This document shows, piece by piece, positions 1 through 64,000 of a stretch of 64,000 nt of DNA (positions are counted from its first letter, which is position 1; the number at the start of each line of letters is the position of its first letter). The notes under the pieces were generated by a model. That model had not been told where the DNA came from, searched no databases, and was given only the letters and a program-made list of their open reading frames with translations. The position numbers were made by a program, and so were the translations under genes. The stretch spans positions 984 to 64,983 of IMG/VR virus record IMGVR_UViG_3300009180_000041; one strand, written 5' to 3'. This DNA comes from a virus. Taxonomy: Duplodnaviria; Caudoviricetes.

Positions 1-1
1 G

Positions 2-676
2 TCTCAAATTTACTTAGTATCACAAGATCGTAATGGTTTTGACTTAGAAGAATTTGACATTGAAAATCCAACATTAGAATTAGAATCAAATTATGGTAGT
101 GATTTTGTTCCTGTAAGTGAAAAAATTGTAAGTGAATTAAATAAAGATAATAATAGAGGTTTAGTATTATTACATGGTGAACCAGGTACAGGTAAAACAA
201 CATACATCAAATGGTTAGTAAGTCAAATTAAAGATAAGAATGTTATTTTTGTTCCACCATTTTTAACTGAGGCAATTACATCACCTGAATTTATTCCATT
301 TTTAGCTCAAAACAGTAATAGTGTATTAGTAATTGAAGATGCAGAACGAGTAGTAAGTGAAAGAGGCAATGGTGGGAGTGCAGTTGGAGTAAGTAATATA
401 TTAAATATGACTGATGGTATTATGGGTGACATTATGAAAATACAAATTATTTGTAGTTTTAATATGAATCGTAATAAAATTGACTCAGCATTGCTTCGTA
501 AAGGTAGATTGATTGCTGAACATAAGTTTGATGCTTTAGATGTAGATCACAGTAATAAATTATTAAGTAAATTAGGTAGTAAATCAACTACAGATGAACC
601 ACTAACATTAGCTCAAATCTATAATATTGATGAGGAAGAATACTTAGCTCCTTCTTCTAAAAAAATAGGTTTTTAA
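2..676 (+). CDS. AAA+ ATPase, 5'-truncated by the window edge
   Basis: The frame is open from base 2. Walker A LLHGEPGTGKT, Walker B LVIEDAE, and an SRH-like DSALLRKGR. The track ORF 407..676 is only the C-terminus. Confidence 0.9.
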   Translation, partial: SQIYLVSQDRNGFDLEEFDIENPTLELESNYGSDFVPVSEKIVSELNKDNNRGLVLLHGEPGTGKTTYIKWLVSQIKDKNVIFVPPFLTEAITSPEFIPFLAQNSNSVLVIEDAERVVSERGNGGSAVGVSNILNMTDGIMGDIMKIQIICSFNMNRNKIDSALLRKGRLIAEHKFDALDVDHSNKLLSKLGSKSTTDEPLTLAQIYNIDEEEYLAPSSKKIGF

Positions 677-711
677 AGTAAATTTTGTTATATTATATAA
701 AATAAAAAAAT

Positions 712-1086
712 ATGAATAATTTTTATTACCACATTGATGAAAATGATAGTTTAATATTTAAACCAAATAGATATGGGTTTGAATTGTACACAAAAGGTGA
801 AGCTAGTAAAGAAATTCACTTAGCCAACTATGAAAATTACACATGGAAATTTGAAGATATTACTCAACGTAGTACTTTCTTTACCATGTTGAAAATGGAT
901 CAAAAATCATTTCAACGAGCATTTAAAGCATACTGGAAATCAAAAGAAGAAATAGATAATTTTATTATTATCCAATGTGCTAAACGTAAGACTAAAATTG
1001 AGATAACAAAAATACTCCGTAAACTAAGAAATAAATTTAATAGTTGGTTTTATGGATTATATGAAGGAAACAATAGAAATAAATAA
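712..1086 (+). CDS. hypothetical protein
   Basis: ORF directly after the promoter at 687. Confidence 0.7.
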   Translation: MNNFYYHIDENDSLIFKPNRYGFELYTKGEASKEIHLANYENYTWKFEDITQRSTFFTMLKMDQKSFQRAFKAYWKSKEEIDNFIIIQCAKRKTKIEITKILRKLRNKFNSWFYGLYEGNNRNK

Positions 1087-1087
1087 T

Positions 1088-1345
1088 ATGTCAAATAAAC
1101 AATTAACACCAGAAGAACTAGAACTACTACAAAAAACAGTAGGCGAGTACGAACAAGCATCATTCAATGTAGGTCAATTCACATTAGAAATTGAAAACAT
1201 GAAAGCAGAACGTCGTGTATGGCTTGAAAAAGCAAATGAATCATTGTCAAACCGTGAAAGAATTCAAGAAGAATTACAAACTAAATACGGTTTAGGTAAA
1301 TTAAACATTACCACAGGAGAAATTACTAGTGAGCAAATCGACTAA
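1088..1345 (+). CDS. small coiled-coil hypothetical protein
   Basis: The ATG at 1088 follows the upstream stop and is a more likely start than 1052. C-terminal LQTKYGLGKLNITTGEI. Confidence 0.7.
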   Translation: MSNKQLTPEELELLQKTVGEYEQASFNVGQFTLEIENMKAERRVWLEKANESLSNRERIQEELQTKYGLGKLNITTGEITSEQID

Positions 1346-1493
1346 CTTACAAAAATTAGCTGTACTTAGAATATGGTTAGCTGATTTAGCGACTAAACGA
1401 CCAAAGAAAAAAGTTGTTGTAGTTGAAGAAGAATATTAAATTTTAGACTTTTATAAAATCTTTTGTTATATTATAATATAAAGATAAAATAAA

Positions 1494-1919
1494 ATGTCAT
1501 TACATAGAGAAATTAAACACTACAAAGACGGACGGGTTACAGATGAAATCATTTATTCAGAAACTACAACACGAAATTACATTCCTGAAGACAATGTGAC
1601 GTCTGTAGCCTCCTCTTGTTTTACTTATGAAGTAGAACACCCATACATGGCACCTGCATTAATGAAACGTGTAGATGGTTTATATATTGTGCCTCAAAAT
1701 ATTAAAGTACATCCACAAACAACAATTAAAGACATCAAATGGATTAGACCAGTTGATAAAGTAGAAAAAGTTGTAGAAACATTTGAAAGTGGAAGTGGAA
1801 TGGGTAAATACAAAACTACCTACAATCCAAATAATCAAAAGTTTAGCTGTTCTTGTATGGGATATTTTCGTTCAAAAGGTAATTGTAAACATGTTCAAGA
1901 ACTTAAATCAAAAATTTGA
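1494..1919 (+). CDS. SWIM zinc-finger protein
   Basis: C-terminal FSCSCMGY...CKH (CxC-Xn-CxH). Confidence 0.8.
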   Translation: MSLHREIKHYKDGRVTDEIIYSETTTRNYIPEDNVTSVASSCFTYEVEHPYMAPALMKRVDGLYIVPQNIKVHPQTTIKDIKWIRPVDKVEKVVETFESGSGMGKYKTTYNPNNQKFSCSCMGYFRSKGNCKHVQELKSKI

Positions 1920-1960
1920 TTTTTTTAGTAAAATAAGTTATATTATAATAAATAAAAGTT

Positions 1961-2746
1961 ATGAAAAAAAGAGGAAGACCAAGTAAATCAACCACAACTA
2001 AGTCTAAAGCGATTGTAGTTAAAACAGTTAAAATGAATGAATTGTCATTTGACAAGAATTTATTTACACCTATGAAAACTAATACTAAAGTAGATCAATT
2101 CTTTAGTGCTGATGGAGGTGTAATGCCAGGTACTAATATTGTAGTTACAGGTGATCCAGGTGTAGGTAAAACAACTGTATTATTAGATATGTTAGGTGAT
2201 TTACAAAGTAATAATAAATCATGTTTATTTATTTCAGGTGAAATGAATGCTATTGATATGGTAGGTTATGTTAAACGTTATCCTAAATTTGGTAAGTTAG
2301 ATATTTTGTTTTTAGGTGACTATGCAGATGAAGATCCAGAACAAGTAATTACTGAAGCATTAAAACCAGGTTATGACTGTGTGTTAGTAGATAGTATGAT
2401 TGAAGTAGCAGACATGATGGTTGATTATCATGGTGGTACTAATAAAGGCGCTTCAGGACGTTTACTACAGTTATTTGAGTATCATAATATGGGCTTAAAT
2501 AATTCTAAACGTAACACATCATTTTTAATTATACAACAAGTGACTAAGTCAGGTGGGTTTGCAGGTAGTAATAAACTAAAACATATGACTACAGCAATGG
2601 CTCATTTAAAATTTGAACCAAATGGCGAACGTTATTTACACTTTAGTAAGAATAGACGAGGAGGAAACATGAATAAATTATTTTATAGTTTAAGTTCTGT
2701 AAATAGAGTTGGATGGATGCATGAAGCACCATTAATAGAAGAATAA
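1961..2746 (+). CDS. RadA/Sms-like RecA-fold ATPase with N-terminal AT-hook
   Basis: GDPGVGKT, FISGE, VLVDS, QVTKSGGFAGSNKLKHM and SKNR motifs of the RadA ATPase domain. N-terminal KKRGRPSK. Confidence 0.85.
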   Translation: MKKRGRPSKSTTTKSKAIVVKTVKMNELSFDKNLFTPMKTNTKVDQFFSADGGVMPGTNIVVTGDPGVGKTTVLLDMLGDLQSNNKSCLFISGEMNAIDMVGYVKRYPKFGKLDILFLGDYADEDPEQVITEALKPGYDCVLVDSMIEVADMMVDYHGGTNKGASGRLLQLFEYHNMGLNNSKRNTSFLIIQQVTKSGGFAGSNKLKHMTTAMAHLKFEPNGERYLHFSKNRRGGNMNKLFYSLSSVNRVGWMHEAPLIEE

Positions 2747-2809
2747 AAATCTTTAATAAAAAGATGATTTTAACTATTTTTCTTGTTATATTATAGTAAG
2801 ATAAAAGAT

Positions 2810-3265
2810 ATGAGTAAATGTATAAAATGTAGAGTAAATTTACCTAATAAAAGAATTGAATTAGGATATAATGAATGTATTGAATGTGCTAATACTGAGG
2901 TATATGGAACAGTGAATTTAACATTTCATAAGACTGGTAATTCTCTCCAACATACAAGCAAAGAAACTGCACGTAAAATTAATAAAGCCTCACGTAGGAA
3001 CACTTATGGATCAAATTTAGGTTCAATTAAACCAGGTGGATATGAGGAATTCAAACGTGACATTCTAATAGGATGTAGCACATCTACAGTAGGTAGTGAA
3101 GGTATGTTTAATCGTGTTGGTGAAGAAGCAATGTTAAAATTAGATTTATTAGGACTTGATAAAGCGTTAGATTTCATTAAACGTAAACATGAATCTGCTA
3201 GTCTTAACTTTACTCAATATAAAAAATTAAAAGAAGTATTAGAAAATTTTGATTTAATTAAGTAA
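2810..3265 (+). CDS. zinc-finger hypothetical protein
   Basis: CxxC...CxxC. Likely start is ATG 2810; the track's TTG start lies inside the promoter. Confidence 0.7.
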   Translation: MSKCIKCRVNLPNKRIELGYNECIECANTEVYGTVNLTFHKTGNSLQHTSKETARKINKASRRNTYGSNLGSIKPGGYEEFKRDILIGCSTSTVGSEGMFNRVGEEAMLKLDLLGLDKALDFIKRKHESASLNFTQYKKLKEVLENFDLIK

Positions 3266-3297
3266 ATAAGTTATATTATAGTATAAAATAAAAAGAT

Positions 3298-4632
3298 ATG
3301 AGTATAAATACACAACAAGACGTAGCGAAAGCAGGAAGAACATTAATGTTAAAAGAACCATTTTATGGTTATTTCTTAGTAGGACTAAATAAAGACTTTA
3401 ATACAGCTGTACAAACAGCATGTGTAGCTAAAGATGGAATTAATATTAAATTAGTAGTTAATCCAGATTACTATGATAAACAAGATATTAATACTAAAGT
3501 AGCGATTTTGAAACATGAATTACTACATATTGCCTTTGAACACTTAGGAATGTTTGATCGGTTTAAAGACAAACAACTACTAAATGTAGCTGCTGATTTA
3601 GAAATTAATCAGTTTATTGAAGATCATTGGAAAGGTGAGACATGGGAAGGATTAGAAATTGTAAATGGTGAGTTTAAAGGTGTTAAGTTACCACCTAAAG
3701 CAGGTACTAGAGTGTATTATGATTTACTACAAACTGAACTTGATGAATATGATAAACAACAACAAGGTCAAGGACAAGGTCAAGGACAAGGTGGTGGTGG
3801 ACAAGGTGAAGGTGAAGGAGAAGGTGATGGAAATGGAAGTGGAAGTGGTACTGGTGAAGGTGAAGGTCAAGGACAAGGTGGTGGTGGAAGTGAATCATTT
3901 GCTGAATGGTTTAGAGGACAGGGACACGCTGATGAACATTCATTGTGGGAAGAATTTGAAAATATGTCTGAAGCAGAAAAGAAACTGATTAAGAAACAAA
4001 TCGATCACCAAATGAAAGAAGTAGCTGAACAAGTACAACGTTCAAGAGGAACAATACCTGGTGAATTAAGTAGTTATATTGATAAGTTGTTTGAAAAGAC
4101 TGAAAGTGTTATTGATTGGAAGTCATATCTAAGACGTTTTGGAGCTAGAGCGAGTAAGATTGAGACTAAAAAGACTCGTAAAAAACCAAATATTCGTTTT
4201 GGTTCAGGTCCAGCTATTAAAATTAATCCTAAACGTAAAACATTAGTAGCTATTGATACATCAGGTAGTGTTAGTGATAATGATTTAGTTGAGTTCTTTA
4301 ATGAAATTGAACATATTTTTAAATCAGGTACTGAAGTAACTATTATGGAGTGTGATTCTTATGTACATAGAACATATGAATACAACGGATTAAAAGAAGA
4401 AGCTCTAAGGGTTCAAGGTCGTGGAGGAACAAGTATGGACCCAGTAATGGAAGAAATATTTAAAACACCCGGTAAATATCAAAATTTAATTTATTTAACT
4501 GATCTTTATGTTCCGCCTCCAGTTAGAACACCATTAATTCCAATGTTATTTGTTGTTTGTAGTAATGGAACAACTGCTAATAGTGAGAATTTTCCAGGTA
4601 CTGTTATTCAAATCAAAAATAACAATAAATAA
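3298..4632 (+). CDS. metallopeptidase-like plus VWA domain protein (DUF2201-type MoxR partner)
   Basis: HELLH zincin motif, Gly/Gln/Glu low-complexity linker, MIDAS DTSGS, GRGGT and YLTD. Confidence 0.9.
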   Translation: MSINTQQDVAKAGRTLMLKEPFYGYFLVGLNKDFNTAVQTACVAKDGINIKLVVNPDYYDKQDINTKVAILKHELLHIAFEHLGMFDRFKDKQLLNVAADLEINQFIEDHWKGETWEGLEIVNGEFKGVKLPPKAGTRVYYDLLQTELDEYDKQQQGQGQGQGQGGGGQGEGEGEGDGNGSGSGTGEGEGQGQGGGGSESFAEWFRGQGHADEHSLWEEFENMSEAEKKLIKKQIDHQMKEVAEQVQRSRGTIPGELSSYIDKLFEKTESVIDWKSYLRRFGARASKIETKKTRKKPNIRFGSGPAIKINPKRKTLVAIDTSGSVSDNDLVEFFNEIEHIFKSGTEVTIMECDSYVHRTYEYNGLKEEALRVQGRGGTSMDPVMEEIFKTPGKYQNLIYLTDLYVPPPVRTPLIPMLFVVCSNGTTANSENFPGTVIQIKNNNK

Positions 4633-4644
4633 TATTTATATAAG

Positions 4645-5388
4645 ATGATTGGCATATATAAAATAACATCACCAAGCGGTAAGGTATATATAGGCCAATC
4701 TCTTGATATTAATGAAAGAAAAAAACATTACATAAACATAAACGCTGTTAAAAAGCAAGTAAAAATATTTAACTCATTAAACAAATATGGATGGGATAAA
4801 CATAATTTTGAAATAATTGAAGAATGTAGTGTTGAATTATTAGACGAAAGAGAAACACACTGGAAGCAGTACTATTTAGATCAAATAGATGGTGATTGGA
4901 ATAAAGTATTATTTTTAGGTTTATATGATAGTGGTGGAGGACCTAGAGAACAACATACTAAAGATAAAATGTCTGTAGGTATAAAAAAAGCTAAACAATC
5001 AATGACTGATGAACGAAGACAAGAAATAAGTAATAACATCAGTATTGGTCACGCTAGTATGACCAAAGAAGAAAAAGAACAATGGGGTACTAAAATAAGT
5101 GAAAGTCATAGTAATATGAATGAAGAAGCAAAACAAGAATGGGGAAATAAAATAAAAGAAAAGAAAATAGGACATATGTGTTATAAAGACCCAGAACGTG
5201 GAAAGAAAATAGGAGACAAAAATAGTATACCAGTACAACAGTATGATATTAATGGTAAATTTATTAAAGAATGGCCATCAGGAGCAGAAGCTTCTAGACA
5301 AACAGGAACAAACCATGGTGGAATCAGTATGTGTTTAAAAGGACAATTAAAATCAGCTAATAAATTTATTTGGAAATACAAACAATAA
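4645..5388 (+). CDS. free-standing GIY-YIG homing endonuclease with NUMOD-type DNA-binding domains
   Basis: MIGIYKITSPSGKVYIGQS at the N-terminus. NUMOD1-like C-terminus VQQYDINGKFIKEWPSGAEASR...FIWKY. Confidence 0.9.
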   Translation: MIGIYKITSPSGKVYIGQSLDINERKKHYININAVKKQVKIFNSLNKYGWDKHNFEIIEECSVELLDERETHWKQYYLDQIDGDWNKVLFLGLYDSGGGPREQHTKDKMSVGIKKAKQSMTDERRQEISNNISIGHASMTKEEKEQWGTKISESHSNMNEEAKQEWGNKIKEKKIGHMCYKDPERGKKIGDKNSIPVQQYDINGKFIKEWPSGAEASRQTGTNHGGISMCLKGQLKSANKFIWKYKQ

Positions 5389-5392
5389 AATA

Positions 5393-5761
5393 ATGGATAA
5401 AGAATTTATACCCTACGAACTTGCTTTAGAGTTAAAGCAACTTGGATTTAATGAACCTTGTTTTGGATATTATGAACCTAATAAAGAGTTTAAGTATGTA
5501 AATTGGGAAATATTCAAAGATTTCCCATATTTAGCAAAAAATAGTGAATGGGTAGATTTAGTTGCGGCACTAACCTACTCACAAGCATTCAGATGGTTTA
5601 GAGAGCAATATGGTTTATGCTTAGTAATTAAACCAATTGATGATAAGAAACTTGATTTAGGTTATAACTTGTTAAAAAACGGCTTGATTATAAGTGCACA
5701 TCTTACTTACGAGACAGCAGAACTTACTTGTCTTAAAAAATTAATTGAAATAGTAAAATAA
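5393..5761 (+). CDS. phage hypothetical protein
   Basis: ORF with FIPYELALELKQLGFNEPC and QAFRWFRE motifs. Confidence 0.7.
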   Translation: MDKEFIPYELALELKQLGFNEPCFGYYEPNKEFKYVNWEIFKDFPYLAKNSEWVDLVAALTYSQAFRWFREQYGLCLVIKPIDDKKLDLGYNLLKNGLIISAHLTYETAELTCLKKLIEIVK

Positions 5762-5959
5762 TGAAATTAAATGGTCAATTAAGCAAATGGTTCCTCAACT
5801 GTAAGGATGAGGAACTGTTTATGCTTGAATCAATGTCTAAAGGAGCACTGGGTCGAGTATGTTATATGTTGTCTTTAGAACAACAACTTTTATTAGAAAA
5901 AAGTAAAAAGAATAAGACATCTTCTAAAAATTAAGTTATATTATATTAAATAAAAAGTT

Positions 5960-6688
5960 ATGAACTTAGAAAATAATCTAAACGAGTTAGAACAAATACT
6001 TAATGATAAGTACATTGATATTATTAATAAACAACAATCAATTATGAACATTTGTTTACAACAGTTTGTTGAAAGTATTAAATGGGATGGGCCTAAACTT
6101 GAAGCTAAGATGATTAATGAAGACAGAAGATTAGAAATATTCTATTATAGTGACGACTCATATCTAAATAAAAATAGTTTAATAAATATAAATTTAGATT
6201 GGACTACTTTTAAAATAAAACAAATTAAACCAGCATTTGTTTACAATGAAAGTTATGAAGTAAATAATTTTGTTGAATTTAGACATGTTATATATAAATT
6301 AATGTATTATATTCAAAGTATATTAGATGAAGGTTTTATTAATATAAACACTATATTTAAACCTGTAATTGACACTCATATAAATGAATATAATAGTTAC
6401 TTAGAAATGAAAAAACTAGGTACCATGTTTAGAAATGGATATAATGGTTATAAACACCAATTGAAATTGGATGAAGTATTTCATAAAGGTGAAGCATATA
6501 ATAAAAATGGTAGAGACATACCACACAATGAAAAGGGTTGGGTTTATGTAGATAAAATTCAAATGTATAAAAATCCATCAGGAACATATGTTGTAACAGC
6601 TTATTTTGGTGATGAATTAAAAGCAACATATACTCGTATGAGTGAAGTAACATTAGAACAAACAATAAGAAATTTTATGTTTAATTAA
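5960..6688 (+). CDS. hypothetical protein
   Basis: Long ORF after the promoter at 5935. Confidence 0.75.
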   Translation: MNLENNLNELEQILNDKYIDIINKQQSIMNICLQQFVESIKWDGPKLEAKMINEDRRLEIFYYSDDSYLNKNSLININLDWTTFKIKQIKPAFVYNESYEVNNFVEFRHVIYKLMYYIQSILDEGFININTIFKPVIDTHINEYNSYLEMKKLGTMFRNGYNGYKHQLKLDEVFHKGEAYNKNGRDIPHNEKGWVYVDKIQMYKNPSGTYVVTAYFGDELKATYTRMSEVTLEQTIRNFMFN

Positions 6689-6742
6689 AAAAAAATAGAT
6701 TATTTTAAGATTTTAAGTTATATTATATAAGATAAAAAGATT

Positions 6743-7750
6743 ATGAAAATAGAAAAATATTACAGAATGGTAAGACAAGGATGGTCTAACAACATGACTT
6801 GGTCATTAGGAACAACTAGTTGGACCACAAATGATTTTATTGATGAAACTGATGTTAATAAAATTAAAACATTTATTAGTAGTATTAAAGATACTATGCC
6901 TACTTTAAAACCAAAAACAAATATATTAATTGATAAAAATAGTGACATACCTAGAAATAAACTAAAAGAATTTATTAATGATAATAACTTGAAAAAGGTT
7001 ACATTACTAAGTAAAGCTGATGTTATTATTGTTCGTCGTGAAACTATTAAAATGATGTTGAATTGGGAAGTAAAAACACTCAATAAAGTAGATAATAGTG
7101 ATGTTAAATCAATTAATAATGATATGGATGGTATGAATGTTTGGTTGTATCCAAATAATACTCAAGACACTGGATACCAAAATGTATTAAATAATTGTAC
7201 TGAAGTAAAAGGTTGGATGGTTGATGGTTATAGAAATAAAAAACAAAATGAGTCATTAGAATTTATTTATTCATTAATAGGTACTAAAGCTACTTTAGTT
7301 TATGATGATATAGCAGTTGGTACATTAAATAAAGATGGTTTGGATTTAGATGAAGACATTTATGATACATTACAAGGAATGATGTTAGCTAAAGACACAG
7401 CTACATTTAATTTAGGTATTGAAATGTTAAGTAATATTAATGTTGAAAATAACTTATTTAAAATTAGTTTATTAATGAATGAAACATTTAATAAAACAAG
7501 TAGATTCAATGCTATGTCACAGTATTCTAATAAGAATTTTAAAGCGTTACTAACATATCTAAGTGCTAATAAAATTAGATGGAATCAAAGTTGGGAAGTA
7601 TTTGGAATGAGTATGTATAGTAAGTTTAAATCAAGTGAACATGAAGTGTTTATTAAAAAGTATTTAATTAGTAATATTAATGATCGATTTAAAAAATTAA
7701 ATAACAATGATACAATTGAAATTTTAGATCTTGTTTTTAAAGAAGATTAA
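6743..7750 (+). CDS. hypothetical protein in the MoxR/VWA cluster (weak BRCT-like segment)
   Basis: Long ORF with its own promoter. IPRNKLKEF...KADVIIV segment. Confidence 0.7.
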   Translation: MKIEKYYRMVRQGWSNNMTWSLGTTSWTTNDFIDETDVNKIKTFISSIKDTMPTLKPKTNILIDKNSDIPRNKLKEFINDNNLKKVTLLSKADVIIVRRETIKMMLNWEVKTLNKVDNSDVKSINNDMDGMNVWLYPNNTQDTGYQNVLNNCTEVKGWMVDGYRNKKQNESLEFIYSLIGTKATLVYDDIAVGTLNKDGLDLDEDIYDTLQGMMLAKDTATFNLGIEMLSNINVENNLFKISLLMNETFNKTSRFNAMSQYSNKNFKALLTYLSANKIRWNQSWEVFGMSMYSKFKSSEHEVFIKKYLISNINDRFKKLNNNDTIEILDLVFKED

Positions 7751-7815
7751 AAAAATTAGAGTTTTAAAGTAAAAAAAGTTATATTATAGTATAAAATAAG
7801 ATAAAAATAAAAGAT

Positions 7816-8988
7816 ATGAAAAAAGAATTAGTAAGTATTAACCAGAGCGAGTTAAAAGAATTTTTAGGTCACATTATTGACAACAACAGACACTTACAAG
7901 CTAATGGTAAGGGACCAGTTAGTATTGAGGTTATTGGTGAATCAGGTATTGGTAAAACATCTAGTATTGTTCAGTTAGCTGAAGAATTAGATTTGAATTT
8001 TGTTAAGTTGAACTTAGCTCAAATTGAAGAAATTGGTGATTTAGTAGGTTTTCCAATTAGACAGTTTGAAGTTACTAATGGAACAGTTACTAAGTATGTT
8101 GATGAACCAGCACTTGATGATACTAAATCTGAAGGATTTAAAACTACAGGTAAAAATAGAATGAGTTATTGTCCACCTGAATGGATTGCCAATAAAGAAC
8201 AAGGTGGTATTTTGTTATTAGATGATTGGAATAGAGCTGACACAAGGTTTATTCAAGCTGTAATGGAATTGATTGATAGACAACAATATATTAGTTGGAC
8301 ATTGCCTAAAGATTGGCATATCATATTAACCGCCAATCCTGACAATGGTGATTATTTAGTAAACACTATTGACAACGCTCAGAAAACACGATTTATTAGT
8401 GTTCAATTAAAATTTGATATGGATTGTTGGTCTAAATGGGCTGAGAATAGTAATATAGATGGTCGTTGTATTAATTTTATGTTAATGAATCCAGAACTAA
8501 TTAATAAAGAAGTAAATAGTAGAAGTGCTGTTATGTTCTTTAATAGTATTAGTAGTATTAAATCGTTTGAAGATAGTTTGCCTTTGATTCAAATGGTTGG
8601 TGAGGGTTCAGTAGGTAGTGAATTTAGTAGTATGTTCACAATGTTTATCAATAATAAATTAGATAAAATTATTTCACCTCAGAGTATTATTGAGTCAAGT
8701 GATGAGTATGTAGTTAAAACATTAAAAGAAATTATTGGAATTAAAGAAAAATACAGAGCAGACATTGCCTCTACTATTAGTACTCGATTAGTAAATTATT
8801 TAGACAAATTCGCTAAGGACAATAAGGTTGAAAAATCAATTATTGAACGAATTAAATTAATAGTTAAGTCAGATATATTTACAACTGACATTTGTTTTAA
8901 TATGGTTAAAGGTATTTACAACGCCGACCAAAAGAAATATCAAATGATGTTATTAGATAAAGATTTGGCAACATATGTATTAAAATAA
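7816..8988 (+). CDS. MoxR-like AAA+ ATPase
   Basis: GESGIGKT, GDLVGFP, PPEW, LLLDDWNRA, ILTANP and DNAQKTRF. Confidence 0.9.
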   Translation: MKKELVSINQSELKEFLGHIIDNNRHLQANGKGPVSIEVIGESGIGKTSSIVQLAEELDLNFVKLNLAQIEEIGDLVGFPIRQFEVTNGTVTKYVDEPALDDTKSEGFKTTGKNRMSYCPPEWIANKEQGGILLLDDWNRADTRFIQAVMELIDRQQYISWTLPKDWHIILTANPDNGDYLVNTIDNAQKTRFISVQLKFDMDCWSKWAENSNIDGRCINFMLMNPELINKEVNSRSAVMFFNSISSIKSFEDSLPLIQMVGEGSVGSEFSSMFTMFINNKLDKIISPQSIIESSDEYVVKTLKEIIGIKEKYRADIASTISTRLVNYLDKFAKDNKVEKSIIERIKLIVKSDIFTTDICFNMVKGIYNADQKKYQMMLLDKDLATYVLK

Positions 8989-9000
8989 TAATTAATAAAC

Positions 9001-9043
9001 ACCATCAGCTCCTAACTAACAAGTTAGGGGCTTTTGGTAGTGA
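9001..9043 (+). terminator. stem-loop / probable terminator, copy 1
   Basis: Inner stem CCTAACT/AGTTAGG, followed by GGCTTTT, inside an outer ACCA/TGGT pairing. Confidence 0.6.
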
Positions 9044-9050
9044 AAATACT

Positions 9051-9281
9051 ATGACACAAGAAATTTTAGATACAATGAATGAGATATTAGATAATTTAAA
9101 ATCTATCTCAAATGAATTAGACGCGGTACAGTTTGACAGTTCAGTTAGTGATGATGTTATTGAAGACATAGACAATCAAGTAACACTTCCACTTGAAAAC
9201 ATTATCGACTCATTAGAAACTATGTTAATATCAATTGATAAATTTGATGATATTAATTACTATACTGACGAGGACAATTAA
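9051..9281 (+). CDS. small acidic hypothetical protein
   Basis: D/E-rich 76 aa ORF. Confidence 0.65.
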   Translation: MTQEILDTMNEILDNLKSISNELDAVQFDSSVSDDVIEDIDNQVTLPLENIIDSLETMLISIDKFDDINYYTDEDN

Positions 9282-9305
9282 GCTTTTATTTTTTATCTTT
9301 TATAT

Positions 9306-9349
9306 CTGCCACTGCTTGTAACTAATAAGTTACGGGCTTTTGGCGGTGA
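9306..9349 (+). terminator. stem-loop / probable terminator, copy 2
   Basis: GTAACT/AGTTAC stem plus GGGCTTTT, with outer GCCA/TGGC pairing. Confidence 0.6.
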
Positions 9350-9495
9350 CTGATTCCTACATTATTAGGTTAGTTTTTAAATTATTTTTTATCTTTTTAT
9401 TTAACTCTAAGGCCAGATTATTCTGGCCATTTGAGTTGAAAAGTTTTTAAATTTGTTTGTCTTTTTAAGAAAAAAACGTTATATTATATTATAAA

Positions 9496-10248
9496 ATGAT
9501 AAAAGAAAAAAGTAGTTTTGATTTGTACTTAAAAGAATTAAGTCGTATTCCAAAAATGAATACTCAACGTGAGTTAGAAATTAAAAAACTAATTAATGAT
9601 GATACTGTTGATGAATCAGTTAAAGATGAACTGAAAAAAGAAATAGTAACAGGTCATTTACGATTTGTAATCCAACAGGCTAAAAGATTTATTGGAAGTG
9701 GAATTGAATTTGAAGACTTAATTGCTGAAGGTAATGATGGACTATTAAGTGCTATTGAGTCATTTGATTGGAAACGAGGAACTAAATTTAATACACATGC
9801 TATTTATTGGATCAGAGCTAAAATTTACAATGCTATTAATAATAATAGTAGAGTTATTAGATTGCCTCATAATATTTCTCAACAATTAAGTAAAGAAATT
9901 ATTAAACGAAGAGAAAAAAACATAGAAATGTCTGATGAAATGACTAATTTACCCACTACAACTGATTTATTTAGACCAATAGGTGAAGACAGTACATTAT
10001 TAGATGTTATTAATAATGATAGAGCTGAATTAGCTGATTCACAAGCAATTTATAATTCAACTGTTGAGTATTTACTCAGTAAATTAAATGATAGAGACAA
10101 AAATATTGTTAAATTACTATATGGAATTGAAGGCAAACAATTAAATATGGATGAAATAGCTGAAGAATATGATATGAATAAGGAAAGTATTAGGTTAATT
10201 AAGAACCGTTCACTCAAGAAAATGGAAAAATGTTTAACATTAAATTAA
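9496..10248 (+). CDS. sigma-70 family RNA polymerase sigma factor
   Basis: Region 1.2 FDLYLKEL, region 2 HLRFV...EDLIAEGNDGL...FDWKRGTKFNTHAIYWIR, RVIRLP, and region 4 HTH EIAEEYDMNKESIR. Confidence 0.93.
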   Translation: MIKEKSSFDLYLKELSRIPKMNTQRELEIKKLINDDTVDESVKDELKKEIVTGHLRFVIQQAKRFIGSGIEFEDLIAEGNDGLLSAIESFDWKRGTKFNTHAIYWIRAKIYNAINNNSRVIRLPHNISQQLSKEIIKRREKNIEMSDEMTNLPTTTDLFRPIGEDSTLLDVINNDRAELADSQAIYNSTVEYLLSKLNDRDKNIVKLLYGIEGKQLNMDEIAEEYDMNKESIRLIKNRSLKKMEKCLTLN

Positions 10249-10560
10249 TAAACAATAAAGAATTTATGAGTTGGGATGATGAATATATATTTGATGGTGA
10301 AAGATGGGTACCAATTAAAGAATATCAAGAAATTTTAGAACTAATGATTGAAGATGACACAACCACATAGAATAACTGATAATTCAGCAGTACAACAATC
10401 AACTGAGGGCCGAATTGAATACAATAAACAACCTAAAATTAAATACACTAAACATATAATTGATGGTAAAGATTGGGCCAACTTTTTACATGAAACACTT
10501 TTAAAAAATATTTATGATATAAAAGATTGATTTTTTTAGAAAAATCTGTTATATTATAGT

Positions 10561-10701
10561 ATGAAAAATGAGATAAAAAATAATAGACACAGTCAGGAAC
10601 AACGTCATATGATGCAACTCATTAGACGTAATATGACACAGAAAGTAAAAGGAAGTAAAAAGGTATATAATAGAAAAAATAATAAAGGTTATGAAGGGTA
10701 A
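10561..10701 (+). CDS. basic 46 aa peptide, apparently leaderless
   Basis: ATG directly follows GTTATATTATAGT. Contains KGSKKVYNRK. Below the track length cutoff. Confidence 0.6.
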   Translation: MKNEIKNNRHSQEQRHMMQLIRRNMTQKVKGSKKVYNRKNNKGYEG

Positions 10702-10891
10702 AAAATTAGATAATTTTGATGTAGAACAAATTAAAGAATTAATTAAAGTTCTAAAAAACGCTGGTGTAGACGCTGATAAAGCAGCTAAAACATACAGTAA
10801 TGATAATGTAAGTAAATTAGCATTTGAAGTAGGTTATTTGAATGGTTATTGTAAAACAGCTTCTGATATATTAGAAGAAATATTAAAATAA
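10691..10891 (+). CDS. hypothetical protein
   Basis: ORF with AFEVGYLNG motif. Confidence 0.65.
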   Translation: MKGKKLDNFDVEQIKELIKVLKNAGVDADKAAKTYSNDNVSKLAFEVGYLNGYCKTASDILEEILK

Positions 10892-10895
10892 AAAT

Positions 10896-10991
10896 ATGAA
10901 AAAGATAGTAAATTCAAGTTATGGTTTAGGTATTACAATGTTATTTGTAATATCAGTTGTGTCACTAGTATTAACAGTGTGTTTTAATTAA
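10896..10991 (+). CDS. 31 aa single-TM peptide
   Basis: Translated by hand, hydrophobic, tightly packed in the operon. Confidence 0.5.
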   Translation: MKKIVNSSYGLGITMLFVISVVSLVLTVCFN

Positions 10992-10992
10992 T

Positions 10993-11112
10993 ATGGATAA
11001 GTTAAATAAAGTATTATACACAGTTGCTGTTGGTTTAGGAATTGGAATCACAGCATTAGTATCAGCAGTAGTAATTATGTGGGGTTTTATTCAATTAGCA
11101 AAATTAATATAA
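10993..11112 (+). CDS. 39 aa single-TM peptide
   Basis: Translated by hand, hydrophobic, tightly packed in the operon. Confidence 0.55.
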   Translation: MDKLNKVLYTVAVGLGIGITALVSAVVIMWGFIQLAKLI

Positions 11113-11113
11113 T

Positions 11114-11374
11114 ATGGCAAGTATATATTTAAGACAAGACATAGACATTGATGTAGATGAATTTATGGAATCATGTTGTAGTTATGAAATTGATGATGTA
11201 ATTGATTGGTTAGAAGTAAATGGTCATTTACCAGAAACTGTTCATATTAGTGAAGATAAGAAAAACTTGATGGACATAGAATGGGACAAAGCAATTACTA
11301 AACTTCATTCAAATAGAACTCAATTAACTGTAGCTGAAGAAGAATTTATCAAGACTATAGCTAATAGATTGTAA
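11114..11374 (+). CDS. acidic hypothetical protein
   Basis: Its TAA overlaps (TAATG) the first micro-ORF of the array. Confidence 0.7.
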   Translation: MASIYLRQDIDIDVDEFMESCCSYEIDDVIDWLEVNGHLPETVHISEDKKNLMDIEWDKAITKLHSNRTQLTVAEEEFIKTIANRL

Positions 11375-12461
11375 TGACTTGGTCACAAATATCAACATAC
11401 AAAAACATGGAGTATATATCACATGGTTTTTTGAAATTTAAGTATTTTAATAGAAATAGTTTAGGTGAATGGTTTGATATATGATAAGTAAAAGAACAAT
11501 ACAACATTATGCTCGTGACGAGTTCACAAATTGGTATTTTTTTAAATACACAATTCATGAACCACATGAGTTAGCAATATGGTTTGATATATGATAAGTA
11601 ACTCTCGTATAAATTGGATAGCAGGTGAAAATAGACACAGTGTGGGTGTAATAAATCGGGTATTTAGTACTTACAAAACACAACACTTATATTATTCATT
11701 TCAAACAAATACTAAACATATTGTAAATGATATGATAATGTATTTAGACTTATGATAGATGAAATTAAAATACGGTGGATATCAGGTGATTATCACCACA
11801 GTGTATACGCTATAAATAAAGAATTTAGTTTATATAGTAAACAATTAAAATCAAACCCCGTAAATGTAAAGTGGTTTTTGTATGAATTAACAGATTATTT
11901 AGACTTATGATACACAGGACTGATATTGAATATATGGCTTATACTAATTATAGAATTCATTGCATACAATCAGTTGGTTCTTACACTAAACACATCAACT
12001 TATTAGATTATTTAGACTTATGATGGAATACAGTAAAATATATGATATGGCTTATGTGAAATACACACCTACCACAATTTATAGATGTTTTAATGATAAG
12101 TGGTATAGTGGAATTTATGAAGTAAGAAATGTTGTAATGTGTAATTATTTTTATTTATGATGGAATATAGTAAAATTGAAGATATGACTAAAATTAAATA
12201 TGAGTTATATGTAATGTATGACCATTTTGCTTTTTATCCAGTTCAAGTTAGAATATCAGTATTAGCAAATTATTTAAACTTATGATGATAAAAAAACATG
12301 ATTGGACATTAGATGATGTTATGGGAGACTATGTTGATTATGCATATATAGAAATGTATTTTTTATATGTGGATTTTCATAGAAATGATATGTTTTATGG
12401 ATCATCACCAAATATAAATGAAGATTTATTTAAGTTTTTAGATTTAGATGTAGTAAATTAA
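11374..12461 (+). repeat. tandem array of 8 paralogous, ATGA-coupled micro-ORFs (36-59 aa)
   Basis: ORFs at 11374-11484, 11481-11594, 11591-11755, 11752-11910, 11907-12023, 12020-12160, 12157-12285 and 12282-12461. Junction repeats TATTTAGACTTATGAT and TGGTTTGATATATGATAAGTAA. Confidence 0.85.
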
Positions 12462-12514
12462 AAAAGATTTGATTTTTAATAAAAAATTTGTTATATTATA
12501 TAAGATAAAAAGTT

Positions 12515-12922
12515 ATGAAAATAGAAAATTTAACACAAGACGAAGTGACACAGTTACAAACACTTTTAAATAAACTAAACCCAGTTGAAGTAAAATCAAT
12601 TGATCCACTAGTAACAATGGTTGATGACATTTTGAATGAATTTGATTTTGAAAAGGTACATGATACTATGGTGGCATTAGATTGGAAATGGTATAGTACA
12701 CATCCTTCTGTTCCAAGTATTAGAGACTTAAAAGACACAGCTAGACACTTACTGATTAGTGTTTACAACTTAAGAAAAAACGAATATCAAGACACACTTC
12801 CAGAAGTACCTGTTCAAGTTGCAACTGGTGGATTCAGAGCAATAGCATTATCAAATGATAGTGGTGAAGTTGATTTTTTAAAGTTAGAGTTTGTTGTAAG
12901 TGAGTGGGAGGCGGGAGTATGA
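12515..12922 (+). CDS. phage hypothetical protein
   Basis: FDFEKVHDTMVALDWKW...ATGGF, with its own promoter. Confidence 0.75.
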   Translation: MKIENLTQDEVTQLQTLLNKLNPVEVKSIDPLVTMVDDILNEFDFEKVHDTMVALDWKWYSTHPSVPSIRDLKDTARHLLISVYNLRKNEYQDTLPEVPVQVATGGFRAIALSNDSGEVDFLKLEFVVSEWEAGV

Positions 12923-13188
12923 TAGGAGCTATAATATTTTTAACAGTAATAATATTGTTTTTCATAAATGTAGTGTTTCATGATGCTTGTGATGAAGAGG
13001 GAATTAAAGGAATATTTACAGTTTGTACATTACTGTTAGTTTTATTTACATTTATTCTTGGTTTTGATTTAGCAGAAACTGAATATAAAACGATTGAAAC
13101 TAAAACACAATTAAAACCAACAATGAGAATTGTGTGTAAAGACACAATTTGTGACACAACATACATTTATACACGAATAGAAAAATAA
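12919..13188 (+). CDS. small membrane protein
   Basis: Two hydrophobic segments, ATGA overlap with the upstream gene, DTTYIY end. Confidence 0.65.
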   Translation: MIGAIIFLTVIILFFINVVFHDACDEEGIKGIFTVCTLLLVLFTFILGFDLAETEYKTIETKTQLKPTMRIVCKDTICDTTYIYTRIEK

Positions 13189-13195
13189 GAAAAAT

Positions 13196-13603
13196 ATGAG
13201 TAACATGGCATCAATTTATTGGTTGACACGATTGTCAAGCATTCAAGGAATGTTTGCAGCAGCATCAGTTATCACAGGATTAATTATAGGTATTGGAATT
13301 ATAGGTTATTCTATATCAATATTTGATTGTTATAATGATGAACGAGAAAAAGAACTAAAAACTAAAAGAAAGTATTTCATAAACAGAGTATGGATACCAG
13401 TTTTATTATTAGTATTTACTATATTAATACCTAATACTAAAGAAGCAATGTTGATTATCGCAGGTGGTAAAACAATGGACTATGTACAAAAAGACACTTC
13501 ATTACATAAAATTCCATACAAAACAACTGAGTTGATTTTGAAGAAAATGGATGAGTACATTGATGAAACAGTAAAATCAAACATTAAAGACACAGCAAAA
13601 TAA
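13196..13603 (+). CDS. membrane protein
   Basis: IYWLTRL start and two TM segments. Confidence 0.7.
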   Translation: MSNMASIYWLTRLSSIQGMFAAASVITGLIIGIGIIGYSISIFDCYNDEREKELKTKRKYFINRVWIPVLLLVFTILIPNTKEAMLIIAGGKTMDYVQKDTSLHKIPYKTTELILKKMDEYIDETVKSNIKDTAK

Positions 13604-13909
13604 TATGGACAATTTAGAACAAAACGCTTCATTTTTTATGGAAAAAGGTGAAAAAGCATTTAATGAAAAGGTAAATGGAATGATGAAAGTAACTATGACA
13701 CCAACAGAAAAAATAATGTGGATAAATGGTTATCTTAATGGATTGTTAGATGGTAAAAAAGAAAAAGTAGAAAATGAGTAACGACAGTTTTAAAAAATCA
13801 CCAATCCACGACAAGAAAGCAATTATTGACATGATGGATGAATTAGAACCTGGAGACATGGTTGAAGTTGTGGAATTGATTAAAATAAAATTAAAACAAC
13901 AAAAATAAT

Positions 13910-14092
13910 ATGAAAAACTTAATAAAAATAAAATTAGTAAAAATCGCTTTAATCACACTAATAACATTAGTATTTTTAATCTCACTATTACCACAATTTA
14001 GTCCAATAGTAAACATAATTAGAATGTTAGTTGGAAGTTGTACAATTGGGTGGTTAATAGGTACTTTATGTATGACAATTTGGCATAAGTAA
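13910..14092 (+). CDS. small two-TM membrane protein
   Basis: Hydrophobic ORF. Confidence 0.55.
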   Translation: MKNLIKIKLVKIALITLITLVFLISLLPQFSPIVNIIRMLVGSCTIGWLIGTLCMTIWHK

Positions 14093-14146
14093 AAAAAGAT
14101 TTGACTTTTTAAATAAAAAATGTTATATTATAGTAAATAAAAAGAT

Positions 14147-15262
14147 ATGGAAAATAATAATAGTGTTTGTTTTGTGGCTCGTATTAATGAGATTAAGTCT
14201 ATTGAAGGCGCTGATAACATTGAGTTAGGTGTTATTGGTGGCTGGAATTGTATTATTAAGAAAGACAGTTATAAAGTAGATGATTTAGTTGTAGTAGCCA
14301 CTACTGACGCTGTTATACCTCAAGAATTAAGTGATAAAATGAATGTTACTAATTACTTGAGAAAAGGTCAGAGAGTAAGAACAGTTAAATTAAGAGGAGT
14401 TTATAGTGAGTGTTTGATTATTCCAATTGGTTTTATACCTGACAAATACCGTTATGAAGGAGCTGATTGTATGGAGTTAATGAATATCTTTAAATACGAG
14501 CCGCCAGTAAGACAAGTACAATTAGCTTCAGGTCGTAAACTTAAATACAATCAAAATCCAAACTTTGGAATCTACTATAAATTTCCTAACATCAAGAATG
14601 TTAATGGGATGTTTAATGAAGAAGACACAGTTGAAGTAACTAGAAAGATTCATGGTACTAATGCTCGTTATGGTATTGTTAGGAAAAACAAATTAAGTGT
14701 TTGGGACAAAGTAAGACGTTTCTTTGGAGACAAATGGGTTGAATATGAATATGTGTATGGTTCTCATAATGTTGAGAAAGGTAGTGATTCACAAGGTTTC
14801 TATGATACTGATGTTTGGAGAACAATAGCTGAAAAACACAACATTAGAGAAAAGTTATGGAATTTCTTTAAATTAACTAAAACTTTATATAATACTAAAG
14901 ATGGTATTGTGATTTATGGAGAAATTTATGGCCCAGGTATTCAAAAGAATTATGATTATGGTTTGACAGAACTTGAATATGCTGGATTTGATGTTACTAT
15001 TAATGGTGAATACCAAAGAACTTCTTTAAGTAATGTGGTTCATGAATGGTTAGGACTTAAAAACGTACCTAGTTTAGAATTTAATGTTTGGTCTGAAGAT
15101 TTACTTACTAAGTATACTTTTGACAAAATTGAAGGAACTAAAGTACCTCACGAAGGTGTTGTTATTAAAAGTGTTGACGGTAATAGACATAAAGTAGCTA
15201 AAGTAATTAATCCAGATTATTTGATCTACGGAGAAAAACACAATGTAGGAGATTCACATTAA
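14147..15262 (+). CDS. ATP-dependent RNA ligase, DRB0094/Rnl5-like, with N-terminal OB (tRNA-binding-like) domain
   Basis: Ligase motifs KIHGTN, GEIYG, FDV, EGVVIK and AKVI. N-terminal IEGADNIE...KLRGVYSECL. Confidence 0.9.
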   Translation: MENNNSVCFVARINEIKSIEGADNIELGVIGGWNCIIKKDSYKVDDLVVVATTDAVIPQELSDKMNVTNYLRKGQRVRTVKLRGVYSECLIIPIGFIPDKYRYEGADCMELMNIFKYEPPVRQVQLASGRKLKYNQNPNFGIYYKFPNIKNVNGMFNEEDTVEVTRKIHGTNARYGIVRKNKLSVWDKVRRFFGDKWVEYEYVYGSHNVEKGSDSQGFYDTDVWRTIAEKHNIREKLWNFFKLTKTLYNTKDGIVIYGEIYGPGIQKNYDYGLTELEYAGFDVTINGEYQRTSLSNVVHEWLGLKNVPSLEFNVWSEDLLTKYTFDKIEGTKVPHEGVVIKSVDGNRHKVAKVINPDYLIYGEKHNVGDSH

Positions 15263-15436
15263 AAAAGTAGATTTTATTAAATAAAAAAGTTATATTATAG
15301 TATAATATGAAAAATAAAAAAAGAAGTTTAATAACTGTTGATTTGAGTGGTTGTAAAAATTGGAAGGAATGTGAAAAAGTTATTTATATGTTAACATCAA
15401 GTCAAGTTAAACTAAATGTATCAACAATTAATTAGG

Positions 15437-15664
15437 ATGACAAACAATAAACAACAAACGGCAGTAGAGTGGTTGATTGAAAAACTACAACAAACAAGAG
15501 ATTGGCAAAGAGTAATTAATGAGGTAAATCAAAGCACAACTTCGGTAATAGATGTGATTCAACAAGCCAAAGAAATGGAGAAGGAGCAAATCATTGATGC
15601 TTGTTGGGCGGGTGGTGATGATGGTGTAAGATATTACAGCGAGACATACGGAAATAACAAATAA
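15437..15664 (+). CDS. phage hypothetical protein (KQTAVEWL...AKEMEKEQI type)
   Basis: Recurrent small phage protein motif. Likely start at ATG 15437. Confidence 0.65.
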   Translation: MTNNKQQTAVEWLIEKLQQTRDWQRVINEVNQSTTSVIDVIQQAKEMEKEQIIDACWAGGDDGVRYYSETYGNNK

Positions 15665-15672
15665 TAAAAAAT

Positions 15673-16170
15673 ATGAAAAAACAATATAGAGAATTTAATT
15701 TAAAAGAAGCACTACAAGGTAATGTAGAAGTAGAAACAACGTCAGGAAGAAAAGTAAAATACATTCATTTAGTAGAAAATTATGTAGGTAATTTTCCAGT
15801 AATAGTAGTGTTGGAAAGTGAAAATAAAGGAGGTACTGATGAAATTCTTAATTACACAGTAAAAGGTACATTTTGGTATGAGTCAAATGCAAGTAAATTT
15901 GACTTACAAATGTATGATAAAGTAGCAGTATGTTATGTAAATATCTATATGTCTAATGATAAAAAATTTCATATTGGTCAAGGACATAAAACAAAACAAC
16001 AAGCACTTGATGTGATGTGTGCACCTAAAAACTTTCAATACATCAAAACAATTGAAATCACAGAACAAACAACTGAAGACGTAGTTAATAATAATATGCA
16101 CAACGAACTAGGTCAAAATGACATAGACGGATTAATGAGATATGTAATAAAAAACTTAACAAATAGTTAA
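15673..16170 (+). CDS. hypothetical protein
   Basis: FNLKEALQG..V.TTSGRKV motif. Confidence 0.7.
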   Translation: MKKQYREFNLKEALQGNVEVETTSGRKVKYIHLVENYVGNFPVIVVLESENKGGTDEILNYTVKGTFWYESNASKFDLQMYDKVAVCYVNIYMSNDKKFHIGQGHKTKQQALDVMCAPKNFQYIKTIEITEQTTEDVVNNNMHNELGQNDIDGLMRYVIKNLTNS

Positions 16171-16245
16171 AAATAGATTCCTGCCATATTTAACTTATGT
16201 TTGATAAAAGTAGTAAATAGATTCCTACCATATTTAACTTATGTT
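16171..16245. repeat. direct repeat of 31 bp containing a GATTCCTRC box
   Basis: AAATAGATTCCT(G/A)CCATATTTAACTTATGTT occurs twice, 44 bp apart. Confidence 0.85.
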
Positions 16246-16319
16246 AAATAAAGAGTTTAATTTTTAAAAGAAGGTAATAAGATTTTAGATTTTATTACCT
16301 TTTTTTGTTATATTATAGT

Positions 16320-16634
16320 ATGATAAATAATAATAAAAAAAGAGAAATTGTAAGTAAAAAAATAGTGGAATTTACTAAAAATTATTTAAAAAATAAAAAT
16401 GTTAGTGAGTATTATTTAGGAACTTTAACAAATGATTTTTTTAAAGAAAAAAGTATTAAATTTGAAATATTAAAAGAAGAATATAGAAATACTATTAATT
16501 ATGAAAGAAATGGAATTAAGTATAGTATGAAAATTAACTTTTATGATTATAATGATAGATGTTATAAGTTATTAAGAGATGGGGGTTTGAATATAGTTGT
16601 AAGAAATAGAAAAAGAGTTATTATTTTAGATTAA
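16320..16634 (+). CDS. basic hypothetical protein, paralog of 20328..20624
   Basis: Shared VSKK(I/V).E...EYR.T..Y and YNDR.YKLLRDGG. Leaderless ATG at 16320. Confidence 0.75.
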   Translation: MINNNKKREIVSKKIVEFTKNYLKNKNVSEYYLGTLTNDFFKEKSIKFEILKEEYRNTINYERNGIKYSMKINFYDYNDRCYKLLRDGGLNIVVRNRKRVIILD

Positions 16635-16672
16635 AATAGATTTTTTAAATAAAATAAGTTATATTATAGTAT

Positions 16673-16948
16673 ATGAAAATAAAAGATATAAAAAAACAGT
16701 TTAAAAGTAAATTCGGATTAGAAATTTATAACTACAATGACGTTAATAAAGACAAAACAATTAGAAGATATAAAATAACATATATTGGAGACAAATCACA
16801 TGATATTGATTCTAATCAAATTGACCAAAACATAACTGAGTATTTTAATTATTTTAAAAATGAGTTGGGATTAAGTAATGTTACATTAGGAACAGGTAAT
16901 GGATGGTTCGGAAAACAAACAATAATAATTAAAGTAGATAATAAATAA
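16673..16948 (+). CDS. hypothetical protein
   Basis: ORF after the promoter at 16658. Confidence 0.65.
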   Translation: MKIKDIKKQFKSKFGLEIYNYNDVNKDKTIRRYKITYIGDKSHDIDSNQIDQNITEYFNYFKNELGLSNVTLGTGNGWFGKQTIIIKVDNK

Positions 16949-16951
16949 GTT

Positions 16952-17149
16952 ATGACAGTACAACAATTAATAGACAAATTAGAACAGATCGAAAACAAAC
17001 ACTTAAATGTAGTAATAAGTGGAACAGATCACACTGATTGGTTATATCATAATTCAATTACAGAACACGACATTGTAGAAAGAAACGTATTTGAAGAAGA
17101 TAGGGACCAATTTAGACGTAGATTAGTAATTAATGGAGGACAATTTTAA
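16952..17149 (+). CDS. hypothetical protein
   Basis: MTVQQLIDKL start. Confidence 0.65.
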   Translation: MTVQQLIDKLEQIENKHLNVVISGTDHTDWLYHNSITEHDIVERNVFEEDRDQFRRRLVINGGQF

Positions 17150-17150
17150 C

Positions 17151-17327
17151 ATGACACTACAAGACAGAATTGAGATATTACAAGAATTACTTGACAATCA
17201 AAAAGTCCTAACTAAAACATACAAAGACCATTGTGAAACACTACAGAAACAGGTCAATGAGGCAATTGAATTAATAAATAAATCACAACAAATAATAGAT
17301 TTTTACCAAAACAATGTTAGAATTTAA
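17151..17327 (+). CDS. small coiled-coil protein
   Basis: ATG follows the upstream stop. Confidence 0.55.
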   Translation: MTLQDRIEILQELLDNQKVLTKTYKDHCETLQKQVNEAIELINKSQQIIDFYQNNVRI

Positions 17328-17511
17328 AAGTCCTATACCTGTCATAGTTGAAACTAATAAAGACGGTTACGCGATTTATGTTGTAAATTCAGGTATGTTT
17401 GAAAATGATGTGTGGTGTGTAGTATTATGTGATGGTGGAATAGTTAGACACTACACAACAGACCAAATTAAAATACATCACAATACTACTTTTGAAATAA
17501 ATAAAAAATAG
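17314..17511 (+). CDS. hypothetical protein
   Basis: GYAIYV.NSGMFENDVWCVVL motif. Confidence 0.65.
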   Translation: MLEFKSPIPVIVETNKDGYAIYVVNSGMFENDVWCVVLCDGGIVRHYTTDQIKIHHNTTFEINKK

Positions 17512-17561
17512 ATTTTTTTAATAAAAAAGGTTATATTATATTATATAAAAAGATATAAGAT

Positions 17562-17801
17562 ATGAAAGTAAATTTAGACCAAAACGAATTAGAACTATTA
17601 ACAGAATTATTAAATCAAAACATAACTGTAACATTAAAAGTAGACACAGAATATGATGATGAGTGGGGGTTAGTAGTATTTGAAATAAAAGACTTAAATA
17701 TATGTCGAGACATTAATTGGTTAGTACAGAATGACGATGATATTGAAGAACTAAGGTTTCATGAATTAAACGATCTTATAACGTTCATAAAAGAACGTTA
17801 A
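17562..17801 (+). CDS. acidic hypothetical protein
   Basis: Own promoter at 17530. Confidence 0.65.
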   Translation: MKVNLDQNELELLTELLNQNITVTLKVDTEYDDEWGLVVFEIKDLNICRDINWLVQNDDDIEELRFHELNDLITFIKER

Positions 17802-17807
17802 TTAAAT

Positions 17808-17930
17808 TGTCAGGTAATACGTAATGTGAAAATGGTTATCACACCCAATCTTAATACCACGGTCTATAACCACTTAGACGCGAGACATTAGGAGGTTGTA
17901 TTGTTGCGAGTTCGAGTCTCGCCCTGACAA
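17808..17930 (+). ncRNA. tRNA-like RNA (123 nt) with non-canonical expanded centre
   Basis: Perfect acceptor stem TGTCAGG/CCTGACA, T arm GCGAG-TTCGAGT-CTCGC, D-like GTGA-AAATGGTTA-TCAC. No canonical anticodon arm. Confidence 0.7.
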
Positions 17931-17985
17931 CTAAAATAAAGTAAAATAATTTAGAGATTTTAAGTAAAATAAGTTATATTATAGT

Positions 17986-18249
17986 ATGATAAATAATAAA
18001 GAATTTGATTTAACAAATAAATTTGATAAGTTTATATTTGGTTTAATTGAAAGTAGAGCAAATGGTGATTGGAATACTTATGAAGATGAAGAAATTATTG
18101 GATATGATTGGGATTTAAGAGAAGAAGATTGGTTTGATTTAGATTTTAATTTTGAAAGTTTAGAAAAATATATTGGTGAGGGAATATATTATAATGAAAA
18201 TTGTAATGTAAATTTAGAAGATTATAAAATGATTGTAAAAATATATTAA
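17986..18249 (+). CDS. acidic hypothetical protein, paralog of 21721..21996
   Basis: Shared NGDW.TYED.EII.Y.WDLR.E.WFDLDF.F.SL..YIGEGI. Confidence 0.8.
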   Translation: MINNKEFDLTNKFDKFIFGLIESRANGDWNTYEDEEIIGYDWDLREEDWFDLDFNFESLEKYIGEGIYYNENCNVNLEDYKMIVKIY

Positions 18250-18317
18250 TAAAGAATTAGAATAATTTAAATAAAATAAGTTATATTATAGTAATAAAAA
18301 AATAAAGATAAAATAAG

Positions 18318-18809
18318 ATGGAAAATATATTCACAAGTAAAATCGAGTACATTAAAGTACAATTAAATGAAATTCACCCAAAATTAAGAGTAAATATCAC
18401 AAATGAAACAGTAGATAGTTTTGCCAAAATGATTGAACCCGAGTATTGGGACATGATTCAAGAAATAAAAGACGACAATGAACAAGACGAAGAAGACATT
18501 GAAGACTACATGACAATGGTAGGTAGTGATTATTTAGATCGTGAGTTTATGAAGTACATTTCAGAACAATTCATAAATAACTTAAGTACTAATGGAGTAA
18601 AATATGAGGACGGAAGTTTTACAGTACCAGAACAATTCAAACAAGAATTACATGAGTACTATAAAACAATTAAAGACTGGAGACAAAATCATGAATTAAT
18701 GACTGACATAACAACTTACGGATTAATTTGGGACATGTACTACTCACTAGACACTGACACGAGAGAACAAGTAAGTAGTGTATTAGAAGAGTACTTAATT
18801 AATAAATAA
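18318..18809 (+). CDS. acidic hypothetical protein
   Basis: Own promoter at 18280. Confidence 0.7.
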   Translation: MENIFTSKIEYIKVQLNEIHPKLRVNITNETVDSFAKMIEPEYWDMIQEIKDDNEQDEEDIEDYMTMVGSDYLDREFMKYISEQFINNLSTNGVKYEDGSFTVPEQFKQELHEYYKTIKDWRQNHELMTDITTYGLIWDMYYSLDTDTREQVSSVLEEYLINK

Positions 18810-19072
18810 AACACATAAAAAAATCAAATAAAAAACACAATTATGACAAAACACAGGTATCAATTAACAAGTAAACAAACAGGAGCAAGACAAGAAGTAG
18901 TAATTGAAGCAGACATAGCGAGTACAGCAGACATGATATGTGAAAGTCAATATGGCTCAAGTTTTTACTGGTATAGACTAGCTTAAACCACAAAATTCAC
19001 ACGATAGTATTGTGGATTATTAACAGTAACCAAGGAAACGTTAAATATATCCAACCCAAAGTACAATGTGGT

Positions 19073-19103
19073 AGACCCATACGAAAGTGTGGGTCTTTAT
19101 TTA
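19073..19103 (+). terminator. GAAA-tetraloop hairpin / intrinsic terminator
   Basis: AGACCCATAC-GAAA-GTGTGGGTCT followed by TTATTT. Confidence 0.7.
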
Positions 19104-19210
19104 TATGTATGTGGCTAACATATGTGTGGTAATGTATTCCAATGTTAAGTTGTTGTCCACTTTTGTTGTGCCCACTCCTGACCCTGTTATATCCCCATAA
19201 AAATATATAC

Positions 19211-19310
19211 AAAAAGATTCCTACATGTGACTCATTTACAATTTAATTTGGTTAAAGAGATTCCTACATGTAACAGTTAATACTGGGTTTGGGTTAAAGA
19301 GATTCCTACC
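19211..19310. repeat. three AGATTCCTAC boxes at 42-43 bp spacing
   Basis: GATTCCTAC at 19216, 19259 and 19301; two are preceded by GGTTAAAGA. Confidence 0.8.
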
Positions 19311-19399
19311 ACATATAATTTATATTAAATTTAGGTTTTAATTTTAAAAAAAGATAGTAAAAAACTGGACTTTATTATGGTAGTATGTTATATTATAGT

Positions 19400-19606
19400 A
19401 TGAAAAATAATATTAATAATTTTATTGACCACAACTTTAACGAGTTTATTAATTTGACTGACAGTGAAGTGTGTCACATTGATCTTAGTGAATTTACACA
19501 TGATGAAGTACTGTACTTACAGAGTATTGAAAGACATGATTATAGAAATATATGTGTGTATTATGCTCACTCAGACAATAAAGTGTGGGTTGAAAATATG
19601 TCGTAA
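19400..19606 (+). CDS. hypothetical protein, apparently leaderless
   Basis: ATG lies 13 nt after the promoter core at 19387. Confidence 0.6.
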   Translation: MKNNINNFIDHNFNEFINLTDSEVCHIDLSEFTHDEVLYLQSIERHDYRNICVYYAHSDNKVWVENMS

Positions 19607-19933
19607 TTGATTCCTACACCAATTAGATTGTATTGGATTATGGTGGTAAAAGATTCCTGCCACCATTATATGTACTTAAAATCCAGTTAAAAATACTAAA
19701 AGTAAAAAAGATAATTTTATGTTAAATGGTTATATTATAGTATGTTAAATAAAAATAATAAAAATATAATTAAAAAGTTATTAAATAAAAAAGATATATT
19801 ATATAAAATAAGTTATATTATAATAAATAAAATAATAATATATAAATAAAATAAATAATATATTATAAAAAAAGAAGAATAATAATAATAAAAAGGTTAT
19901 ATTATAATAATAAAAAGATAAAAAATAAAAAAT

Positions 19934-20251
19934 ATGAAAAATTTAGAAATTAGAAAACCAGGAAGACCAATTGTTGAAAACAGTAAAAGACAATTAGAAT
20001 TAAAAAGTAAAGAAGAATTAAGAAGTTTAGGTTTAATTAAAAAAGGAAGACCAATTAAAGAAGACTCTAAAAGACAAAATGAGTTAAAAAGAAAAGAAGA
20101 ATTAAGAAGTAAAGGTTTATTAAATGGTAAAAAAGGAAGACCAATTAATTTAAATAGTAAAAAACAATTAGAATTTAAAAGAAAAGAAGAATTAAGAAGT
20201 AAAGGTTTATTAAAATTAGGTAGACCAAAAGTTAATAAAGAAGAGGTTTAA
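19934..20251 (+). CDS. multi-AT-hook-like basic repeat protein
   Basis: Four GRP motifs with repeated NSK(R/K)Q.E..RKEELRS.GLL. Paralog of 23101. Confidence 0.8.
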   Translation: MKNLEIRKPGRPIVENSKRQLELKSKEELRSLGLIKKGRPIKEDSKRQNELKRKEELRSKGLLNGKKGRPINLNSKKQLEFKRKEELRSKGLLKLGRPKVNKEEV

Positions 20252-20265
20252 ATAACCTCTTTTTT
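20241..20265 (+). terminator. intrinsic terminator
   Basis: AAGAGGTT-TAAAT-AACCTCTT followed by a T run. Confidence 0.75.
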
Positions 20266-20327
20266 AATTTTTTAGAGTGTTGGTGTTAAATAAGTTATAT
20301 TATATTATATAAAAAGATAAAAAAATT

Positions 20328-20624
20328 ATGAATAAAAAAAGACAAGTTGTAAGTAAGAAAGTTAGAGAGTATGTTAGACAAATTATGAATAATAGAAATA
20401 TTGATGTAATTGGTATGGAAAAATTGAGAAAAGAATTTAAAAGTAGTAATTGTAAAGTATTATTAGAATTAGATAATGAGTATAGAAAGACTTGTATTTA
20501 TAGAAATGGAGATGTAATGTATAATAGTTTTTATAGTTATAATGATAGGTTTTATAAGTTATTAAGAGATGGTGGGGTTTATATGACTATAATTGGAAAT
20601 AAGATGGTTATTTGTTTAGAATAA
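20328..20624 (+). CDS. basic hypothetical protein, paralog of 16320..16634
   Basis: YNDRFYKLLRDGG. Confidence 0.75.
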   Translation: MNKKRQVVSKKVREYVRQIMNNRNIDVIGMEKLRKEFKSSNCKVLLELDNEYRKTCIYRNGDVMYNSFYSYNDRFYKLLRDGGVYMTIIGNKMVICLE

Positions 20625-20644
20625 CCATTTTTTGTTATATTTAT

Positions 20645-20915
20645 CACCGCACACTATTACACACAGTGGTTAGTTAAGACAGGCCTTTGAGCAAGTCCAA
20701 CGTTAGTACACAGCTGAGGCACCGTAACACGTTACACAATGAGTAAATTAGTGAGCAAATTGATTCGACGTTCTGACATTAGTAGCTTGATGCATTAGGC
20801 AGATGATAGCATATCTAGTTGCTCGACACTTAATTGTGTTCGGGCTTTCCTTGACTTTGATTCCTATGTTGATTACCTGTGTACTCAGTACACTGTTCAC
20901 AGCATGGGAAAGTGT
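20645..20915 (+). ncRNA. candidate structured non-coding RNA
   Basis: GC-richer island with no long ORF after a promoter-like GTTATATTTAT. Long-range pairs AGTACACAG/CTGTGTACT and GAGCAA/TTGCTC, plus local hairpins. Confidence 0.45.
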
Positions 20916-20959
20916 TTAGATAAATTTGATAAAACTAGTAAAACTTGTTATATTATAGT

Positions 20960-21142
20960 ATGTTAAATAAAGATATGAAAATAGGTACTAAAGTAAAAGC
21001 AGGTATTAATTTACCATTACAAAATATTGGTTATAGTATTGAGTATTTTGATTGTGAAATTGTTAAAATAAATAAAGTTACTTGTTTAGTAAAATTTGAA
21101 AATGGTAGTGTTAAGAAAGTAATGAAGAATTTAATAAAGTAA
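20960..21142 (+). CDS. small beta-rich hypothetical protein, apparently leaderless
   Basis: KIGTKVKA N-terminus shared with the next gene. Confidence 0.6.
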   Translation: MLNKDMKIGTKVKAGINLPLQNIGYSIEYFDCEIVKINKVTCLVKFENGSVKKVMKNLIK

Positions 21143-21155
21143 GTTATATTATAGT

Positions 21156-21434
21156 ATGATAAAAGATATTAAAATAGGTACTAAATTAAAAGCAGTTAAA
21201 GACGTTTATTATGTTTCAAAAGATACGTTTTATGAAGACTGGTATACACAAGAAGAAATAATGAAATGTGTAAATAAGATGATTACAGTAGGTGATGTGT
21301 ATGAGTTTGTTATTGATGATTTTGTTAATGAAGAATGGGAATGTATTGAAGGTAGTATGTTAGGTGAGTTTAGTGATGGTTATTTTGAAATGGCTAGTAT
21401 GATAAAAAAAGGAGTATTTGAAGTAGTAGAATAA
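21156..21434 (+). CDS. hypothetical protein, apparently leaderless
   Basis: ATG 13 nt after the promoter core. Ends VFEVVE. Confidence 0.7.
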   Translation: MIKDIKIGTKLKAVKDVYYVSKDTFYEDWYTQEEIMKCVNKMITVGDVYEFVIDDFVNEEWECIEGSMLGEFSDGYFEMASMIKKGVFEVVE

Positions 21435-21460
21435 GTTGGAGTAATAGGTTATATTATAGT

Positions 21461-21694
21461 ATGATAAAAAATAATTATAATTTAGTAAAAGAAGTTATTG
21501 AAAGTTTAGAAAGTACTAGTATTTTAAATACTTTTTTAAGTACTTTTAAAGTAGGTAAAAATATAAAAAAGAAAGATTATATTGAGTTTTTATGGAAATA
21601 TATTGATGATGGTAGTGAAATGTATTATGTTGAATTAAATTGGAAATATATTAAGAGTGGTGGTGATGAAAGTGTATTTGAAGTAGTAGATTAA
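21461..21694 (+). CDS. hypothetical protein, apparently leaderless
   Basis: ATG 13 nt after the promoter core. Ends VFEVVD. Confidence 0.65.
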   Translation: MIKNNYNLVKEVIESLESTSILNTFLSTFKVGKNIKKKDYIEFLWKYIDDGSEMYYVELNWKYIKSGGDESVFEVVD

Positions 21695-21720
21695 GTTAGG
21701 TAAATAAGTTATATTATAGT

Positions 21721-21996
21721 ATGTTAAATAAGGTTTTAGATTTAAAAAATAAATTTGATTTTTTCATTTATAGTTTAATTGAAAATAGAGAAAATGGTGA
21801 TTGGGATACTTATGAAGATGGAGAAATTATAGAGTATATTTGGGATTTGAGAGATGAAAGTTGGTTTGATTTAGATTTTAGTTTTAATAGTTTAAGTGAG
21901 TATATTGGTGAGGGAATATGTTATAGTGATGGTTATAGTGTAGAATTAAAAGATTATAAAATGATTGTTGAGATTGTTTATAAAGAATTAGATTAA
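21721..21996 (+). CDS. acidic hypothetical protein, paralog of 17986..18249
   Basis: Clear end-to-end similarity to 17986. Confidence 0.8.
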   Translation: MLNKVLDLKNKFDFFIYSLIENRENGDWDTYEDGEIIEYIWDLRDESWFDLDFSFNSLSEYIGEGICYSDGYSVELKDYKMIVEIVYKELD

Positions 21997-22034
21997 GTTA
22001 GTAAAGTAAGTTATATTATATAAGATAAAAAGTT

Positions 22035-22292
22035 ATGATAGTAAGTATAAAAGATACAATGTGTGACATTAAAACGTTCAATAGTACAAAATACATAAGT
22101 GAAAAAGATGTATTTAGAATAATTAACCGTAAGGTGAGAACAAAGAGGGGCAAAACAATGTCTAAAGAAAAAGTAGCTGATTATGAAAGTCAAGGTTTGA
22201 GATTACATAATGAAATGTACTATGTATTACTATTAGATTTTGATGATTGTTATCACAATAATATGTTAAAAACTGTCAATTACGAGGACTGA
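22035..22292 (+). CDS. hypothetical protein
   Basis: Own promoter at 22010. Confidence 0.6.
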   Translation: MIVSIKDTMCDIKTFNSTKYISEKDVFRIINRKVRTKRGKTMSKEKVADYESQGLRLHNEMYYVLLLDFDDCYHNNMLKTVNYED

Positions 22293-22413
22293 TGTTATAT
22301 TATAGTATGATGTATGTATTTGGAATCGTAGAATTAGTTATTATGGTATTAATATACCGTAATGTAGTTAAAACACTTAATCGTAGTAAGAACACTTACA
22401 TTAAGTAATATAT

Positions 22414-22521
22414 AGTCAGGTGGCGGAATGGAGCGTGGTGTCCACGCTCGTGGTAGACGCTATACTTAAGCAGTTGAAGCTGGGTAATTCAACAATATAG
22501 GTTCGAGTCCTATCCTGATTA
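22414..22521 (+). tRNA. tRNA-like RNA / aberrant class II (Leu-type) tRNA with a hairpin inserted in the D loop
   Basis: Acceptor AGTCAGG/CCTGATT, D arm GCGGAATG...GGTAGACGC, T arm ATAGG-TTCGAGT-CCTAT. Insert GAGCGTGG-TGT-CCACGCTC. A CTTAA remnant lacks a paired anticodon stem. Confidence 0.65.
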
Positions 22522-22524
22522 CAA

Positions 22525-22899
22525 ATGAAACAATGTAAAAAATGTGGTACAAATAAACCACTAACTGAGTATGGTAATAAAACAGATGAATCAGATGGTT
22601 TACACCTATATTGCAAGATATGTGTGAATGGAGAATATGATTCTACTAAATATAAAAAATATAAACTGAATAAACACTATGGCATTACACCTGAACAATA
22701 TGATAATATGTTAACTGATCAACAGGGAAAATGTGCCGTATGTGGGGATATAATGACTCAACCACATGTTGACCATTGCCATACTACAGGTAAGGTACGA
22801 GGCTTATTATGCATAAACTGCAATCAAGGCTTAGGCAAGTTCAAAGACGACACTAATAAACTCCAGCATGCAATTGATTATCTAAACAAATTTAGTTAG
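22525..22899 (+). CDS. endonuclease VII-like HNH endonuclease
   Basis: YGITPEQY, CAVC, HVDHCHTTGKVRGLLCINCNQGLGKFKD. Confidence 0.92.
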   Translation: MKQCKKCGTNKPLTEYGNKTDESDGLHLYCKICVNGEYDSTKYKKYKLNKHYGITPEQYDNMLTDQQGKCAVCGDIMTQPHVDHCHTTGKVRGLLCINCNQGLGKFKDDTNKLQHAIDYLNKFS

Positions 22900-23100
22900 A
22901 CTGCCCTGAGTACCACTATGTATATTAGTGTGTCTTTTTATATTATGTTGGTACTTCGTTATGGAGTACTTTCCGTGTGCGTAGTATGGTGCCTTAGATT
23001 TTATAGTAACACTACCCACAAAAACACTGTACGAAATTTTAGATTTACTTATGCAAGCAAGTTATATTATAGTATAATAAGATAAATAAGATAAAAAAAT

Positions 23101-23415
23101 ATGAACACACAAACTAAAAACAAAGTAGGCCGTCCAGTAGTACAAGGTAGTAAAAGACAAATTGAATTGAAATTGAAAGCTGAATTGCGCTCACAGGGCC
23201 TACTGAAGAAAGGCCGCCCGGTAGTTGAAAACAGTAATCGTCAATTAGAATTACAACGTAAAGCTGAACTACGTAGTCAAGGTGTATTGACAGGTCGTAA
23301 AGGCCGTCCAGTTGATCCAAATTCAAGAAAACAGTTAGAATTTAAACGTAAACAAACAATGCGTGAAAATGGTACACTAAAATTAGGTAGACCGAAAATG
23401 GTTAAGCAAGATTGA
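23101..23415 (+). CDS. multi-AT-hook-like basic repeat protein, paralog of 19934
   Basis: VGRP, KKGRP, RKGRP and LGRPK. Confidence 0.8.
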   Translation: MNTQTKNKVGRPVVQGSKRQIELKLKAELRSQGLLKKGRPVVENSNRQLELQRKAELRSQGVLTGRKGRPVDPNSRKQLEFKRKQTMRENGTLKLGRPKMVKQD

Positions 23416-23442
23416 TAAACGTATACGATATCGAATCGTGGT

Positions 23443-23476
23443 AAGAGAAAGGGCAAGATCTGCTCTTTCTTTTTTT
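23443..23476 (+). terminator. intrinsic terminator ending the early region
   Basis: AGAAAGGGCA-AGATC-TGCTCTTTCT followed by a T run. Confidence 0.7.
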
Positions 23477-23719
23477 GTGTGCGTATACGGTACGTGTGTG
23501 TCACACTACTGGTGCGATACAGTACCCACGCCGAACCGATGTCAATACACGCGTGTGTTTGGTTGTGAGGCTGGTGTTATGAACTTTTACACATAAAACG
23601 ACTTTTAGCCCACCCGGCCTTGTATATACTTATATTCCAAACCTTACTTCAATTTCCACAAATCCAACTTTTTCCTTTTGAACAAAAGTACTTTAGGTCG
23701 ACCAGTATATACTTATCTA

Positions 23720-24298
23720 CTAGAATATATACTCAGAGTAAGTCTTCTTAGTAGGAACTACGTTAGGAAAGTAGTACTTTTCCATTAATTCACCATTAAA
23801 ATAAATAAACTTATAAAAACCCGTTGGTACCCAAGCACCTGTTGGGAGTACATTTTGTTGTGTAAATGTACAAACAATTTTGACTTTCACATTGCCTGTC
23901 ATACTTAAGTTTCTCTCGTGTAATTCCAATACTCTCCACACAGTTCTGTTAAGTTTTTCGTTTTGTAAACAACAATTTAAGTACGAAAACGTTTTCAATA
24001 GTATTTCCTTACTACAATTAAAACTAGCAGCAGGTGCCATATGACCTTTGTCGTAAACATTGTTTACATAGTCGTTATTGTCAGATGTAATATAACCACT
24101 TACAGTGTAAAAATCCATTCCTACTCTTGAGGCTTTACCATCAGTACAAAGGACTGTGTATTCTGACCACAATGGTTGTTGTTTAACTTCACTGTACATG
24201 GTTTTATAAATACCCATGTTAACAAACACACTGTCTCTCTGACTGTATAAACTCAGACTAATGAGACTAAAGACTAATACTAATATATATTTTTTCAT
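23720..24298 (-). CDS. secreted DNA/RNA non-specific endonuclease (NucA/EndA family)
   Basis: Signal peptide, YDKGHMAPAA, LNRTVWRVLE and VPTGFYK. Confidence 0.9.
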   Translation of the reverse strand: MKKYILVLVFSLISLSLYSQRDSVFVNMGIYKTMYSEVKQQPLWSEYTVLCTDGKASRVGMDFYTVSGYITSDNNDYVNNVYDKGHMAPAASFNCSKEILLKTFSYLNCCLQNEKLNRTVWRVLELHERNLSMTGNVKVKIVCTFTQQNVLPTGAWVPTGFYKFIYFNGELMEKYYFPNVVPTKKTYSEYIF

Positions 24299-24649
24299 TT
24301 AATTTTGTTTTACTACTTTAAATAATGCTTTTTCAATTATGTATCCATTATTAATAAAATACTTTAAACTGTCTACATTACAGTGGGCATACACTGTTTT
24401 ATTTGTTTCTTTTACTTTTGAGTCTCTGTAGTTCCATAGGAGTTTATATATGCCTTTACTTCTGTGTTCTTCTTTAACATAAGCATGACAAAGATACACT
24501 ACTGTAGGATGTTCAACATACGAAACAATACCTACTAATTCATCTTTAATCCAACAACCATAGTACTTTGCTGATTCATCTAGTAAGTCTGGTTTTAAAC
24601 TACCAAATACTTTTTCTACTTCTTTGTATGTAATACTTTTAATTTCCAT
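24299..24649 (-). CDS. GNAT acetyltransferase
   Basis: AYVKEEHRSKGIYKLL acetyl-CoA motif. Confidence 0.85.
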   Translation of the reverse strand: MEIKSITYKEVEKVFGSLKPDLLDESAKYYGCWIKDELVGIVSYVEHPTVVYLCHAYVKEEHRSKGIYKLLWNYRDSKVKETNKTVYAHCNVDSLKYFINNGYIIEKALFKVVKQN

Positions 24650-24833
24650 TTTTTATGCCTAATGCCCAAACTGAGTTTGGAAATAATTGTACTCTTAATT
24701 CTAAAATCCTGTCTCTGTGATTTTGAAACATATCTCCGTAGGAGGGTTTAAAACCACTTAACACCATCTTAGTCATCTCATAATCTAACTTTACTATTTC
24801 ACTTGTTTTCTTTTGAAATTCTGTGTAATTCAT
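24639..24833 (-). CDS. hypothetical protein
   Basis: First gene of the minus-strand operon, with TTGGTT-N17-TATACT upstream. Confidence 0.65.
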   Translation of the reverse strand: MNYTEFQKKTSEIVKLDYEMTKMVLSGFKPSYGDMFQNHRDRILELRVQLFPNSVWALGIKNGN

Positions 24834-24902
24834 TACTTTATCTAAATATAGTATAATACAAAAATCTTACAAAACCAAGTCTTTTTTACATATTTATCGT
24901 AA

Positions 24903-25292
24903 ATGATAAAATTAACTGAATTAATTACTAATGAAATTGAAGAATACGATGTTGAAAACATTAATGATGTTCGTTCGTTTATTCAATTTATGAGAGAATA
25001 TAAGTCTACTGACTGTGGAACTTGTTTAAGAGAAGCAGAATACAAAGGCCGTAAGGTCCAACTAGGCAAGCCTATGCAAGGTGATGTTAAGAAGTTTAAG
25101 GTGTATGTTAAAAATCCTAAAGGTAAAGTAGTTAAAGTTAACTTTGGCTTTGGAGGTACATCTGCTAAAGGCAAACGAATGGTTATTAAGAAAAATAATC
25201 CAAAACGTAGGGCAGCTTACAGAGCAAGACACAACTGTAGTAATCCAGGACCAAGACATAAAGCAAACTATTGGTCTTGTAGAAAGTGGTAA
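24903..25292 (+). CDS. late protein with MIKL leader and basic C-terminal domain
   Basis: MIKLTEL...LRE, then KKFKVYVKNPKG...RARHNC...YWSC. Confidence 0.8.
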   Translation: MIKLTELITNEIEEYDVENINDVRSFIQFMREYKSTDCGTCLREAEYKGRKVQLGKPMQGDVKKFKVYVKNPKGKVVKVNFGFGGTSAKGKRMVIKKNNPKRRAAYRARHNCSNPGPRHKANYWSCRKW

Positions 25293-25293
25293 T

Positions 25294-25848
25294 ATGATTA
25301 AACTTACAAACATATTAAATCAAATTAATGAAAGTAAACAAGTAGGTAATTTATATCATTTTACTTATGATAGTTCTATACTTAATATACTTAAAAATGG
25401 TTTACGGTTTGCTCCAGATAATACAGAATTAGATAAATATAAAGATACATTTTATATATCTACTACAAGAGACTACACAGGACATAAGTTTTATAATGAA
25501 TTGGAAGCTAAAGTTAGAATTACATTAGATGGTAATAAAATTTCAGAAAGATATTTAATAAGACCTATTAGTGTAGAAAATATATGGGTAAAAAATAGTG
25601 GTTTAGATTGGAATAAATCACCTGTTAAAGATGTATTTTATGAAGAAAGAATATTTTCATCAAAAGGAGGATATTTAGATCCAAAATATATAATTAAAAT
25701 AGATACTACTATTACTGAAGAGGAAATAAAAAGAGGAATTAATTGGGGTAAAGAAGACAGTAATAGAATAACATATTTTGATAATAGTATACTCGATTAT
25801 ATTAATAGTGGTAAATTAAATTTTGTTAAAAATTTCAATGTAAAATGA
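25294..25848 (+). CDS. putative ADP-ribosyltransferase-fold protein with MIKL leader
   Basis: Likely start ATG 25294. LYHFT..SILNILKNGL, ISTTR and YEER match the ART-fold strand pattern. Confidence 0.6.
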   Translation: MIKLTNILNQINESKQVGNLYHFTYDSSILNILKNGLRFAPDNTELDKYKDTFYISTTRDYTGHKFYNELEAKVRITLDGNKISERYLIRPISVENIWVKNSGLDWNKSPVKDVFYEERIFSSKGGYLDPKYIIKIDTTITEEEIKRGINWGKEDSNRITYFDNSILDYINSGKLNFVKNFNVK

Positions 25849-26483
25849 TTAAACTTACAAACATATTAAACCAAATTCTTCTTGAAGAAAAAACTAAACG
25901 TGACAGGTGTCTTAGGATAGCTGATCGTAAGTTTGACAAACCATCAGCATATAAGTCTGGGGCTGTGGTTAGATGTCGTAGAGGTAAAATATGGAAAGAC
26001 TTAAAAGAAGATACTAGAAATTATATTAATTGGAATGAAAATTATGGTAAAACTTTTAAAATAGTTAATACACCTGAAGGAGCACAATCTGGAGGTGAAT
26101 GGAATCCTAATTTAGTTTCAATTGTAACACCAGAAAATAAAAATACTTGGAGTAATTGGAAGGAAGTTTCTCAAGATATTTTAAATAATTTTAAAAAAAA
26201 TTGGGATGAAATTCAAAAATCTTTAGGAGACCATAAATACAACCAAATAATTAAAAGTCAACAATTAAACGAAGACGAAAGTCTTCATAAATGGTTCAAA
26301 CGTCGAGGCCCTAAAGGTAAAGAAACCGGTTGGGTAGATTGTAACGCACCCGATGGAAAAGGAGGTTATAAGTCTTGTGGTAGAAAAAAAGGTGAGACAC
26401 GTAGTAAGTATCCTGCTTGTAGACCTACTCCTAGTGGTTGTAAAAGAAAAGGTAAAGGTAAAACTTGGGGCAAAACAAAATGA
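25845..26483 (+). CDS. late multi-segment protein with MIKL leader
   Basis: Basic Cys-containing segments separated by LEE, LKE and LNE. Confidence 0.75.
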   Translation: MIKLTNILNQILLEEKTKRDRCLRIADRKFDKPSAYKSGAVVRCRRGKIWKDLKEDTRNYINWNENYGKTFKIVNTPEGAQSGGEWNPNLVSIVTPENKNTWSNWKEVSQDILNNFKKNWDEIQKSLGDHKYNQIIKSQQLNEDESLHKWFKRRGPKGKETGWVDCNAPDGKGGYKSCGRKKGETRSKYPACRPTPSGCKRKGKGKTWGKTK

Positions 26484-26797
26484 TAAAATTAACTCAACTA
26501 CTAACTGAAGCAAAACAATCTATTGAAAATTTTGCTAGTACTAGATTAAAAGGTGCTGAAAAAATTGCTGATACTACCTTAAAAGCAGGTGGATTATCAT
26601 TATTAACTTATAAACACTATAAAGTTAAATTACCCTATTATAAAAAAGCAGCAGCTAATAAATTAGATAAAGAAACTGCTAAAAAAGAATTTGAAGAAAC
26701 TTTAAAAAGTATTTCCTTAGGTATGACTCAAAGCCAATTTCAAATTGAAATGGGACGTTTAGAAGTATTAGGAGAATTATTAATAGAAGAAAAATAA
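26480..26797 (+). CDS. late protein with MIKL leader
   Basis: MIKLTQLLTE, ATGA overlap with the upstream gene. Confidence 0.75.
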   Translation: MIKLTQLLTEAKQSIENFASTRLKGAEKIADTTLKAGGLSLLTYKHYKVKLPYYKKAAANKLDKETAKKEFEETLKSISLGMTQSQFQIEMGRLEVLGELLIEEK

Positions 26798-29700
26798 ATG
26801 GAAAAGGTTTTTGATTTACATAAATGGAAAGAAAAACAATTGTTCTTAAATGAACAAGACGAAGACTTTACTGTTGACGCACCTCATGAATGGGACACTA
26901 TTGATTTAAAAGACGGAGACCTAATTATGCCTAATATGTGGCAACATAATACTAACACAAACCGTCTTTATGTTGATATTACTAAACCATTAATTGTAAA
27001 ATACTATAAATCTATAGTATTTGGTGATGATAATGTGCAACTTCAGGATAGAAATGGAGAATATGAGGTTATTGATGTTGATAAATTTAATCAAACTTAC
27101 TTAAAACCTGGATTTCAATTTAGTGTACCAGGGAATTTAAGTGAAAGTAAGGAAGAAGACTTTACTGTTGACGCTCCTGAGGAATGGGGCTACGAGAATT
27201 TTAATGGTAATACTGAAGATTATACTGATTTAGAAAACTGGGCTAGACCTATTTTAATAAACGCTGGAATTGACCTAGAATACATTGATTACTACTTTAT
27301 ATGGATGAGGAATTGGGGCGATAGTTTAGAAGGATTTAAAAACATTTCACCTGAACAAATACTTCAAGACTTTGAAGAATGGAAAGAATACAATGTGGAT
27401 GAGGAATTAGACGAGTCTACTGAAGAAGACTTCACTGTTGACGCGCCTGACGATTGGGATACTACTGATTTAAGAGCTGGTAGTACTATTACTCCTACTA
27501 TGTGGAATCAAAATTTAGGTCCTGACTACAACTCTATAGATGATTGGATTGATGATCCTACTGAAAATCAAATAATTGATGATATTTTAAAAGACGATCG
27601 TGGAAAAGTATATGTGATTTTCACTGGTGTAAACTCTAATATTCAAAATGTATACACATTAACTGATTTTAATAATTTATTAGATCCTAAATACAAAGTT
27701 ATAACTAATTTAAATGAATCTGAAGACGACTTTAATGTTGATGCACCTGATGATTGGAATAAAGAATACTTAACAGTAGGCAGTATTATTAAACCTGAAA
27801 TGTGGGATCGTGAAAAAGCTATTAAAGCATTTGATTGGTGGGACGATGAAGAAAGAAAATGGTTAGATTTACCTTAGGAAATTCTTCGATTTACTGAAGT
27901 TGGAAATGTTAGATTTGCTATAAATGATGAATATTCTAGAATGTTTGGTTTAGATTTTATCAATACGGTACTAAAACCAGGATTTGAAATTACTAAAGAA
28001 TTAAATGAGTCTGATGAATGGTCTGTTGAAGCACCTAAAGATTGGGATAATATTGAATTAAAACAAGGTAGTACTATTACTCCTGAAATGGTAGATATGT
28101 CTAATATTCCTGAAAATAATTTATACTGGTGGGAAGAAAAGATTATAGAATTAAATGTAGGAAAGATTTGGAAGTTAGATAAAGAATACATTGAATTAAA
28201 ATATAAAATAACAGATGATGAAGATCATAATTATATTTTAATGTATACAATTGACTTTTTAGAAATTTTAAAACCAGGTTATGTATTAGTTTTATCTGAT
28301 GGAACCGTTTTAGAAAAACAAGATTTAAATGAATCTACTGAAGATTTTACTGTTGACGCACCTCAAGATTGGGATGTGGAAATGTTAACAGTAGGTAGTA
28401 TTATTACACCTGAAATGTGGATACCCAATATTGAAAGTGAGTTTACTGATACCTGGAATTGGGAAACAGGTTTAGACATAACTTCAATACCTTGGTTAAT
28501 TACAGTTGTTCGTAAAAATGAAGTAGTCTTAAGAAATAATGATGTGTATGGTGAGATGATATTTGGTTTTATAAATGAAATAAATAATTGTTTACAGCCT
28601 GAATATAGAATTACTAATGACTTAAATGAATCTATTGAAGACGAGTTTAATGTTGAAGCACCTGATGATTGGGGTACATTAAATATAGGTGATCGTATTA
28701 CTCCTAATATGTGGAATACAGATATTAAACTTAAAACACCTGGTAGTAGGATTATAAAAAAAACTTTAAATAATATGAAACAATCTACTTGGACTATTGA
28801 AGATCTACCATTAGATGATTTAGATCATGTTTATTTATCAACCCCAGGTGATGAAACAATTATTAGTATAGATCTTTTAAATAATAGTTTAAAACCAGAA
28901 TATCAAATTTATAATCTTAAAAAACTAAGAGAATCTACTGATGAATTTAATGTGGTAGCACCTAAAGAATGGGACAATACAGAATTGACTGTAGGAAGTA
29001 CTATTACACCTGAAATGTGGAAACCTAATGCACAATGGATGTTTTCTAGTATTGATGTTTCAAAACCTATAACCATAGGTAAGAAAAGTAATCCAAGAAT
29101 ATATTTGTATCTTACTGATGTAAAAGGAAGAGGAACTCATATTAACGCAGGTACTTTAAATAAATATTTAAAACGTAAGTATCGAGTTGTAGATGATGAA
29201 GCATTATATGAATCTGAAGACGAGTTTAATGTAGAAGCACCTGACGATTGGAATGTAAAAGAACTAGGAGTAGGTGATGAGGTTACTTGGGATATGTTTA
29301 AAACTGAAGAATTAGCTGACCATTGGATGGATGATTATGATGTAAAAATTATTAAAAATATTTATACTCGCCCAATTCACCCAAGTGCTATAGTATCTTT
29401 AACAAAACCTAATGGTGAGTCTGTTGGTAGTTGGTGGTTAGACAGTGTTGAAAGAGATTTAAAATCTGAATATAAAATTAAAGTACCTGACAATATGAAT
29501 GAAAATGAAGACGAGTGGTCAGTTGAAGCTCCTAAAGATTGGGACAATTTTGACATTGAAATTAGAATGTCTAATACATATACTTTTTTCAATATTGAAA
29601 CTGATGATGAAGCTACAGTAGATGAAGTAAAACTAGTTAAAACAAACTCAGATGAATTAATAAAGTATTTTGGTGATAATATTCCTTATGATTCAAGTCA

Positions 29701-31480
29701 AATTGAAGATTTACTTTATGAAAAATACTTTAGAGACGATGATTTACAGGATTTTATAAATCAAAATGAAGTTGTTGAAGAAATACCTGATGAATTATAT
29801 GGTGATGATTGGGACAATGAATGGGATGGTGTTGATTTTGATGTTAAAATAGTTGGTAAAGTAAATGAAGTAGAAGATGAATGGTCTGTTGAGGCACCTC
29901 GTGATTGGGATTACCAACAATTAAGTTTAGATGATACTATTACTCCTGAAATGTGGGATTTAAATAATCCTGAATTGGAAGACTACATTGATGATCCTAC
30001 TGAAGATTGGAAAATTTTAGAACTGTATGCTAGTCGTGTAGGTAGTGATGCTTCAATTTTTATTCAATCACCTACTGGAGGTGAATTAGGTACTCAAATG
30101 GAAGAAATAAATAAACTTTTAAAACCAGGATATAAGATAGTTGTTAATAAATTAAATGAAGTAGATGAAGATGAATTTAATGTTGAAGCACCTGTAGACT
30201 GGAATAAAGAATACTTAACAGCAGGAGATATTATTACACCTAGTATGATAAAACCTAAATTACCTATTGATTATAGATTTTACAAAAATAATACTAAAAT
30301 TAAAAAAATAATGCCACAAAGACATGGAGATGGAATTTTAATTAATACTGTGTTTGTAGATCAAGATGGACATGATCTACCATTTACTGATGACTTTCAT
30401 TGGATTGAAGAATGGAATCATAAATTAATAGAACCATATACAATTAGTCCTGAAAAGAATTTTGGTAGTAGTTTAAATGAATTACTTGATGATGAAGATG
30501 AGTTTAATGTAGAAGCACCTAAAGAATGGGATACCACTAATTTAGGAATAGGTGATATAATTGAGCCTTTTATGATTGAACCTAAAGCTCAAATTGATAC
30601 TTACATAGAGAATATTCCTAAAATTTTAAAATTGATGAAAAAATATCCAACTGAAATTACAGATATTTATAATGAATTCAAGGGAATACAGTTGAAACTT
30701 CCACAATGGTCACCACTTAAATTTACTATGAAATTATCAGATATACAAAGTATTTTAAAACCAGGATATGAAATTAGTAAACCAAGTACTTTAGATGAAG
30801 TAGATGAAGATGAGTTCGATGTTGATGCACCTAAAGAATGGGACATTAAAGTACTCACTACAGGAGACATTTTAACTAATGAACATTTAGGAACTGGTGG
30901 TAATACTGCTTATAAAATCATTGGATTTGAAGATAATAGAGTTAAAATTGAAAAAGGAAAAATACTTAAAAGAGATACAGGAGATATTTTTGTTCCAAAT
31001 ACTCCATACATAACAACAATACCTTTAAGTACACTTCAAAGAAGACTAAATCCTGGTTATGTTATAGAACCTCCTACTACTAAACTAAGTGAACTTTTAA
31101 AAGTAGATGATGAATTTGATGTAGTAGCACCTGATGAATGGAATGAATATGATAAAAACATAAGAGTAGTTATTGAAGCTGAAGTTTTTTCAGTTGATAA
31201 TACTAATAATGCTAGTGAAGAATTAAGATGGACTACTGATAAAATTATTAATATTAATGAATTAGAAAATTATTCTTATGATTTTAAACCATTTTTAGGA
31301 AGTCCTCTAGATGTAAAAGCTTTAAACCAATGGGTTGATACTATTGAATTTGACTGGTGGGACTTTATGTTGAATGAAGGATATGAACCTCATATAATTT
31401 ATACTGATCCTAATTTTGAAGAAGGTGATGAAATTGAAGACATGAGTATAGTACATAAAGAGCTACTTCCTGCAGATTAA
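26798..31480 (+). CDS. 15-unit acidic repeat polyprotein interrupted by one in-frame TAG at 27875
   Basis: Track ORFs 26798..27877 and 27941..31480 are in the same frame. Repeat head LxE..E(F/W)xVxAPxxW occurs 15 times. Confidence 0.85.
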
Positions 31481-31500
31481 ATAATATTTATTACCACATC

Positions 31501-32838
31501 ATGATTAAACTTAGAAATCTTTTAAATGAAAGTCCTGCTCAACCAGCGCCAGCTAGACCTGAAAGAGCTCCTCAACCAGACGTAATGCCTGGTGCTCCTA
31601 AAACAAAACCTGAACCTCGTAGAAGAAGTACTCCAAATCCTAGTACTAGTCCAACACCTAGTCCTAAAGCTCAAACTAAAACTAAAGAAAGACCTCATCA
31701 AGCTCCAAAAGATGGTCCAAAACCAGGCCCAGTTGGTGAAGGCATAATGGATAAAATTGTAGCTAGATACAAATCTGAATTTAATAAATTACATGAGGTT
31801 GACTATGAAAAAATCTTTGATCCTGAAACTGTAGGTAAATTAAAAGGCAGTGTCACTCAAAGAATGCAAGGTAAAAATCCAATGCAATCAATGCAAACAA
31901 TGATGCAACTTGCTCCTCAAATTGCTAGAATTGAAAGAGGATATGAAGATGTTTTAAGTGATTTAGCTAAATCAGTAGTATACGAAGCTTATCCTTATTT
32001 GAAATCTAATCAAGATATTATTGAAATTGACGCTCAAATAGTTTCTCAAAGTCAAGTACAAGACGCTTTACAACCTGACAGTCCAAATGAAGAAGACATT
32101 GAAGACTTAGACGATACTGAAAAAGAAGATATTATGGGTGATATGAAAAAAAGACGTATTATCAATAGTATTACAGCAGGTGGAGCAATAGGAAGTAAAA
32201 CAGCACATTATTTACAACAAGAATACTTAGACGTTATAGGTGATAATTTAAGTGACAAATACAGAGACATCAACCAAGCTTCTCTTGATATGATTGATTT
32301 TGTAGTTAGTCAAGGTAAACAAAACGCTCAAAGAATGGGTGGTAGTAAAGAAAGTAGTGTAGGTGCTGAAAGTGTATTTTGGGATTTTGAAAAAGAAAAA
32401 TGGATTATTAAAGCAAGAGCAGTAAATTTTGCTGTGTTGATTCATGAAATTACAAAAGGAATGTATGAAATCATTAGTTTATTTGGTTTCAACAACTTAG
32501 AACGAGGTGAAAAAGTAGTAGGTAAAGTAGATAAATTATCTAATGAACCTGAAGACTTAGCTTATGGCCAAATGATTAGTAAAAATTTATTTGATTTAAT
32601 CAATAAACTTGAAAGTAATGTTACACCAGATGAAAGAGACGACTTCTTACAAGACGTTTATAAACTACCTAATGAAGAATTTATTAAACTAATTACTAAT
32701 GTTATTAATAATAGAGTAGATACTAACCAAACAAACCAGTTAAAAGGTATGTTTAGTCAAATGAGACAAGACAAAACCGCAGATGATGCTGATAATAGTT
32801 TGTTTGAAAGACTACAAAGAATGGCAGGAATTAGATAA
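31501..32838 (+). CDS. late protein with MIKL leader and Pro-rich N-terminus
   Basis: MIKLRNLLNE, LIHEITKG, C-terminal RLQRMAGI. Confidence 0.8.
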   Translation: MIKLRNLLNESPAQPAPARPERAPQPDVMPGAPKTKPEPRRRSTPNPSTSPTPSPKAQTKTKERPHQAPKDGPKPGPVGEGIMDKIVARYKSEFNKLHEVDYEKIFDPETVGKLKGSVTQRMQGKNPMQSMQTMMQLAPQIARIERGYEDVLSDLAKSVVYEAYPYLKSNQDIIEIDAQIVSQSQVQDALQPDSPNEEDIEDLDDTEKEDIMGDMKKRRIINSITAGGAIGSKTAHYLQQEYLDVIGDNLSDKYRDINQASLDMIDFVVSQGKQNAQRMGGSKESSVGAESVFWDFEKEKWIIKARAVNFAVLIHEITKGMYEIISLFGFNNLERGEKVVGKVDKLSNEPEDLAYGQMISKNLFDLINKLESNVTPDERDDFLQDVYKLPNEEFIKLITNVINNRVDTNQTNQLKGMFSQMRQDKTADDADNSLFERLQRMAGIR

Positions 32839-32866
32839 ATTTATCATTTATCCGTAAAATACTTTG

Positions 32867-32904
32867 GTAGGGAGTTTGGCTTCCTACCTTTTTTTCCTTA
32901 TACT
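32867..32904 (+). promoter_or_regulatory. terminator hairpin overlapping a TTGGCT-N17-TATACT promoter
   Basis: GGTAGGGAG-TTTGG-CTTCCTACC plus T run. TTGGCT at 32876 and TATACT at 32899. The same promoter occurs at 33156/33179. Confidence 0.7.
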
Positions 32905-32910
32905 AGTCTT

Positions 32911-33153
32911 ATGTCAAGTAATGTAGATATTGAAAGCGTTAAAAAATGGATCAGTGAATTAGTAAAAATTGATGGATACAATATATATTATCATCCAGAA
33001 AACATAGATCGACCTTATTATAAAGTTAAAATAGGAAAATTTTATAACCATAAAAGATACTATGTAAAAACATTAAATGAACAAAAATACATCACATACC
33101 AGAAAAAAAATGAAATAACATTATTTGAAGTAGGTACCTATAATATTATATAA
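32911..33153 (+). CDS. hypothetical protein
   Basis: ORF after a promoter. Confidence 0.55.
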   Translation: MSSNVDIESVKKWISELVKIDGYNIYYHPENIDRPYYKVKIGKFYNHKRYYVKTLNEQKYITYQKKNEITLFEVGTYNII

Positions 33154-33190
33154 ACTTGGCTTTCTTAAAAAACTTTATTATACTATAATT

Positions 33191-33511
33191 ATGATAGAAC
33201 TAATAGATACTATTAAACAATACCAACTAAAAAATGGTAGTGAATTTGATCCTCAAATCATTCTATTTAAACTTTCTAACTGTGCTGTTTGTAAGTCATT
33301 AGAAAATGAATTAATGGTTGATGGATGGAGCTATGAAACATTTGACTGTTTAAATACTAAACACTCAGATATAGCAGACATGTTAGAAGAAACACTTCAA
33401 ACTAATACTTATCCTATAATTTGTATTACTTATCCAGAACCTAAAATCTTAACTATTCAAGACTTTGATACTAACAAATCAGTTTATAAACAATTAACAT
33501 CATATCTATGA
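33191..33511 (+). CDS. thioredoxin/glutaredoxin-fold protein
   Basis: CAVC active site and TYP cis-Pro motif. Confidence 0.7.
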   Translation: MIELIDTIKQYQLKNGSEFDPQIILFKLSNCAVCKSLENELMVDGWSYETFDCLNTKHSDIADMLEETLQTNTYPIICITYPEPKILTIQDFDTNKSVYKQLTSYL

Positions 33512-33702
33512 GATACAGAATACAATATCAAGAAATTTTAAGCACAATTGAATCCTCAGCAAAGGGATTAGAATTCTTCCTTAAAACAAGACCTTCAAAC
33601 CAACGTGATCAAGAAGACATGGCACGTTTAATGTACCAACTACATTCAGCTATTGATCAAGCAAGAACTTATATCAATAACGAACCAGAATTCAATCAAT
33701 AA
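33508..33702 (+). CDS. hypothetical protein
   Basis: Coupled ORF. Confidence 0.65.
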   Translation: MRYRIQYQEILSTIESSAKGLEFFLKTRPSNQRDQEDMARLMYQLHSAIDQARTYINNEPEFNQ

Positions 33703-34472
33703 TGAATAACATCAAATTAACTCCAGAACAAATTTTAGAAAATTGGAATCGTTTTCTCTCAACTATAGATCAATACGTATCCTCACCTCGAAAAGAACAA
33801 TTATTAGGTTTTTATCAGAAGTATGAGGAACGATTTTGTTTAATGCCAGCGAGTCACAAGCGTGAATATCACAACTGTTTCGAGGGAGGATACATTGATC
33901 ATGTACTTAGAGTAGTAGATGCCGCTTTAGAATTAGATAAAGTATGGAGACAATTTGGTGTTAAAGATACTTATAGTACTGAAGAATTAGTGTTTAGTGC
34001 TATTAATCACGACTTAGGAAAATTTGGAGACTTAGAAAATCCAGCAGTATTAGATAATACTGATCAATGGCGTAGGGAAAAATTAGGAGAAATGTATATG
34101 TTTAATCAAAAATTAACTTATATGTCTGTTCCTGATAGAGGTATTTGGTTGTTAAACGAATTAGGAATTAAAATGACTCAAAATGAAACATTAACAATTA
34201 AATTACATGATGGTCTTTATGATCCAGCTAATGAACCTTACTTAAAATCTTGGTCTCCAGAAACTAAGCCTCGTACTAGTTTAATATTTATTTTACATCA
34301 GGCTGATTTATTAGCAGCTAGAGTAGAATTTGAAAATGAGTGGTTAGATAGTTTTCAAGTTCCTAAACAAGAAAAAGTGAAAACAGTAAATAAACAATCA
34401 AGTCAAGAAAAAGCTATTAGAAATTTAGGTTCTAAAAACAATACTTTTGCTGACATGTTAAAAAATCTATAA
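33702..34472 (+). CDS. HD-domain phosphohydrolase
   Basis: MPAS..YHNCFEGGYIDHVLRV, HDLGK, LHDG and HQAD. Confidence 0.9.
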   Translation: MNNIKLTPEQILENWNRFLSTIDQYVSSPRKEQLLGFYQKYEERFCLMPASHKREYHNCFEGGYIDHVLRVVDAALELDKVWRQFGVKDTYSTEELVFSAINHDLGKFGDLENPAVLDNTDQWRREKLGEMYMFNQKLTYMSVPDRGIWLLNELGIKMTQNETLTIKLHDGLYDPANEPYLKSWSPETKPRTSLIFILHQADLLAARVEFENEWLDSFQVPKQEKVKTVNKQSSQEKAIRNLGSKNNTFADMLKNL

Positions 34473-34473
34473 T

Positions 34474-34737
34474 ATGGTTTGGATAATTAATATTGGACTG
34501 TGGATTTTAAGTATAATGGTTTATATCATTATTACCCAGTACCGTAGAAACGAAAAATTAGAAAAAATAGCTCAACAACAAGCTGAGTATATTGAAACAA
34601 CTCGTAAATCTATTGATCAAATTACTAAAACATTTGATGTAATTGATCAGCAAAATTTATTTAGAGCTAATGATTATATAGGTCAAATGTGGATTGATTT
34701 GAAGGAATTGAATGAGACCTTAAAAAACTTTAAATAA
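34474..34737 (+). CDS. membrane-anchored coiled-coil protein
   Basis: N-terminal TM followed by a coiled coil. Confidence 0.7.
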   Translation: MVWIINIGLWILSIMVYIIITQYRRNEKLEKIAQQQAEYIETTRKSIDQITKTFDVIDQQNLFRANDYIGQMWIDLKELNETLKNFK

Positions 34738-35483
34738 TGAGTACTTTAGATCCAAACATATACACTAAAAAAGGAACACTTAGAAAACGTAAACCAAAAA
34801 AGAGTAGAAATTATTTTACTCAAGACACTGAAGACGCTATTATAGAATACTTAATTACTGAAGACGATTATTTAAGAAATAAAATATACAGAGAAAGAAT
34901 TCATTATGCTTTCACTAAATTAACAGAAAATTTAATTCATACTTACAAATACTACTATACAGATAATTACAGTATTCCTGAAATACAACATGATGCTATT
35001 ATTTTCTTATTAGAACGTTTGAAAAAATTCAAACCAGGTAAAGGAAAAGCATACAGTTACTTTGGAACTATAGCTAAACGTTATTTTATATTTAATAATC
35101 AAAATAATTATAAAAAATTAAAATCACATTCAGATGTTGATGAAGTTAATGATGATAAAGAAGTATCTAAAGAATTTGTTGCTCAAGAAAAAAACACAGA
35201 TTTAAGTGATTTTATAGATGTTTATGTTATGTATATTGAAACTTATATAGATAAATTATTTCCTAAAGACAAAGATCAAAAAATAGTTGACGCAGTTTTA
35301 GAAATATTCCGTAAAAGAGAAAATATAGATATTTTCAATAAAAAAGCATTTTATATCTTTATTAAAGAAATGATTGACTGTGATACAACTCAAATAACTA
35401 AAATTATTAAACGAATGAAAGTATTGTATGTTGATCTTTATAGTCAGTATCAAACTACAGGTGTGGTTAAAAAACTTCAATAA
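34737..35483 (+). CDS. putative late-transcription sigma factor (T4 gp55-like)
   Basis: NYFTQDTEDAIIEY and region-2-like LKKFKPGKGKAYSYFGTIAKRY. No typical region 4. Confidence 0.65.
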   Translation: MSTLDPNIYTKKGTLRKRKPKKSRNYFTQDTEDAIIEYLITEDDYLRNKIYRERIHYAFTKLTENLIHTYKYYYTDNYSIPEIQHDAIIFLLERLKKFKPGKGKAYSYFGTIAKRYFIFNNQNNYKKLKSHSDVDEVNDDKEVSKEFVAQEKNTDLSDFIDVYVMYIETYIDKLFPKDKDQKIVDAVLEIFRKRENIDIFNKKAFYIFIKEMIDCDTTQITKIIKRMKVLYVDLYSQYQTTGVVKKLQ

Positions 35484-35500
35484 ATCTATATTTATCGTAA

Positions 35501-35839
35501 ATGGATTACAATAAAGAAATTTTCAAAGGAAAAACTATAGCTAAGTTAATGGAAGAAGCTTATAAAGACAAAAAAGATAAGCAAGAAAAACTTAGTGGAT
35601 TAATTATGCAATTAAAAGACATGATTAATGACTCTGGAGATGCTGTGATGATGGTTCCTTTAATTAAGGAATACATGGATTTAAGTATTAAAAATGATGA
35701 TGTTTTACTAAAACTTTTAGGTATTATCCAAAAAATAGAAGCTGTTGGTGCTAAAGCAATTGAAGACAACGGTGGAGTAATGTCTGAAAGAGACAAACAA
35801 TTATTATTTGAAAGTTTAGACGGTTTAGGAATAGAATAA
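35501..35839 (+). CDS. late hypothetical helical protein
   Basis: Late motif at 35488. Confidence 0.75.
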   Translation: MDYNKEIFKGKTIAKLMEEAYKDKKDKQEKLSGLIMQLKDMINDSGDAVMMVPLIKEYMDLSIKNDDVLLKLLGIIQKIEAVGAKAIEDNGGVMSERDKQLLFESLDGLGIE

Positions 35840-35840
35840 T

Positions 35841-36323
35841 ATGCCAAGTATAGGTGGAATAAATACTGGAGGGATATTAATTCCTAGTTCAACTATAAGT
35901 AGTTATAATAACTCTTATGGTAATACTAATACTCAAAATAATAATGATTTAAATTTATATAGAGTAACAGTATTATATGATGATCATTCTATATCTGTTG
36001 AAACTCTTAGTCCAACTAATTACAGTAAATCAGAGTTAGGTTCAGGATCAAATAACAGATATTATCCATATGATGCTAATATTTCAAGATTTCCTAAAAT
36101 AGGAGAAATTGTTGAATTAAAACTTATGCCTACTCCTAAAGAATTTTCTAATAGTAATAAATCTTCAAGACGAGTATTTGGATATGTTCGAGCTGTAAAT
36201 GTTTGGAATAATTTAAATACAAATAAAATTTTAGATCCAAGTGTTCCTGGAAATAATTCTAATGAAAAAACAGTTAATATAAATACTAAAAATTATCAAA
36301 ATTCACTTAATGGATTTGTTTAA
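35841..36323 (+). CDS. probable baseplate hub/spike N-terminal-like protein
   Basis: P....SRFPKIGEIV motif and position in the baseplate cluster. Confidence 0.5.
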   Translation: MPSIGGINTGGILIPSSTISSYNNSYGNTNTQNNNDLNLYRVTVLYDDHSISVETLSPTNYSKSELGSGSNNRYYPYDANISRFPKIGEIVELKLMPTPKEFSNSNKSSRRVFGYVRAVNVWNNLNTNKILDPSVPGNNSNEKTVNINTKNYQNSLNGFV

Positions 36324-37543
36324 TGGCTAATGAAATAAATAGTAAATTTATAAAAGTTTCACCTGGTACTACAAGAATACAAGGTGATGGGGGTGCTTAT
36401 ATTGGTATTGATGAAACTAATAATATATTCATTGGAGTACCTAGTGAAACATCTCAATCAATGGCTTCTGTAGATGCTGATACTTCACCTTCTTTTTTTG
36501 GTATAATAAGTGATGAAAATACTCCTAATATACAATCAATTACTGTTTTTCCTTCTAATAATTTTCATACCATAAATTTCAATCAAACTTCTATTGATAC
36601 AAGTTATACTACACCATTAATAACTGAAGAAAATTCACCATCTTCAGTAGTAAATGCCACAGAATCTATTCAATTAAATACAATATCTAATGTAACTGAA
36701 TCTATTCTTCAATCTCCAGAATTAATTTTAAATGAAGAATTATTTCTTCCTGATATTGAAGCTGAATTGTTTAACTTATATAATACTGGATCTATTTTAG
36801 AAGATTATTATATAGGAATTTCTGATGAAGAACAAAGACAAATTTCACAAGCACTTAGAAATCCAACAGAAATAGGACCAATAGGTAATATAAGTGTTAG
36901 ATCTAAACGTAGGTTACCAACTAAACCTTCTGAGGTAAATCCACCTCCAGTATGGGGTAAACTAATGAAATTAAATTATGAAAAAGCTTTAAATAATATA
37001 AATTCATTTCCGTCTTTAAATAAATATTCTAAAGGTTTAAAAGTAATCGCTGCGATAACAGCTACTCAAGAAGGGTGGAATCTACCTAGTAGTACACAAC
37101 ATTTACTTCATAATCCTGGTAATCTAAGAGGTGGAGGAGATTTAGGAAAAAAAAATATTGGTGATTTGGGATTATTTGCTAATTTTAGTACATATGATAA
37201 AGGATGGACAGCTATGATGAATAGCATAATACAATTATTTAATGGAAATGACGTAAGATTAAATTATGATACTGGAACTAAATGGATAAATTGGTTTATA
37301 GATAAAGATAATAATTGGTATAAAGATAATAATATACCTTACAAACCAATATCAAAATCAATGCCAAATTATTCATCTAAAAACGGTAATCCTCCTACAT
37401 TTAGACAATTTTATAATATATATGCTCCTTGGAGTGATGGAAATAATCCAACAACATATGCTGGAAATGTAGCTTATACTTTAGGTATAGCTTTAAATAA
37501 AAAAGTAAATGTAGATGATACTATACTTAATTATACTAAATAA
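36323..37543 (+). CDS. virion-associated lysozyme-like protein
   Basis: QEG...HNPGNLR...FSTYDKGW...YAPWSDGNNPTTY. Confidence 0.65.
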   Translation: MANEINSKFIKVSPGTTRIQGDGGAYIGIDETNNIFIGVPSETSQSMASVDADTSPSFFGIISDENTPNIQSITVFPSNNFHTINFNQTSIDTSYTTPLITEENSPSSVVNATESIQLNTISNVTESILQSPELILNEELFLPDIEAELFNLYNTGSILEDYYIGISDEEQRQISQALRNPTEIGPIGNISVRSKRRLPTKPSEVNPPPVWGKLMKLNYEKALNNINSFPSLNKYSKGLKVIAAITATQEGWNLPSSTQHLLHNPGNLRGGGDLGKKNIGDLGLFANFSTYDKGWTAMMNSIIQLFNGNDVRLNYDTGTKWINWFIDKDNNWYKDNNIPYKPISKSMPNYSSKNGNPPTFRQFYNIYAPWSDGNNPTTYAGNVAYTLGIALNKKVNVDDTILNYTK

Positions 37544-37950
37544 TGAATGATAAAATAATAATAAAATCAAAAAAATTAGAATTAATTTCATCAAATACTG
37601 ATATTAAATTAAATTCTAATACTTATATTCATTTAGGTGCTAAAGAAGGTCTTTATATTGATGTAGGAAGTATAGATGGAGATAATACTCAAAATAAAGT
37701 TTGGATTAATGGTCCAAGAATAGATTTTGGTAAAGAAAATACTGTTGATAAATTAGAACCAGTAGTTAAAGGAGATCAACTAGAATTAATTTTAAATGAA
37801 ATTTTAGAATTATTAAATCAAATTGTTGGTACTCCTGGTGCTTATGTTCCTCAAGGTCAGGCTGTTTTAAAAACTATCACTCAAGCTAAAACAGAAATTA
37901 TTAAACAAAAAATGAGTAGGTTTAAATCTAATATAACTTATACTGTATAA
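37543..37950 (+). CDS. probable baseplate spike C-terminal-like protein
   Basis: NGPRIDFG...EPVVKGDQL motif and context. Confidence 0.55.
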   Translation: MNDKIIIKSKKLELISSNTDIKLNSNTYIHLGAKEGLYIDVGSIDGDNTQNKVWINGPRIDFGKENTVDKLEPVVKGDQLELILNEILELLNQIVGTPGAYVPQGQAVLKTITQAKTEIIKQKMSRFKSNITYTV

Positions 37951-38981
37951 TGGCAACAATAGAAGAATTAATAGCATTACAAGGTAAACAAATCAATGTA
38001 GCTAAACCATTAAATCCAGTAAGGAAACAGTATACTCAAAATACTAATAATTCTCAAAATACTTTATTAGAATCTGTGGACAAATTAACTCAACAAATGA
38101 ATAATTTAAATTCAGGAGTTAAAAGTAGTTCTTTTGATTTAAATAAAGCTTTTAGTTTAGCAGCATGGGTAAGTCAAGTTGTAATAGATATTACAAAAGC
38201 TAGATTAGCTGAAGAATTAGGAGTAACAACATCTACAGACAATCAATCAAATCAAGCTGGTACAACAAATAGTACACCTCTTACATCTAAAATTTTAAAA
38301 TCAACTAATGCTGTTATATTAAATATTATTACTTTACAACAACAAATTGATAGTCAAATTTTAAGTCTTGAAAAACAAGTTGATAGTATTTTAAGAAAAA
38401 TAAATACTAATACTACTGTTAAATTAGGTGATGGAACTATAGTTCAAGTTCCTATTGCTAACCAACAAACAATAGCAGCATTAAAAAATGTAGAATCTAT
38501 AGTTAAATCTTTATTAGATAAAACAAATAAAGTAACTACTAGACTAAGTAATGACAAACCTATTACTAATTTTGATGATTTTGTAAATAATTTAAGTTTA
38601 AAACAAGTAGTAGAATTTAGTCAATTAGTAATTTCAGCTTTATTATTAATAAAAAACATTCAAAAGAAAAGAAAAGAAGCACAAGCATTAGTAATATTAG
38701 CAGAATTATCAATACCTAGTTCAGTTTATATAACTACAGGTCAAGCATTAGCTGAATTATTAACTAAAAGTGAAAGTTTTCAAAACCAAATAAATGATTT
38801 AAATAAAGCATATGAACAAATAGTTATTTTAAAAGATAATATTACTTACTTTGGTAAAATAAATCAAAGCCAACAACAAAGTTTAAATAATATTATTAAT
38901 AAAGTTGATACTTTTATTAATCAACAGCAAAATAATACCGCATTACAAGATTTAAAAACTAAATTAACACCCCCTTTATAA
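37950..38981 (+). CDS. helical hypothetical virion-cluster protein
   Basis: Long coupled ORF. Confidence 0.7.
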   Translation: MATIEELIALQGKQINVAKPLNPVRKQYTQNTNNSQNTLLESVDKLTQQMNNLNSGVKSSSFDLNKAFSLAAWVSQVVIDITKARLAEELGVTTSTDNQSNQAGTTNSTPLTSKILKSTNAVILNIITLQQQIDSQILSLEKQVDSILRKINTNTTVKLGDGTIVQVPIANQQTIAALKNVESIVKSLLDKTNKVTTRLSNDKPITNFDDFVNNLSLKQVVEFSQLVISALLLIKNIQKKRKEAQALVILAELSIPSSVYITTGQALAELLTKSESFQNQINDLNKAYEQIVILKDNITYFGKINQSQQQSLNNIINKVDTFINQQQNNTALQDLKTKLTPPL

Positions 38982-38998
38982 TTTAATATTTATATTAT

Positions 38999-39427
38999 AT
39001 GAATAAAACTGAATTTATACAAATTATTCGTGAAGTTGTGAAAAAAGAAATTCGCTCTGCTATTAGAGAAGAATTACAACGACAGCCTTTACAAGAAGTA
39101 AAAAAACCACTTAATAATGTGTTAGAAAATATTCCTAAAACTAAAAAACTTGTATCTACAGGTAATATTTTAGAAGATTTAATAAATGAAACTGCTCAAA
39201 GTGATTGGCGCTCAGTAGGAAACTTTACATCAGCTGATGCATCCAATTTTCAATCTATAAATAATCAATCTTTTGAAATGGATTTGGGAAAAACAAAACC
39301 ATCTTCAGTAGAATCAATGTTAAATAATGCTCCTAAAGTAGCATCACCAGAAATGATTCAATCAGTAGCAGAAGTTCCTGATTTTACAGCGATGATGTCA
39401 ACAATGAAAAATAAAGGATTATTATAA
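38999..39427 (+). CDS. late hypothetical protein
   Basis: IIREVVKKEIRSAIREEL and LINETA, with a late motif upstream. Confidence 0.75.
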   Translation: MNKTEFIQIIREVVKKEIRSAIREELQRQPLQEVKKPLNNVLENIPKTKKLVSTGNILEDLINETAQSDWRSVGNFTSADASNFQSINNQSFEMDLGKTKPSSVESMLNNAPKVASPEMIQSVAEVPDFTAMMSTMKNKGLL

Positions 39428-39837
39428 TGTCAGTTAGAAATATTTATACATATGCTGATGTAACTAGTAATACTACTATAAAACGAGAAATTGGAATAGG
39501 TGTTCAATTTACTGAAAATGGTGTTTTCACTTCAACTTATACTACATTATCTCAAGTTAAAAATCAACTTATAAATTATATTCTAACTAATCCTGGTGAA
39601 TCTTTATTTAATCCTTCATTTGGAAGTGGAATAAGACAATTATTATTTGAACCCAATGTTAATTTAGACAATATTGAGTATTCTTTAAAAGAAGGTATTC
39701 AAGCATATGTTCAAAATATCATAGTAAATAGTGTCACCGCTACTTCTGATAATAATATTGTTTATATAAATGTAAATTATAGTATAAATAATCAACAAGA
39801 TGAATTAAATATAGCTTTAACAACTAATGTAATATAA
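39427..39837 (+). CDS. baseplate wedge subunit, gp25/GpW-like
   Basis: QVKNQLINYILTNPGE..FNPSFGSGIRQLLFE. Confidence 0.88.
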   Translation: MSVRNIYTYADVTSNTTIKREIGIGVQFTENGVFTSTYTTLSQVKNQLINYILTNPGESLFNPSFGSGIRQLLFEPNVNLDNIEYSLKEGIQAYVQNIIVNSVTATSDNNIVYINVNYSINNQQDELNIALTTNVI

Positions 39838-41702
39838 TGAGTATACAATATTTAAATAAAGATTTTAATCAATTAAAACAAGCTTTAACTGATTACATAA
39901 AAAACAACTATAATAATTATAGTGATTTTGGTCCCTCTTCACCAGGTAATATGTTTAGTGATTTGGCTGCTTATGTAGGTGATGTACTTAGTTTTTATAC
40001 TGATACTCAAGTTCAAGAAACTTTATTATTAGAAGCTAAAGAAACAAAAAATATACTTCCTATAGCTTATAGTTTAGGATACAATCCTGTTATAGCTAAA
40101 TCATCAACTGTAGTATTAGATGTTTATCAACTAGTACCATCAGATGCTTCTAATAATTTCTTACCTGATTATAGATATACTACTAGAATACCAGAACAAA
40201 GTCAAGTACAAAGTACTTCTCAACCTAATGTTTTATTCTTAACAGAAAATCTAGTTGATTTTGCTTACTCAGGTTCAAATGATCCAACTGATGTAAGTAT
40301 TTATAGTTACTACTCAGGAACTAATAATCCTGAATTTTATGTACTTAAAAAACAAGTACAAGCATACTCAGGTCAAGTAAAAACACAAAATTTTAGTTTT
40401 ACTAATATTCAACAATTTAGTAAAGTTACTTTAAATGATACTAATATTGTTAAAATTTTAAATGTTACTGACAGTGATGAAAATACTTGGTATCAAGTTC
40501 CTTATTTAGCTCAAGATACTATTATAGATAAAACATATAATATCCCTGTTTATGAACCTAATTACTACTATTATAGAGATCAAGCTCCATATATGTTAAG
40601 GCTTAAAAAAGTTCAAAAACGTTTTACAGCTCAATTTGTAGATAATACTAATTTAGAAATTAGTTTTGGAGCTGGAACAACAGGACAAGCTGATGAGTTA
40701 ATTATACCAAATCCATATAATGTAGGTATTGGATTACAAGATGGTATTAGTAAATTTAATACAGCGTTTGATCCAGCTAATTTCTTTTTTACAAACGAAT
40801 ATGGTCAATCACCTGTAAATACAACTTTAACTTTCACTTATTTAACTGGTTATGGAGCTCAAAGTAATGTTCCTGCTAATGATATTAATATTAATTCTTT
40901 AGTAAATCCTCAAATAGACAGTTATGGTTTAAATTCATCTGTTGTTCAAACTATTTTAAATTCAATTAGATTTAATAATAATGTTGGATCTACAGGAGGA
41001 GGACCTGGTGATACAATTGAAGAAATTAGATTAAATGCTTTAGCTAATTTTCCTACTCAATTAAGAAACGTAACTCAAGCTGATTATTTAGTTAGAACAT
41101 TAAGTATGCCTAGTGAATTTGGAACAATTACTAAAGCTTATGTTATTCAAGATCTTAATTTAAATGCTGATAGAGATAGAACATCTGTATTTAATTCAAA
41201 TCCTTTAGGTTTAAGTGTTTATGTTTTAACTACTGATATAAATGGTAAATTAACTCAAACAAATCAAGCAGTGAAACAAAATCTTAAAACATATTTAAGT
41301 CAATTTAAAATGTTAACAGATGCTGTTAGTATTAAAGACGCTTATTATATTAATATAGGTATTAATTTTGAAATACAAGTACTACAAGGATTTAATGCTC
41401 AACAAGTATTAACAGGAGCCATCAGTAGTTTAAAATCATTTTTTGACACACAAAAATGGTCAATTAATCAACCTATTATTTTATCTCAAGTTGAAAATAT
41501 TATATCAGCTGCTAATGTAAATGGAGTAGCCGCTGTTAAAAAACTTGAATTTGTAAATAAATCTGGAGGTACTTATAGTCCATATTCTTATGATTTAACT
41601 GGAGCTAATTTAAATGGAATTCTTTATCCTAGTTTAGATCCTATGATTTTTGAAATAAGATATCCTGATCAAGATATATTAGGACGAGTTGTTAGTATTT
41701 AA
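39837..41702 (+). CDS. baseplate wedge protein, gp6/GpJ-like
   Basis: YLNKDFNQLKQAL, AAYVGDVLSFY, GGGPGDTIEEIR..A...QLRNVTQADY. Confidence 0.9.
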   Translation: MSIQYLNKDFNQLKQALTDYIKNNYNNYSDFGPSSPGNMFSDLAAYVGDVLSFYTDTQVQETLLLEAKETKNILPIAYSLGYNPVIAKSSTVVLDVYQLVPSDASNNFLPDYRYTTRIPEQSQVQSTSQPNVLFLTENLVDFAYSGSNDPTDVSIYSYYSGTNNPEFYVLKKQVQAYSGQVKTQNFSFTNIQQFSKVTLNDTNIVKILNVTDSDENTWYQVPYLAQDTIIDKTYNIPVYEPNYYYYRDQAPYMLRLKKVQKRFTAQFVDNTNLEISFGAGTTGQADELIIPNPYNVGIGLQDGISKFNTAFDPANFFFTNEYGQSPVNTTLTFTYLTGYGAQSNVPANDININSLVNPQIDSYGLNSSVVQTILNSIRFNNNVGSTGGGPGDTIEEIRLNALANFPTQLRNVTQADYLVRTLSMPSEFGTITKAYVIQDLNLNADRDRTSVFNSNPLGLSVYVLTTDINGKLTQTNQAVKQNLKTYLSQFKMLTDAVSIKDAYYINIGINFEIQVLQGFNAQQVLTGAISSLKSFFDTQKWSINQPIILSQVENIISAANVNGVAAVKKLEFVNKSGGTYSPYSYDLTGANLNGILYPSLDPMIFEIRYPDQDILGRVVSI

Positions 41703-41715
41703 TATTTATTAACAC

Positions 41716-42954
41716 ATGGCATTCTATCAACTGTTTCCTTCTAAAGACGCTACATTATATCAAGAATATCCAGCTACTAACACTGGAATTGACGAAATAC
41801 TAGAACTTTCTAAAACATCACAATACAATCCTTCTAGAATTGTAGTAGCTTTTGATCAACAACAAATAGAAAATGTAGTTAATAATAAAATTATTCCTAC
41901 AATTACTTCAGGTTCATGGAATGCTTATTTAAGAATGTATTGTAGTGAAGTAGATTCATTACCTACTCAATTAGATATTAACATAGATCCGGTAGGAAAC
42001 GCGTGGGATATGGGAACTGGAAGACTAGCCAATAGTCCTACCACAGTTGATGGAGTTAGTTGGTCTTTCCCAACAACTCTCACAAGTTGGTCTATTAGTG
42101 GATCATATGGTATTACAGGATCTTATTCAAGTTCAGTTAGTGGAGGTGGTTCATGGTACGAAAATTATACTACAACTCAATCAATTTCAACATATACCCC
42201 ATTTGATATATTTGCTAATATAACAGATCAAGTATTATTACATTATTATAATTTTATTCCTAATTATGGTCATATACTACATGTAGATTCAACTACAGAA
42301 AACAATCCTGCTTACCAATATCATTTAAGTTATTTTAGTAGAGACACAAATACTATTTATCCTCCAAGTTTAATATTTTATTGGAATGATCAAACATGGA
42401 ATTTAACTTCTGAAAGTTACAGTAGAATTCTTTCTAATCAAGATTTTACAGCTACTTTAGGAAACAACAGAAATGAATTTCAATCAAATGAAAAAGTACA
42501 ATTAAGAGTATATGCTAGAGAAAGATATCCAGCTAGAACATTTACTACTCAATCATTGTATGCTTACAATAAAATTTTACCTTATAATTCTTGGTATCAA
42601 ATTGTTGATGTAGATACTAATGATATTATTGTTCCTTTTAATAGTACAGGTACTAGACTAAGTGCTGATAATACAAGTAATTTCTTTAATTTAGATATGG
42701 ATACACTTGAACCTAATAGATACTACCAAATTCAAGTTAGAACATATTTAAGTGGTAATTTTTATACATTAACTGATAATTTAAATTTTAAAGTTACTCA
42801 AAATTCTGGTCCAACAAGTGATATATTAAATCCAATACTTTTACCTACACCAGATGCACCTCCAGGTCCTACACCTATACCTACAGGTTCAGTTGTGTAC
42901 CCATATGTAGATGCGGGATGGGTTGAAACTTGTTATATTTCTGAAACTCCTTAA
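41716..42954 (+). CDS. virion structural protein (baseplate cluster)
   Basis: KDATLY...NTGIDEILE, FSRDTNTIYPP and context. Confidence 0.75.
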   Translation: MAFYQLFPSKDATLYQEYPATNTGIDEILELSKTSQYNPSRIVVAFDQQQIENVVNNKIIPTITSGSWNAYLRMYCSEVDSLPTQLDINIDPVGNAWDMGTGRLANSPTTVDGVSWSFPTTLTSWSISGSYGITGSYSSSVSGGGSWYENYTTTQSISTYTPFDIFANITDQVLLHYYNFIPNYGHILHVDSTTENNPAYQYHLSYFSRDTNTIYPPSLIFYWNDQTWNLTSESYSRILSNQDFTATLGNNRNEFQSNEKVQLRVYARERYPARTFTTQSLYAYNKILPYNSWYQIVDVDTNDIIVPFNSTGTRLSADNTSNFFNLDMDTLEPNRYYQIQVRTYLSGNFYTLTDNLNFKVTQNSGPTSDILNPILLPTPDAPPGPTPIPTGSVVYPYVDAGWVETCYISETP

Positions 42955-42956
42955 TT

Positions 42957-43280
42957 ATGGCTCAAGTAAACGTTTCAACACAAAAATTAATATACAGCAA
43001 TAATATAAATAAGGTTGTAAATACAACTTTAACAAATTATATTCCTCCTATAAATACAACACCTGCTCCTCCAGTTGTTGATGTTCCTCAATTTTTTGAA
43101 AATTATGATAATTTATTTTATAGTATTCCTAAAACTGGAACTAATAGTCATGAAACACTTATAACAAAAAGTAGTGAATATATTGGACTTAATTTACAAC
43201 AATTATTATTACAGTTACAAGAATTACAAATTCAAAATGAATTATTACAAAAACAAATAGATACTTTTAATAATCAATAA
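42957..43280 (+). CDS. small virion-cluster protein
   Basis: FFENYDNLFYSIPKTG..SH plus a coiled coil. Confidence 0.7.
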   Translation: MAQVNVSTQKLIYSNNINKVVNTTLTNYIPPINTTPAPPVVDVPQFFENYDNLFYSIPKTGTNSHETLITKSSEYIGLNLQQLLLQLQELQIQNELLQKQIDTFNNQ

Positions 43281-46200
43281 TGGCAGTTTCAATAAATCCA
43301 ATAAATTTAAATCCAAGTATTTTAGATACTCAAGATCAAAATCTTGTAGCATCAAAAGAATTAACCAGATATTTTGGTCTACCACAAGATTATATTCAAT
43401 TGTATGTTTATAATAACAATGATGTTTTATTAAATTCAATTCCTAATTTTCAAAAATATTCTATTACTGATAATAAAGTAGTAAATTTTGATCCTGAATT
43501 AGATATTCAAGATTTAGGTTATAGTATTGGTACATTTAATATGTACTATAATTTTTTAAGACCAATTGTCACTATTAATTCTGATCTTGATTTATTTATT
43601 CAAAATATTTCTCAAGACAGAACAGAAGTAAAAATAGCAACTACTTTAGAGTCAAATGATGTAGTTTACAGTAATGCTATAAATTATATTGATACAATAA
43701 ATACAAGAGATTATTTTGTTGAATTTTATTTAGATTTAGGTCAAAATATTTTAATACCAGCTTCAACATTTTCAGTAGAAAAAGATGTTTTAGGTAATAT
43801 AAATATTTTAGTTAAATTAATAAATCCATTACCCACCAATATTACTGTTAAATCTCCTTTAAATATTGTTGAAAAAATAGTAGATACACAAGGTTATAAT
43901 GCTTTTTTAACCCAAACCCCAACAACTGTTGTTTTACCATCTTTAAGACAAGCTAATTTTAGTTTAAATGTAGATGATCAAAGAATTGGTTCAAGTGATT
44001 ATTATAATTTTAATCAATTAACTGCTTTAACAGGTTCTAATAATCCTCAATTACAAAATTTATTAGGTTTTATTAGTAGTTCAAATCCAACTATTAATGT
44101 TGATTATACTGATTATAGTAATTTTACTCATTTTGGATCACAAACTCAAAAACTAAGTACATTTAAAACTAAAATACAAAAATTAGAATTATATAATAAT
44201 TATTTACCATCATCAAGTTTAGATAATATAGTTTATCAAAATAAAATAAATGAAATTATTGAAGGATTTGATGGATATGAAACTTACTTGTATTTTGAAT
44301 CTACAAGTTTTGCTTGGCCTAAATCTAATACTCAACCTCCTTTTAACTTATATTCTTCAACTTCATCTCAAGCAATAAACTGGTATAATCTTAATTACAC
44401 ATCAGCTAGTTATTATGATGAATTTAACAATAATAATTTAGTTTATGGTTTACCAATTTATTTACAAGAAAGAGATGATTTTGAATATGTAAAACCATTT
44501 ATTCATTCTATGGGTCAAATGTTTGATGACATTTGGATTTACATAAGAGCTATTACTGATATTTGGAAAGCAAAAAACAGTTTAATGGATGGTATTTCTA
44601 AAGATTTAGTAGGAGATGCTTTACAGTCTTTAGGTATTAGTCTTTATACTGATGGTGATCAAGATGATTTAGCTACTTATCTTTATGGTGTAAATCAAAG
44701 TGGAAGTTATACATTTATGTCTCAACCTTGGCAAACTGCTATAACTGCTTCTAATCCTACTTTATCTGGACAAGATGAAGCTAAATCAGTATTTAAAAGA
44801 ATATATGCTAATTTACCAACATTACTTAAATCAAAAGGCACAACCAAATTTGTAAATTATTTAACTACTCTTTATGGTATTCCTGATACAGTATTAGTAC
44901 CTTTAGAATTTGGTGGTGTTGATAAAGACTCAAATACAATTGAATACAGTTATCCTAAATTTACATATGCTTTAAGTAGTAGTAAAACAACATATACTCA
45001 ATTAAGTTTACCTGATTCAACAAAACAACAAATTCAAACATTAGAATTTAGATTTAAACCTTATCCTAGTGCGTCTTTATATGCTACTCAATCTTTATTT
45101 AGTAATTTCGCTACAGGTTCTTCTAAAAGACCTAATAGTATAATTACATTAAATGGAAAACAAAGTGGAAGTTATCAATATGGAACATTAAATTTTTATT
45201 CAAATGATTCTGGGTTGGCTTTATATAATACTCCTTTACAAGTAACTTTACCATTTTATGTAACTGGTTCTGATGGAGACTATAATTGGTGGAATGTAGT
45301 TTTAGAAAGAAACTCTACTACTACTAGACTTTATGTAAAATCTGAATTAAGTGGTGAAATAGGACATCAATCTTCTTCATTTACTTCAACTCCATCTAGT
45401 AGTAGATTTATTGAAACTGGAAGTAATACTTACTTAGGAACAATTCCTCCAAATATTACAGCGTCTTTAATTAATGCTCCTTTCTATAATTTTGGAACTG
45501 GTGAATACTATGGTCAATTTCAAGAATTAAAAGCATACAATAACTTTATATCAGAGTCTGTAATTAATACTCATACATTAAATCCAGAATCATATGTAGG
45601 AAATAATTCAAATTCAGCTTATAATGATTTATTATTTAGATTTCCTTTAGGAAATGATTTACAAATAAGCGGAAGTAGAATTACAGGTTCACAACCAACT
45701 TTAAGATCAGATATTACTTTAAATCTTACTGGTTCTAATTATATTTCTTTTACAGAAATGTATCACAGTCAACCAGCTATTGGGGGATACTCTGTTCCTG
45801 TTACTAATAAAATTAGAATAGTTAGTGAAAGTTTAGCTTCAAATATTCTTCAATTTAATAAATCTGTAGTTTATCCTTCTACTAGTTCTAGAACATTTGA
45901 TGTTCAAACTGCTCAAGCAGGATTTAGTCCACAAGATCAAATTAATAATGATATCATAGCTCACTTAGGTAATACTTATAATTTAGATAATATTATAGGA
46001 GATCCTTTAACTCTTACAGATTCTAGTTATGAAGCTTTAAGTAGATTACAAGAAAATTATTTTACTAAATACAATACCACTTACAATTATAAAGATTTTT
46101 TAATATTAATGGAGACTTTTCATAAGTCTTTATTTAGATATTTGAATGATTTCACCCCAGCTAGAACAGACATGTCTAGTGGTGTGATAATTAAACCTCA

Positions 46201-48529
46201 TATTCTTGAAAGAAATAAAGTAGCCAGACATGAACCTAATGTTAGTACAAGTTCTGTGTATTTTGGTGAAACTGAAGTTGTAACTATTGAAGGATCTAAT
46301 CCTGGAGACTATTGTTGTTCAAGAAATTCTCCATTAAATGAAGCTTTTTACACAGGAAATATAAGTGGTTCTACTATAAATTTAGACAGTGCTTATGAAC
46401 AATTAAATCCATTTACATCAACTACAGAATGTTATGAATATACAATTCAGTATGATGGACTACTTACTTGGTTAGATTGTAATAATATACAACAAGCATC
46501 TGGTTCTAGTGGATTAAATCAAATTCAAATTGTAGCTTTAAAAGATCAAATAGGTCATACTTTTGGAACAGGATACACAATAGTAAATTCTAATTCTTAT
46601 TATGGAACACGATTTGTTCAACAATATGGAGGATACGATGCTTTAAATAATAATGTTGATAAAGCTATAATTAGTCAATTTAAATTTAAAAAACTTAATA
46701 CTCAAGTAGAACCAGATACAAGATGTACTTGTGTAAGATATGATGTAAATAGTTTAGATGTAAGTAATGCTCATTATTTATCATATGTAGATTGTGGTGG
46801 TAACATACAAATAATACTTATTCCTAATGCTCTTTCAGGCGGTAGAAATATACTTATAGATGCATGTGAAGGAAGTTTATACTCATTTGATGGTCCTGGA
46901 TTTTTATCATGGTTATTTGTTGAATTTATATTCCAGCCATCAACTATAAATGTTTTAAAAAGCGGAAGTGTTGAATTTCAAGATAGTTTATTAACTGAAA
47001 CTAGTTGGGATAGAAGTAGAGTAGAAGGTGTAAAACTTATAGCTCCTGGTTTTAATCAATTTATTAATAATTATCCTTCTTTGTCTTTTAGTAATGTAGA
47101 AATAACTACACCATACATGTTATTTTATGATTGGGCTAGTAATACTTTACCTGAAAGACAAAATACTAATAATTTTCATATTAGATATTTAATTGATGAA
47201 ACTGGAAAAATATATTCACCTGAACCAACTGGGTCAGAGTACTACGATATTGTAGATCAAGGATTTGGAGCATATGATGAAGTAAATTATACATTATATA
47301 ATGCTACTTATTACCAACAATCTTCTAAATCAGCTACAGTACATAGACCTTTAAGAACCTATTCAACAATACTTTACTCAGATACAGGATCTTGGAATAT
47401 TCAAAATTCAAATAAATTAGCCCCAGGATATTTTTCACCTATTAATTTTCAAACTCCAGATGATTTTAAACTTACAGAAGTAGCATTTACTAGTAGTTTA
47501 AGTGGTGATATAAGTAAAGGATATGATAATAATCCATTCACTGTTAATTTTAATAATATTCAAAAACAACTAAATGGAATCTGGAATCCTACTACTAACA
47601 CATATACAATAACTGAAACACCAACAAACCAAGTAAACATTTCAGCAACTATAGATGGTTATTTTACAGTTCAAGTAAATACAGCTGGAGGTTCAAATAA
47701 TGTAGATATAACATATAAACTATGTTTAAAAAGAGGTCCAAAAATTTCTATTCTTTCAACTTACACAACTACTAATTCAGTATCTGCTCCAACAATTCCT
47801 TTAACTACTTATAATAGATCATTAAATGGTACTGTATCAGCTAATAATCAAAACTTATATGCAGGTGATGAAATATATATAACTGCTGATTTTGCTGGAT
47901 TAGGAAGTGGTTTTACAGGACAATATAATGGTTTTATATCTGATGATAATACAATTATAAAATTACAAAGTAATACTACTTTAAATACCGCTATTTCTAC
48001 TGTATATACTCCATATTGGTATCCTACTTCTAGTGCTAATGTACAAATAAAAGGAGACATAAATAATCCTCAAGCTTCTGATTTTGAAGTTAGATCTTAT
48101 ATAATTACAGGTTCATTAAACTTTCAAAATATGTACCAAAATTATCAACAAAATCCAAATATCCCTGGTACAACTCTAAACAGTGGATTTAGTGATCCAT
48201 TATTATTTACTATTCAACCAAATGATGAATTTAGATTTAATGGGGATGAAAGTAAAATATACACAGTAATTACAGCATCTATTAGTATGGTAGATAATGG
48301 ATCAGGATACTTAGGAAGTTTATGGGTTCAATTAGATAAAAATCCAAGTTTAGTAGATACAAACTATTTTGTTATAAGGCGATTAACAGATGATCCTGGA
48401 TTTATAATGATTAATACTAAAGATTCCCAAGGTCCAGGATTTATATTACCTAAATATCCTTCTTCAACATTAAAGAAAAATTTTTCAAACATAGTTCAAG
48501 ATTTAGCATCGAAAAACTTATTAATATAA
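43280..48529 (+). CDS. large virion/baseplate structural protein (1749 aa)
   Basis: GQMFDDIW, NLPTLLKSKGT (tail P2-I/gp7-like), a LamG-like segment and GVIIKPHILERNK. Confidence 0.8.
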   Translation: MAVSINPINLNPSILDTQDQNLVASKELTRYFGLPQDYIQLYVYNNNDVLLNSIPNFQKYSITDNKVVNFDPELDIQDLGYSIGTFNMYYNFLRPIVTINSDLDLFIQNISQDRTEVKIATTLESNDVVYSNAINYIDTINTRDYFVEFYLDLGQNILIPASTFSVEKDVLGNINILVKLINPLPTNITVKSPLNIVEKIVDTQGYNAFLTQTPTTVVLPSLRQANFSLNVDDQRIGSSDYYNFNQLTALTGSNNPQLQNLLGFISSSNPTINVDYTDYSNFTHFGSQTQKLSTFKTKIQKLELYNNYLPSSSLDNIVYQNKINEIIEGFDGYETYLYFESTSFAWPKSNTQPPFNLYSSTSSQAINWYNLNYTSASYYDEFNNNNLVYGLPIYLQERDDFEYVKPFIHSMGQMFDDIWIYIRAITDIWKAKNSLMDGISKDLVGDALQSLGISLYTDGDQDDLATYLYGVNQSGSYTFMSQPWQTAITASNPTLSGQDEAKSVFKRIYANLPTLLKSKGTTKFVNYLTTLYGIPDTVLVPLEFGGVDKDSNTIEYSYPKFTYALSSSKTTYTQLSLPDSTKQQIQTLEFRFKPYPSASLYATQSLFSNFATGSSKRPNSIITLNGKQSGSYQYGTLNFYSNDSGLALYNTPLQVTLPFYVTGSDGDYNWWNVVLERNSTTTRLYVKSELSGEIGHQSSSFTSTPSSSRFIETGSNTYLGTIPPNITASLINAPFYNFGTGEYYGQFQELKAYNNFISESVINTHTLNPESYVGNNSNSAYNDLLFRFPLGNDLQISGSRITGSQPTLRSDITLNLTGSNYISFTEMYHSQPAIGGYSVPVTNKIRIVSESLASNILQFNKSVVYPSTSSRTFDVQTAQAGFSPQDQINNDIIAHLGNTYNLDNIIGDPLTLTDSSYEALSRLQENYFTKYNTTYNYKDFLILMETFHKSLFRYLNDFTPARTDMSSGVIIKPHILERNKVARHEPNVSTSSVYFGETEVVTIEGSNPGDYCCSRNSPLNEAFYTGNISGSTINLDSAYEQLNPFTSTTECYEYTIQYDGLLTWLDCNNIQQASGSSGLNQIQIVALKDQIGHTFGTGYTIVNSNSYYGTRFVQQYGGYDALNNNVDKAIISQFKFKKLNTQVEPDTRCTCVRYDVNSLDVSNAHYLSYVDCGGNIQIILIPNALSGGRNILIDACEGSLYSFDGPGFLSWLFVEFIFQPSTINVLKSGSVEFQDSLLTETSWDRSRVEGVKLIAPGFNQFINNYPSLSFSNVEITTPYMLFYDWASNTLPERQNTNNFHIRYLIDETGKIYSPEPTGSEYYDIVDQGFGAYDEVNYTLYNATYYQQSSKSATVHRPLRTYSTILYSDTGSWNIQNSNKLAPGYFSPINFQTPDDFKLTEVAFTSSLSGDISKGYDNNPFTVNFNNIQKQLNGIWNPTTNTYTITETPTNQVNISATIDGYFTVQVNTAGGSNNVDITYKLCLKRGPKISILSTYTTTNSVSAPTIPLTTYNRSLNGTVSANNQNLYAGDEIYITADFAGLGSGFTGQYNGFISDDNTIIKLQSNTTLNTAISTVYTPYWYPTSSANVQIKGDINNPQASDFEVRSYIITGSLNFQNMYQNYQQNPNIPGTTLNSGFSDPLLFTIQPNDEFRFNGDESKIYTVITASISMVDNGSGYLGSLWVQLDKNPSLVDTNYFVIRRLTDDPGFIMINTKDSQGPGFILPKYPSSTLKKNFSNIVQDLASKNLLI

Positions 48530-48544
48530 TATTTATCATAAATT

Positions 48545-49210
48545 ATGGCATATTTAAATAACGAATTTGTTACTATAGACGCTGTTCTAACCCGTAAAGG
48601 TAGAGAATTATTAGCACGAAACGACGGTTCTTTTAGAATTACTCAATTTGCATTAGCCGATGATGAAATTGATTATACACTTTATAATCCAAACCATCCA
48701 TCAGGATCAGCTTTTTACGGTGAAGCAATTGAGCGTTTACCTTTATTAGAAGCTTTTGTAGATGATACTCAAGATCTTAAATATCAATTAGTAACTTTAC
48801 CAAGAGGTACTTCAAGACTACCAGTGTTAAATGTTGGTGGTAGAGCTAGTTTTAGTGTACAACAAGGAGCTACAGTGACTTTACAACCTACAACATTAAA
48901 TTATTTAGGAACTATTGAAACTGTTGAACCTTTAGGTTATTTAATTACTATTTCTAATCAAAATTTACAATCATCTTTTACAGGTACAGGAATTGATACA
49001 ACAGCTTTACCAAGTACAACAGCAGTTCCAACTACATCAGGAGCTCCTTTAAGTGTTACTCAAATTGGTACAGCATTCACTATCACTGCTACTAGTGTAA
49101 ATGATATTTTTCCAGCTGGTGTTACTCAAGTTACAACAACTATTAATATTTTAGGTAGAAATTCAGGTGCTAGAATTAGTATTCCATACACAGTTAAGAA
49201 AAAACAATAA
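48545..49210 (+). CDS. virion structural protein
   Basis: IDAVLTRKGRELLA....FRITQFALADDEIDY. Confidence 0.8.
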   Translation: MAYLNNEFVTIDAVLTRKGRELLARNDGSFRITQFALADDEIDYTLYNPNHPSGSAFYGEAIERLPLLEAFVDDTQDLKYQLVTLPRGTSRLPVLNVGGRASFSVQQGATVTLQPTTLNYLGTIETVEPLGYLITISNQNLQSSFTGTGIDTTALPSTTAVPTTSGAPLSVTQIGTAFTITATSVNDIFPAGVTQVTTTINILGRNSGARISIPYTVKKKQ

Positions 49211-50235
49211 TGGCTTTTACAACTATACAACCAGATGACCAAACAATTAACAATGAGATACTAGTATCTCCAGCTTGGTCTAATAATGTTTATACATTAA
49301 ATTCATTTTTTACTAGTTCTGTTCAAGAAAGTGGAAGTACTGGTAGATTTTATTTAAATGTTTACCAAACTGCTTCAACTGATACTTTTGCTACTAATCA
49401 ATTTGCTTTAGCTTATGGGCATGTTAATGGAAGTGGATCATATTATTTTAATAGTTTAGCTCCATACTCAACTCCTACTAAAGATGTTTATGGACAATGG
49501 AGAGCATTAGTTTTAGGAGATGAAAATTCTAAATTTACTTTTGATTATACTTCAGGTTCTGACAGTATTGCTGTAATTTCTGTAGCTAGAAGTAAATATA
49601 AACAAGCTTTTAACCCGGGAAGTTTAACTTTAAAATTAAAAAATGGAGCAAATGAATTAAGTTTAACAGACAATAGTCAAATTCAAACTTCTGCTACATT
49701 TATTAATTCAACTCAGTATTATACTTTAATAAGCGGAAGTCAAGGAAATGCTTACAGTACAACTGGAACTGCTAGGGGAGCATATGGTTATGTATTTCCT
49801 GATTTAGGAGCTATTATTTTAAATCCTAATGCTTTAAGTGCATCTGTAGCTGATGGAGGTATTGGTATAAGTTGGAACACAAGTAATTCTTTAACAGCGG
49901 AACCAAATCCATTTTATAATTATAACAATAGAATATTATTTAATGCTGTGAGTTCTAGTGCTAATTTTAGTTTACAAGCAAGTGAAGTAATTTCTTCAAA
50001 TTTTATATTTTGTAGAGCTAAAAATGCTGAAAATAATTACACAGCAAATCCAACTATTATTGACAGTGATGGAAATTTAATTTATAACCAATTAATTTAT
50101 TCTCCTGTAACTTATATTACTACTGTAGGATTATATAATGATAATAATGAATTATTAGCTGTAGCTAAATTAAGTAAACCATTACAAAAAGACTTTACAA
50201 AAGAAACACTTGTAAGAATTAAACTGGATTACTAA
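49210..50235 (+). CDS. virion structural (tail/baseplate) protein
   Basis: C-terminal YITTVGLYNDNNELLAVAKLSKP. Confidence 0.8.
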   Translation: MAFTTIQPDDQTINNEILVSPAWSNNVYTLNSFFTSSVQESGSTGRFYLNVYQTASTDTFATNQFALAYGHVNGSGSYYFNSLAPYSTPTKDVYGQWRALVLGDENSKFTFDYTSGSDSIAVISVARSKYKQAFNPGSLTLKLKNGANELSLTDNSQIQTSATFINSTQYYTLISGSQGNAYSTTGTARGAYGYVFPDLGAIILNPNALSASVADGGIGISWNTSNSLTAEPNPFYNYNNRILFNAVSSSANFSLQASEVISSNFIFCRAKNAENNYTANPTIIDSDGNLIYNQLIYSPVTYITTVGLYNDNNELLAVAKLSKPLQKDFTKETLVRIKLDY

Positions 50236-50244
50236 TAAAATGGC

Positions 50245-50940
50245 ATGGCAGATACCTTTAATAAAAGATTTGATGTAAGTGATGTTTTTGTTTCTCCTTA
50301 TGAAGCGAATAAACACTATGACATTGTATCTGCTTCATTTAATTCTTATAATATAAAATTTAATATAGGAGAAAAAGCAGGAAGTATTCCTAAAAATCAA
50401 TACACAACTGAAAATTTACTTTATCAATCTGTATTAAGTAACTATTATCCTGAATTTTATCCTACTGAGTCTCATAGTACTTCTTCTTATTTTCAAACTA
50501 ATAATTTAAATAGTACTTTAAAACAAAATATTGATTATAATGCTTTACAAAGACTAGGAAATGGAGTAACAACAGAAAAATACTTTCCTACAAACATAGG
50601 AAATTATATTTTAACATTAAACATTCCTAAAAATATTTATTATGAAAAAATCCAACCAGGCAGTATTAGATTAGAAGTTAGTGGAGGAGTAATTTATGAT
50701 GATGGAGAATACAATTTAAGATGGTCAGGAAATAATATTTCTAGTTCTGTAAATAATACAATATTAAGTCAATCAAGTTATGTTGGGAATGTGTGGTATG
50801 AACAAGGTTTAGCTACATTAACTATTATTCCTATCACATTAATAACAGCGAATATTTGTACAACATCTTATTTCATTCCTGATTTTTACACTCCTGATGT
50901 GACACCACAAAACAATCAAGGTTATTACGTATGTAGTTAA
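50245..50940 (+). CDS. virion structural protein, similar to the N-terminal/middle part of 49210
   Basis: IQPGSI.L and GNVWYEQGL. Confidence 0.7.
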   Translation: MADTFNKRFDVSDVFVSPYEANKHYDIVSASFNSYNIKFNIGEKAGSIPKNQYTTENLLYQSVLSNYYPEFYPTESHSTSSYFQTNNLNSTLKQNIDYNALQRLGNGVTTEKYFPTNIGNYILTLNIPKNIYYEKIQPGSIRLEVSGGVIYDDGEYNLRWSGNNISSSVNNTILSQSSYVGNVWYEQGLATLTIIPITLITANICTTSYFIPDFYTPDVTPQNNQGYYVCS

Positions 50941-50941
50941 T

Positions 50942-51340
50942 ATGGCATTATTTACAGTAAATACCAGCAGTATATATAATTTACAGGTAAATAACACTTA
51001 CCCTGTTTATGAACAAACTATAAAATGTGTTGTTAAAGACTATGAATTTAACACAAGTTACAATCCAACTTTAACTACAGGATCAGTAGGTTATGTGTAT
51101 TTATCTGGATCAGATTGGATTACAGGTAGTGTACTTCCAACACCATATACAAGTAGTTATTATACACAGCCAGATACCCAAATAAAAGATTTTGCTACTG
51201 GATCAGATTTTAGTCCTTATATGTCAGTAATAGGATTGTATAATGATTCAAATCAACTTTTAGCAATAGCTAAAATGGCTCAACCTGTTCCTTTATCAAA
51301 TAACACAGATATGACTTTTATAATTAAAATGGACTGGTAA
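50942..51340 (+). CDS. virion structural protein, similar to the C-terminal part of 49210
   Basis: EFNTSYNPT and YMSVIGLYNDSNQLLAIAKMAQP. Confidence 0.75.
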   Translation: MALFTVNTSSIYNLQVNNTYPVYEQTIKCVVKDYEFNTSYNPTLTTGSVGYVYLSGSDWITGSVLPTPYTSSYYTQPDTQIKDFATGSDFSPYMSVIGLYNDSNQLLAIAKMAQPVPLSNNTDMTFIIKMDW

Positions 51341-51795
51341 TGTGGTACGAATTTAAAAATGACTTAAAATATTATAATACAATCAATGATTTTCCTGAAA
51401 ATTCGTTGGGTTTTGTGTATAAAATAACACATAAAACATCAAATCGATATTATATTGGAAAAAAGATTTTATTTAATAATACCAAACAAAAACTTGGTAA
51501 AAAAGAATTATTAGAACAAACAGGAAGAGGTAGAAAACCACTAACTAAAATTGTTACTAAAGAAAGTACTTGGAAAGACTATTGGGGTTCTAGTAAAGAA
51601 TTCTTAAATTATATAAAACAAGAAGGTAAAGACAACTTTAAAAGAGAAATTTTAGCAATTTGTCCTAATAAAAAACTTCAAACATACAATGAATTAAAGT
51701 ATTTATTTAAATACAATGTTTTAGAAGATCCACTTAGTTTTAATGACAACATTTCTGGACATTTTTTCAGAAAAGATTTGGTTCTTCCAAGTTAA
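51340..51795 (+). CDS. GIY-YIG (Seg-like) endonuclease
   Basis: GFVYKIT....YYIGKK, YWGSS and FKREIL. Confidence 0.85.
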   Translation: MWYEFKNDLKYYNTINDFPENSLGFVYKITHKTSNRYYIGKKILFNNTKQKLGKKELLEQTGRGRKPLTKIVTKESTWKDYWGSSKEFLNYIKQEGKDNFKREILAICPNKKLQTYNELKYLFKYNVLEDPLSFNDNISGHFFRKDLVLPS

Positions 51796-51813
51796 TTTAT
51801 TATATTATTGGTA

Positions 51814-52740
51814 ATGGAAAATATTCTATTACTAAATTGTTTAGAAGGTGTTTTAGGTAAAAGTAAAAAAACAGCTAGTGGAAATTATGCTTTTCACTGT
51901 CCTTTTTGTAATCATCATAAACCAAAATTAGAAATTAGAATACAAACTAATCTTAAAGGAGAAAATCCATTTAATTGTTGGGTATGTCATAATAAAGGTT
52001 TACAATTACCTAATTTATTTAAAAGAATAAAAACTCCTAAAGAAAAAATATTTGAACTTCGTTCAATTTTAGGTGTTTCTTCAAAACAAGACTTAGTAAA
52101 AGACTATAATCAAGTAGAATTACCTAAAGAATTTAAACATCTCATTGCAGATACAAGTTTAGAAGCTAGAAGAGCTAAAATGTATTTGAAAAAACGAGGT
52201 ATTACTGAAACTGAAATTATTAAATACAATATAGGACATGCAACTTCTGGACATTATGCTAATAGTATTATTATTCCTTCTTATAACAGTACTTACAATA
52301 TCAACTATTTTATCAGTCGCACTATGGATCCGAATAACCCTCGAAAGTACGACACACCAAAATGTAATAAAAATGATATTATTGGATTTGAGGCACTCAT
52401 CAATTGGGAGATGCCAATTATACTTGTTGAGGGATCGTTTGACGCCATGGCTGTTCGTAGGAATTCTATTCCTCTCTTTGGCAAGACACTTTCTACTGCC
52501 TTAATGAAGAAACTCGTTGAGTCTAGTGTAAAAACAATTTATATTGCATTAGATTGTGACGCTCAAAGAGACGCGTTAAATCACGCACAAACACTAATGA
52601 ATTACGGTAAAGAAGTGTATTTGGTTGACATGGATGATAAAGATCCTAGTGAAATGGGTTTTGAACATTTTACTGAAAAATTACACAATGCATTTCCACT
52701 AACATTTAGTGATTTAATGCTTAAAAAAATAAATCTATGA
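51814..52740 (+). CDS. DNA primase (DnaG-type)
   Basis: Zn finger CPFC..CWVC, TOPRIM LVEGSFDA, ALDCDA and KDPSE. Confidence 0.92.
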   Translation: MENILLLNCLEGVLGKSKKTASGNYAFHCPFCNHHKPKLEIRIQTNLKGENPFNCWVCHNKGLQLPNLFKRIKTPKEKIFELRSILGVSSKQDLVKDYNQVELPKEFKHLIADTSLEARRAKMYLKKRGITETEIIKYNIGHATSGHYANSIIIPSYNSTYNINYFISRTMDPNNPRKYDTPKCNKNDIIGFEALINWEMPIILVEGSFDAMAVRRNSIPLFGKTLSTALMKKLVESSVKTIYIALDCDAQRDALNHAQTLMNYGKEVYLVDMDDKDPSEMGFEHFTEKLHNAFPLTFSDLMLKKINL

Positions 52741-53522
52741 GTATTCAAAAAAATGACAACATCTACAAACACCATTATTTAAAACGTGTTGTAGAACACA
52801 AAGGAGAACAAATAAATTTCCTTGATCAACGATTTTATAAAACAGAAAATGGAGAATACTACCCATCAGTTACATCTGTACTCAACTTTTATCCAAAAAA
52901 CAAATTTTTTGAAAGTTGGTTAAAAGATGTTAGCCATAATAGTGATATTATTGTTAGAAAAGCAGCAGAAGAAGGAACAACAGTTCATGAATCTATTGAA
53001 AAATTCTTAGATGGTGAAGAAATTAAATGGATGGATGAAAATGGACGTGCTAATTTTAGTTTAGATGTATGGAAAATGATTTTAAGATTTAGTGATTTTT
53101 GGAAAACTATTAAACCTGAATTACTAGCTAGTGAAATTCATTTATTAAACCATGATCATAAATACGCAGGAACATGTGATTTAGTAGTAAAAATTGATGG
53201 AAAAATATGGCTATTAGACATTAAAACATCAAATAGTTTACATACTTCATATAATTTACAATTAAGTGCATACGCTGAAGCGTGGAATTCTTATTATCCT
53301 GAAGAAAAAATTGAACATGTTGGTATTATTTGGTTAAAATCATCTAAAAGAGGTAAAAAAGAAGACAAAATACAAGGTGATGGTTGGGAAATTATTCAAC
53401 CTGACAAAACAATTGATGAATATTTTAGAATGTTTATGAATATTTATGAAATTTATTTACTAGAAAATCCATATCAAAAACCATTATTTGAAAGTTTCCC
53501 AACAACAATTAAATTAACTTAA
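52737..53522 (+). CDS. PD-(D/E)xK exonuclease
   Basis: YPSVTSVL, GTTVH, YAGTCDL, LDIKTS and QLSAY. Confidence 0.9.
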   Translation: MSIQKNDNIYKHHYLKRVVEHKGEQINFLDQRFYKTENGEYYPSVTSVLNFYPKNKFFESWLKDVSHNSDIIVRKAAEEGTTVHESIEKFLDGEEIKWMDENGRANFSLDVWKMILRFSDFWKTIKPELLASEIHLLNHDHKYAGTCDLVVKIDGKIWLLDIKTSNSLHTSYNLQLSAYAEAWNSYYPEEKIEHVGIIWLKSSKRGKKEDKIQGDGWEIIQPDKTIDEYFRMFMNIYEIYLLENPYQKPLFESFPTTIKLT

Positions 53523-53537
53523 TATTTATTGGCTGAC

Positions 53538-54377
53538 ATGATTTCTCTACGTTCCCTTTTATTAGAAGTATACGGAGGTCCAAAAGCCATTATTTTAGCT
53601 GGTGGAGCAGGTGTTGGTAAATCAACATTTACTAACACTTTAACACCTTTTTTACCTTCAAATTTTAAAATTTTTAATCCTGACACTCATAATCCAGATG
53701 ACGATCCTAATAGACCAAATATAGCTAAAAATTCAGCTGATATTAGAAAAAATGCTATTCCTGACGCGATAAAAAACAAACAAAGTTTTGTTTATGATAC
53801 TACTGGTCAAAATTTTAAAGAAACAGTTAAAATTATTCAAGAAGCTCAACAAGCTGGTTTTAAAGTAATGATGATTATGCTTTATGCTTCTCCAATTGTT
53901 AGTTTTTTAAGAAATTTTAGTAGAGACAGAACACTTCCTAAAGATGCTGTGTTAAACAATTGGGCTAAAGTTTATGGTTTAATAGATAATTATAAAAAGG
54001 TACCAAATCTAGAATTTGCTTTAGTTCAAACTGAATTAAAACCAAACGAAAGAGAAGATGTAGCTGAATTTAATAAAGCTTACTCAGAAAATGAATTAGA
54101 AGAGTATTTTAAACAATTAATTCAAACTGATCCTTCAAAATACTATTCATCTTTTAGAAAACCAAAACCATCTGACATTGAAACCGCAGATGATCTACCA
54201 GATCCTGAAGAAGTAAAAGCTAAAGAAGAAAGAAAAAAAGAAAGTGAAAAAAGATTCTCAGATGCTATTAAAAATCTTAAAGATCAATTTAAACAAGTAG
54301 AAAAATATTTAAAAATAATTAAACCTATGGACTATAAAGAAGTAGTAGGTACAGTGAAAACATTTACAAAACCATGA
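53538..54377 (+). CDS. Zeta-toxin/AAA_33-like P-loop kinase with MISL..LLLE leader
   Basis: ILAGGAGVGKST, FNPD, YDTTG and RNFSRDR. Confidence 0.8.
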   Translation: MISLRSLLLEVYGGPKAIILAGGAGVGKSTFTNTLTPFLPSNFKIFNPDTHNPDDDPNRPNIAKNSADIRKNAIPDAIKNKQSFVYDTTGQNFKETVKIIQEAQQAGFKVMMIMLYASPIVSFLRNFSRDRTLPKDAVLNNWAKVYGLIDNYKKVPNLEFALVQTELKPNEREDVAEFNKAYSENELEEYFKQLIQTDPSKYYSSFRKPKPSDIETADDLPDPEEVKAKEERKKESEKRFSDAIKNLKDQFKQVEKYLKIIKPMDYKEVVGTVKTFTKP

Positions 54378-57169
54378 TAGACGCTAAAGAAATAGGAAAA
54401 CAAATAGCTGAAGATGTAGCTAATCCTCCTTTACCATGTTATTATCCTGGAGGTTTTAAACCACCAACAAAAGGACATTATGCCGCTGCTGAATTTTTAG
54501 CTGGTAAAAATTATATTAATCAAGTAAATGTTTTAATAGGCCAAGGTAAACGAGAAGGATATCCAATATCTGCTCAACAAAGTAAAGCTATTTGGGATCT
54601 TTATTTAAAAGCAAATGCTAATCCAAAAATTAAAGTAGCAGTATCTCAAAAAAATTCACCAATTGGAGACTTATTTACTTACTTTGCTGATTTAAATCAT
54701 GAAGGTTATGTAGCTGGTGCTCAAGAAGAAATTGAAAAAGGTTATTTTTCTGTATTAAAAGAAAAATTTCCAGGTCGTGTTCGTGAACAAGTTATTGAAG
54801 ATCAATTTGTAACAGGTGGAGAACGAGTTAGTGGAACTCAAACTAGAGAATTATTAGATGAGTTAAAAACTACATTTGATGCTTTACGTCAAGAACAAAA
54901 AGGAACTAAAGAATACACTATAAAACTTAATGAGTATAATAATGCTTATGAAGCAGTGAAAACTATGGTTCCTGATGCTGTAATTCAAAAAGGATTATAT
55001 GATGATTTTTTAAGAATTTTAGGATTAAATCACCCTGAACCAAAATCATTACAAGAAGACAATAATTACAATAAAGAAAAAAATTGGGTTTGGTTAGAAG
55101 AATACAAAAATAAAAAACAACTTAATCCAATGTTATTTGATGGTGAAAAATTAGATCCACAAGTAAAAGAATTATTATTAAAAATAGCTACAATATTTTG
55201 GGATGGTTTAGAAACTGATGAACCTTTTGAAGATGTTGTTTTAACAGGATCATCAGCTAATTACAATTATACTAATAGTTCAGATGTAGACTTACATATT
55301 ATTATTGATTTCAATAAGTTTAAAGAGCCAGAAAGAATGAAAAAGTTTTTTGATATGGCGAAAAACAATTGGAATAATACACATGATCCAAAACTTGGTA
55401 AACATCCTATTGAAATTTATGTTCAAGATTCTAATGAAACACACACTTCAACAGGAGTTTATTCAGTAATGAATGATGAATGGGAAAAGAAACCAGAGTA
55501 TGAATCTATAAACATTCCTGATGGAAATATTAAGAAAAAATCAAAACCATTTAAAGAAAAAATAAATCAATTATTAAAAACAGGAAATAAAAATCCTGAA
55601 AAATCTATAGAACAAATAAAAATAATACAAGAACGTTTAAAGAATTTTAGACAAGCTGGATTAGATAAAAACGGAGAATACTCAGTTGAGAATTTAGCAT
55701 TTAAGGATTTAAGAAACACAGGTTATTTAAATAAATTGAATGATTTAAAAAATGAGTTAATTGATAAAACAATTTCATTAAATGAATCATTTCAAGAGAA
55801 TATTCAATCATTATTAAATAATTTTATGTCTTATGCTTGTCAAGAACTCCAAATTGAAAACCCGCCAACGTTGGAAATCCGAAACGAATTCGGAGAGGAA
55901 CAACCTAGCTTTGGGGCTTATGTTCCCTCTGATCATCATATATTTATTAATCCTTCTAGTAGGAACATTGTTGACATTTATAGAACATTAGCTCATGAAT
56001 TAGTTCATGCTAAGCAAAATGAGATGGGAATGTTAACACCAAATAGTGGTGAAACTGGTAGTGATCATGAAAATGATGCTAATAGTATTGCTGGTATTAT
56101 TATGAGAGACTATGGAAAACAAAATCCAAAAATTTATAAAATTGGTGTATTAAATGAATCTAAGAATGATTGGAAAAAAACATCATGGGAAAATGAAAAA
56201 GGCCAAAAAGTAACATTGCCTCAACTTTTAGATATTATTAAAGATTATCCTATTATACAAGCACCTATTGGAAAAATTAAAAAAATAGTTATTAAAAAAG
56301 ATACAGGAGGTATTGAATCAGATAGATTAAATAAAGCTGATTTTAAACATCCTATTATTGTAGTTGTAGATGATCAAAATAATTTTAAATATATTTTAGA
56401 TGGTAATCATAGAGCTAATAAAGCTATAGATTCTAATTTAAAAACAATTCCTACTAAGTTAGTAAATATAAATAAATTACCTAAAAAATTCCAGAATGTA
56501 TTAGATGAATCTGAAACAAAAACAACTGTAACTTGTGACAACTGTGGTTGGACTTGGAAAAAGAAAGACGGAGGAAAAGATTTATATGTTTGTCATAAAT
56601 GTGGAAATGATAATACTCCAAAAAATAAATTGAAAGAAGAAACAGAAAAAAATCCAAAAATTACAAGAATTTACTTTGATTTAGATGGAGTATTAGCTGG
56701 TTTTGATGATCAATTCAGAAAATACAATAAAGAAAAATTAGATTTTAAAGAATACATTGGAAAATATGGTTCAAGTAAAGCTTGGGACATAATTAACAAA
56801 GGAACAGACAAATACTGGTCAGGAATGGATTGGAATCCTGGTAGAAAAGAACTTTATGATTATGTTATGAAAATGGCTCCTCAAAAAAATATTGAAGTAT
56901 GGGTACTATCAAGTCCTGGTTTAGATCCTAATGGAGACGCTAAAAAAGGCAAAAACGAGTGGTTAAATAAACATACAAATATTCCACAAAATCGTAGAGT
57001 ATACAAACAAGCAAAAGACAAACACACAGAAGCAAAACCAGGTTATTTATTAATAGATGATATGGGTAAAAATGTTAGTGAATTTATTAATGCTGGTGGA
57101 ACTGGTATTAAAAACAACCCAGAAAATTCCAAAGAATCAATAACAAAATTACATAAATTTGGATTATAA
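54374..57169 (+). CDS. six-domain polyvalent protein: HxGH nucleotidyltransferase, Pol-beta NTase, zincin, ParB-like, Zn ribbon, HAD 5'-nucleotidase
   Basis: PGGFKPPTKGH, TGSSANYNY..SDVDLH, AHELVH, LDGNHR, CDNC..CHKC, FDLDGVLA...LIDD. Confidence 0.85.
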   Translation: MIDAKEIGKQIAEDVANPPLPCYYPGGFKPPTKGHYAAAEFLAGKNYINQVNVLIGQGKREGYPISAQQSKAIWDLYLKANANPKIKVAVSQKNSPIGDLFTYFADLNHEGYVAGAQEEIEKGYFSVLKEKFPGRVREQVIEDQFVTGGERVSGTQTRELLDELKTTFDALRQEQKGTKEYTIKLNEYNNAYEAVKTMVPDAVIQKGLYDDFLRILGLNHPEPKSLQEDNNYNKEKNWVWLEEYKNKKQLNPMLFDGEKLDPQVKELLLKIATIFWDGLETDEPFEDVVLTGSSANYNYTNSSDVDLHIIIDFNKFKEPERMKKFFDMAKNNWNNTHDPKLGKHPIEIYVQDSNETHTSTGVYSVMNDEWEKKPEYESINIPDGNIKKKSKPFKEKINQLLKTGNKNPEKSIEQIKIIQERLKNFRQAGLDKNGEYSVENLAFKDLRNTGYLNKLNDLKNELIDKTISLNESFQENIQSLLNNFMSYACQELQIENPPTLEIRNEFGEEQPSFGAYVPSDHHIFINPSSRNIVDIYRTLAHELVHAKQNEMGMLTPNSGETGSDHENDANSIAGIIMRDYGKQNPKIYKIGVLNESKNDWKKTSWENEKGQKVTLPQLLDIIKDYPIIQAPIGKIKKIVIKKDTGGIESDRLNKADFKHPIIVVVDDQNNFKYILDGNHRANKAIDSNLKTIPTKLVNINKLPKKFQNVLDESETKTTVTCDNCGWTWKKKDGGKDLYVCHKCGNDNTPKNKLKEETEKNPKITRIYFDLDGVLAGFDDQFRKYNKEKLDFKEYIGKYGSSKAWDIINKGTDKYWSGMDWNPGRKELYDYVMKMAPQKNIEVWVLSSPGLDPNGDAKKGKNEWLNKHTNIPQNRRVYKQAKDKHTEAKPGYLLIDDMGKNVSEFINAGGTGIKNNPENSKESITKLHKFGL

Positions 57170-57172
57170 GTT

Positions 57173-57751
57173 ATGAGTAAAGAAACACTATTAAATCGTC
57201 AGTTTACTGAACGTGAAGTACAAAGAATGAGAAATATTGTCATGAAAAAACATGGTGATAAAACACAAAGCCAAATAGGTTATGAAAACAACATTCAAAG
57301 AAAAGAAGGAGACACATGGGAAGAACAAGGTAAAACTTGGACTATCAAAAATGGTATTAAAAGAAGTATTCCTAGACTAAGTAAATTTAAAAAACAATTT
57401 AATATGCCTCTTACTTGTCCTGAATGTGATGGATTATTAGATCATAAAAGTGATTATGTAAAATACATGTATAATTTACTACATAAATGTCCAACATGTG
57501 TTGCTAAAATGGAAAGTAATTTAAAATTAGAAGGTACATTTGAAGACTATGCTAAAAATTTACACACTACTAATTTAAATCAAATGTTAGATAACATAGA
57601 AATGGAATTTGATGATTTTTTAAATTTAGGTTTTAGTAAAACTTTAACAGAAGACGGTGAAGTAAATGAATGGGTTGGAAATAGTTTAACTCCAGAACAT
57701 ATTAAAGATGTAAAAGATTGGATTAAATCACAAAAAGAAAAAATCCAATAA
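57173..57751 (+). CDS. zinc-ribbon hypothetical protein
   Basis: EGDTWEEQGKTWTIKNGI and CPEC...CPTC. Confidence 0.75.
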   Translation: MSKETLLNRQFTEREVQRMRNIVMKKHGDKTQSQIGYENNIQRKEGDTWEEQGKTWTIKNGIKRSIPRLSKFKKQFNMPLTCPECDGLLDHKSDYVKYMYNLLHKCPTCVAKMESNLKLEGTFEDYAKNLHTTNLNQMLDNIEMEFDDFLNLGFSKTLTEDGEVNEWVGNSLTPEHIKDVKDWIKSQKEKIQ

Positions 57752-57775
57752 TATTTATCATAAACTAATATCATT

Positions 57776-58144
57776 ATGGCACAATATAGAACAGGTACAG
57801 GCGATAAAAAGAACTGTGTTTACAAAGTAACTAAAGAAGGCAAATTAGGAGCTGAAGTTGGATGTAATCGTAAACAAATTAAAGAAAGAATGAAAGGTCT
57901 TTATGAGTATGATACATCAGCTGCTTCAAACGCTTTGAAAGAAATTGCTAAAGCTTACGAAGTAGGCCAACAACATAATACTTATTTGGACGAAATCGAA
58001 CAAATGAAAAATGAGTTGAAATCACACTATGATAATATGAGTCATGATAATTATGAAGATACTTTAAAAGAAATTAAAAAATCTCATGATGATCTAGCTA
58101 GTACTTATGCTAATGTTCGTAAACTTGTAGACACAAACAAGTAA
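57776..58144 (+). CDS. late hypothetical protein
   Basis: Late motif at 57751. Confidence 0.7.
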   Translation: MAQYRTGTGDKKNCVYKVTKEGKLGAEVGCNRKQIKERMKGLYEYDTSAASNALKEIAKAYEVGQQHNTYLDEIEQMKNELKSHYDNMSHDNYEDTLKEIKKSHDDLASTYANVRKLVDTNK

Positions 58145-58148
58145 AAGT

Positions 58149-59234
58149 ATGAATGAATTAAATAGAATTTTTTTCAAATATCGTGATAAAAATATTATTA
58201 TGAAATGGACTGATAAGGATTTTGATAATCTTTATGAGGACTTAGTTCAATATTTTGATGGCGACTCAGATGAAGTAACTGAATTTATGGGGAGTGGACA
58301 AGCAGAACCATATTTGAAAAAATTTAATATTGATTTAATTGAACCTGAAGAATATAATATTAATCAGGATGAATTCCCTGGTCAAGCATCTGGTGATAGT
58401 ACTATGATGGGACCAGCTATGGAAGAAGTAAAAAGAATGCAAGAATTAGCTGGTATTAAAGAAGTTGATTTCCCTCAATTATCATTTACTGGTGATCAAT
58501 GGAAAACTGATCCAAATAATCCAAATAAAAAAATACCTAAAGTAATAGCATTTAATTATCCAGCGGTAAAAGAAGCAATTGGTTCTGAAAATATTAAAAT
58601 GTTTGCTAAAGTAGTAGGAAAAAACACAAGAGGAAGAGGTGCTGGTAGAGACAAAAAAGAATTTGCTTTATATATTTCAAAAGAATTAAAAACAGCTTTA
58701 GATCAAACAACAAGAGGTAGATCTAGTAGACAAATTGAAAAAGGTAAATGGGATTTAACTAAAAAATTAGATGAAGTTCCAAGTGCTGTAAAAAGTATTC
58801 TTAAAAAAGGTACTGATGGTGGAAAATTAATGAGTGTAGGAACAGGTCCTCAAATGTATCAAGTTAGTTGGCCAGTTATGGGCCAATCAGTAAAAAATGA
58901 AGATCTTTATTGGTTAGTACCAGCTCATATGAAAGATTGGTTCATGGAAGAATCAGTGTTAAATGAAGAAAAAACAAAAGAAAAAGAAAGTGATTTAAAT
59001 ATAGGTTTAGTATTTGACACTGAAGAATTACGTGATAAAGCTATACATAAATTAAAAACTCAAAAATTACCTTTAGTATATCATGCTAAAGACGCAGTTA
59101 ATATTGAATTTCCTTTAGATAAAAATTCAAAATACAACAAAGAAAAAATAAAGTCTATAGTAGATAAAATTTCACAACAATTTACAAAAGTAAAATTTCA
59201 TAACTCACTAACAGAATTCTCAAATGAAGGATAA
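58149..59234 (+). CDS. late multi-segment protein
   Basis: RMQELAGIKE and VLNE segment borders. Confidence 0.75.
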   Translation: MNELNRIFFKYRDKNIIMKWTDKDFDNLYEDLVQYFDGDSDEVTEFMGSGQAEPYLKKFNIDLIEPEEYNINQDEFPGQASGDSTMMGPAMEEVKRMQELAGIKEVDFPQLSFTGDQWKTDPNNPNKKIPKVIAFNYPAVKEAIGSENIKMFAKVVGKNTRGRGAGRDKKEFALYISKELKTALDQTTRGRSSRQIEKGKWDLTKKLDEVPSAVKSILKKGTDGGKLMSVGTGPQMYQVSWPVMGQSVKNEDLYWLVPAHMKDWFMEESVLNEEKTKEKESDLNIGLVFDTEELRDKAIHKLKTQKLPLVYHAKDAVNIEFPLDKNSKYNKEKIKSIVDKISQQFTKVKFHNSLTEFSNEG

Positions 59235-59640
59235 TTTCGATATACACGAATGGCGTATAAAACAAGCCATGATAAATGAAGCAAAATTTAATGCTGAAAA
59301 ATCAGATTTAAATAATGATGATATAATATCACCATATGAAAAAAAACGTGGAATGGCTATTGCTAAAAACATGAATGAAGATGATTGGATGCAATCAGAT
59401 GATGAAGCTGATATGGCTCACAGTCAACTTTATAACATTAAAAGATTATCTACAGAATTATGTGATATGATTGATTCTGAAGAACAATTAGACGCTTGGG
59501 TTCAAGCTAAATTAACTAAAGCTGAAGATTATTTACAATCAGTTTATGGTTATCTTTATGGTGAAGAAGCTCATAGTCAAAAAAGAAATGACAATCAAAT
59601 AAATATCATAACAGGCGGTCAAGAAGGTCCAGGATACTAA
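59224..59640 (+). CDS. late protein with EF-hand-like loop
   Basis: FDIHEW leader shared with 26798 (FDLHKW), DLNNDDIISPYE, and LDAWVQAKLTKAEDYL. Confidence 0.75.
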   Translation: MKDNFDIHEWRIKQAMINEAKFNAEKSDLNNDDIISPYEKKRGMAIAKNMNEDDWMQSDDEADMAHSQLYNIKRLSTELCDMIDSEEQLDAWVQAKLTKAEDYLQSVYGYLYGEEAHSQKRNDNQINIITGGQEGPGY

Positions 59641-61412
59641 TGAATTTAGAAACTTTTAAAAAGATTTTTGCTCAAGAATTTGATAAATTCCAACAAGAAA
59701 GGAATCAAGATAAAGACTCTTTAGAAAAGTTTGCGGATGACGTTCCTCATGATGAACAATTAGTACCTACTTTTGAAGAAGATCCAATAGGATTTATACT
59801 TTATTCATATCCTACTTTAAAAGAAACATTAGAAACATTATTAACTAAAGATTTTTTAGATTATATTACAGGTATTTATATTATTGCTCCAATACCTACT
59901 ACTTTTAAAATTATTTTACATAATAATCAATTTTTTTACATGATTTACATGGGAAGAACATGGATGGCTAAAGTAAGTGGTAAAAAATACTATTTATTAA
60001 ACATAGGAGAAAGAGGAAGAGCAATTGATGCTATAGCTAGATTATTAATGATGGGTGCTCCATTAGGAACAGAACCAAATGGTGAAACTACTGAAAATAT
60101 TTCAAATGCATCTCCTGAACCTTTAAGTGGTGATGGTGGTACTGAAGCAGGTGGAAATCCATTTGCTGCTGGCGCTGAAGAAACATCAACTGAAACACCA
60201 GCAGGTGAAGAAGAAACAAATGCTCCATTAAAAGAATCAAAAATTCAAAAAAAATCAATTCTTTTAGAATTAAAAAATAAATTTCCTCATACATTTAGAA
60301 CATTAGTAAGTCAAATCTTATTAACTGAAGCTAGTATGAATACTAACTCAGCTAAAGTAGTTCAAAGAATTATATCTAGTCCAGAAAATGCTGAGTATGG
60401 TTTTACTACTATGAAAAAAAATAATAGAGTAGGAAATTTAAAGCAAGTTCCTAAAGAAAAATTTGAAGAATTATTAAATAAATTATATCCAAACGCTGAC
60501 ATTCAAATAGTTCCACCAAAAGTAGAACCAAATATTGGTAATTTTGGAAGTAGTAAATTTTCAATGTATTCTTTTAATACAGAATACGGACCTGTAGGTA
60601 TTGTTTTAGCCGCAGGAGCAAATAAAGGTGAAAAATACGAAAAAGAATTTTTATTAGCTTTAAAAGAAGCAGCAGGAAAAGAAAAAAGAGACATTAATAA
60701 TCCAGAAATGATTCAACTGTTTGATTATCTTGAATTAAACTCAGAAGAAATTACACCAGATGATGTAAGACAAACAGGAACTGGAAATAATAAACGTCAA
60801 TTAAGTTTTGATGGACCTGAAGACATTGGAGAAAAAATAGCTGATATTACTATTGATGCTCCTAATACTACTTATTATTTGTCTATTAAAGATCCTAAAG
60901 GAACTGGTATTTACAATGGTGGTAATGTTAAATTTGTTAAAGACTCACCTGATGGACCAGTTTTTGATCAAGAATCATTTATAAAAGACAATAGTTTAAC
61001 AAAAGAATTATTTGAAATGTTAAGTATTAATCCACAAAGAATAGCAGATGGATTAAAAGACTACATAAATAAAACAGGAGATGGAGAATCTTGGGAAGAC
61101 ATTCAAGACTATGATGATACAGCATTAGTAAATCTATTAGCTTCTAGTTATGGTTATGGATACTACTATGTAAGACAAACTAAACCAGGTAATTTAAAAA
61201 TAAAAGACTTAGAATCCCCAGAAGACACATATTCTTTTGTAGGTAGTATTAAATCTGTTAAAATAAAATATGCTAATAAATCAACTAAATCAACTGAAGT
61301 TAGAATAGAAACTAGTTCTCAAGATTTAGGTGATAATATCTATATAATATCAATTAGAAATGCAGCTGGATCTTTACTTCCTGTAGGTCTTAAAATACAA
61401 ACATTAAAATAA
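59640..61412 (+). CDS. two-part late protein with a C-terminal putative PD-(D/E)xK nuclease
   Basis: After LLTE: GEKYE...KIADITI...YLSIK. Confidence 0.6.
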   Translation: MNLETFKKIFAQEFDKFQQERNQDKDSLEKFADDVPHDEQLVPTFEEDPIGFILYSYPTLKETLETLLTKDFLDYITGIYIIAPIPTTFKIILHNNQFFYMIYMGRTWMAKVSGKKYYLLNIGERGRAIDAIARLLMMGAPLGTEPNGETTENISNASPEPLSGDGGTEAGGNPFAAGAEETSTETPAGEEETNAPLKESKIQKKSILLELKNKFPHTFRTLVSQILLTEASMNTNSAKVVQRIISSPENAEYGFTTMKKNNRVGNLKQVPKEKFEELLNKLYPNADIQIVPPKVEPNIGNFGSSKFSMYSFNTEYGPVGIVLAAGANKGEKYEKEFLLALKEAAGKEKRDINNPEMIQLFDYLELNSEEITPDDVRQTGTGNNKRQLSFDGPEDIGEKIADITIDAPNTTYYLSIKDPKGTGIYNGGNVKFVKDSPDGPVFDQESFIKDNSLTKELFEMLSINPQRIADGLKDYINKTGDGESWEDIQDYDDTALVNLLASSYGYGYYYVRQTKPGNLKIKDLESPEDTYSFVGSIKSVKIKYANKSTKSTEVRIETSSQDLGDNIYIISIRNAAGSLLPVGLKIQTLK

Positions 61413-61437
61413 AAATTTTTAATATTTATAATAAATT

Positions 61438-63303
61438 ATGCCAGATTTAGGTTCATTAGTATTAAGAAACGTCAAAGGATCACCTCTTACTTTTACAGAA
61501 GGTGATAATAATATACAGTACGCTGCTTTACAATCACAAAGTGTTAGTTATACTACACATTATTTTCAAAGTAATAGTTTAATATTATCAAGATCTAATG
61601 GTGGTGGAATTGAAATTAAAGACTTAGGTACATTTACAGCTTCATATGCTATGAATGCTAGAACTGCTAGTTATGCTTTAAGTGCTTCTAATATAACTAA
61701 TTATCAATTATACGCTACTTATTCAAATTATGTTACTAATTCATTTACTATTTTAAGTGAATCTGTTGGAAGAGGTGGATTTTTTCAATTTACAGGTAGT
61801 TTTTCAATAACTAGTAGTAATGGAACTAGTCCTCAAACAGCTAGTTTTTATTTACCTACTACTTTCTATAGTGATGTGACATTAAGTGGTTCTACAACTA
61901 ATATTGATGGAAATTTACAAGTAGTTACTGGAGATAATTTTTTAAACGGAATAAGAATTTATAGAGGAGAAGAACCCGGTGTTGGATTTAAACAATTTTT
62001 AGCTCTAAATTTTGCTAATGGAAATGGTAATATACTAGCATATGAACCACAGTATAATTCTCCTCGTATGCATTTTAGATTATCATCAAGCGCGACTGAT
62101 ATACCAGATAGTAAACCTTTACTTAATGGAAGATCATTACTTTCAATAGAAAAATTAGAAAATGACGATCCACATTTAATACTTGGTGGAACTTGGTTCA
62201 CTGCAGCTGATTCAGCATCATATACAAGTTATTTTAGTGGTTCAGCAGTATTTTTAGCAGGAGCCACAGGATCTTTACGAGGTACAGCGAGTGGAAATTT
62301 TGCATCTGCTTCTATATCAAGTAATACTGTTACATTTTTCAATGGTTATAATCAAACTGCTGGAACTTTAAATTTAGCAAATAGTACTAATCAAAATTTA
62401 CAATCTGTAACATCTGTTGGTAATTCAACTACATCTTCAGTTAATATAGGAGCTAATAATAGTTCATCATTATCATCAGTTGCATTTGGTTTAAATTCTA
62501 TAGCAGTTGGTAGTTATTCATTTTCTAATGGAAATACAGTATCAGCTTCTGGACTTTACAGTCATGCTGAAGGAGGACTTTCAACAGCTAAGGGTAATTA
62601 TTCCCATGCTGAAGGATTTCAGACTACAACTTTAGGCGTATCATCTCATAGTGAAGGAGAATCCACTACAACTATAGGAAATTATTCACATGCTGAAGGA
62701 ATAAATACAATAGCATCTGGAAGTTATTCACATGCTGAAGGTTATTTAACAATAGCATCTGGAAGTTATTCACATGCTGAAGGTAGAAGTACAATAGCAT
62801 CTGGAAGCTTTTCACACGCTGAAGGTGGATTTACAATAGCTACAAATTTTGGTTCACATGCTGAAGGTTATACTACAAGAGCTTTAGGTGATTATACACA
62901 TGCTGAAGGTAGTTTTACAACAGCAATAGGACAATTTTCACATGCTGAAGGAGAATCAACAGTAGCTAAAAATCAAGCATCACATGCCGCTGGATTTAAA
63001 ACCACAGCAAGTGCTGATTATCAATTTGTAGTAGGACATGGAAATATAGAACAATCTAATATATACAATACAGTTGGTTATAGACCATTTATTGTAGGGG
63101 GCGGAAATGTAACAGGCCCTGCTACTAATTTATTAGAAGTAGTGTTAACTAAAATAAATGGTGGTAGTCAAAATGATGGTACAATAGTATTACCTAGAGT
63201 ATCAAGTTCAATGAATTTTCCTACTTCTGCTTCCGCCGCAGCTAATGGTGTTCCTTTAGGAGGAATTTATAGAAATGGAGCAGTTTTAATGATAAGAATA
63301 TAA
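61438..63303 (+). CDS. tail fibre / adhesin with YadA-head-like repeats
   Basis: About 11 14-aa repeats of the form SHAEG..T.A.G.Y. N-terminal KGSPLTFTEGDNN. Confidence 0.85.
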   Translation: MPDLGSLVLRNVKGSPLTFTEGDNNIQYAALQSQSVSYTTHYFQSNSLILSRSNGGGIEIKDLGTFTASYAMNARTASYALSASNITNYQLYATYSNYVTNSFTILSESVGRGGFFQFTGSFSITSSNGTSPQTASFYLPTTFYSDVTLSGSTTNIDGNLQVVTGDNFLNGIRIYRGEEPGVGFKQFLALNFANGNGNILAYEPQYNSPRMHFRLSSSATDIPDSKPLLNGRSLLSIEKLENDDPHLILGGTWFTAADSASYTSYFSGSAVFLAGATGSLRGTASGNFASASISSNTVTFFNGYNQTAGTLNLANSTNQNLQSVTSVGNSTTSSVNIGANNSSSLSSVAFGLNSIAVGSYSFSNGNTVSASGLYSHAEGGLSTAKGNYSHAEGFQTTTLGVSSHSEGESTTTIGNYSHAEGINTIASGSYSHAEGYLTIASGSYSHAEGRSTIASGSFSHAEGGFTIATNFGSHAEGYTTRALGDYTHAEGSFTTAIGQFSHAEGESTVAKNQASHAAGFKTTASADYQFVVGHGNIEQSNIYNTVGYRPFIVGGGNVTGPATNLLEVVLTKINGGSQNDGTIVLPRVSSSMNFPTSASAAANGVPLGGIYRNGAVLMIRI

Positions 63304-63304
63304 T

Positions 63305-63802
63305 ATGTCAACATTTGATTTTGGAATAGAAATACAAGACAGTGGGAGTAGTAATGGATACGCTCTACAAATAACAGGTAGTACTTTAGTAAGTGGAAGT
63401 ATTAATGTAACTGGTTCATTAATTGTTAATAATACTAACTTAATATCATCCTTACCAACAACTTTTAATTATAGTTTTGGTAGTAATCCTTTAAATACAC
63501 TATTCTTACAAATCCCTGCTACTGATACTTCAACAAATGCTCCTGTTCATTATCAATTAAGCTGGACAGCCACATCAGGATCAATACTTAATTCATCTAT
63601 TGTAGGTGGTTCTTCGTATTTTATAGGGACATACAATGGTGGAGGAAATGAATTTATAGCAGATATCTATCAAAAACGTTTAAGTGGAGCTCCAGGAGTT
63701 ACTATGTCTGTAAGTTTAGCTGGAGCTTATTACAATATAGCAGCTTCATTTACTGGAAGTGGTTATAGAATATCAGGATCTTACATAAGAATTCCTTCAT
63801 AA
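63305..63802 (+). CDS. tail-fibre-associated protein
   Basis: ITGS/VSGS/VTGS shaft-like repeats. Confidence 0.65.
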   Translation: MSTFDFGIEIQDSGSSNGYALQITGSTLVSGSINVTGSLIVNNTNLISSLPTTFNYSFGSNPLNTLFLQIPATDTSTNAPVHYQLSWTATSGSILNSSIVGGSSYFIGTYNGGGNEFIADIYQKRLSGAPGVTMSVSLAGAYYNIAASFTGSGYRISGSYIRIPS

Positions 63803-63837
63803 TTGTTTTTATAAAATAAATTTATTATACTAATAGG

Positions 63838-64000
63838 GTGAAATATTCTATAAAATACATTACTCATCTTCCTATACAACAGGGTTCACCTGAAATACTT
63901 TTAACAATTGATTCTGAAGAAGAATTACAACATGCTTATTCTGTTAGACTTACTAATACTTTATTAAATCGATTTATGGAATTACCTATAACTCCTGGTA
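63838..64000 (+). CDS. hypothetical protein, 3'-truncated
   Basis: GTG start after a TATACT box; the frame is open to the window end. Confidence 0.5.
   Translation, partial: MKYSIKYITHLPIQQGSPEILLTIDSEEELQHAYSVRLTNTLLNRFMELPITPG

Follow-up and report, generated by a model that had tools for sequence, protein, structure and literature searches.

How does a phage come to carry, and keep intact, a chain of genes that are each only a few dozen codons long, and what could such a chain do? The question is raised by an uncultured, AT-rich freshwater phage in which eight related micro-genes stand in a row, each with its start on the stop codon of the preceding gene. We analysed a stretch of 64,000 nucleotides of DNA containing this locus, here called the window, whose features around the micro-genes are collected in Table 1. 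Eight plus-strand open reading frames (ORFs) of 36–59 amino acids (aa) tile 11374-12461 via seven consecutive ATGA overlaps, this stop-start overlap being present at 7/7 junctions. The individual ORF lengths, the seven ATGA joins and the C-termini given in a preliminary description of the window were all reproduced (Table 1), as were the isoleucine at position 7 of units 2–7, the pattern common to units 3 and 4 and the common start of units 6 and 7. Its statement that the genes are hidden did not hold, since gene callers list the units as 'hypothetical protein'. Additionally, unit 1 is itself coupled upstream, through a TAATG overlap with the gene for an 86-aa protein, which corrects the earlier account.

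Table 1. Features of the micro-gene array and its surroundings (window positions).
Feature	Position	Strand	Remark
Promoter-like site (TTGATT, 17 nt, TG-extended TATATT)	10527..10555	+	Directly 5' of the operon's first small ORF; putative operon start
Four tightly packed small ORFs (46, 66, 31, 39 aa)	10561..11112	+	Context, outside the micro-protein family
86-aa acidic protein, stop overlaps unit 1 start (TAATG)	11114..11374	+	Likely relay entry cistron
Unit 1, 36 aa, tail WFDI	11374..11484	+	L018 orthologue 92% identical
Unit 2, 37 aa, tail WFDI	11481..11594	+	Unit 1 paralogue; orthologue P0021
Unit 3, 54 aa, tail YLDL	11591..11755	+	Orthologue is L018 unit 2
Unit 4, 52 aa, tail YLDL	11752..11910	+	Unit 3 paralogue
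Unit 5, 38 aa, tail YLDL	11907..12023	+	Body swapped in another strain
Unit 6, 46 aa, tail YFYL	12020..12160	+	L018 unit 10 orthologue, 74% aa identity
Unit 7, 42 aa, tail YLNL	12157..12285	+	Unit 6 paralogue; L018 unit 11 orthologue, 64% identical
Unit 8, 59 aa, end FLDLDVVN	12282..12461	+	Last cistron; tail alone common to other units
Conserved stop-start junction, type TAT TTA GAC TTA TGA	11741..11756	+	Example
Further stop-start junctions	11469-11484, 11579-11594, 11896-11911, 12009-12024, 12146-12161, 12271-12286	+	
Promoter-like site and conserved 19-nt early-gene motif	12469..12512	+	Just 3' of the array

The micro-gene array is not a product of chance. The longest coupled chain in the real region comprises eight ORFs, versus 0 (622 cases), 1 (2347) or 2 (31) in 3000 dinucleotide-preserving shuffles, and on both strands of the window only one other ATGA-coupled chain of at least three ORFs was found, consisting of three larger genes (25294-26797). 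Of the remaining frames of the array, the two on the plus strand contain 34 and 37 stops and the three on the minus strand 23–31. An alternative genetic code was considered and dropped, all large ORFs being intact under table 11. We also abandoned the idea that the units are fused by programmed frameshifting, because each frame closes 1 to 20 codons 5' of its ATG and because the N-termini are conserved from the methionine onwards.

At the DNA level, the array had been described as alternating repeats and spacers. The junction repeats were borne out by a perfect 23-nt pair (11469-11491 and 11579-11601) and by a 32-nt family with four copies of 72–100% identity; the repeat families other than the perfect pair are 26–32 nt long and likewise 72–100% identical. 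A repeat of unit length was not recovered by Tandem Repeats Finder, showing that the unit bodies are too diverged to count as a DNA tandem repeat. The conserved junction repeats, of 15–23 nt, recur at a spacing of 107–161 nt.

Comparison with relatives showed that whole units come and go. In the nearest complete relative (L018/G001), 16 units lie between the same flanking genes; 13 of the 15 junctions are ATGA, one is TAATG and one is a 14-nt overlap. This array duplicates the unit 8 orthologue (its units 12 and 13), and three more units then follow. The 86-aa protein, 64% identical in L018, stands directly before the array there too, and the hydrophobic, membrane-like 31- and 39-aa peptides encoded further upstream are conserved in L018 at 4762..4872 and 4874..4999. 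Among the matches listed, orthology between the window and L018 begins or ends at a junction. Similar events were seen in contigs of sequencing run X3. Unit 2, which is missing from L018, is also missing from one X3 contig, which joins 11469 to 11580 and skips exactly this unit (110 nt); the two sides of the joint have 22 letters in common. In unit 5, the 94 nt of 11913-12006 give way in an X3 contig to 112 different letters, 18 nt (six codons) more, and unit 8 is duplicated in an X3 contig. A further joint, from 11588 to 12468 (runs X6 and X7), was disregarded because its shorter side comprises only 21 letters. The sequencing runs listed as containing the phage include no RNA run. The earlier suggestion that junctions serve as recombination points thus gains support from whole-unit deletion, replacement and duplication at junctions in contigs of other samples.

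The family is restricted in its distribution. An exhaustive HMMER search of 1.84 billion representatives returned 13 matches, all of them orthologues within a narrow phage clade. The family HMM scan of related DNA that had been proposed was run, and it recovered arrays only in the phage's own genome and the L018 contig; across the ORFs of 102 loci, the HMM from alignment A4 added two marginal matches (E ~0.005) to these two arrays. Among viral contigs, a two-junction DNA pattern picked out five stretches, the L018 contig being the only array, and a single junction 15-mer picked out 64 stretches, with multiple hits in the L018 contig alone. The junction pattern also occurred in 22 stretches of genome contigs, with no HMM match; several of these stretches belong to an unrelated repeat in Prevotellaceae MAGs. 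Scans of metagenome contigs with unit 8 and with its alignment, A3, confirmed no locus. The array is missing from more distant relatives, two of which are rated 100% and one 96% complete. A nucleotide search with 10500-13600 against cultured phages gave no match, and tblastn of the AAA ATPase yielded distant matches only (26–34% identity), so the phage has no close cultured relative.

We then compared the units as proteins. They follow the tyrosine-rich consensus M-M-x4-I-x2-M ... L-x2-Y-L-D-L and have an order-promoting composition, with high Tyr (11.4% versus 5.1%) and low Gly and Pro; Cys amounts to 0.6%, and neither Cys/Ser/Thr-rich cores nor an export signal were found. Apart from its 92%-identical orthologue, unit 1 is only 9–33% identical to its relatives in the family. 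Nevertheless, when the first two and last six residues were left out, the paralogue cores were more alike than shuffled ones, with z scores of 4.8 in the window and 5.1 in L018 (0/300 shuffles in each case), which argues for one diverged family and against constant ends around random inserts. By their sequences, the units evidently form one clade-specific, tandemly duplicated and deeply diverged micro-protein family, with 18 unit types across 66 sequences. The hypervariable middles of the preliminary description are seen among paralogues, but not within orthologue groups, where the middle third is the most variable part in only 2/7. Unit 8 is set apart: its alignment A3 (11 sequences) contains 15 invariant columns, and hhalign aligned only ten tail columns of it with A4, at a probability of 0.7%. 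The same program detected no relation between the unit 8 family and the 86-aa protein.

The common tail appears to be held at two levels. It is kept with other codons where no cistron follows, as in L018 unit 16 (GAT TGG GAC CTT TAA) and in the internal FLDL of unit 8. It is also conserved at the nucleotide level, with a GAC codon and C at -3 in 14/22 junctions; GAC makes up 18% of Asp codons in large ORFs, so that its use at junctions runs against codon bias, and the enrichment of C at -3 is significant both against base composition (p 1e-8) and against 0.22 (p 3e-5). Part of the constancy of the tail may hence serve the stop-start junction and not the protein.

The substitutions between orthologous units allowed us to ask what selection acts on. 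Over 235 aligned orthologous codons of the window and L018, 143 substitutions had produced no stop, compared to 10.7 expected, and a stop-free outcome arose in 0/5000 simulations. Frequent internal stops or frameshifts in a homologous array had been named as marks of a non-coding repeat; no internal stop arose in the L018 orthologues, and length changes among orthologues are in frame (50/52/53, 42/43 and 57/59 aa within orthologue groups). Orthologues of unit 3 (P0002, P0006, P0008, P0014, P0034) and unit 4 (P0004, P0010, P0013, P0018, P0023) were obtained from databases, those of unit 4 measuring 50–53 aa and therefore differing by indels in frame; a database would leave out broken copies, so that orthologues drawn from it are necessarily intact, and the full arrays compared as DNA number two. 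Pooled pN/pS for orthologous units was 0.81, changes were spread flatly over the three codon positions (53/46/44) and, within orthologue groups, the number of changes per column came close to a Poisson distribution (variance/mean 0.67–1.35). Together, the lack of stops, the pN/pS and the flat codon positions indicate that the reading frames of the units are kept open by selection while their residues are barely constrained, and such weak selection at the residue level suggests that the proteins may matter little individually. The tandem expansion and fast divergence proposed earlier agree with these data, with 16 versus 8 units in the relative and a pN/pS of 0.81 with zero stops among orthologues.

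How the units are translated can be approached through start contexts. A Shine-Dalgarno (SD)-like core precedes 5/51 genes of the phage; instead, A stands at -3 in 32/51 genes versus 1/22 junctions, and over -15..-1 A accounts for a fraction of 0.53 in genes versus 0.33–0.35 at junctions. Within the operon, the start context of the 86-aa gene scores highest (4.8 versus a gene mean of 2.8). As the phage makes no use of SD sites and the junctions lack an A-rich context, the array is most likely translated by a termination-reinitiation relay that is entered at the upstream 86-aa gene. There is experimental precedent for such coupling, Huber et al. (2019, PMC6728339) reporting strict coupling of ATGA pairs in 13/14 tested cases and describing Bacteroidetes as using no SD for initiation or reinitiation.

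The surrounding signals are consistent with a position late in an early operon. Promoter-like sites across 9000-14500 occur at chance level (42 found versus 44.5 expected), for which reason the site at 10527..10555 is treated here as a putative promoter; it strongly resembles the site at 12469-12497. The 19-nt early motif, found 13 times in the window versus 1.7 expected by chance, matches exactly at 12494-12512 and has no copy inside the array, and 11374-12461 contains no terminator-like site and shows no RNA structure (folding z +0.53). The promoter-like stretch at 12469..12512 thus probably marks the start of the next transcription unit, with a 135-aa gene at 12515. Pfam and PHROGs scans of the ten-plus neighbours of the array identified a sigma factor, an AAA ATPase, an RNA ligase and homing endonucleases; the first three of these genes, which surround the array, carry a repeated promoter-like motif, and this setting favours an early accessory character of the array, as does its absence from the more distant relatives.

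Taken together, we favour, with a probability of about 0.7, a reading in which the array makes up the distal portion of an early polycistronic operon and encodes a clade-specific family, translated through a stop-start relay and turned over unit by unit at its junctions. Ribosomes would load at the 86-aa gene, with its A-rich start context normal for this phage, and would then move on along the cistrons, terminating and reinitiating at every ATGA. The 15–23-nt junction would play a double role, as reinitiation site and as homology patch for unequal recombination, by which units would be added, removed and swapped. Because the internal starts lack both SD and the usual context, expression of every later unit would be lost once one unit acquired a stop, which would explain strong selection for open frames despite near-neutral residues. 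If the relay operates as proposed, ORFs under weak selection can stay open because translation further along depends on them, and the array would be a natural test bed for the reach of termination-reinitiation in an SD-independent system.

Searches for a function of the products returned little. For the eight units, no match below E 0.04 was found in Pfam and none below E 0.1 in PHROGs, NCBIfam or PADLOC, and thus no significant match in these four collections links the family to a host target or defence system. PDB profile searches with E up to 10 gave a single chance-level match, and the ESM Atlas no usable one. AlphaFold2 predicted three helices for unit 4 at low confidence (51 sequences, pLDDT 64.5) and reached a pLDDT of 48.6 for unit 8 (11 sequences), values too poor for a fold search; a complex prediction for two copies of unit 4, run without controls, scored 0.01. 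A propeller-blade or WD40-like reading, suggested by the W/Y-x-D-L ending, was rejected, as no propeller chain appeared among PDB matches with E up to 10 and the AlphaFold2 models are helical. We tentatively suggest, at somewhat less than even odds, that the products are dispensable early host-interaction proteins acting in host takeover or counter-defence. Host variation would then be mirrored in copy number and repertoire, and the C-terminus (aromatic-hydrophobic-acidic-aliphatic), put forward earlier as a docking motif of possible anti-defence or host-target adaptors, would serve all units as a contact site or as an element of their fold. If the products are indeed host-directed, the array would represent a compact source of new small effectors.

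A more far-reaching version, which we regard as doubtful, sees the units as modular cassettes at the protein level, with one short sequence acting both as the point of ribosome hand-over, by stop-start reinitiation in a host that would do without SD, and as recombination site for at least 18 interchangeable specificity cassettes directed against variants of host defences or targets. Because hand-over and recombination would share one sequence, micro-genes could be added, dropped and exchanged without breaking the rest; exchange would take place between co-infecting phages, and the cassette pool would be common to the phage population. Were this so, phages would possess a plug-and-play equivalent of the cassette arrays of host immunity.

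The same selection data would also fit a translated relay whose products have little function of their own. The units might mainly be translated spacers that carry ribosomes to the better-conserved unit 8 or shield the mRNA, or they might act in bulk, the hydrophobic C-termini of many peptides occupying a host protease or chaperone and unit number tuning dose or output. A pN/pS of 0.81 with flat codon positions yet no stops, near-Poisson changes per column, the lack of a confident predicted fold and the nucleotide-level conservation of the junction are all in line with this, as is the position of unit 8, with its 15 invariant columns among 11 sequences, as last cistron in the window. However, deeply diverged paralogues keep their N- and C-terminal pattern and have similar cores (z about 5), and their composition is order-promoting (Tyr 11.4% versus 5.1%). 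Moreover, the three further units behind the unit 8 orthologue of L018 show that an array need not stop at unit 8. On balance, we consider products with so little function unlikely.

Stop-start coupling is commonly tied to the balanced production of complex subunits, and the units could by the same logic be subunits of one hetero-oligomer, for which coupling would yield near-equal amounts of paralogous chains and the common termini could form a shared interface. Such a fixed assembly is hard to reconcile with unit number and identity that differ among close strains (8 versus 16 units, loss or swap of single units), and no sequence likeness of the units to repeat proteins or solved structures was found, leaving a hetero-oligomer quite improbable. 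A set of numerous short paralogues, alike at their ends and diverse in between, also resembles precursor-peptide arrays and could be read as a RiPP-like precursor library in which recognition ends are conserved and the core varies. This is very improbable, given that Pfam and PHROGs revealed no modifying enzyme among the array neighbours and that the complete relative G001, searched for the YcaO and radical SAM maturase classes, has no YcaO and a single radical SAM ORF about 73 kb from the array; the low Cys content (0.6%) and the lack of Cys/Ser/Thr-rich cores and of an export signal point the same way. Finally, a non-coding repeat array (binding sites, iterons, recombination sites or a CRISPR-like element) with incidental ORFs would account for junction repeats of 15–23 nt at 107–161-nt spacing and for their nucleotide-level conservation, but is close to refuted by frames that are open far beyond chance in two genomes and were preserved through 143 substitutions, by the stops that fill the five remaining frames, by the shortness and imperfection of the repeats without RNA structure, and by the in-frame length changes.

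An array of this kind was not described in the open-access literature that we searched with a limited set of terms, and several known systems resemble it in part. With the ATGA-coupled pairs described by Huber et al. (PMC6728339) it shares the 4-nt overlap, a downstream cistron without initiation signals of its own, and an SD-independent setting as in Bacteroidetes. Known couplings for the most part join two or a few unrelated operon genes, whereas the array has 8–16 members of one family; its junction, where coupling is deduced from the DNA, is a conserved repeat reaching into both coding ends.

T4-type phages carry hyperplastic regions that, according to Arbiol et al. (2010, PMC2839356; also PMC4122927), are shuffled through PeSL cassettes. 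There too, small, non-essential early ORFs without known function are concerned, and short flanking repeats mediate their insertion, deletion and replacement, as is seen for the array in the X3 contigs and in the difference of 8 versus 16 units. The PeSL described there is an intergenic promoter with a stem-loop terminator, in contrast to a coding stop-start junction, and the array repeat contains neither a sigma-70-like early promoter signal above chance nor a stem-loop terminator; the ORFs of the array, moreover, are paralogues of one family and not unrelated ORFans. The gene accordions reported for T4 and T6 (10.1101/2022.04.14.488369, PMC13096335) similarly involve small early genes, recombinational change in tandem copy number and a plausible arms race. 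As presented in these reports, accordions are recent, near-identical multi-gene segments of counter-defence genes; the copies of the array are old (most 9–33% identical to unit 1), of single-gene size and phased by stop-start overlap, and a counter-defence role is only hypothetical.

As in CRISPR-type arrays, the locus has short conserved repeats in alternation with variable segments that are fairly regular in length, gained and lost unit by unit. Unlike the near-identical 23–50-nt repeats and unrelated, uniform, non-coding spacers of CRISPR, its repeats are imperfect and 15–23 nt long, and its 'spacers' of about 95–165 nt are mutually homologous ORFs; no cas gene lies near the array and no RNA structure was found in the repeat. 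When ORFs are filtered by length, an entire gene family such as this one goes unseen. The array joins known elements, namely phage accessory ORFans, stop-start coupling and recombination-driven shuffling, with unusual purity. A single micro-protein family supplies as many as 16 successive cistrons, linked mostly by the same 4-nt overlap, and it is there that strains gain, lose and swap whole units.

The array consists of eight consecutive ORFs of 36, 37, 54, 52, 38, 46, 42 and 59 aa (units 1–8), joined by seven ATGA overlaps, in a window that spans bases 984–64983 of a virus record (64,983 bases, rated 39% complete) and has a GC content of 24–34%; ORF translation matched exactly the C-termini listed for them in the preliminary description. 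The start of unit 1 overlaps the stop codon of an acidic 86-aa protein (TAATG), ahead of whose gene four further small ORFs are closely packed. A coupled chain of this length is far beyond chance, the longest in 3000 dinucleotide-preserving shuffles being two ORFs (31 shuffles) versus eight in the real sequence, and the region contains 34 and 37 stops in the other two plus-strand frames and 23–31 in the three opposite-strand frames. DNA-level repetition is confined to the junctions, the stop-start overlaps between neighbouring units, where we found a 23-nt pair that matches perfectly and four copies of a 32-nt family with 72–100% identity; Tandem Repeats Finder detected no unit-length tandem repeat in the array region.

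Using the 86-aa protein and the 135-aa protein encoded just downstream as search queries, we reached one close relative, locus L018, at the end of a phage record (G001) of 179,715 bases rated 100% complete. Bounded by the same two flanking genes, L018 carries 16 units of 36–59 aa, linked by 13 ATGA overlaps plus one TAATG and a single 14-nt overlap; the C-termini of these units are YLDL, YLDI, WFDI, YLYL, LLDL or DWDL. Five window units (1, 3, 6, 7 and 8) have clear orthologues there; the others differ between both phages. Three more L018 units follow the unit-8 orthologue, and the first of them starts 14 nt within the end of unit 8 (its DLDVVN extension) with no ATGA, suggesting that this extension arose when an older ATGA junction directly behind FLDL was lost. 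Two membrane-like hydrophobic peptides (31/36 and 39/41 aa), encoded immediately ahead of the 86-aa gene within the predicted array operon, are also kept in both phages.

With the unit alignment as query, a word-indexed search of 5.8 billion proteins yielded 33 matches among 63 candidates, and exhaustive HMMER searching against 1.84 billion cluster representatives returned 13 at E up to 0.001; all are unnamed or 'hypothetical' proteins of 37–59 aa, each orthologous to one unit, and the 66 sequences combined form 18 types at ≥45% identity. The eight units had no significant family match (best E = 0.044 in Pfam and 0.11 in PHROGs), no match at E up to 0.1 in NCBIfam or PADLOC, and nothing in PDB profile searches or the ESM Atlas. 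Scans of IMG/VR and 185,579 species genomes, by DNA pattern and HMM, returned no further arrays. Among more distant relatives found via the 135-aa protein, G002–G005 (rated 100%, 34%, 96% and 68% complete, respectively) yielded no family-profile match, and locus L002 was seen by inspection to have no such array. Downstream of its 135-aa homologue, L002 has its own ATGA-coupled chain, including two 83-aa paralogues with identical N-terminus and last 9 residues; tandem stop-start-coupled paralogues thus recur in the phage group, with unrelated families. A dispersed repeat whose GGAGTTTAG-like units terminate in TTTAGACATATGA, found on numerous contigs from two Prevotellaceae MAGs of the rumen (L103, L104, L107, L110, L118, L120–L122, L124), fitted the junction pattern by chance and had no unit-profile match.

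Across five orthologous pairs (235 aligned codons), 143 substitutions introduced no stop, while the same substitutions randomly placed produced a mean of 10.7 stops, with 0 of 5000 trials stop-free. Lengths within orthologue groups differ by whole codons (50/52/53, 42/43 and 57/59 aa), a comparison biased by database proteins being intact by construction. In contigs from another sample, the only small indels within the array were one +1 and one −1, six bases apart, and a replaced unit body differed in length by 18 nt. The residues themselves are barely constrained, in contrast to the open frames: pooled pN/pS was 0.81 for the units, compared with 0.14 over the initial part of the 135-aa gene (pS 0.24 in both), substitutions in orthologous units were distributed 53/46/44 over codon positions, and changes per column inside orthologue groups were near Poisson (variance/mean 0.67–1.35). 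The earlier reading of a coding, expanding and fast-diverging array therefore holds, given the stop-free substitutions, the 8 versus 16 units and this pN/pS.

Most paralogues are just 9–33% identical to unit 1, yet they share M-M-x4-I-x2-M, then an aromatic at about position 15 and finally L-x2-Y-L-D-L; their cores, trimmed of 2 residues at the start and 6 at the end, exceed shuffles (z 4.8 and 5.1; 0/300 shuffles each). Tyr is enriched in the units (11.4% versus 5.1% in large ORFs), and Gly, Pro, Ala, Thr and Gln are depleted. With the other units, unit 8 and its paralogue have the tail alone in common (hhalign probability 0.7%), and conservation is highest among the orthologues of unit 8, where 15 columns are invariant across 11 sequences.

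The junction consensus is TAT TTA GAC TTA TGA, with GAC for Asp, a codon that specifies only 18% of the Asp residues of large ORFs. In 14 of 22 junctions the base at −3 relative to the following start is C (p 1e-8 compared with base composition, 3e-5 with a rate of 0.22). The 'constant tail' is thus in part a nucleotide-level feature, which could reflect a preferred hand-over context or homogenisation by recombination. The amino-acid pattern occurs in other codons where no cistron follows (L018 unit 16 and the internal FLDL of unit 8), and among window ORFs it was found in 6 of 129 on the plus strand, all array units, and 0 of 76 on the minus strand; the tail, for which a docking role is a conjecture of the preliminary description, is likely constrained at both levels. 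Contigs of X3, an independent sequencing run from another sample, joined 11469 to 11580, deleting exactly unit 2, with the 22 letters common to both sides corresponding to the perfect 23-nt repeat; they also showed the unit 5 body (94 nt) swapped for 112 other letters between two junctions, and a return from 12452 to 12278 that duplicates unit 8. Between the window and L018, similarity starts or stops at a junction for units 1/2, 5/6 and 9/10 in the alignment rows displayed. These events and similarity edges bear out the guess that junctions act as recombination sites.

Shine–Dalgarno (SD) sites are essentially not used by the phage (SD-like core in 5 of 51 window genes of 100 aa or more). Gene starts are A-rich: the −3 base is A in 32 of 51, and A accounts for a fraction of 0.53 from −15 to −1, in agreement with the description for Bacteroidetes (PMC6847099). 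One-base overlaps join 9 of 50 consecutive gene pairs in the window. An SD-independent lineage is the likely host, although the promoter-like sites look sigma-70-like, not Bacteroidetes-type. The array junctions are without the usual start context: A is at −3 in 1 of 22, the A fraction is 0.33–0.35, and context scores average about −0.4 (window) to 0.0 (L018), versus 2.8 for genes, −3.5 for all ATGs and 4.8 for the 86-aa gene start.

With up to 3 mismatches allowed, a 19-nt promoter-like motif, TATTATATAARATAAAAAG, matches 13 sites in the window versus 1.7 expected, mostly 2–3 nt ahead of plus-strand gene starts within the initial 23 kb. The motif and a TG-extended −10-like element overlap, and it is probably a marker of the phage early promoter and leader. 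An exact copy lies just past the array and none inside it, and no terminator or RNA structure was found inside. The A-poor, SD-free junctions, the flanking promoter-like sites and the lack of an internal terminator point to a single early transcript from ~10555 to ~12465, on which ribosomes would load at the 86-aa gene and be handed on by termination-reinitiation at every ATGA. Such coupling was demonstrated experimentally in 13 of 14 overlapping pairs, and Bacteroidetes reportedly reinitiate without need for SD (both PMC6728339). A stop in any one unit would then silence all units behind, which would keep frames open even with each product weakly selected.

Features of the array region and its surroundings (window coordinates unless L018 or L002 is named)
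Feature	Position	Strand	Remark
Eight-unit array	11374-12461	+	
TG-extended promoter-like site	10527-10555		resembles motif site past array
TATTATATAARATAAAAAG motif copies	691-709, 3277-3295, 5939-5957, 6721-6739, 7790-7808	+	
TATTATATAARATAAAAAG motif copies	12494-12512, 14126-14144, 17534-17552, 20298-20316, 22014-22032	+	12494-12512 exact
HNH endonuclease-like gene (phrog_1314)	3298-4632		
GIY-YIG + NUMOD1 homing endonuclease gene	4645-5388		
Hydrophobic peptides	10896-10991, 10993-11112		
Hydrophobic peptides, L018	4762-4872, 4874-4999		
GC-skew peak	20001-22000		0.60 (0.0-0.35 elsewhere)
Stretch lacking ORFs of ≥100 aa	20251-22525		overlaps GC-skew peak
Unit-8 orthologue/next unit overlap, L018	7077-7090		
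ATGA-coupled chain, L002	6436-7278		

The array neighbours are early genes (sigma-70-like factor, AAA_5 ATPase, RNA ligase and homing endonucleases), the HNH endonuclease-like and GIY-YIG + NUMOD1 genes being adjacent ~6 kb upstream; no tRNA genes were found across the whole window. Dispensable host-takeover or counter-defence genes are the best fit for the products, at a probability of about 0.35–0.4, since the units are small, early in position, confined to one clade and quick to change, varying in presence and absence. Segmental amplification of counter-defence genes has been described for T4 and T6 (10.1101/2022.04.14.488369 and PMC13096335). AlphaFold2 models had low confidence (pLDDT 64.5, three helices, and 48.6). 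A relay whose peptides are weakly functional or act in bulk is unlikely in our estimate. It is improbable that the units are co-assembling subunits and more so that they are RiPP-like precursors, there being no maturase near the array. A non-coding repeat can practically be dismissed given the 143 stop-free substitutions.

The units represent a new protein family, in a new form of already-known phage genome plasticity. The array stands out by the length and regularity of its predicted stop-start relay. It resembles the PeSL cassettes of T4-type hyperplastic regions (PMC2839356) in a similar recombination effect, but differs in that its junction carries neither promoter nor terminator.

Follow-up and report, generated by a model that had tools for sequence, protein, structure and literature searches.

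Small early phage genes with almost cytosine-free coding strands, a possible shield against host attack on RNA cytosine or template guanine

C-less and G-less cassettes are tools of in vitro transcription assays, and ACA-less mRNAs resist the MazF endoribonuclease in the single-protein-production system. Viruses also practice evasion through composition, as in restriction-site avoidance, the one-orientation EcoP15I sites of T7, CpG depletion against ZAP and APOBEC footprints, and CTP limitation has been hypothesized to underlie C loss in coronaviruses. The phage genes described here resemble each of these in part. As in the cassettes, a transcription unit could be completed without one NTP, but the cassettes are engineered, short and non-coding, whereas these genes are natural, conserved and protein-coding. 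As in ACA-less mRNA, an RNase target would be removed from the message while the protein is kept, but there it is one trinucleotide, changed synonymously only, and here it is all C contexts, with a reduced amino-acid alphabet. As in compositional evasion, a host attack or nucleotide pool would shape composition, but the known cases are genome-wide, partial and motif-based, whereas the C-free trait is gene-specific, near-total, strand-specific and conserved in families. The arrays of small, fast-evolving, promoter-proximal ORFs near homing endonucleases and RNA-repair genes recall the hyperplastic early regions of T4-like phages, in whose early genes we know of no nucleotide exclusion.

We consider it highly probable that the C-free ORFs are real protein-coding genes and that selection, acting on the transcribed ORF at the nucleotide level, keeps their coding strand free of C, throughout a guild of at least 17 families of unrelated proteins. 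Our full-text literature search returned no precedent for natural genes that exclude one nucleotide, and genes that do without one of the four nucleotides and five amino acids over the long term are undescribed in the literature searched. According to the available text of PMC6526412, natural DNA rarely contains long stretches without one of the nucleotides.

Cytosine content of the early block

Cytosine makes up 11.9% of the window, the whole stretch of 64,000 nucleotides analyzed here. Judged by gene content, the phage is a T4-like myovirus: the window encodes gp25 (39427-39834) and a gp6-like wedge protein (39837-41702), and a complete relative, G001, has Gp23, gp32, Terminase_6N, Peptidase_S77 and sheath. 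No cultured close relative was found, the RNA ligase being less than 30% identical to any phage record. We call the genes early from their position: they belong to a block of small ORFs, rich in promoters, that precedes the structural genes. Seven of these ORFs, between 16.3 and 22.0 kb, have a sense-strand C content of 0.7-3.6%, versus about 11% elsewhere. The block contains the following features:

16307..16319, plus strand: promoter-like repeat GTTATATTATAGT, abutting the ATG (leaderless-looking); one of about 30 plus-strand copies in 1-23100
16320..16634, plus strand: C-free ORF of family B, 104 aa, basic (+10); 5 C in 315 nt; paralog of 20328 at 40% amino-acid identity
17986..18249, plus strand: C-free ORF of family A, 87 aa, acidic (-14); 3 C in 264 nt; paralog of 21721 at 66% amino-acid identity
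19697..19957, no strand assigned: C-free, A-rich spacer, probably non-coding; 0 C in 261 nt; promoter-like repeats at 19731, 19795, 19814, 19859 and 19898
19934..20251, plus strand: repeat protein with GRP (AT-hook-like) motifs, 105 aa; 16 C (5%), moderately low; followed by a terminator at 20236-20266
20328..20624, plus strand: C-free ORF of family B, 98 aa, basic (+9); 4 C in 297 nt; model pLDDT 77.5
20945..22057, plus strand: C-poor block of four ORFs, one promoter-like repeat before each (repeats of the block at 20949, 21145, 21450, 21710 and 22012); C gaps of 99-247 nt; no intervening terminator
20960..21142, plus strand: low-C ORF of family C, 60 aa; 6 C in 183 nt; N-terminus similar to that of 21156
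21156..21434, plus strand: low-C ORF of family C, 92 aa, acidic (-10); 10 C in 279 nt
21461..21694, plus strand: C-free ORF of family D, 77 aa; 3 C in 234 nt; 27 protein clusters
21721..21996, plus strand: C-free ORF of family A, 91 aa, acidic (-15); 2 C in 276 nt; model pLDDT 91.8

The preliminary description of this DNA had picked out the five C-free ORFs and the spacer by hand counts, and all six counts proved exact on recount; the two low-C ORFs of family C are additions to its list. Ranked by C fraction, five early ORFs lie at 0.7-1.6% and two at 3.3-3.6%, followed by a continuum from 5.0% up. Gaps of at least 80 nt without C number 19 in the window, where a geometric model predicts 0.31, and the five longest (158, 254, 261, 221 and 247 nt) all fall within 16.5-22.1 kb. 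G is as abundant in the C-free ORFs as first described (15-23%), and at third codon positions its frequency is ordinary (8-15%, versus 0-2% for C). The neighboring gene at 18318 is indeed C-rich in an AC context, with 63 C, 71% of them preceded by A. The GRP-motif family is unconstrained for C elsewhere, because the homolog of the AT-hook-like protein at L089:426-712 has ordinary C.

Very likely the constraint shapes these genes at two levels, through the choice among synonymous codons and through the repertoire of amino acids, of which only the 15 with a C-free codon are used freely. Most residual C is obligatory: 27 of the 32 C-containing codons specify Thr, Ala, Gln or Pro, and five are synonymous choices. 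The codons for Leu, Ser, Arg, Phe, Tyr, Asn, Asp, Cys, Ile, Val and Gly number 420, of which 5 have C at a synonymous site, compared to 80.9 expected from the other early genes (sd 7.6). Of the 189 codons in the NNY pairs (Phe, Tyr, Asn, Asp and Cys), 4 have a final C where about 43 were expected. Amino-acid composition is shifted as well, Pro, His, Gln, Thr and Ala together reaching 4.5%, compared to 16.8%. The skew thus far exceeds what the background of codon and amino-acid usage, the yardstick proposed in the preliminary description, would give. It is extremely unlikely that this nucleotide pattern is a by-product of acidic proteins lacking Pro, His, Gln, Thr and Ala, or of tRNA avoidance. 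Most C-free-ORF proteins are very acidic (charge -7 to -24), but synonymous C is avoided equally strongly, including NNC versus NNU on one tRNA, and the trait is also present in the basic family B (+9 and +10). Because the NNY pairs use one tRNA per amino acid yet avoid NNC, we exclude a tRNA-level cause.

Conservation of the trait and its boundaries

Homologs at 50-60% identity in other phage contigs contain 0-3 C. The homolog of 21721 at L089:1725-2018 has none at 53% amino-acid identity, and the family D homologs from seven viral contigs have 3, 0, 1, 0, 10, 0 and 0. We compared substitution spectra between paralogs, a check that the preliminary description had named, and C was involved in 3/50 (the family A pair, 17986 and 21721), 7/108 and 11/71 nucleotide differences; against L089 the figures were 2/78 and 3/68. 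Over 21 pairs of family D, which differ at 0.30 per site, C took part in 42 of 1426 differences. In RNA-ligase orthologs of similar divergence, our control, it took part in 79/190 and 109/317, so the C share of substitutions is about 3% among C-free homologs versus 34-42% in the control gene.

The families span 8, 13 (family B, in a large collection) and 27 (family D) protein clusters. In family A, members as distant as about 35% identity contain no Pro, His, Gln, Thr or Ala in 91-120 residues (representatives P0002-4, P0006, P0022, P0023, P0025, P0028 and P0033), and 4 of the 14 representatives carry 10-15 of these residues. Since family B homologs tolerate 4-11 Gln, Thr or His per roughly 100 residues, the constraint is not absolute. 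AlphaFold models (pLDDT 91.8 for family A, 77.5 for family B) speak for real proteins. At the level of prediction, the trait shows that stable folded proteins evolve in a 15-letter alphabet.

A survey of 11 loci yielded 32 ORFs with less than 4% C in 17 blastp clusters, seven of which recur across different phages and are C-free every time. With hhalign probabilities below 2% between family A and the others, the C-free ORFs appear to represent at least 17 unrelated protein families, frequently grouped as "C-free islands". They form single promoter-ORF-terminator units, frequently adjacent, within the early region, a variable part of large T4-like phages from fresh water. The trait is rare, occurring in 2 of 80 related loci and in 3 of the 13 complete genomes, and most genes with the same promoters have ordinary C. 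Searches with Pfam, PHROGs, Foldseek, VIA-align and Atlas returned no recognizable function for the proteins.

The preliminary description had held that selection would be contradicted if flanking sites shared the loss, and in the relatives they do not. In L016, L064, L115 and Flavobacterium phage immuto, C is present up to the promoter, again at +1 to +16 past the stop codon and within the terminator hairpins, on both arms, and at L064:15922 there is a C at -8 in the 5'-UTR. The terminators of C-free units contain C; after 20328..20624, a hairpin and T-run directly follow the stop codon, with the first C at +1. The flanks in the window are themselves C-poor, as is all its intergenic DNA (5-10% C upstream of ORFs).

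These boundaries bear on an origin by mutation without selection, in which heavy transcription exposes the non-template strand to C>T change by deamination or dipyrimidine UV damage. Such an origin would account for the replacement of C by T and not by purines (C-free and ordinary early ORFs both have 36-41% C+T), for TpC and GpC at 0.74 and 0.81 of expectation across the whole early region, and for the excess of G over C in the sense strand throughout the genes of these genomes. We nevertheless regard it as quite improbable. Adjacent genes with the same promoter motif are normal in C, the loss stops at the ORF edge in the relatives, the ORFs are intact and conserved with good predicted folds, and the trait tracks its families into genomes with different promoters and neighbors. 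If C were only being gained, the control gene would lead one to expect about 0.05 C-differences per site at this divergence, or about 12 per family D pair, and 2 per pair are observed. The extreme C>T mutation first offered as a possible cause is not supported, given the normal neighboring genes, the ORF-bounded loss and a trait kept over about 0.3 substitutions per site. We also disfavor a hypermutation tract, deaminase-driven or transcription-associated, because the flanks of the relatives keep C and the ORFs are intact, with no damaged genes.

Very unlikely, too, is a recent origin from C-free, AT-rich intergenic DNA, or import from a donor of extreme skew, with C not yet gained. The C-poor intergenic DNA, the 261-nt C-free spacer among the C-free ORFs and the high variability of the region among relatives would suit it, but the genes stay C-free although members of a family differ by 30% in nucleotide and 47-50% in amino-acid sequence, third-position G in the genes is ordinary while C is nearly absent, and no contig generally lacking C was seen, the neighbors of every C-free ORF being ordinary. 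We conclude that the pattern is explained by selection on the transcribed ORF and not by biased mutation, a recent origin, tRNA usage or the composition of the proteins by themselves.

Possible attacks on the message or on its template

In 27 ORFs, residual C (68 in 7,176 nt) is spread evenly along the gene (KS p 0.09; 19/20/15/14 by quartile), occurs in all codon positions (20/36/12) and follows A, G, T and C 39, 13, 10 and 6 times, a pattern that Thr (ACN) codons would produce no less than an enzyme's context preference; no single motif emerges. This even, motif-free distribution over all codon positions suggests a cost per C regardless of context. Avoidance of one motif, as in ACA-less mRNA, was rejected, as all contexts and codon positions are depleted, amino acids are altered and ACA (Thr) is retained in 4 of the 68 cases.

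Rho loads on unstructured C-rich RNA, and C-free RNA could evade Rho-dependent termination; alternatively, without G-C pairs, leaderless mRNA or mRNA lacking a Shine-Dalgarno sequence could stay open for translation. Many C-free genes are leaderless-looking, with a Shine-Dalgarno-like word in just 4 of 80 ORFs, and predicted folding is somewhat weaker (-11.9 versus -14.4 kcal/mol per 100 nt). The folding difference is, however, small and overlaps that of neighbors, residual C is not avoided at the 5' end, and the transcripts are just about 300-400 nt long, each with its own terminator. Both ideas predict threshold or 5'-end effects and leave the whole-ORF purge of the last C and of five amino acids unexplained, and even taken together they seem improbable.

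It is possible, though somewhat less likely than not, that these genes form an immediate-early guild written in A, G and T only, with 15 amino acids, and immune to a host defense that hits RNA cytosine or template guanine. From start to stop, RNA polymerase would need no CTP and encounter no template G, and the mRNA would present no C. On sequence grounds, "no C in RNA" and "no G in template" look the same.

The RNA side is our tentative preference: expression without C may be immune to a host attack on RNA that takes effect at each C. The products would be first-line proteins, probably for counter-defense or host takeover, whose expression must survive an attack with a cost that grows with each C of the message; "counter-defense" is a guess from their small size, charge and early position. 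Candidates for the attack are ddhCTP made by prokaryotic viperins, which would terminate the chain, a shortage of CTP, and endoribonucleases of the MazF or HEPN type that require C in single-stranded RNA. A C past the stop codon or in the terminator stem would be free of cost, and it is exactly there that C reappears. Against this reading stand the rarity of the trait, the many genes that share the promoters but not the C-free state, the 5'-UTR with a C at -8 and the tolerance for C-obligate residues in family B. Resistance to CTP shortage, ddhCTP or C-specific RNases, as proposed at the outset, would seem to fit the pattern just as well as a G-free template does.

Attack on template G is the main rival because most relatives encode DNA modification of the DpdA3 type, with 7-deazaguanine. 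If a 7-deazaguanine derivative replaces G in the DNA of this phage group, a G-free template would let a naive host RNA polymerase read the injected DNA even where the modified G is slow, excised, nicked or adducted. Base loss in the template strand would block transcription, and loss in the other strand would be harmless. Phages with DpdA3 (Campylobacter CP220, Cellulophaga phiST and Flavobacterium immuto) share this gene set with the relatives of our phage. G001, with two C-free ORFs, has a row of genes for MazG-like, FolE, phosphoribosyltransferase, QueE, QueD, QueC and DpdA3-like proteins, the last 36% identical (E 7e-46) to the annotated DNA guanine transglycosylase of immuto and 34% to its CP220 counterpart. 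QueC is present in G001, G004, G005, G006 and G015 and absent from G003, G011, G012 and G014; DpdA3 homologs occur in G001, G004, G005, G006, G015, G016 and G017. Pfam TGT (PF01702) had no match in five of five genomes, which is expected for the divergent DpdA3 subfamily according to the available text of Cui et al. 2023 (PMC10516641). The same text reports that DpdA3 brings complete replacement of G, with no dG peak in immuto DNA, and describes no link between G modification and the strand composition of genes.

All complete genomes with C-free ORFs are DpdA3-positive (3/3: G001, G006 and immuto). This association is not significant, however (3/9 DpdA3-positive versus 0/4 DpdA3-negative genomes, the latter G003, G011, G012 and G014; hypergeometric p = 0.29), and is confounded by a probably common host group. 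Six DpdA3-positive genomes, including CP220, lack a C-free ORF, and the remaining early genes are transcribed off templates with about 10% G. Neither the window nor its 65-kb record (39% complete) showed Que, FolE or DpdA genes, and G003, its closest complete relative, had no Que or DpdA genes; G018 (82% complete) has one C-free ORF, and neither DpdA3 nor QueC was found in the part covered. Bacterial RNA polymerases tolerate small 7-deazapurine changes well, inhibition occurring at initiation and miscoding being absent, according to the available text of Raindlova et al. 2016 (PMC4838386). The G-free template raised in the preliminary description has gained circumstantial support, from the FolE-QueD-QueE-QueC and DpdA3-like genes of complete relatives and the C-free gene of immuto, but not from the association, and we judge it rather unlikely.

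If these genes are a shield against attack on cytosine or template guanine, they would point to an unrecognized axis of defense and counter-defense and to an unrecognized, widespread C- or G-directed defense in freshwater Bacteroidota, and composition alone would flag candidate counter-defense genes. The question is directly testable, because immuto, which has the one C-free gene gp143, and its Flavobacterium host are both in culture.

Cytosine depletion in seven predicted early genes

The preliminary description of this phage reported hand counts of C on the sense strand of several early genes, and every one was exact on recount. Among mechanically called ORFs, seven contain only 2-10 C each:

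Low-C ORFs of the window, with their protein families (A to D)
16320-16634, + strand, low-C ORF, family B
17986-18249, + strand, low-C ORF, family A
20328-20624, + strand, low-C ORF, family B
20960-21142, + strand, low-C ORF, family C
21156-21434, + strand, low-C ORF, family C
21461-21694, + strand, low-C ORF, family D
21721-21996, + strand, low-C ORF, family A

C makes up 0.7-3.6% of these ORFs, compared to 5.0-16.5% of the 47 other early ORFs, while their G content is 15-23%. C-free runs of 158-261 nt are present, where 0.31 gaps of at least 80 nt would be expected in the whole window. For amino acids that can be encoded either with or without C, 5 of 420 codons include it, compared to the 80.9 (SD 7.6) computed from the other early genes, so the skew does exceed the codon background. 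No C-containing codon is used for Leu (0/43), Arg (0/21) or Tyr (0/46), and very few for Ser (1/31), Asn (1/53) and Asp (2/47). Because one tRNA reads both the NNC and the NNU codon of a given amino acid, the avoidance of NNC relative to NNU contradicts tRNA usage as the cause. Additionally, the residues that oblige a C (Pro, His, Gln, Thr and Ala) account for 4.5% of the low-C ORFs versus 16.8% elsewhere in early genes. Since synonymous codons and amino acid makeup are both shifted, the constraint lies at the level of the nucleotide sequence. Protein composition as the cause is contradicted.

A gene at 19934-20251 and its homolog on a metagenome contig (L089:426-712) encode proteins made up of 3-4 repeats bearing GRP (AT-hook-like) motifs; the homolog is ordinary in C, and the gene adjoins C-free genes in both places. 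Between C-free genes lies a C-normal, non-coding stretch of ~300 nt (20636-20935) with an unremarkable fold (z -1.41). A second C-normal non-coding segment, 17806-17930, folds (z -2.97) with a closing stem of 8 bp and a hairpin resembling a T-arm, and could be a degenerate tRNA or a tRNA-like element. Scans for tRNAs (ARAGORN) and Rfam families across the window and both segments gave no match.

A recurrent and conserved property of unrelated genes

C-free ORFs are infrequent, occurring at only 2 of 80 RNA-ligase loci, and the window with its seven is the richest case seen. Whole-genome scans of both strands in related phage records found two in G001, four in G006 and one in G018, and none in G003, G004, G005, G011, G012, G014, G015, G016 or G017. 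All those found lie on the sense strand of the early region. In vB_FspM_immuto_2-6A (immuto), a cultured phage of Flavobacterium, gp143 (68330-68686; 5 C in 357 nt) is the sole clear outlier, with the next lowest C content at 5.5%; its product has a charge of -21, and a promoter and a terminator of its own flank the gene. Words sampled from the window occur in 10 DNA sequencing runs from 7 studies; one run may be the source, another, from a different study, contains 0.79 of the words, and no RNA runs were listed.

In total, 32 ORFs below 4% C from 11 loci fall into 17 blastp clusters, seven of which were found again in different phages, C-free every time. Profile comparison gave a probability below 2% that family A is related to the others, and one C-free ORF of the related locus L016 is a distant family A member. 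Judging from these sequences, the C-free genes form a guild and not one family. They are often adjacent, with five in contig L115 (1274-3222) and four in L116/G006, where the array has ~790 nt with 2 C. Most of the proteins are very acidic (charge -7 to -24), and family B is basic. The family A model (pLDDT 91.8) is a small alpha/beta domain, and that of family B has a pLDDT of 77.5. Foldseek found no match at E <= 0.001 for family A in PDB and BFVD or for family B in PDB. A wide VIA-align search returned a best Z of 5.5 and many winged-helix-like rows at Z 3-4.5, within the tool's stated noise range; an ESM Atlas search gave no usable match, and Pfam and PHROGs gave only two sub-threshold matches for 14 C-free proteins.

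Substitution spectra, which the preliminary description had proposed as a check, show that C is seldom involved in differences between paralogs (3/50, 7/108 and 11/71), compared to 79/190 and 109/317 in RNA-ligase orthologs of similar divergence. A family A homolog in L089, 53% identical, has 0 C in 294 nt, with a promoter type that differs from the window's and neighbor genes ordinary in C. Seven other viral contigs carry family D homologs, whose C counts are 3, 0, 1, 0, 10, 0 and 0; the homolog with 10 is a portion of a longer ORF. Of 1426 differences summed across 21 pairs (0.30 per site), 42 involve C. Nine family A members (91-120 residues, to ~35% identity) have zero C-obligate amino acids, and 4 of 14 representatives, drawn by searching 1.84 billion proteins with a profile, carry 10-15. 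Such residues are similarly scarce in family D (27 clusters), and the restriction is weaker in family B (13 clusters), where ~100 residues include 4-11 of them. The C-free trait has thus been kept over time and is not recent. Both recent birth from C-free spacers and import from a skewed donor are contradicted. Searches of viral contigs for families A and B found none, and among cultured phages no homolog of family A, of family D or of gp143 was found beyond the immuto isolates. The only DNA-level family D member seen that is not C-free is a longer ORF (L114:2953-3543; 8.5% C) that includes the family D domain.

The C-free unit and the modified-guanine question

In L115, L016, L064 and immuto, every C-free ORF is preceded by a dedicated promoter and an A-rich leader and followed by a G+C hairpin terminator. 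The element upstream of the promoter and both terminator arms contain C, and the first C returns 1-16 nt past the stop codon, so the flanking DNA in these relatives does not share the loss. Extreme C>T mutation, one of the causes initially suggested, is contradicted as a sufficient explanation because C persists outside the ORF. In the 27 strictest ORFs, the residual C (68 in 7,176 nt) is even along the ORF (KS p 0.09), is split 20/36/12 by codon position and has no common motif. This is the pattern that a cost per C from transcription start to stop codon would be expected to leave.

With mutation bias alone, recent birth, import, tRNA usage and protein composition contradicted, the remaining reading is selection that excludes the rC:dG pair from the transcribed ORF. 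RNA without C and a template without G look the same at the sequence level. We lean, tentatively, toward the RNA side. CTP demand, stopping by ddhCTP and cleavage by C-requiring RNases are mechanisms from the literature; C-free messages would need no CTP, could not be halted by ddhCTP and could not be cleaved by such RNases. Alongside this preference stand the independence of the C pattern from context and the tolerance of C after the stop codon.

Avoidance of G in the template strand, which we regard as rather unlikely, draws its support from a link to DNA modification. The relative G001 carries a cluster (L095:7156-12666) with MazG-like, FolE, HGPRT-like phosphoribosyltransferase, QueE, QueD, QueC and DpdA3-like genes, the same make-up as in immuto, and 7 of 11 related IMG/VR genomes (>=90% complete) have the cluster. 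The DpdA3 type of transglycosylase swaps all G for a 7-deazaguanine, and immuto DNA has no dG, according to Cui et al. 2023 (PMC10516641). Excision or nicking of modified G by a defence would shut off solely genes with it in the template strand. However, small 7-deazapurine changes are well tolerated by bacterial RNA polymerases, according to PMC4838386. Rho or RNA structure, mutation and causes that we have not conceived share the remaining probability.

The search for base-modification genes that the preliminary description had proposed found them in relatives such as G001 and found none in the window's own record (64,983 bases; 39% complete by CheckV), which lacks the greater part of its genome. 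Among genomes at least 90% complete, C-free ORFs occur in 3 of 9 with DpdA3 versus 0 of 4 without it (hypergeometric p = 0.29), which gives neither a counter-example nor proof of an association. Campylobacter phage CP220 has DpdA3 and no C-free ORF, and DpdA3 was not found in five records with C-free ORFs that are fragmentary and so uninformative. G018 (82% complete) has a family-D-like C-free ORF (43937-44194; 3 C in 258 nt), and neither DpdA3 nor QueC was found in it; it might serve as a counter-example to the modified-G reading, provided that both are absent from the missing part too.

The phage, its promoters and its predicted host

The window (bases 984-64983 of its IMG/VR virus record) has 28% G+C and carries nearly all of its genes on the + strand, including those for a sigma factor, an RNA ligase, homing endonucleases, endonuclease VII, a primase-like protein, and gp25 and gp6-like baseplate proteins. 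Viral contigs contain 196 relatives of the RNA ligase, and related genomes that are complete (160-173 kb) carry genes for a Gp23-type capsid protein, gp32, a T4-type terminase and a prohead protease. Searches of phage records found neither near-identical DNA nor a close cultured phage.

A promoter-like word, GTTATATTATA, occurs in ~30 copies in window 1-23100, all on the + strand, with a TTGAYTTT/TAGATTTT element upstream. In ten copies an ATG follows directly, which suggests leaderless messages. This motif is not dominant among the repeats of immuto. Only 4 of 80 window ORFs have a Shine-Dalgarno-like word, and their leaders are rich in A, which 61% have at -3 and 68% at -5. These features, which we take to be marks of Bacteroidota, suggest such a host; we infer both the host and the early status of the genes.

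The motif GATTCCTRC has nine + strand copies (9352, 16176, 16220, 19216, 19259, 19301, 19609, 19652 and 20859), which cluster between genes, a short distance upstream of some early promoters, and just one copy on the opposite strand of the entire window. The window's only minus-strand block (23720-24833) is locally richer in C and encodes a DNA/RNA non-specific endonuclease and a GNAT acetyltransferase.

Follow-up and report, generated by a model that had tools for sequence, protein, structure and literature searches.

A gene on the plus strand of a marine, T4-like phage (54374..57169 of the window, meaning the whole 64,000-nt stretch that was analysed) encodes a chain of 931 aa and 106.6 kDa, in which six small enzyme and binding modules are joined by linkers that each carry an L-x-E motif. 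This protease cut-site motif suggests that the chain enters the capsid, is split into its parts there and reaches the host together with the DNA. The best reading of the sequence evidence, to which a probability of roughly 0.6 is given, is a cassette polyprotein that is packaged in the capsid and processed by the prohead protease. The new elements in its favour are a T4 gp21-type protease in relatives of the phage, with a matching LNES, and a leader common to standalone cassettes, including the kinase encoded just upstream. The host is probably to be found among the Bacteroidota.

The start of the polyprotein ORF overlaps, by ATGA, the end of a gene for a Zeta-toxin-like P-loop kinase (53538..54377, + strand, 279 aa from the ATG at 53538). 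This coupling and the six-module chain had both been proposed in the sequence-only reading, and both were borne out, the sequence matches of some modules being weak. The kinase ORF, ending at 54377, matches PF06414 (Zeta_toxin) above the cutoff (E 7.6e-11, 42.3 bits versus 22.3) and has the P-loop GGAGVGKS; ATG 53538 is its likely start, since the TTG at 53529 overlaps the promoter-like motif described below. In the cultured flavobacterial phage immuto, NT5C is encoded by a gene of its own and the modules come in another order, which would be in keeping with an annotation or assembly artefact where adjacent genes are read as a single ORF. Nevertheless, such an artefact is extremely improbable, as the reading frame is unbroken in the window, in a complete 180-kb relative (G001, whose polyprotein is about 75-77% identical) and, across many contigs and sources, in about 120 independent proteins of the database.

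The chain opens with a leader of 13 residues (54374..54412, MIDAKEIGKQIAE, with I11-A-E13 at its end), and all its modules are encoded on the + strand. Nucleotidyltransferases of the HxGH type are defined by (T/H)xGH and SxTxxR-type motifs on a Rossmann-like fold. Module 1 (54413..55057, aa 14-228, ending in LQE 226-228) shows T32-K-G-H35 and S153-G-T-Q-T-R158, and by its motifs and modelled fold it is an HxGH (NMNAT/PPAT-like) nucleotidyltransferase. In a Foldseek search with the full-length model, NMNAT/NadD structures were matched (5llt_A, 4yp6_A and 5deo_D, E 1.3-2.1e-3, TM normalised to the target not above 0.63), and these matches were assigned to module 1 indirectly, since the Foldseek output came without aligned residues. 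No Pfam match to this module was obtained in the 931-aa protein at E up to 1; its homolog P0128 matches CTP_transf_like (PF01467) with 28.6 bits versus a cutoff of 21. A spacer of 15 aa follows (55058..55102, aa 229-243), whose final LEE 241-243 is the counterpart of the [L/I]xE-Y at the start of standalone Pol-beta nucleotidyltransferase homologs. Module 2 (55103..55786, aa 244-471, ending in LNE 469-471) belongs, by its G[G/S]...DxD signature and family model, to the Pol-beta superfamily: it matches phrog_36119 (E 2.6e-43), scores 18.5 bits with PF01909 (under the cutoff of 21, with homologs at 22.6-23.2 bits), and carries G292-S-S...D304-x-D306, with conservation of 90% or more at G292-S-S, D304 and D306.

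The remaining modules comprise a zincin, a ParB-like domain, a Zn ribbon and a phosphatase. Module 3, the zincin metallopeptidase (55787..56158, aa 472-595, HELVH at 541-545, LNE 593-595 at its end), matches phrog_87 (E 2.6e-5), DUF6782 and M91 being under cutoff, and its fold weakly resembles minigluzincins and IrrE (E about 0.03). Module 4 is ParB/sulfiredoxin-like (56159..56509, aa 596-712, DGNHR at 676-680, ending in LDE 710-712), with matches to phrog_17560 (E 7.1e-9) and phrog_723 (E 1.1e-3) and fold matches to sulfiredoxin, ParB and Noc at E 7.6e-3 or weaker. Module 5 is a Zn ribbon (56510..56638, aa 713-755, CxxC...CxxC, ending in LKE 753-755) that reaches only E 0.06-0.1 in Pfam. Module 6 (56639..57166, aa 756-931) is, by its DxDGV motif and modelled fold, an HAD phosphatase of the NT5C type, resembling 5'(3')-deoxyribonucleotidases. 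In fact, D769-x-D771-G-V is present with D769, D771, G772 and V773 conserved, phrog_2643 is matched at E 4e-17, and Foldseek returned the 5'(3')-deoxyribonucleotidases cdN/mdN (E 5e-6), PF06941 remaining at 16.9 bits under its cutoff of 24.8.

An LxE at every junction had been claimed from the letters of the sequence, and the structural model agrees with it. Five interdomain segments with pLDDT below 50 were obtained in the AF2 model (aa 225-250, 464-475, 590-599, 713-717 and 749-759, the dip at the end of module 3 being seen at aa 594-597 as well), and LQE226, LNE469, LNE593, LDE710 and LKE753 lie inside these segments or at most one residue from them, although low linker pLDDT may partly mirror indel boundaries in the alignment. 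The chain contains nine LxE motifs versus 5.4 +/- 2.1 expected (2,000 shuffles), and an LxE Glu in all five linkers never arose in 200,000 sequence shuffles and arose twice when nine sites were placed at random 200,000 times. A sixth motif, LEE241, lies inside the first linker, those at 128, 161 and 185 sit in confident helices of module 1, and none was found within modules 2-6.

Moreover, the motif marks the borders at which the family has been rearranged. Among 119 homologs (558-1319 aa), modules are gained and lost at LxE motifs, the core of NMNAT-like, Pol-beta and zincin modules (about aa 1-595) being kept in nearly all of them. Only four columns are invariant across 39 sequences, L469 and E471 among them, while conservation of L226 and E228 is 90% or higher, and [L/I]xE closes the Pol-beta module in 110 of 124 informative distant representatives. 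When the ends of HSPs among 50 non-redundant family members were taken as homology breakpoints, these peaked at the Glu of LxE (mode d = 0), where 39% (right ends) and 36% (left starts) fall no more than 5 aa away, compared with 9% of random positions; the association of homolog domain borders with LxE, on which the sequence-only reading had staked its case, hence came through strongly. Cassettes inserted in longer homologs have L[N/Q/K]E on both sides, as in P0045 (at 589, 715, 870, 1017 and 1140). Where another module comes next, ParB closes with [LIVMF]xE in 71 of 74 cases, and where it is terminal the Glu is missing in all five; in general, when Pol-beta or ParB is the last module, the chain ends in ...SL or ...VL, without x-E.

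The position of the gene has to be weighed at this point. A primase, an exonuclease and a GIY-YIG endonuclease are encoded around it, with head genes not adjacent, and NMNAT and NT5C are also common as cytoplasmic auxiliary genes, NMNAT-like and NT5C-like genes being annotated as metabolic in phages (PHROG category) and NT5C standing by itself in immuto, all of which counts against packaging. These facts would suit a multi-enzyme that stays in the cytoplasm, where fused enzymes of nucleotide metabolism would act as one chain or scaffold in replication and LxE would be no more than a sequence that is preferred in flexible linkers or at recombination junctions and travels with the cassettes. The DNA itself lends something to this view, since the ParB cassette is flanked by near-identical repeats of 14/15 nt, GTATTA[A/G]ATGAATCT, and its exact excision is seen in G001, so that recombination between such junction repeats could by itself account for part of the recurrence of LxE. 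Nevertheless, L and E are invariant next to a freely changing x, their codons differ synonymously in G001, the Glu is absent where a module is terminal, and LxE is largely missing inside the modules. The conserved leader of the kinase and the late-type motif upstream of it, both described below, would also be left unexplained, and an unpackaged multi-enzyme is consequently considered unlikely.

As regards the protease that would cut the linkers, the record of the window is a 65-kb fragment, 39% complete, that does not contain the head module, which is why no prohead protease was found in it. In the complete relative G001, a Peptidase_S77, i.e. a prohead protease of the T4 gp21 type (E 5.7e-34), accompanies a gp23-type major capsid protein (MCP; E 2.5e-75), and proteases of the same type are also present in the cultured flavobacterial phages immuto and Molly. 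The protease of G001 carries LIE at 5-7 and LNES at 174-177, near its C-terminus, and that of immuto carries LLTE-S and ISLNE-G. An LxE-type site occurs in the scaffold of relatives as well, and the MCP of G001 contains four [L/I]xE in its first 59 aa versus five in the other 503. In T4, gp21 is described as cutting the ejected enzyme Alt at ITE-6 and LTE-619, and as being processed itself at LIE-9 and at its C-terminus (PMC5694885; PMC9026906). The linker motif of the polyprotein is therefore, at the level of sequence, of the type cut by T4 gp21 and present in the protease, scaffold and MCP propeptide of relatives.

This agreement also bears on the possibility that the chain processes itself, with the embedded zincin as the enzyme that cuts at LxE, whether in cis or in trans and whether inside the head or once injected, and with no part played by the prohead protease. 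Embedded peptidases are proposed to release the domains in the published model of polyvalent proteins, as set out in PMC5512222, and here the zincin lies within the invariant core, with an HExxH that is at least 90% conserved. Its weak fold matches are, however, uninformative on a specificity for Glu at P1, and LxE equals the gp21 site type. Furthermore, 42 of 43 short cassette proteins that bear a leader with the same LxE junctions have no HExxH, so that LxE processing would not depend on a zincin in cis. Self-processing is accordingly given little credit, though the zincin of the polyprotein could act in trans, and cutting by the prohead protease is preferred.

The leader is best seen in the kinase, whose residues 1-10, MISLRSLLLE, resemble a capsid-targeting sequence. 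The pattern M-I-[S/K]-L-x-x-[L/I]-L-x-E opens 73 of 88 kinase homologs, with the P-loop placed at residues 22-23, and 43 of 113 short cassette proteins that start with Met have this leader of 10 aa; standalone ParB proteins have a single LxE, at residue 10. The capsid-targeting sequence of T4 is reported to be 10-19 aa long, and in IPIII residues 8 and 10 are determinants of processing (PMC9026906), and the kinase leader fits this geometry (10-19 aa, hydrophobic P3, Glu at P1). Three ORFs of the record and five of G001 start with M-I-[K/S]-L-x-x-[L/I]-L-x-E. In addition to the kinase, these include in the window a gene at 31482..32838 (+ strand, promoter-like motif at 31482, ORF from 31501), whose 445-aa product starts MIKLRNLLNE and is Pro/Ala-rich in its N-terminal region, its homolog in G001 having the same leader and motif, and an ORF at 26480..26797 (+ strand, 105 aa, MIKLTQLLTE), whose G001 homolog starts MINLIKLLLE. 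Unrelated standalone cassettes, the kinase among them, thus share a leader with the geometry of T4 capsid targeting, by which they are predicted to be targeted to the capsid. The polyprotein's own leader departs from the MIKLxxLLxE consensus, and this counts against packaging; it is helical in the model (aa 4-16), and the close family keeps [I/L]-[A/G]-E at about residues 10-13, before the Rossmann motif.

The late motif that the sequence-only reading had placed at 53522 proved to be a real, recurring element, although it is not the T4 consensus TATAAATA. The sequence TAATATTTAT (53520..53529, + strand), 18 nt upstream of the kinase ATG, has nine copies, all on the + strand, versus 3.4 +/- 2.0 expected on both strands, a number reached in 1 of 100 shuffles, and eight of the nine are situated 15-27 nt upstream of an ATG, genes of the baseplate region included. 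In G001, TAATATTTAT precedes the polyprotein ATG by 20 nt, the head-module locus (L007) contains the exact 10-mer a single time, and the core ATATTTAT lies upstream of head-operon leaders; the MCP, scaffold and protease genes of G001 lack such a motif themselves, and co-transcription is assumed for them. The motif is classed as late by position alone, and late expression of the kinase-polyprotein pair is predicted on that basis.

Kinase and phosphatase cassettes also occur together, P0473-P0477 being fusions of leader, kinase, LNE and HAD. T4 polynucleotide kinase-phosphatase is likewise made of a P-loop kinase and an HAD phosphatase, a likeness of domain make-up, although here the HAD module best matches 5'(3')-deoxyribonucleotidases and the kinase matches Zeta_toxin. 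An RNA ligase gene is located within the window (14147-15262), and together with these fusions it fits the earlier idea that tRNA ends may be among the substrates.

Among known systems, the closest in composition are the polyvalent proteins of phages and conjugative elements described by Iyer, Burroughs, Anand, de Souza and Aravind in 2017 (PMC5512222). As here, many biochemically unrelated enzyme modules, including a zincin MPTase and a ParB-like domain, are found in one phage polypeptide, and in both cases injection with the DNA and release by proteolysis are predicted. At least two disparate domains define a polyvalent protein, and six modules are present in this 931-aa ORF, with the hallmark hub domains (such as a zincin MPTase, a DdrB-like ParB or ART-PolyVal) represented by HELVH with phrog_87 and by DGNHR with a weak ParB/sulfiredoxin fold. 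Distant relatives of the polyprotein carry ART-PolyVal, SLT with LysM, NUDIX and Amidoligase_2 modules, which characterise polyvalent proteins predicted to be injected, ART-PolyVal (PF18760) reaching E 2.2e-59 in P0159, a distant Pol-beta-first protein with no relative among the viral contigs searched. The Pol-beta nucleotidyltransferase clade presented in PMC5512222 is, in contrast, minimal, belongs to firmicute elements and is fused to ArdC-N. That model attributes release to embedded peptidases, and no linker motif is described in its main text, where 'linker' has 0 occurrences and 'prohead' appears in a reference title only, whereas the L-x-E linkers described here match a trans-acting T4-type protease, cassettes end exactly at them and standalone cassettes share the leader.

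The mode of delivery, in turn, would be that of the T4 internal proteins IPI-III and Alt, for which a capsid-targeting sequence and processing by gp21 are described (PMC9026906; PMC5694885; PMC3012670). A T4-type prohead protease, a short N-terminal propeptide and cleavage after the Glu of [L/I]-x-E would be common to both systems, and the diverse T4 cargo, including the ejected enzyme Alt, shares only a leader, as do the cassettes here. T4 cargo consists, however, of single proteins trimmed at their ends, whereas one chain would here yield five or six enzymes; the present leader is of a different family, the modules are not homologs of T4 internal proteins or Alt, and the system is known from its sequence. 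In the giant phages phiKZ, 201phi2-1 and SPN3US, a gp21-related prohead protease also cuts many ejection and inner-body proteins C-terminal to Glu, at multiple sites per substrate, but the motif is S/A/G-x-E or A-x-E rather than L-x-E, and in the accounts given cleavage removes long propeptides and does not split an enzyme chain (PMC5694885, PMC9026906).

Release by a protease and delivery with the DNA, as the sequence-only reading had envisaged, are hence supported strongly, if indirectly, by the protease of relatives, the site type, the leader, the late-type motif and the relatives with ART-PolyVal or SLT. From these we infer a scheme in which the polyprotein would be transcribed late, with the Zeta-like kinase, from a ATATTTAT-type late promoter, and would enter the prohead core in the manner of T4 internal proteins and Alt. 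A gp21-type (Peptidase_S77) protease would then cut after the Glu of L-x-E in the leader and in every linker, releasing pieces of about 24, 27, 14, 13, 5 and 20 kDa that would be ejected along with the DNA. In the infected cell, ahead of all phage gene expression, these pieces could already work on substrates of host metabolism or defence, be they nucleotides, NAD or the ends of nucleic acids. The L-x-E linker is also nearly uniform in its coding DNA, over 12-15 nt, and would at the same time be a microhomology by which cassettes can be swapped between phages, as well as between polyproteins and small leader-bearing proteins, a cassette being the part that starts just behind one Glu and extends through the following one.

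The ORF at 54374-57169 (+) encodes a polyprotein of 931 aa (106.6 kDa), which the sequence-only reading had described as six modules (an HxGH nucleotidyltransferase, here domain 1, a Pol-beta nucleotidyltransferase, a zincin, a ParB-like domain, a Zn ribbon and a HAD nucleotidase) coupled by ATGA to a Zeta-like kinase. Both parts of this description were upheld, since the ORF overlaps the preceding kinase gene by ATGA (PF06414, E 7.6e-11) and sequence models, motifs and predicted folds agree on the modules. The sequence-model calls are weak but consistent. The Pol-beta module matches phrog_36119 (E 2.6e-43, aa 245-469), and the Pfam models for this nucleotidyltransferase fall just under cutoff here and over cutoff in homologs. 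The zincin region (aa 454-573), with HELVH, matches phrog_87, DUF6782 and M91; the ParB-like region (aa 609-706), with DGNHR, matches phrog_17560 and the ParB-like phrog_723; Zn-ribbon models match aa 710-748, and the HAD region (aa 757-920) matches phrog_2643 and NT5C. Domain 1 gave no Pfam match; it carries TKGH and SGTQTR, and the homolog P0128 has a CTP_transf_like match over cutoff. Because PDB sequence searches returned only chance-level matches (best E 0.13 with domain 1 alone, 0.45 with the family profile), fold comparison was used. A full-length AlphaFold model built from 39 family sequences (mean pLDDT 75.9) matched 5'(3')-deoxyribonucleotidases (E 5e-6) and NMNAT/NadD enzymes (E 1.3-2.1e-3), while a separate model of aa 472-712 (pLDDT 84.5) gave weak matches that are coherent with the zincin and ParB modules, namely minigluzincins and IrrE (E ~0.03) and sulfiredoxin, ParB, Noc and KorB (best E 7.6e-3).

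The main feature of this protein is the L-x-E motif that had been noticed at every junction (LQE226, LNE469, LNE593, LDE710 and LKE753, named by the residue of Leu), and the model bears this out. In fact, of the interdomain segments with pLDDT <50 (225-250, 464-475, 590-599, 713-717 and 749-759), all but the fourth contain their motif, and LDE710 ends one residue before it. When the linkers are widened by one residue, 5/5 carry the Glu of an L-x-E, an outcome that none of 200,000 sequence shuffles and 2 of 200,000 trials with nine sites placed at random reproduced. The polyprotein has nine L-x-E in total, as against 5.4 +/- 2.1 in shuffles; the three of domain 1 lie in confident helices, and the interior of modules 2-6 has none. 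The origin of the polyprotein as a mis-joined ORF was considered and rejected, the frame being unbroken here, in about 120 independent database proteins and in the relative G001.

The association extends to the homologs, where its absence had been named by the sequence-only reading as a refutation. A word-indexed search gave 336 proteins at E <=1e-3, and in the best 120 of the 336 (558-1319 aa) homology to the query breaks at q228, q593-597, q709-713 and q750-754. Among these 120, the commonest form has 778 aa, without ParB and Zn ribbon, and forms of 808-811 aa are without ParB only. Longer forms contain additional cassettes with L-[N/Q/K]-E on both sides of each; P0045 has LNE at 589, 715, 870 and 1017 and LKE at 1140, and some homologs carry a DUF5661 cassette at the first junction. 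In an all-against-all comparison of 50 non-redundant sequences, where breakpoints were defined independently of the motif, the right ends of HSPs peak at the L-x-E Glu (72 at d = 0), and the share lying within 5 aa of it is 39% for right ends and 36% for left starts, compared with 9% for random positions, the other ends being widely scattered. Only four columns of the 39-sequence alignment are invariant, and L469 and E471 supply two of them; conservation at L226 and E228 is at least 90%. Moreover, in an exhaustive profile search 7,883 representatives reached E <=1e-3, most of them by a match to the Pol-beta module. Of the best 149 of these, 139 align to Pol-beta; 10 alignments end early and 5 proteins end there, and in the remaining 124 the LNE469 column reads [L/I]-x-E in 110, [V/M]-x-E in 4 and otherwise in 10, the middle residue varying freely. 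The proteins terminating at the end of Pol-beta stop at ...LSL, without x-E.

The short homologs of the C-terminal half (142 at E <=1e-8, with 120 of the 142 listed) are small proteins of the same cassettes (ParB, Zn ribbon, HAD and Cys-rich modules). Among those listed, [LIVMF]-x-E closes the ParB module in 71 of the 74 cases with at least 5 residues after it, its upstream border has [L/I]xE in 63/76, and a terminal ParB module has no Glu in any of five cases. That L-x-E is the mere structural end of a module was considered, and this explanation was rejected because the Glu is missing where the module is C-terminal. Small proteins of ~250 aa (such as P0326 and P0349, and ORFs at 171323 and 171561 of G001, a complete relative) consist of a leader, a Cys-rich module of ~35 aa (...DRCKRIADRKYDKPSAYKSGA... 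or ...KKLCPKGKAYYNRR...), ParB and a second Cys-containing module (...WVRIDTxGNITGPCG... or ...GGWVDCNTC...). Every border in these leader-ParB proteins is [L/I]xE, and some carry a precomputed PF19197.

A leader of the form M-I-[K/S]-L-x-x-[L/I]-L-x-E opens 43 of the 113 Met-starting short cassette proteins (among the 120 of 142 listed), often followed by a second L-x-E at residues 12-14, and HExxH occurs in only 1 of the 43. The kinase, read from ATG 53538, begins MISLRSLLLE. This start was taken because the longest-ORF start, TTG 53529, overlaps a promoter-like motif; ATG 53538 also gives the conserved 10-residue leader and the same spacing as at other genes, and probably should replace the annotated start. 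The leader is present in 73 of 88 kinase homologs (E <=1e-10), with the P-loop at residues 22-23, and most of the other 15 look N-terminally truncated. In P0473-P0477 (443-448 aa) leader, Zeta-like kinase, LNE and HAD nucleotidase are fused, and therefore the kinase is part of the same pool of cassettes; such fusions occur among the kinase's own homologs, and a search of the polyprotein homologs and representatives for the kinase as a fused cassette found none. T4 polynucleotide kinase-phosphatase likewise combines a P-loop kinase with a HAD phosphatase. The record has leader-bearing ORFs at 26480, 31501 and 53538, and a scan of 1,366 Met-initiated peptides of G001 gave five. The MIKLxxLLxE ORFs at 31501-32838 (445 aa, with a Pro/Ala-rich N-terminal region) and 26480-26797 (105 aa) had no PHROG match; both are candidate internal head proteins, conserved in G001 with the leader included. 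The polyprotein's own conserved leader differs, being MIDAKEIGKQIAE here and MNIAEIGKLIGEE in most relatives, and ends in [I/L]-[A/G]-E.

A candidate protease for such sites is found in the relatives. The closest complete one, G001 (179.7 kb), encodes an 809-aa homolog with 77% identity to the query in the best segment, together with a Peptidase_S77 of the T4 gp21 type (E 5.7e-34) and a gp23-type capsid protein (E 2.5e-75), and S77 proteases also occur in the cultured Flavobacterium phage vB_FspM_immuto (immuto below), whose host is Flavobacterium sp. LMO8, and in Maribacter phage Molly. The G001 protease (210 residues) contains LIE at 5-7 and LNES at 174-177, the scaffold contains SLEES, VDESK and SLNEAK, and the immuto protease contains LLTE-S and ISLNE-G. 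In the G001 major capsid protein (MCP), [L/I]xE occurs four times within residues 1-59 and five times in the remaining 503; the last of the four, IVE-59, stands just before the region matching mature gp23. The junction motif of the polyprotein is therefore the site type of these phages' head proteins. In T4, gp21 prefers L/I-x-E, with which the site examples in Alt and gp21 are consistent. According to passages of PMC5694885, Alt is cut at ITE-6 and LTE-619; gp21 itself undergoes processing at LIE-9 and at its C-terminus, and the capsid-targeting sequences of internal proteins have 10-19 residues, with processing set by residues 8 and 10; a change of the P1 Glu to Asp abolishes processing in T4 and leaves targeting intact (PMC9026906). 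The search of the window's own record for Peptidase_S77 found nothing, as in control genomes, a result uninformative on absence because the record is a fragment (64,983 bp, 39% complete by CheckV, the window being a 64-kb part of it) and also lacks the head module.

Immuto has the same local gene order, in its case primase, exonuclease, hypothetical protein, 907-aa multi-module protein and a separate NT5C, and has related modules in a different order (L001 2206-5839). Its 302-aa protein starts exactly where the Pol-beta-like cassette of P0131 starts after ILNE, so that cassette borders in one phage are gene borders in another, and the 907-aa protein that follows contains a Pol-beta-like module, an HxGH nucleotidyltransferase and two HExxH regions. 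P0159, a distant Pol-beta-first polyvalent protein, had no relatives in viral contigs, and a nucleotide search of cultured phage genomes with the polyprotein gene gave no matches. In the window, GTATTA[A/G]ATGAATCT stands on either side of the ParB cassette, and the G001 junction, GVLNE|SETK, is what the exact removal of one unit would leave, which suggests that the junction may also act as microhomology for cassette exchange. The codons for L, x and E differ synonymously between the window phage and G001; therefore, the peptide is maintained.

As regards timing, the kinase had been placed under a late motif, of which the recurrent motif was recovered and the lateness is suggested by motif positions only. 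TAATATTTAT has 9 copies, all on the coding strand, against 3.4 +/- 2.0 expected over both strands; eight lie 15-27 nt upstream of the ATG at 4645, 31501, 38999, 41716, 48545, 53538, 57776 and 61438, and the ninth (34282) is inside an ORF. At the polyprotein locus of G001, which has no kinase gene, TAATATTTAT stands 20 nt before the polyprotein ATG; elsewhere in G001 the core ATATTTAT precedes both the 342-aa gene heading the protease-scaffold-MCP run and a 282-aa head gene. The T4 late consensus TATAAATA (11 window copies) was rejected as this phage's late motif, since it is seldom upstream of starts and never of the kinase-polyprotein pair. Over the first third of the window (700-23,100), a different promoter-like motif, GTTATATTATA, probably of the early or middle class, precedes many gene starts by ~25-35 nt, including those at 712, 1494, 1961, 3298, 5960, 6743, 7816, 12515, 14147, 18318, 19934 and 23101.

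The window has a GC content of ~28% and almost all its genes on the + strand, among them those for a sigma factor, an RNA ligase (14147-15262), endonuclease VII, homing endonucleases, baseplate wedge proteins, a primase and an exonuclease. The homing-endonuclease genes (51340-51795, 3298-4632 and 4645-5388) are of segE-like GIY-YIG (E 1.9e-25) and HNH/GIY-YIG types, and one of them separates the structural block from the primase, two genes ahead of the run of exonuclease, kinase and polyprotein. In the baseplate/tail region, a 1749-aa ORF (43280-48529) had no PHROG match at E <=1e-5; it presumably encodes a tail fibre or else a large protein of the baseplate. The segment 16,650-22,500 has few ORFs of at least 100 aa, with GC skew up to 0.60 at 20,001-22,000. 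A tRNA T-arm-like GGTTCGAGTCC lies just upstream of 22525, and neither ARAGORN tRNAs nor Rfam families were detected anywhere in the window.

The polyprotein qualifies as a polyvalent protein sensu Iyer et al. (2017), and modules of distant relatives include ART-PolyVal, SLT+LysM, NUDIX, Amidoligase_2 and deaminase. For polyvalent proteins, release of the domains by embedded peptidases was put forward as a proposal, and the main-text passages describe no linker motif (PMC5512222), whereas the present protein has L-x-E at every junction. Among the titles and abstracts listed in searches on polyvalent proteins, prohead proteases, head proteins and capsid targeting, none mentions a prohead-protease-delimited enzyme polyprotein or this leader. 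Our tentative reading, to which we give a probability of about 0.45, is a two-part 'cargo code' in marine T4-like Bacteroidota phages: a 10-residue leader, M-I-K-L-x-x-L-L-x-E, would target proteins to the prohead, and the prohead protease would cut the L-x-E linkers. A single leader could thus load a whole string of swappable enzymes, which would be separated inside the capsid and be injected before gene expression begins. Since the 12-15 nt encoding the linkers are almost identical from one to the next, the cleavage site would also serve as a recombination joint, shuffling cassettes between phages and yielding a modular, fast-evolving, injected counter-defence toolkit.

Polyvalent proteins are widespread, with 7,883 representative clusters matching the polyprotein, and the release of their domains has been proposed to occur through self-cleavage by embedded peptidases. 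This family, with two cultured relatives (Flavobacterium phage immuto and Maribacter phage Molly), provides a concrete and testable alternative to self-cleavage, comprising a defined site with P3-Leu and P1-Glu at every junction, a candidate trans-acting protease and a shared targeting-type leader. If the reading is true, the T4 logic of capsid targeting and processing would cover, beyond the trimming of single proteins at their ends, the cutting-up of multi-enzyme polyproteins, and cassette turnover would have a mechanism. Furthermore, injected cargo would be predictable from sequence alone, in this record the three leader-bearing ORFs plus the polyprotein, and NMNAT-like, Pol-beta nucleotidyltransferase, Zeta-like kinase, HAD phosphatase and ParB-like enzymes would act at the first moment of infection.
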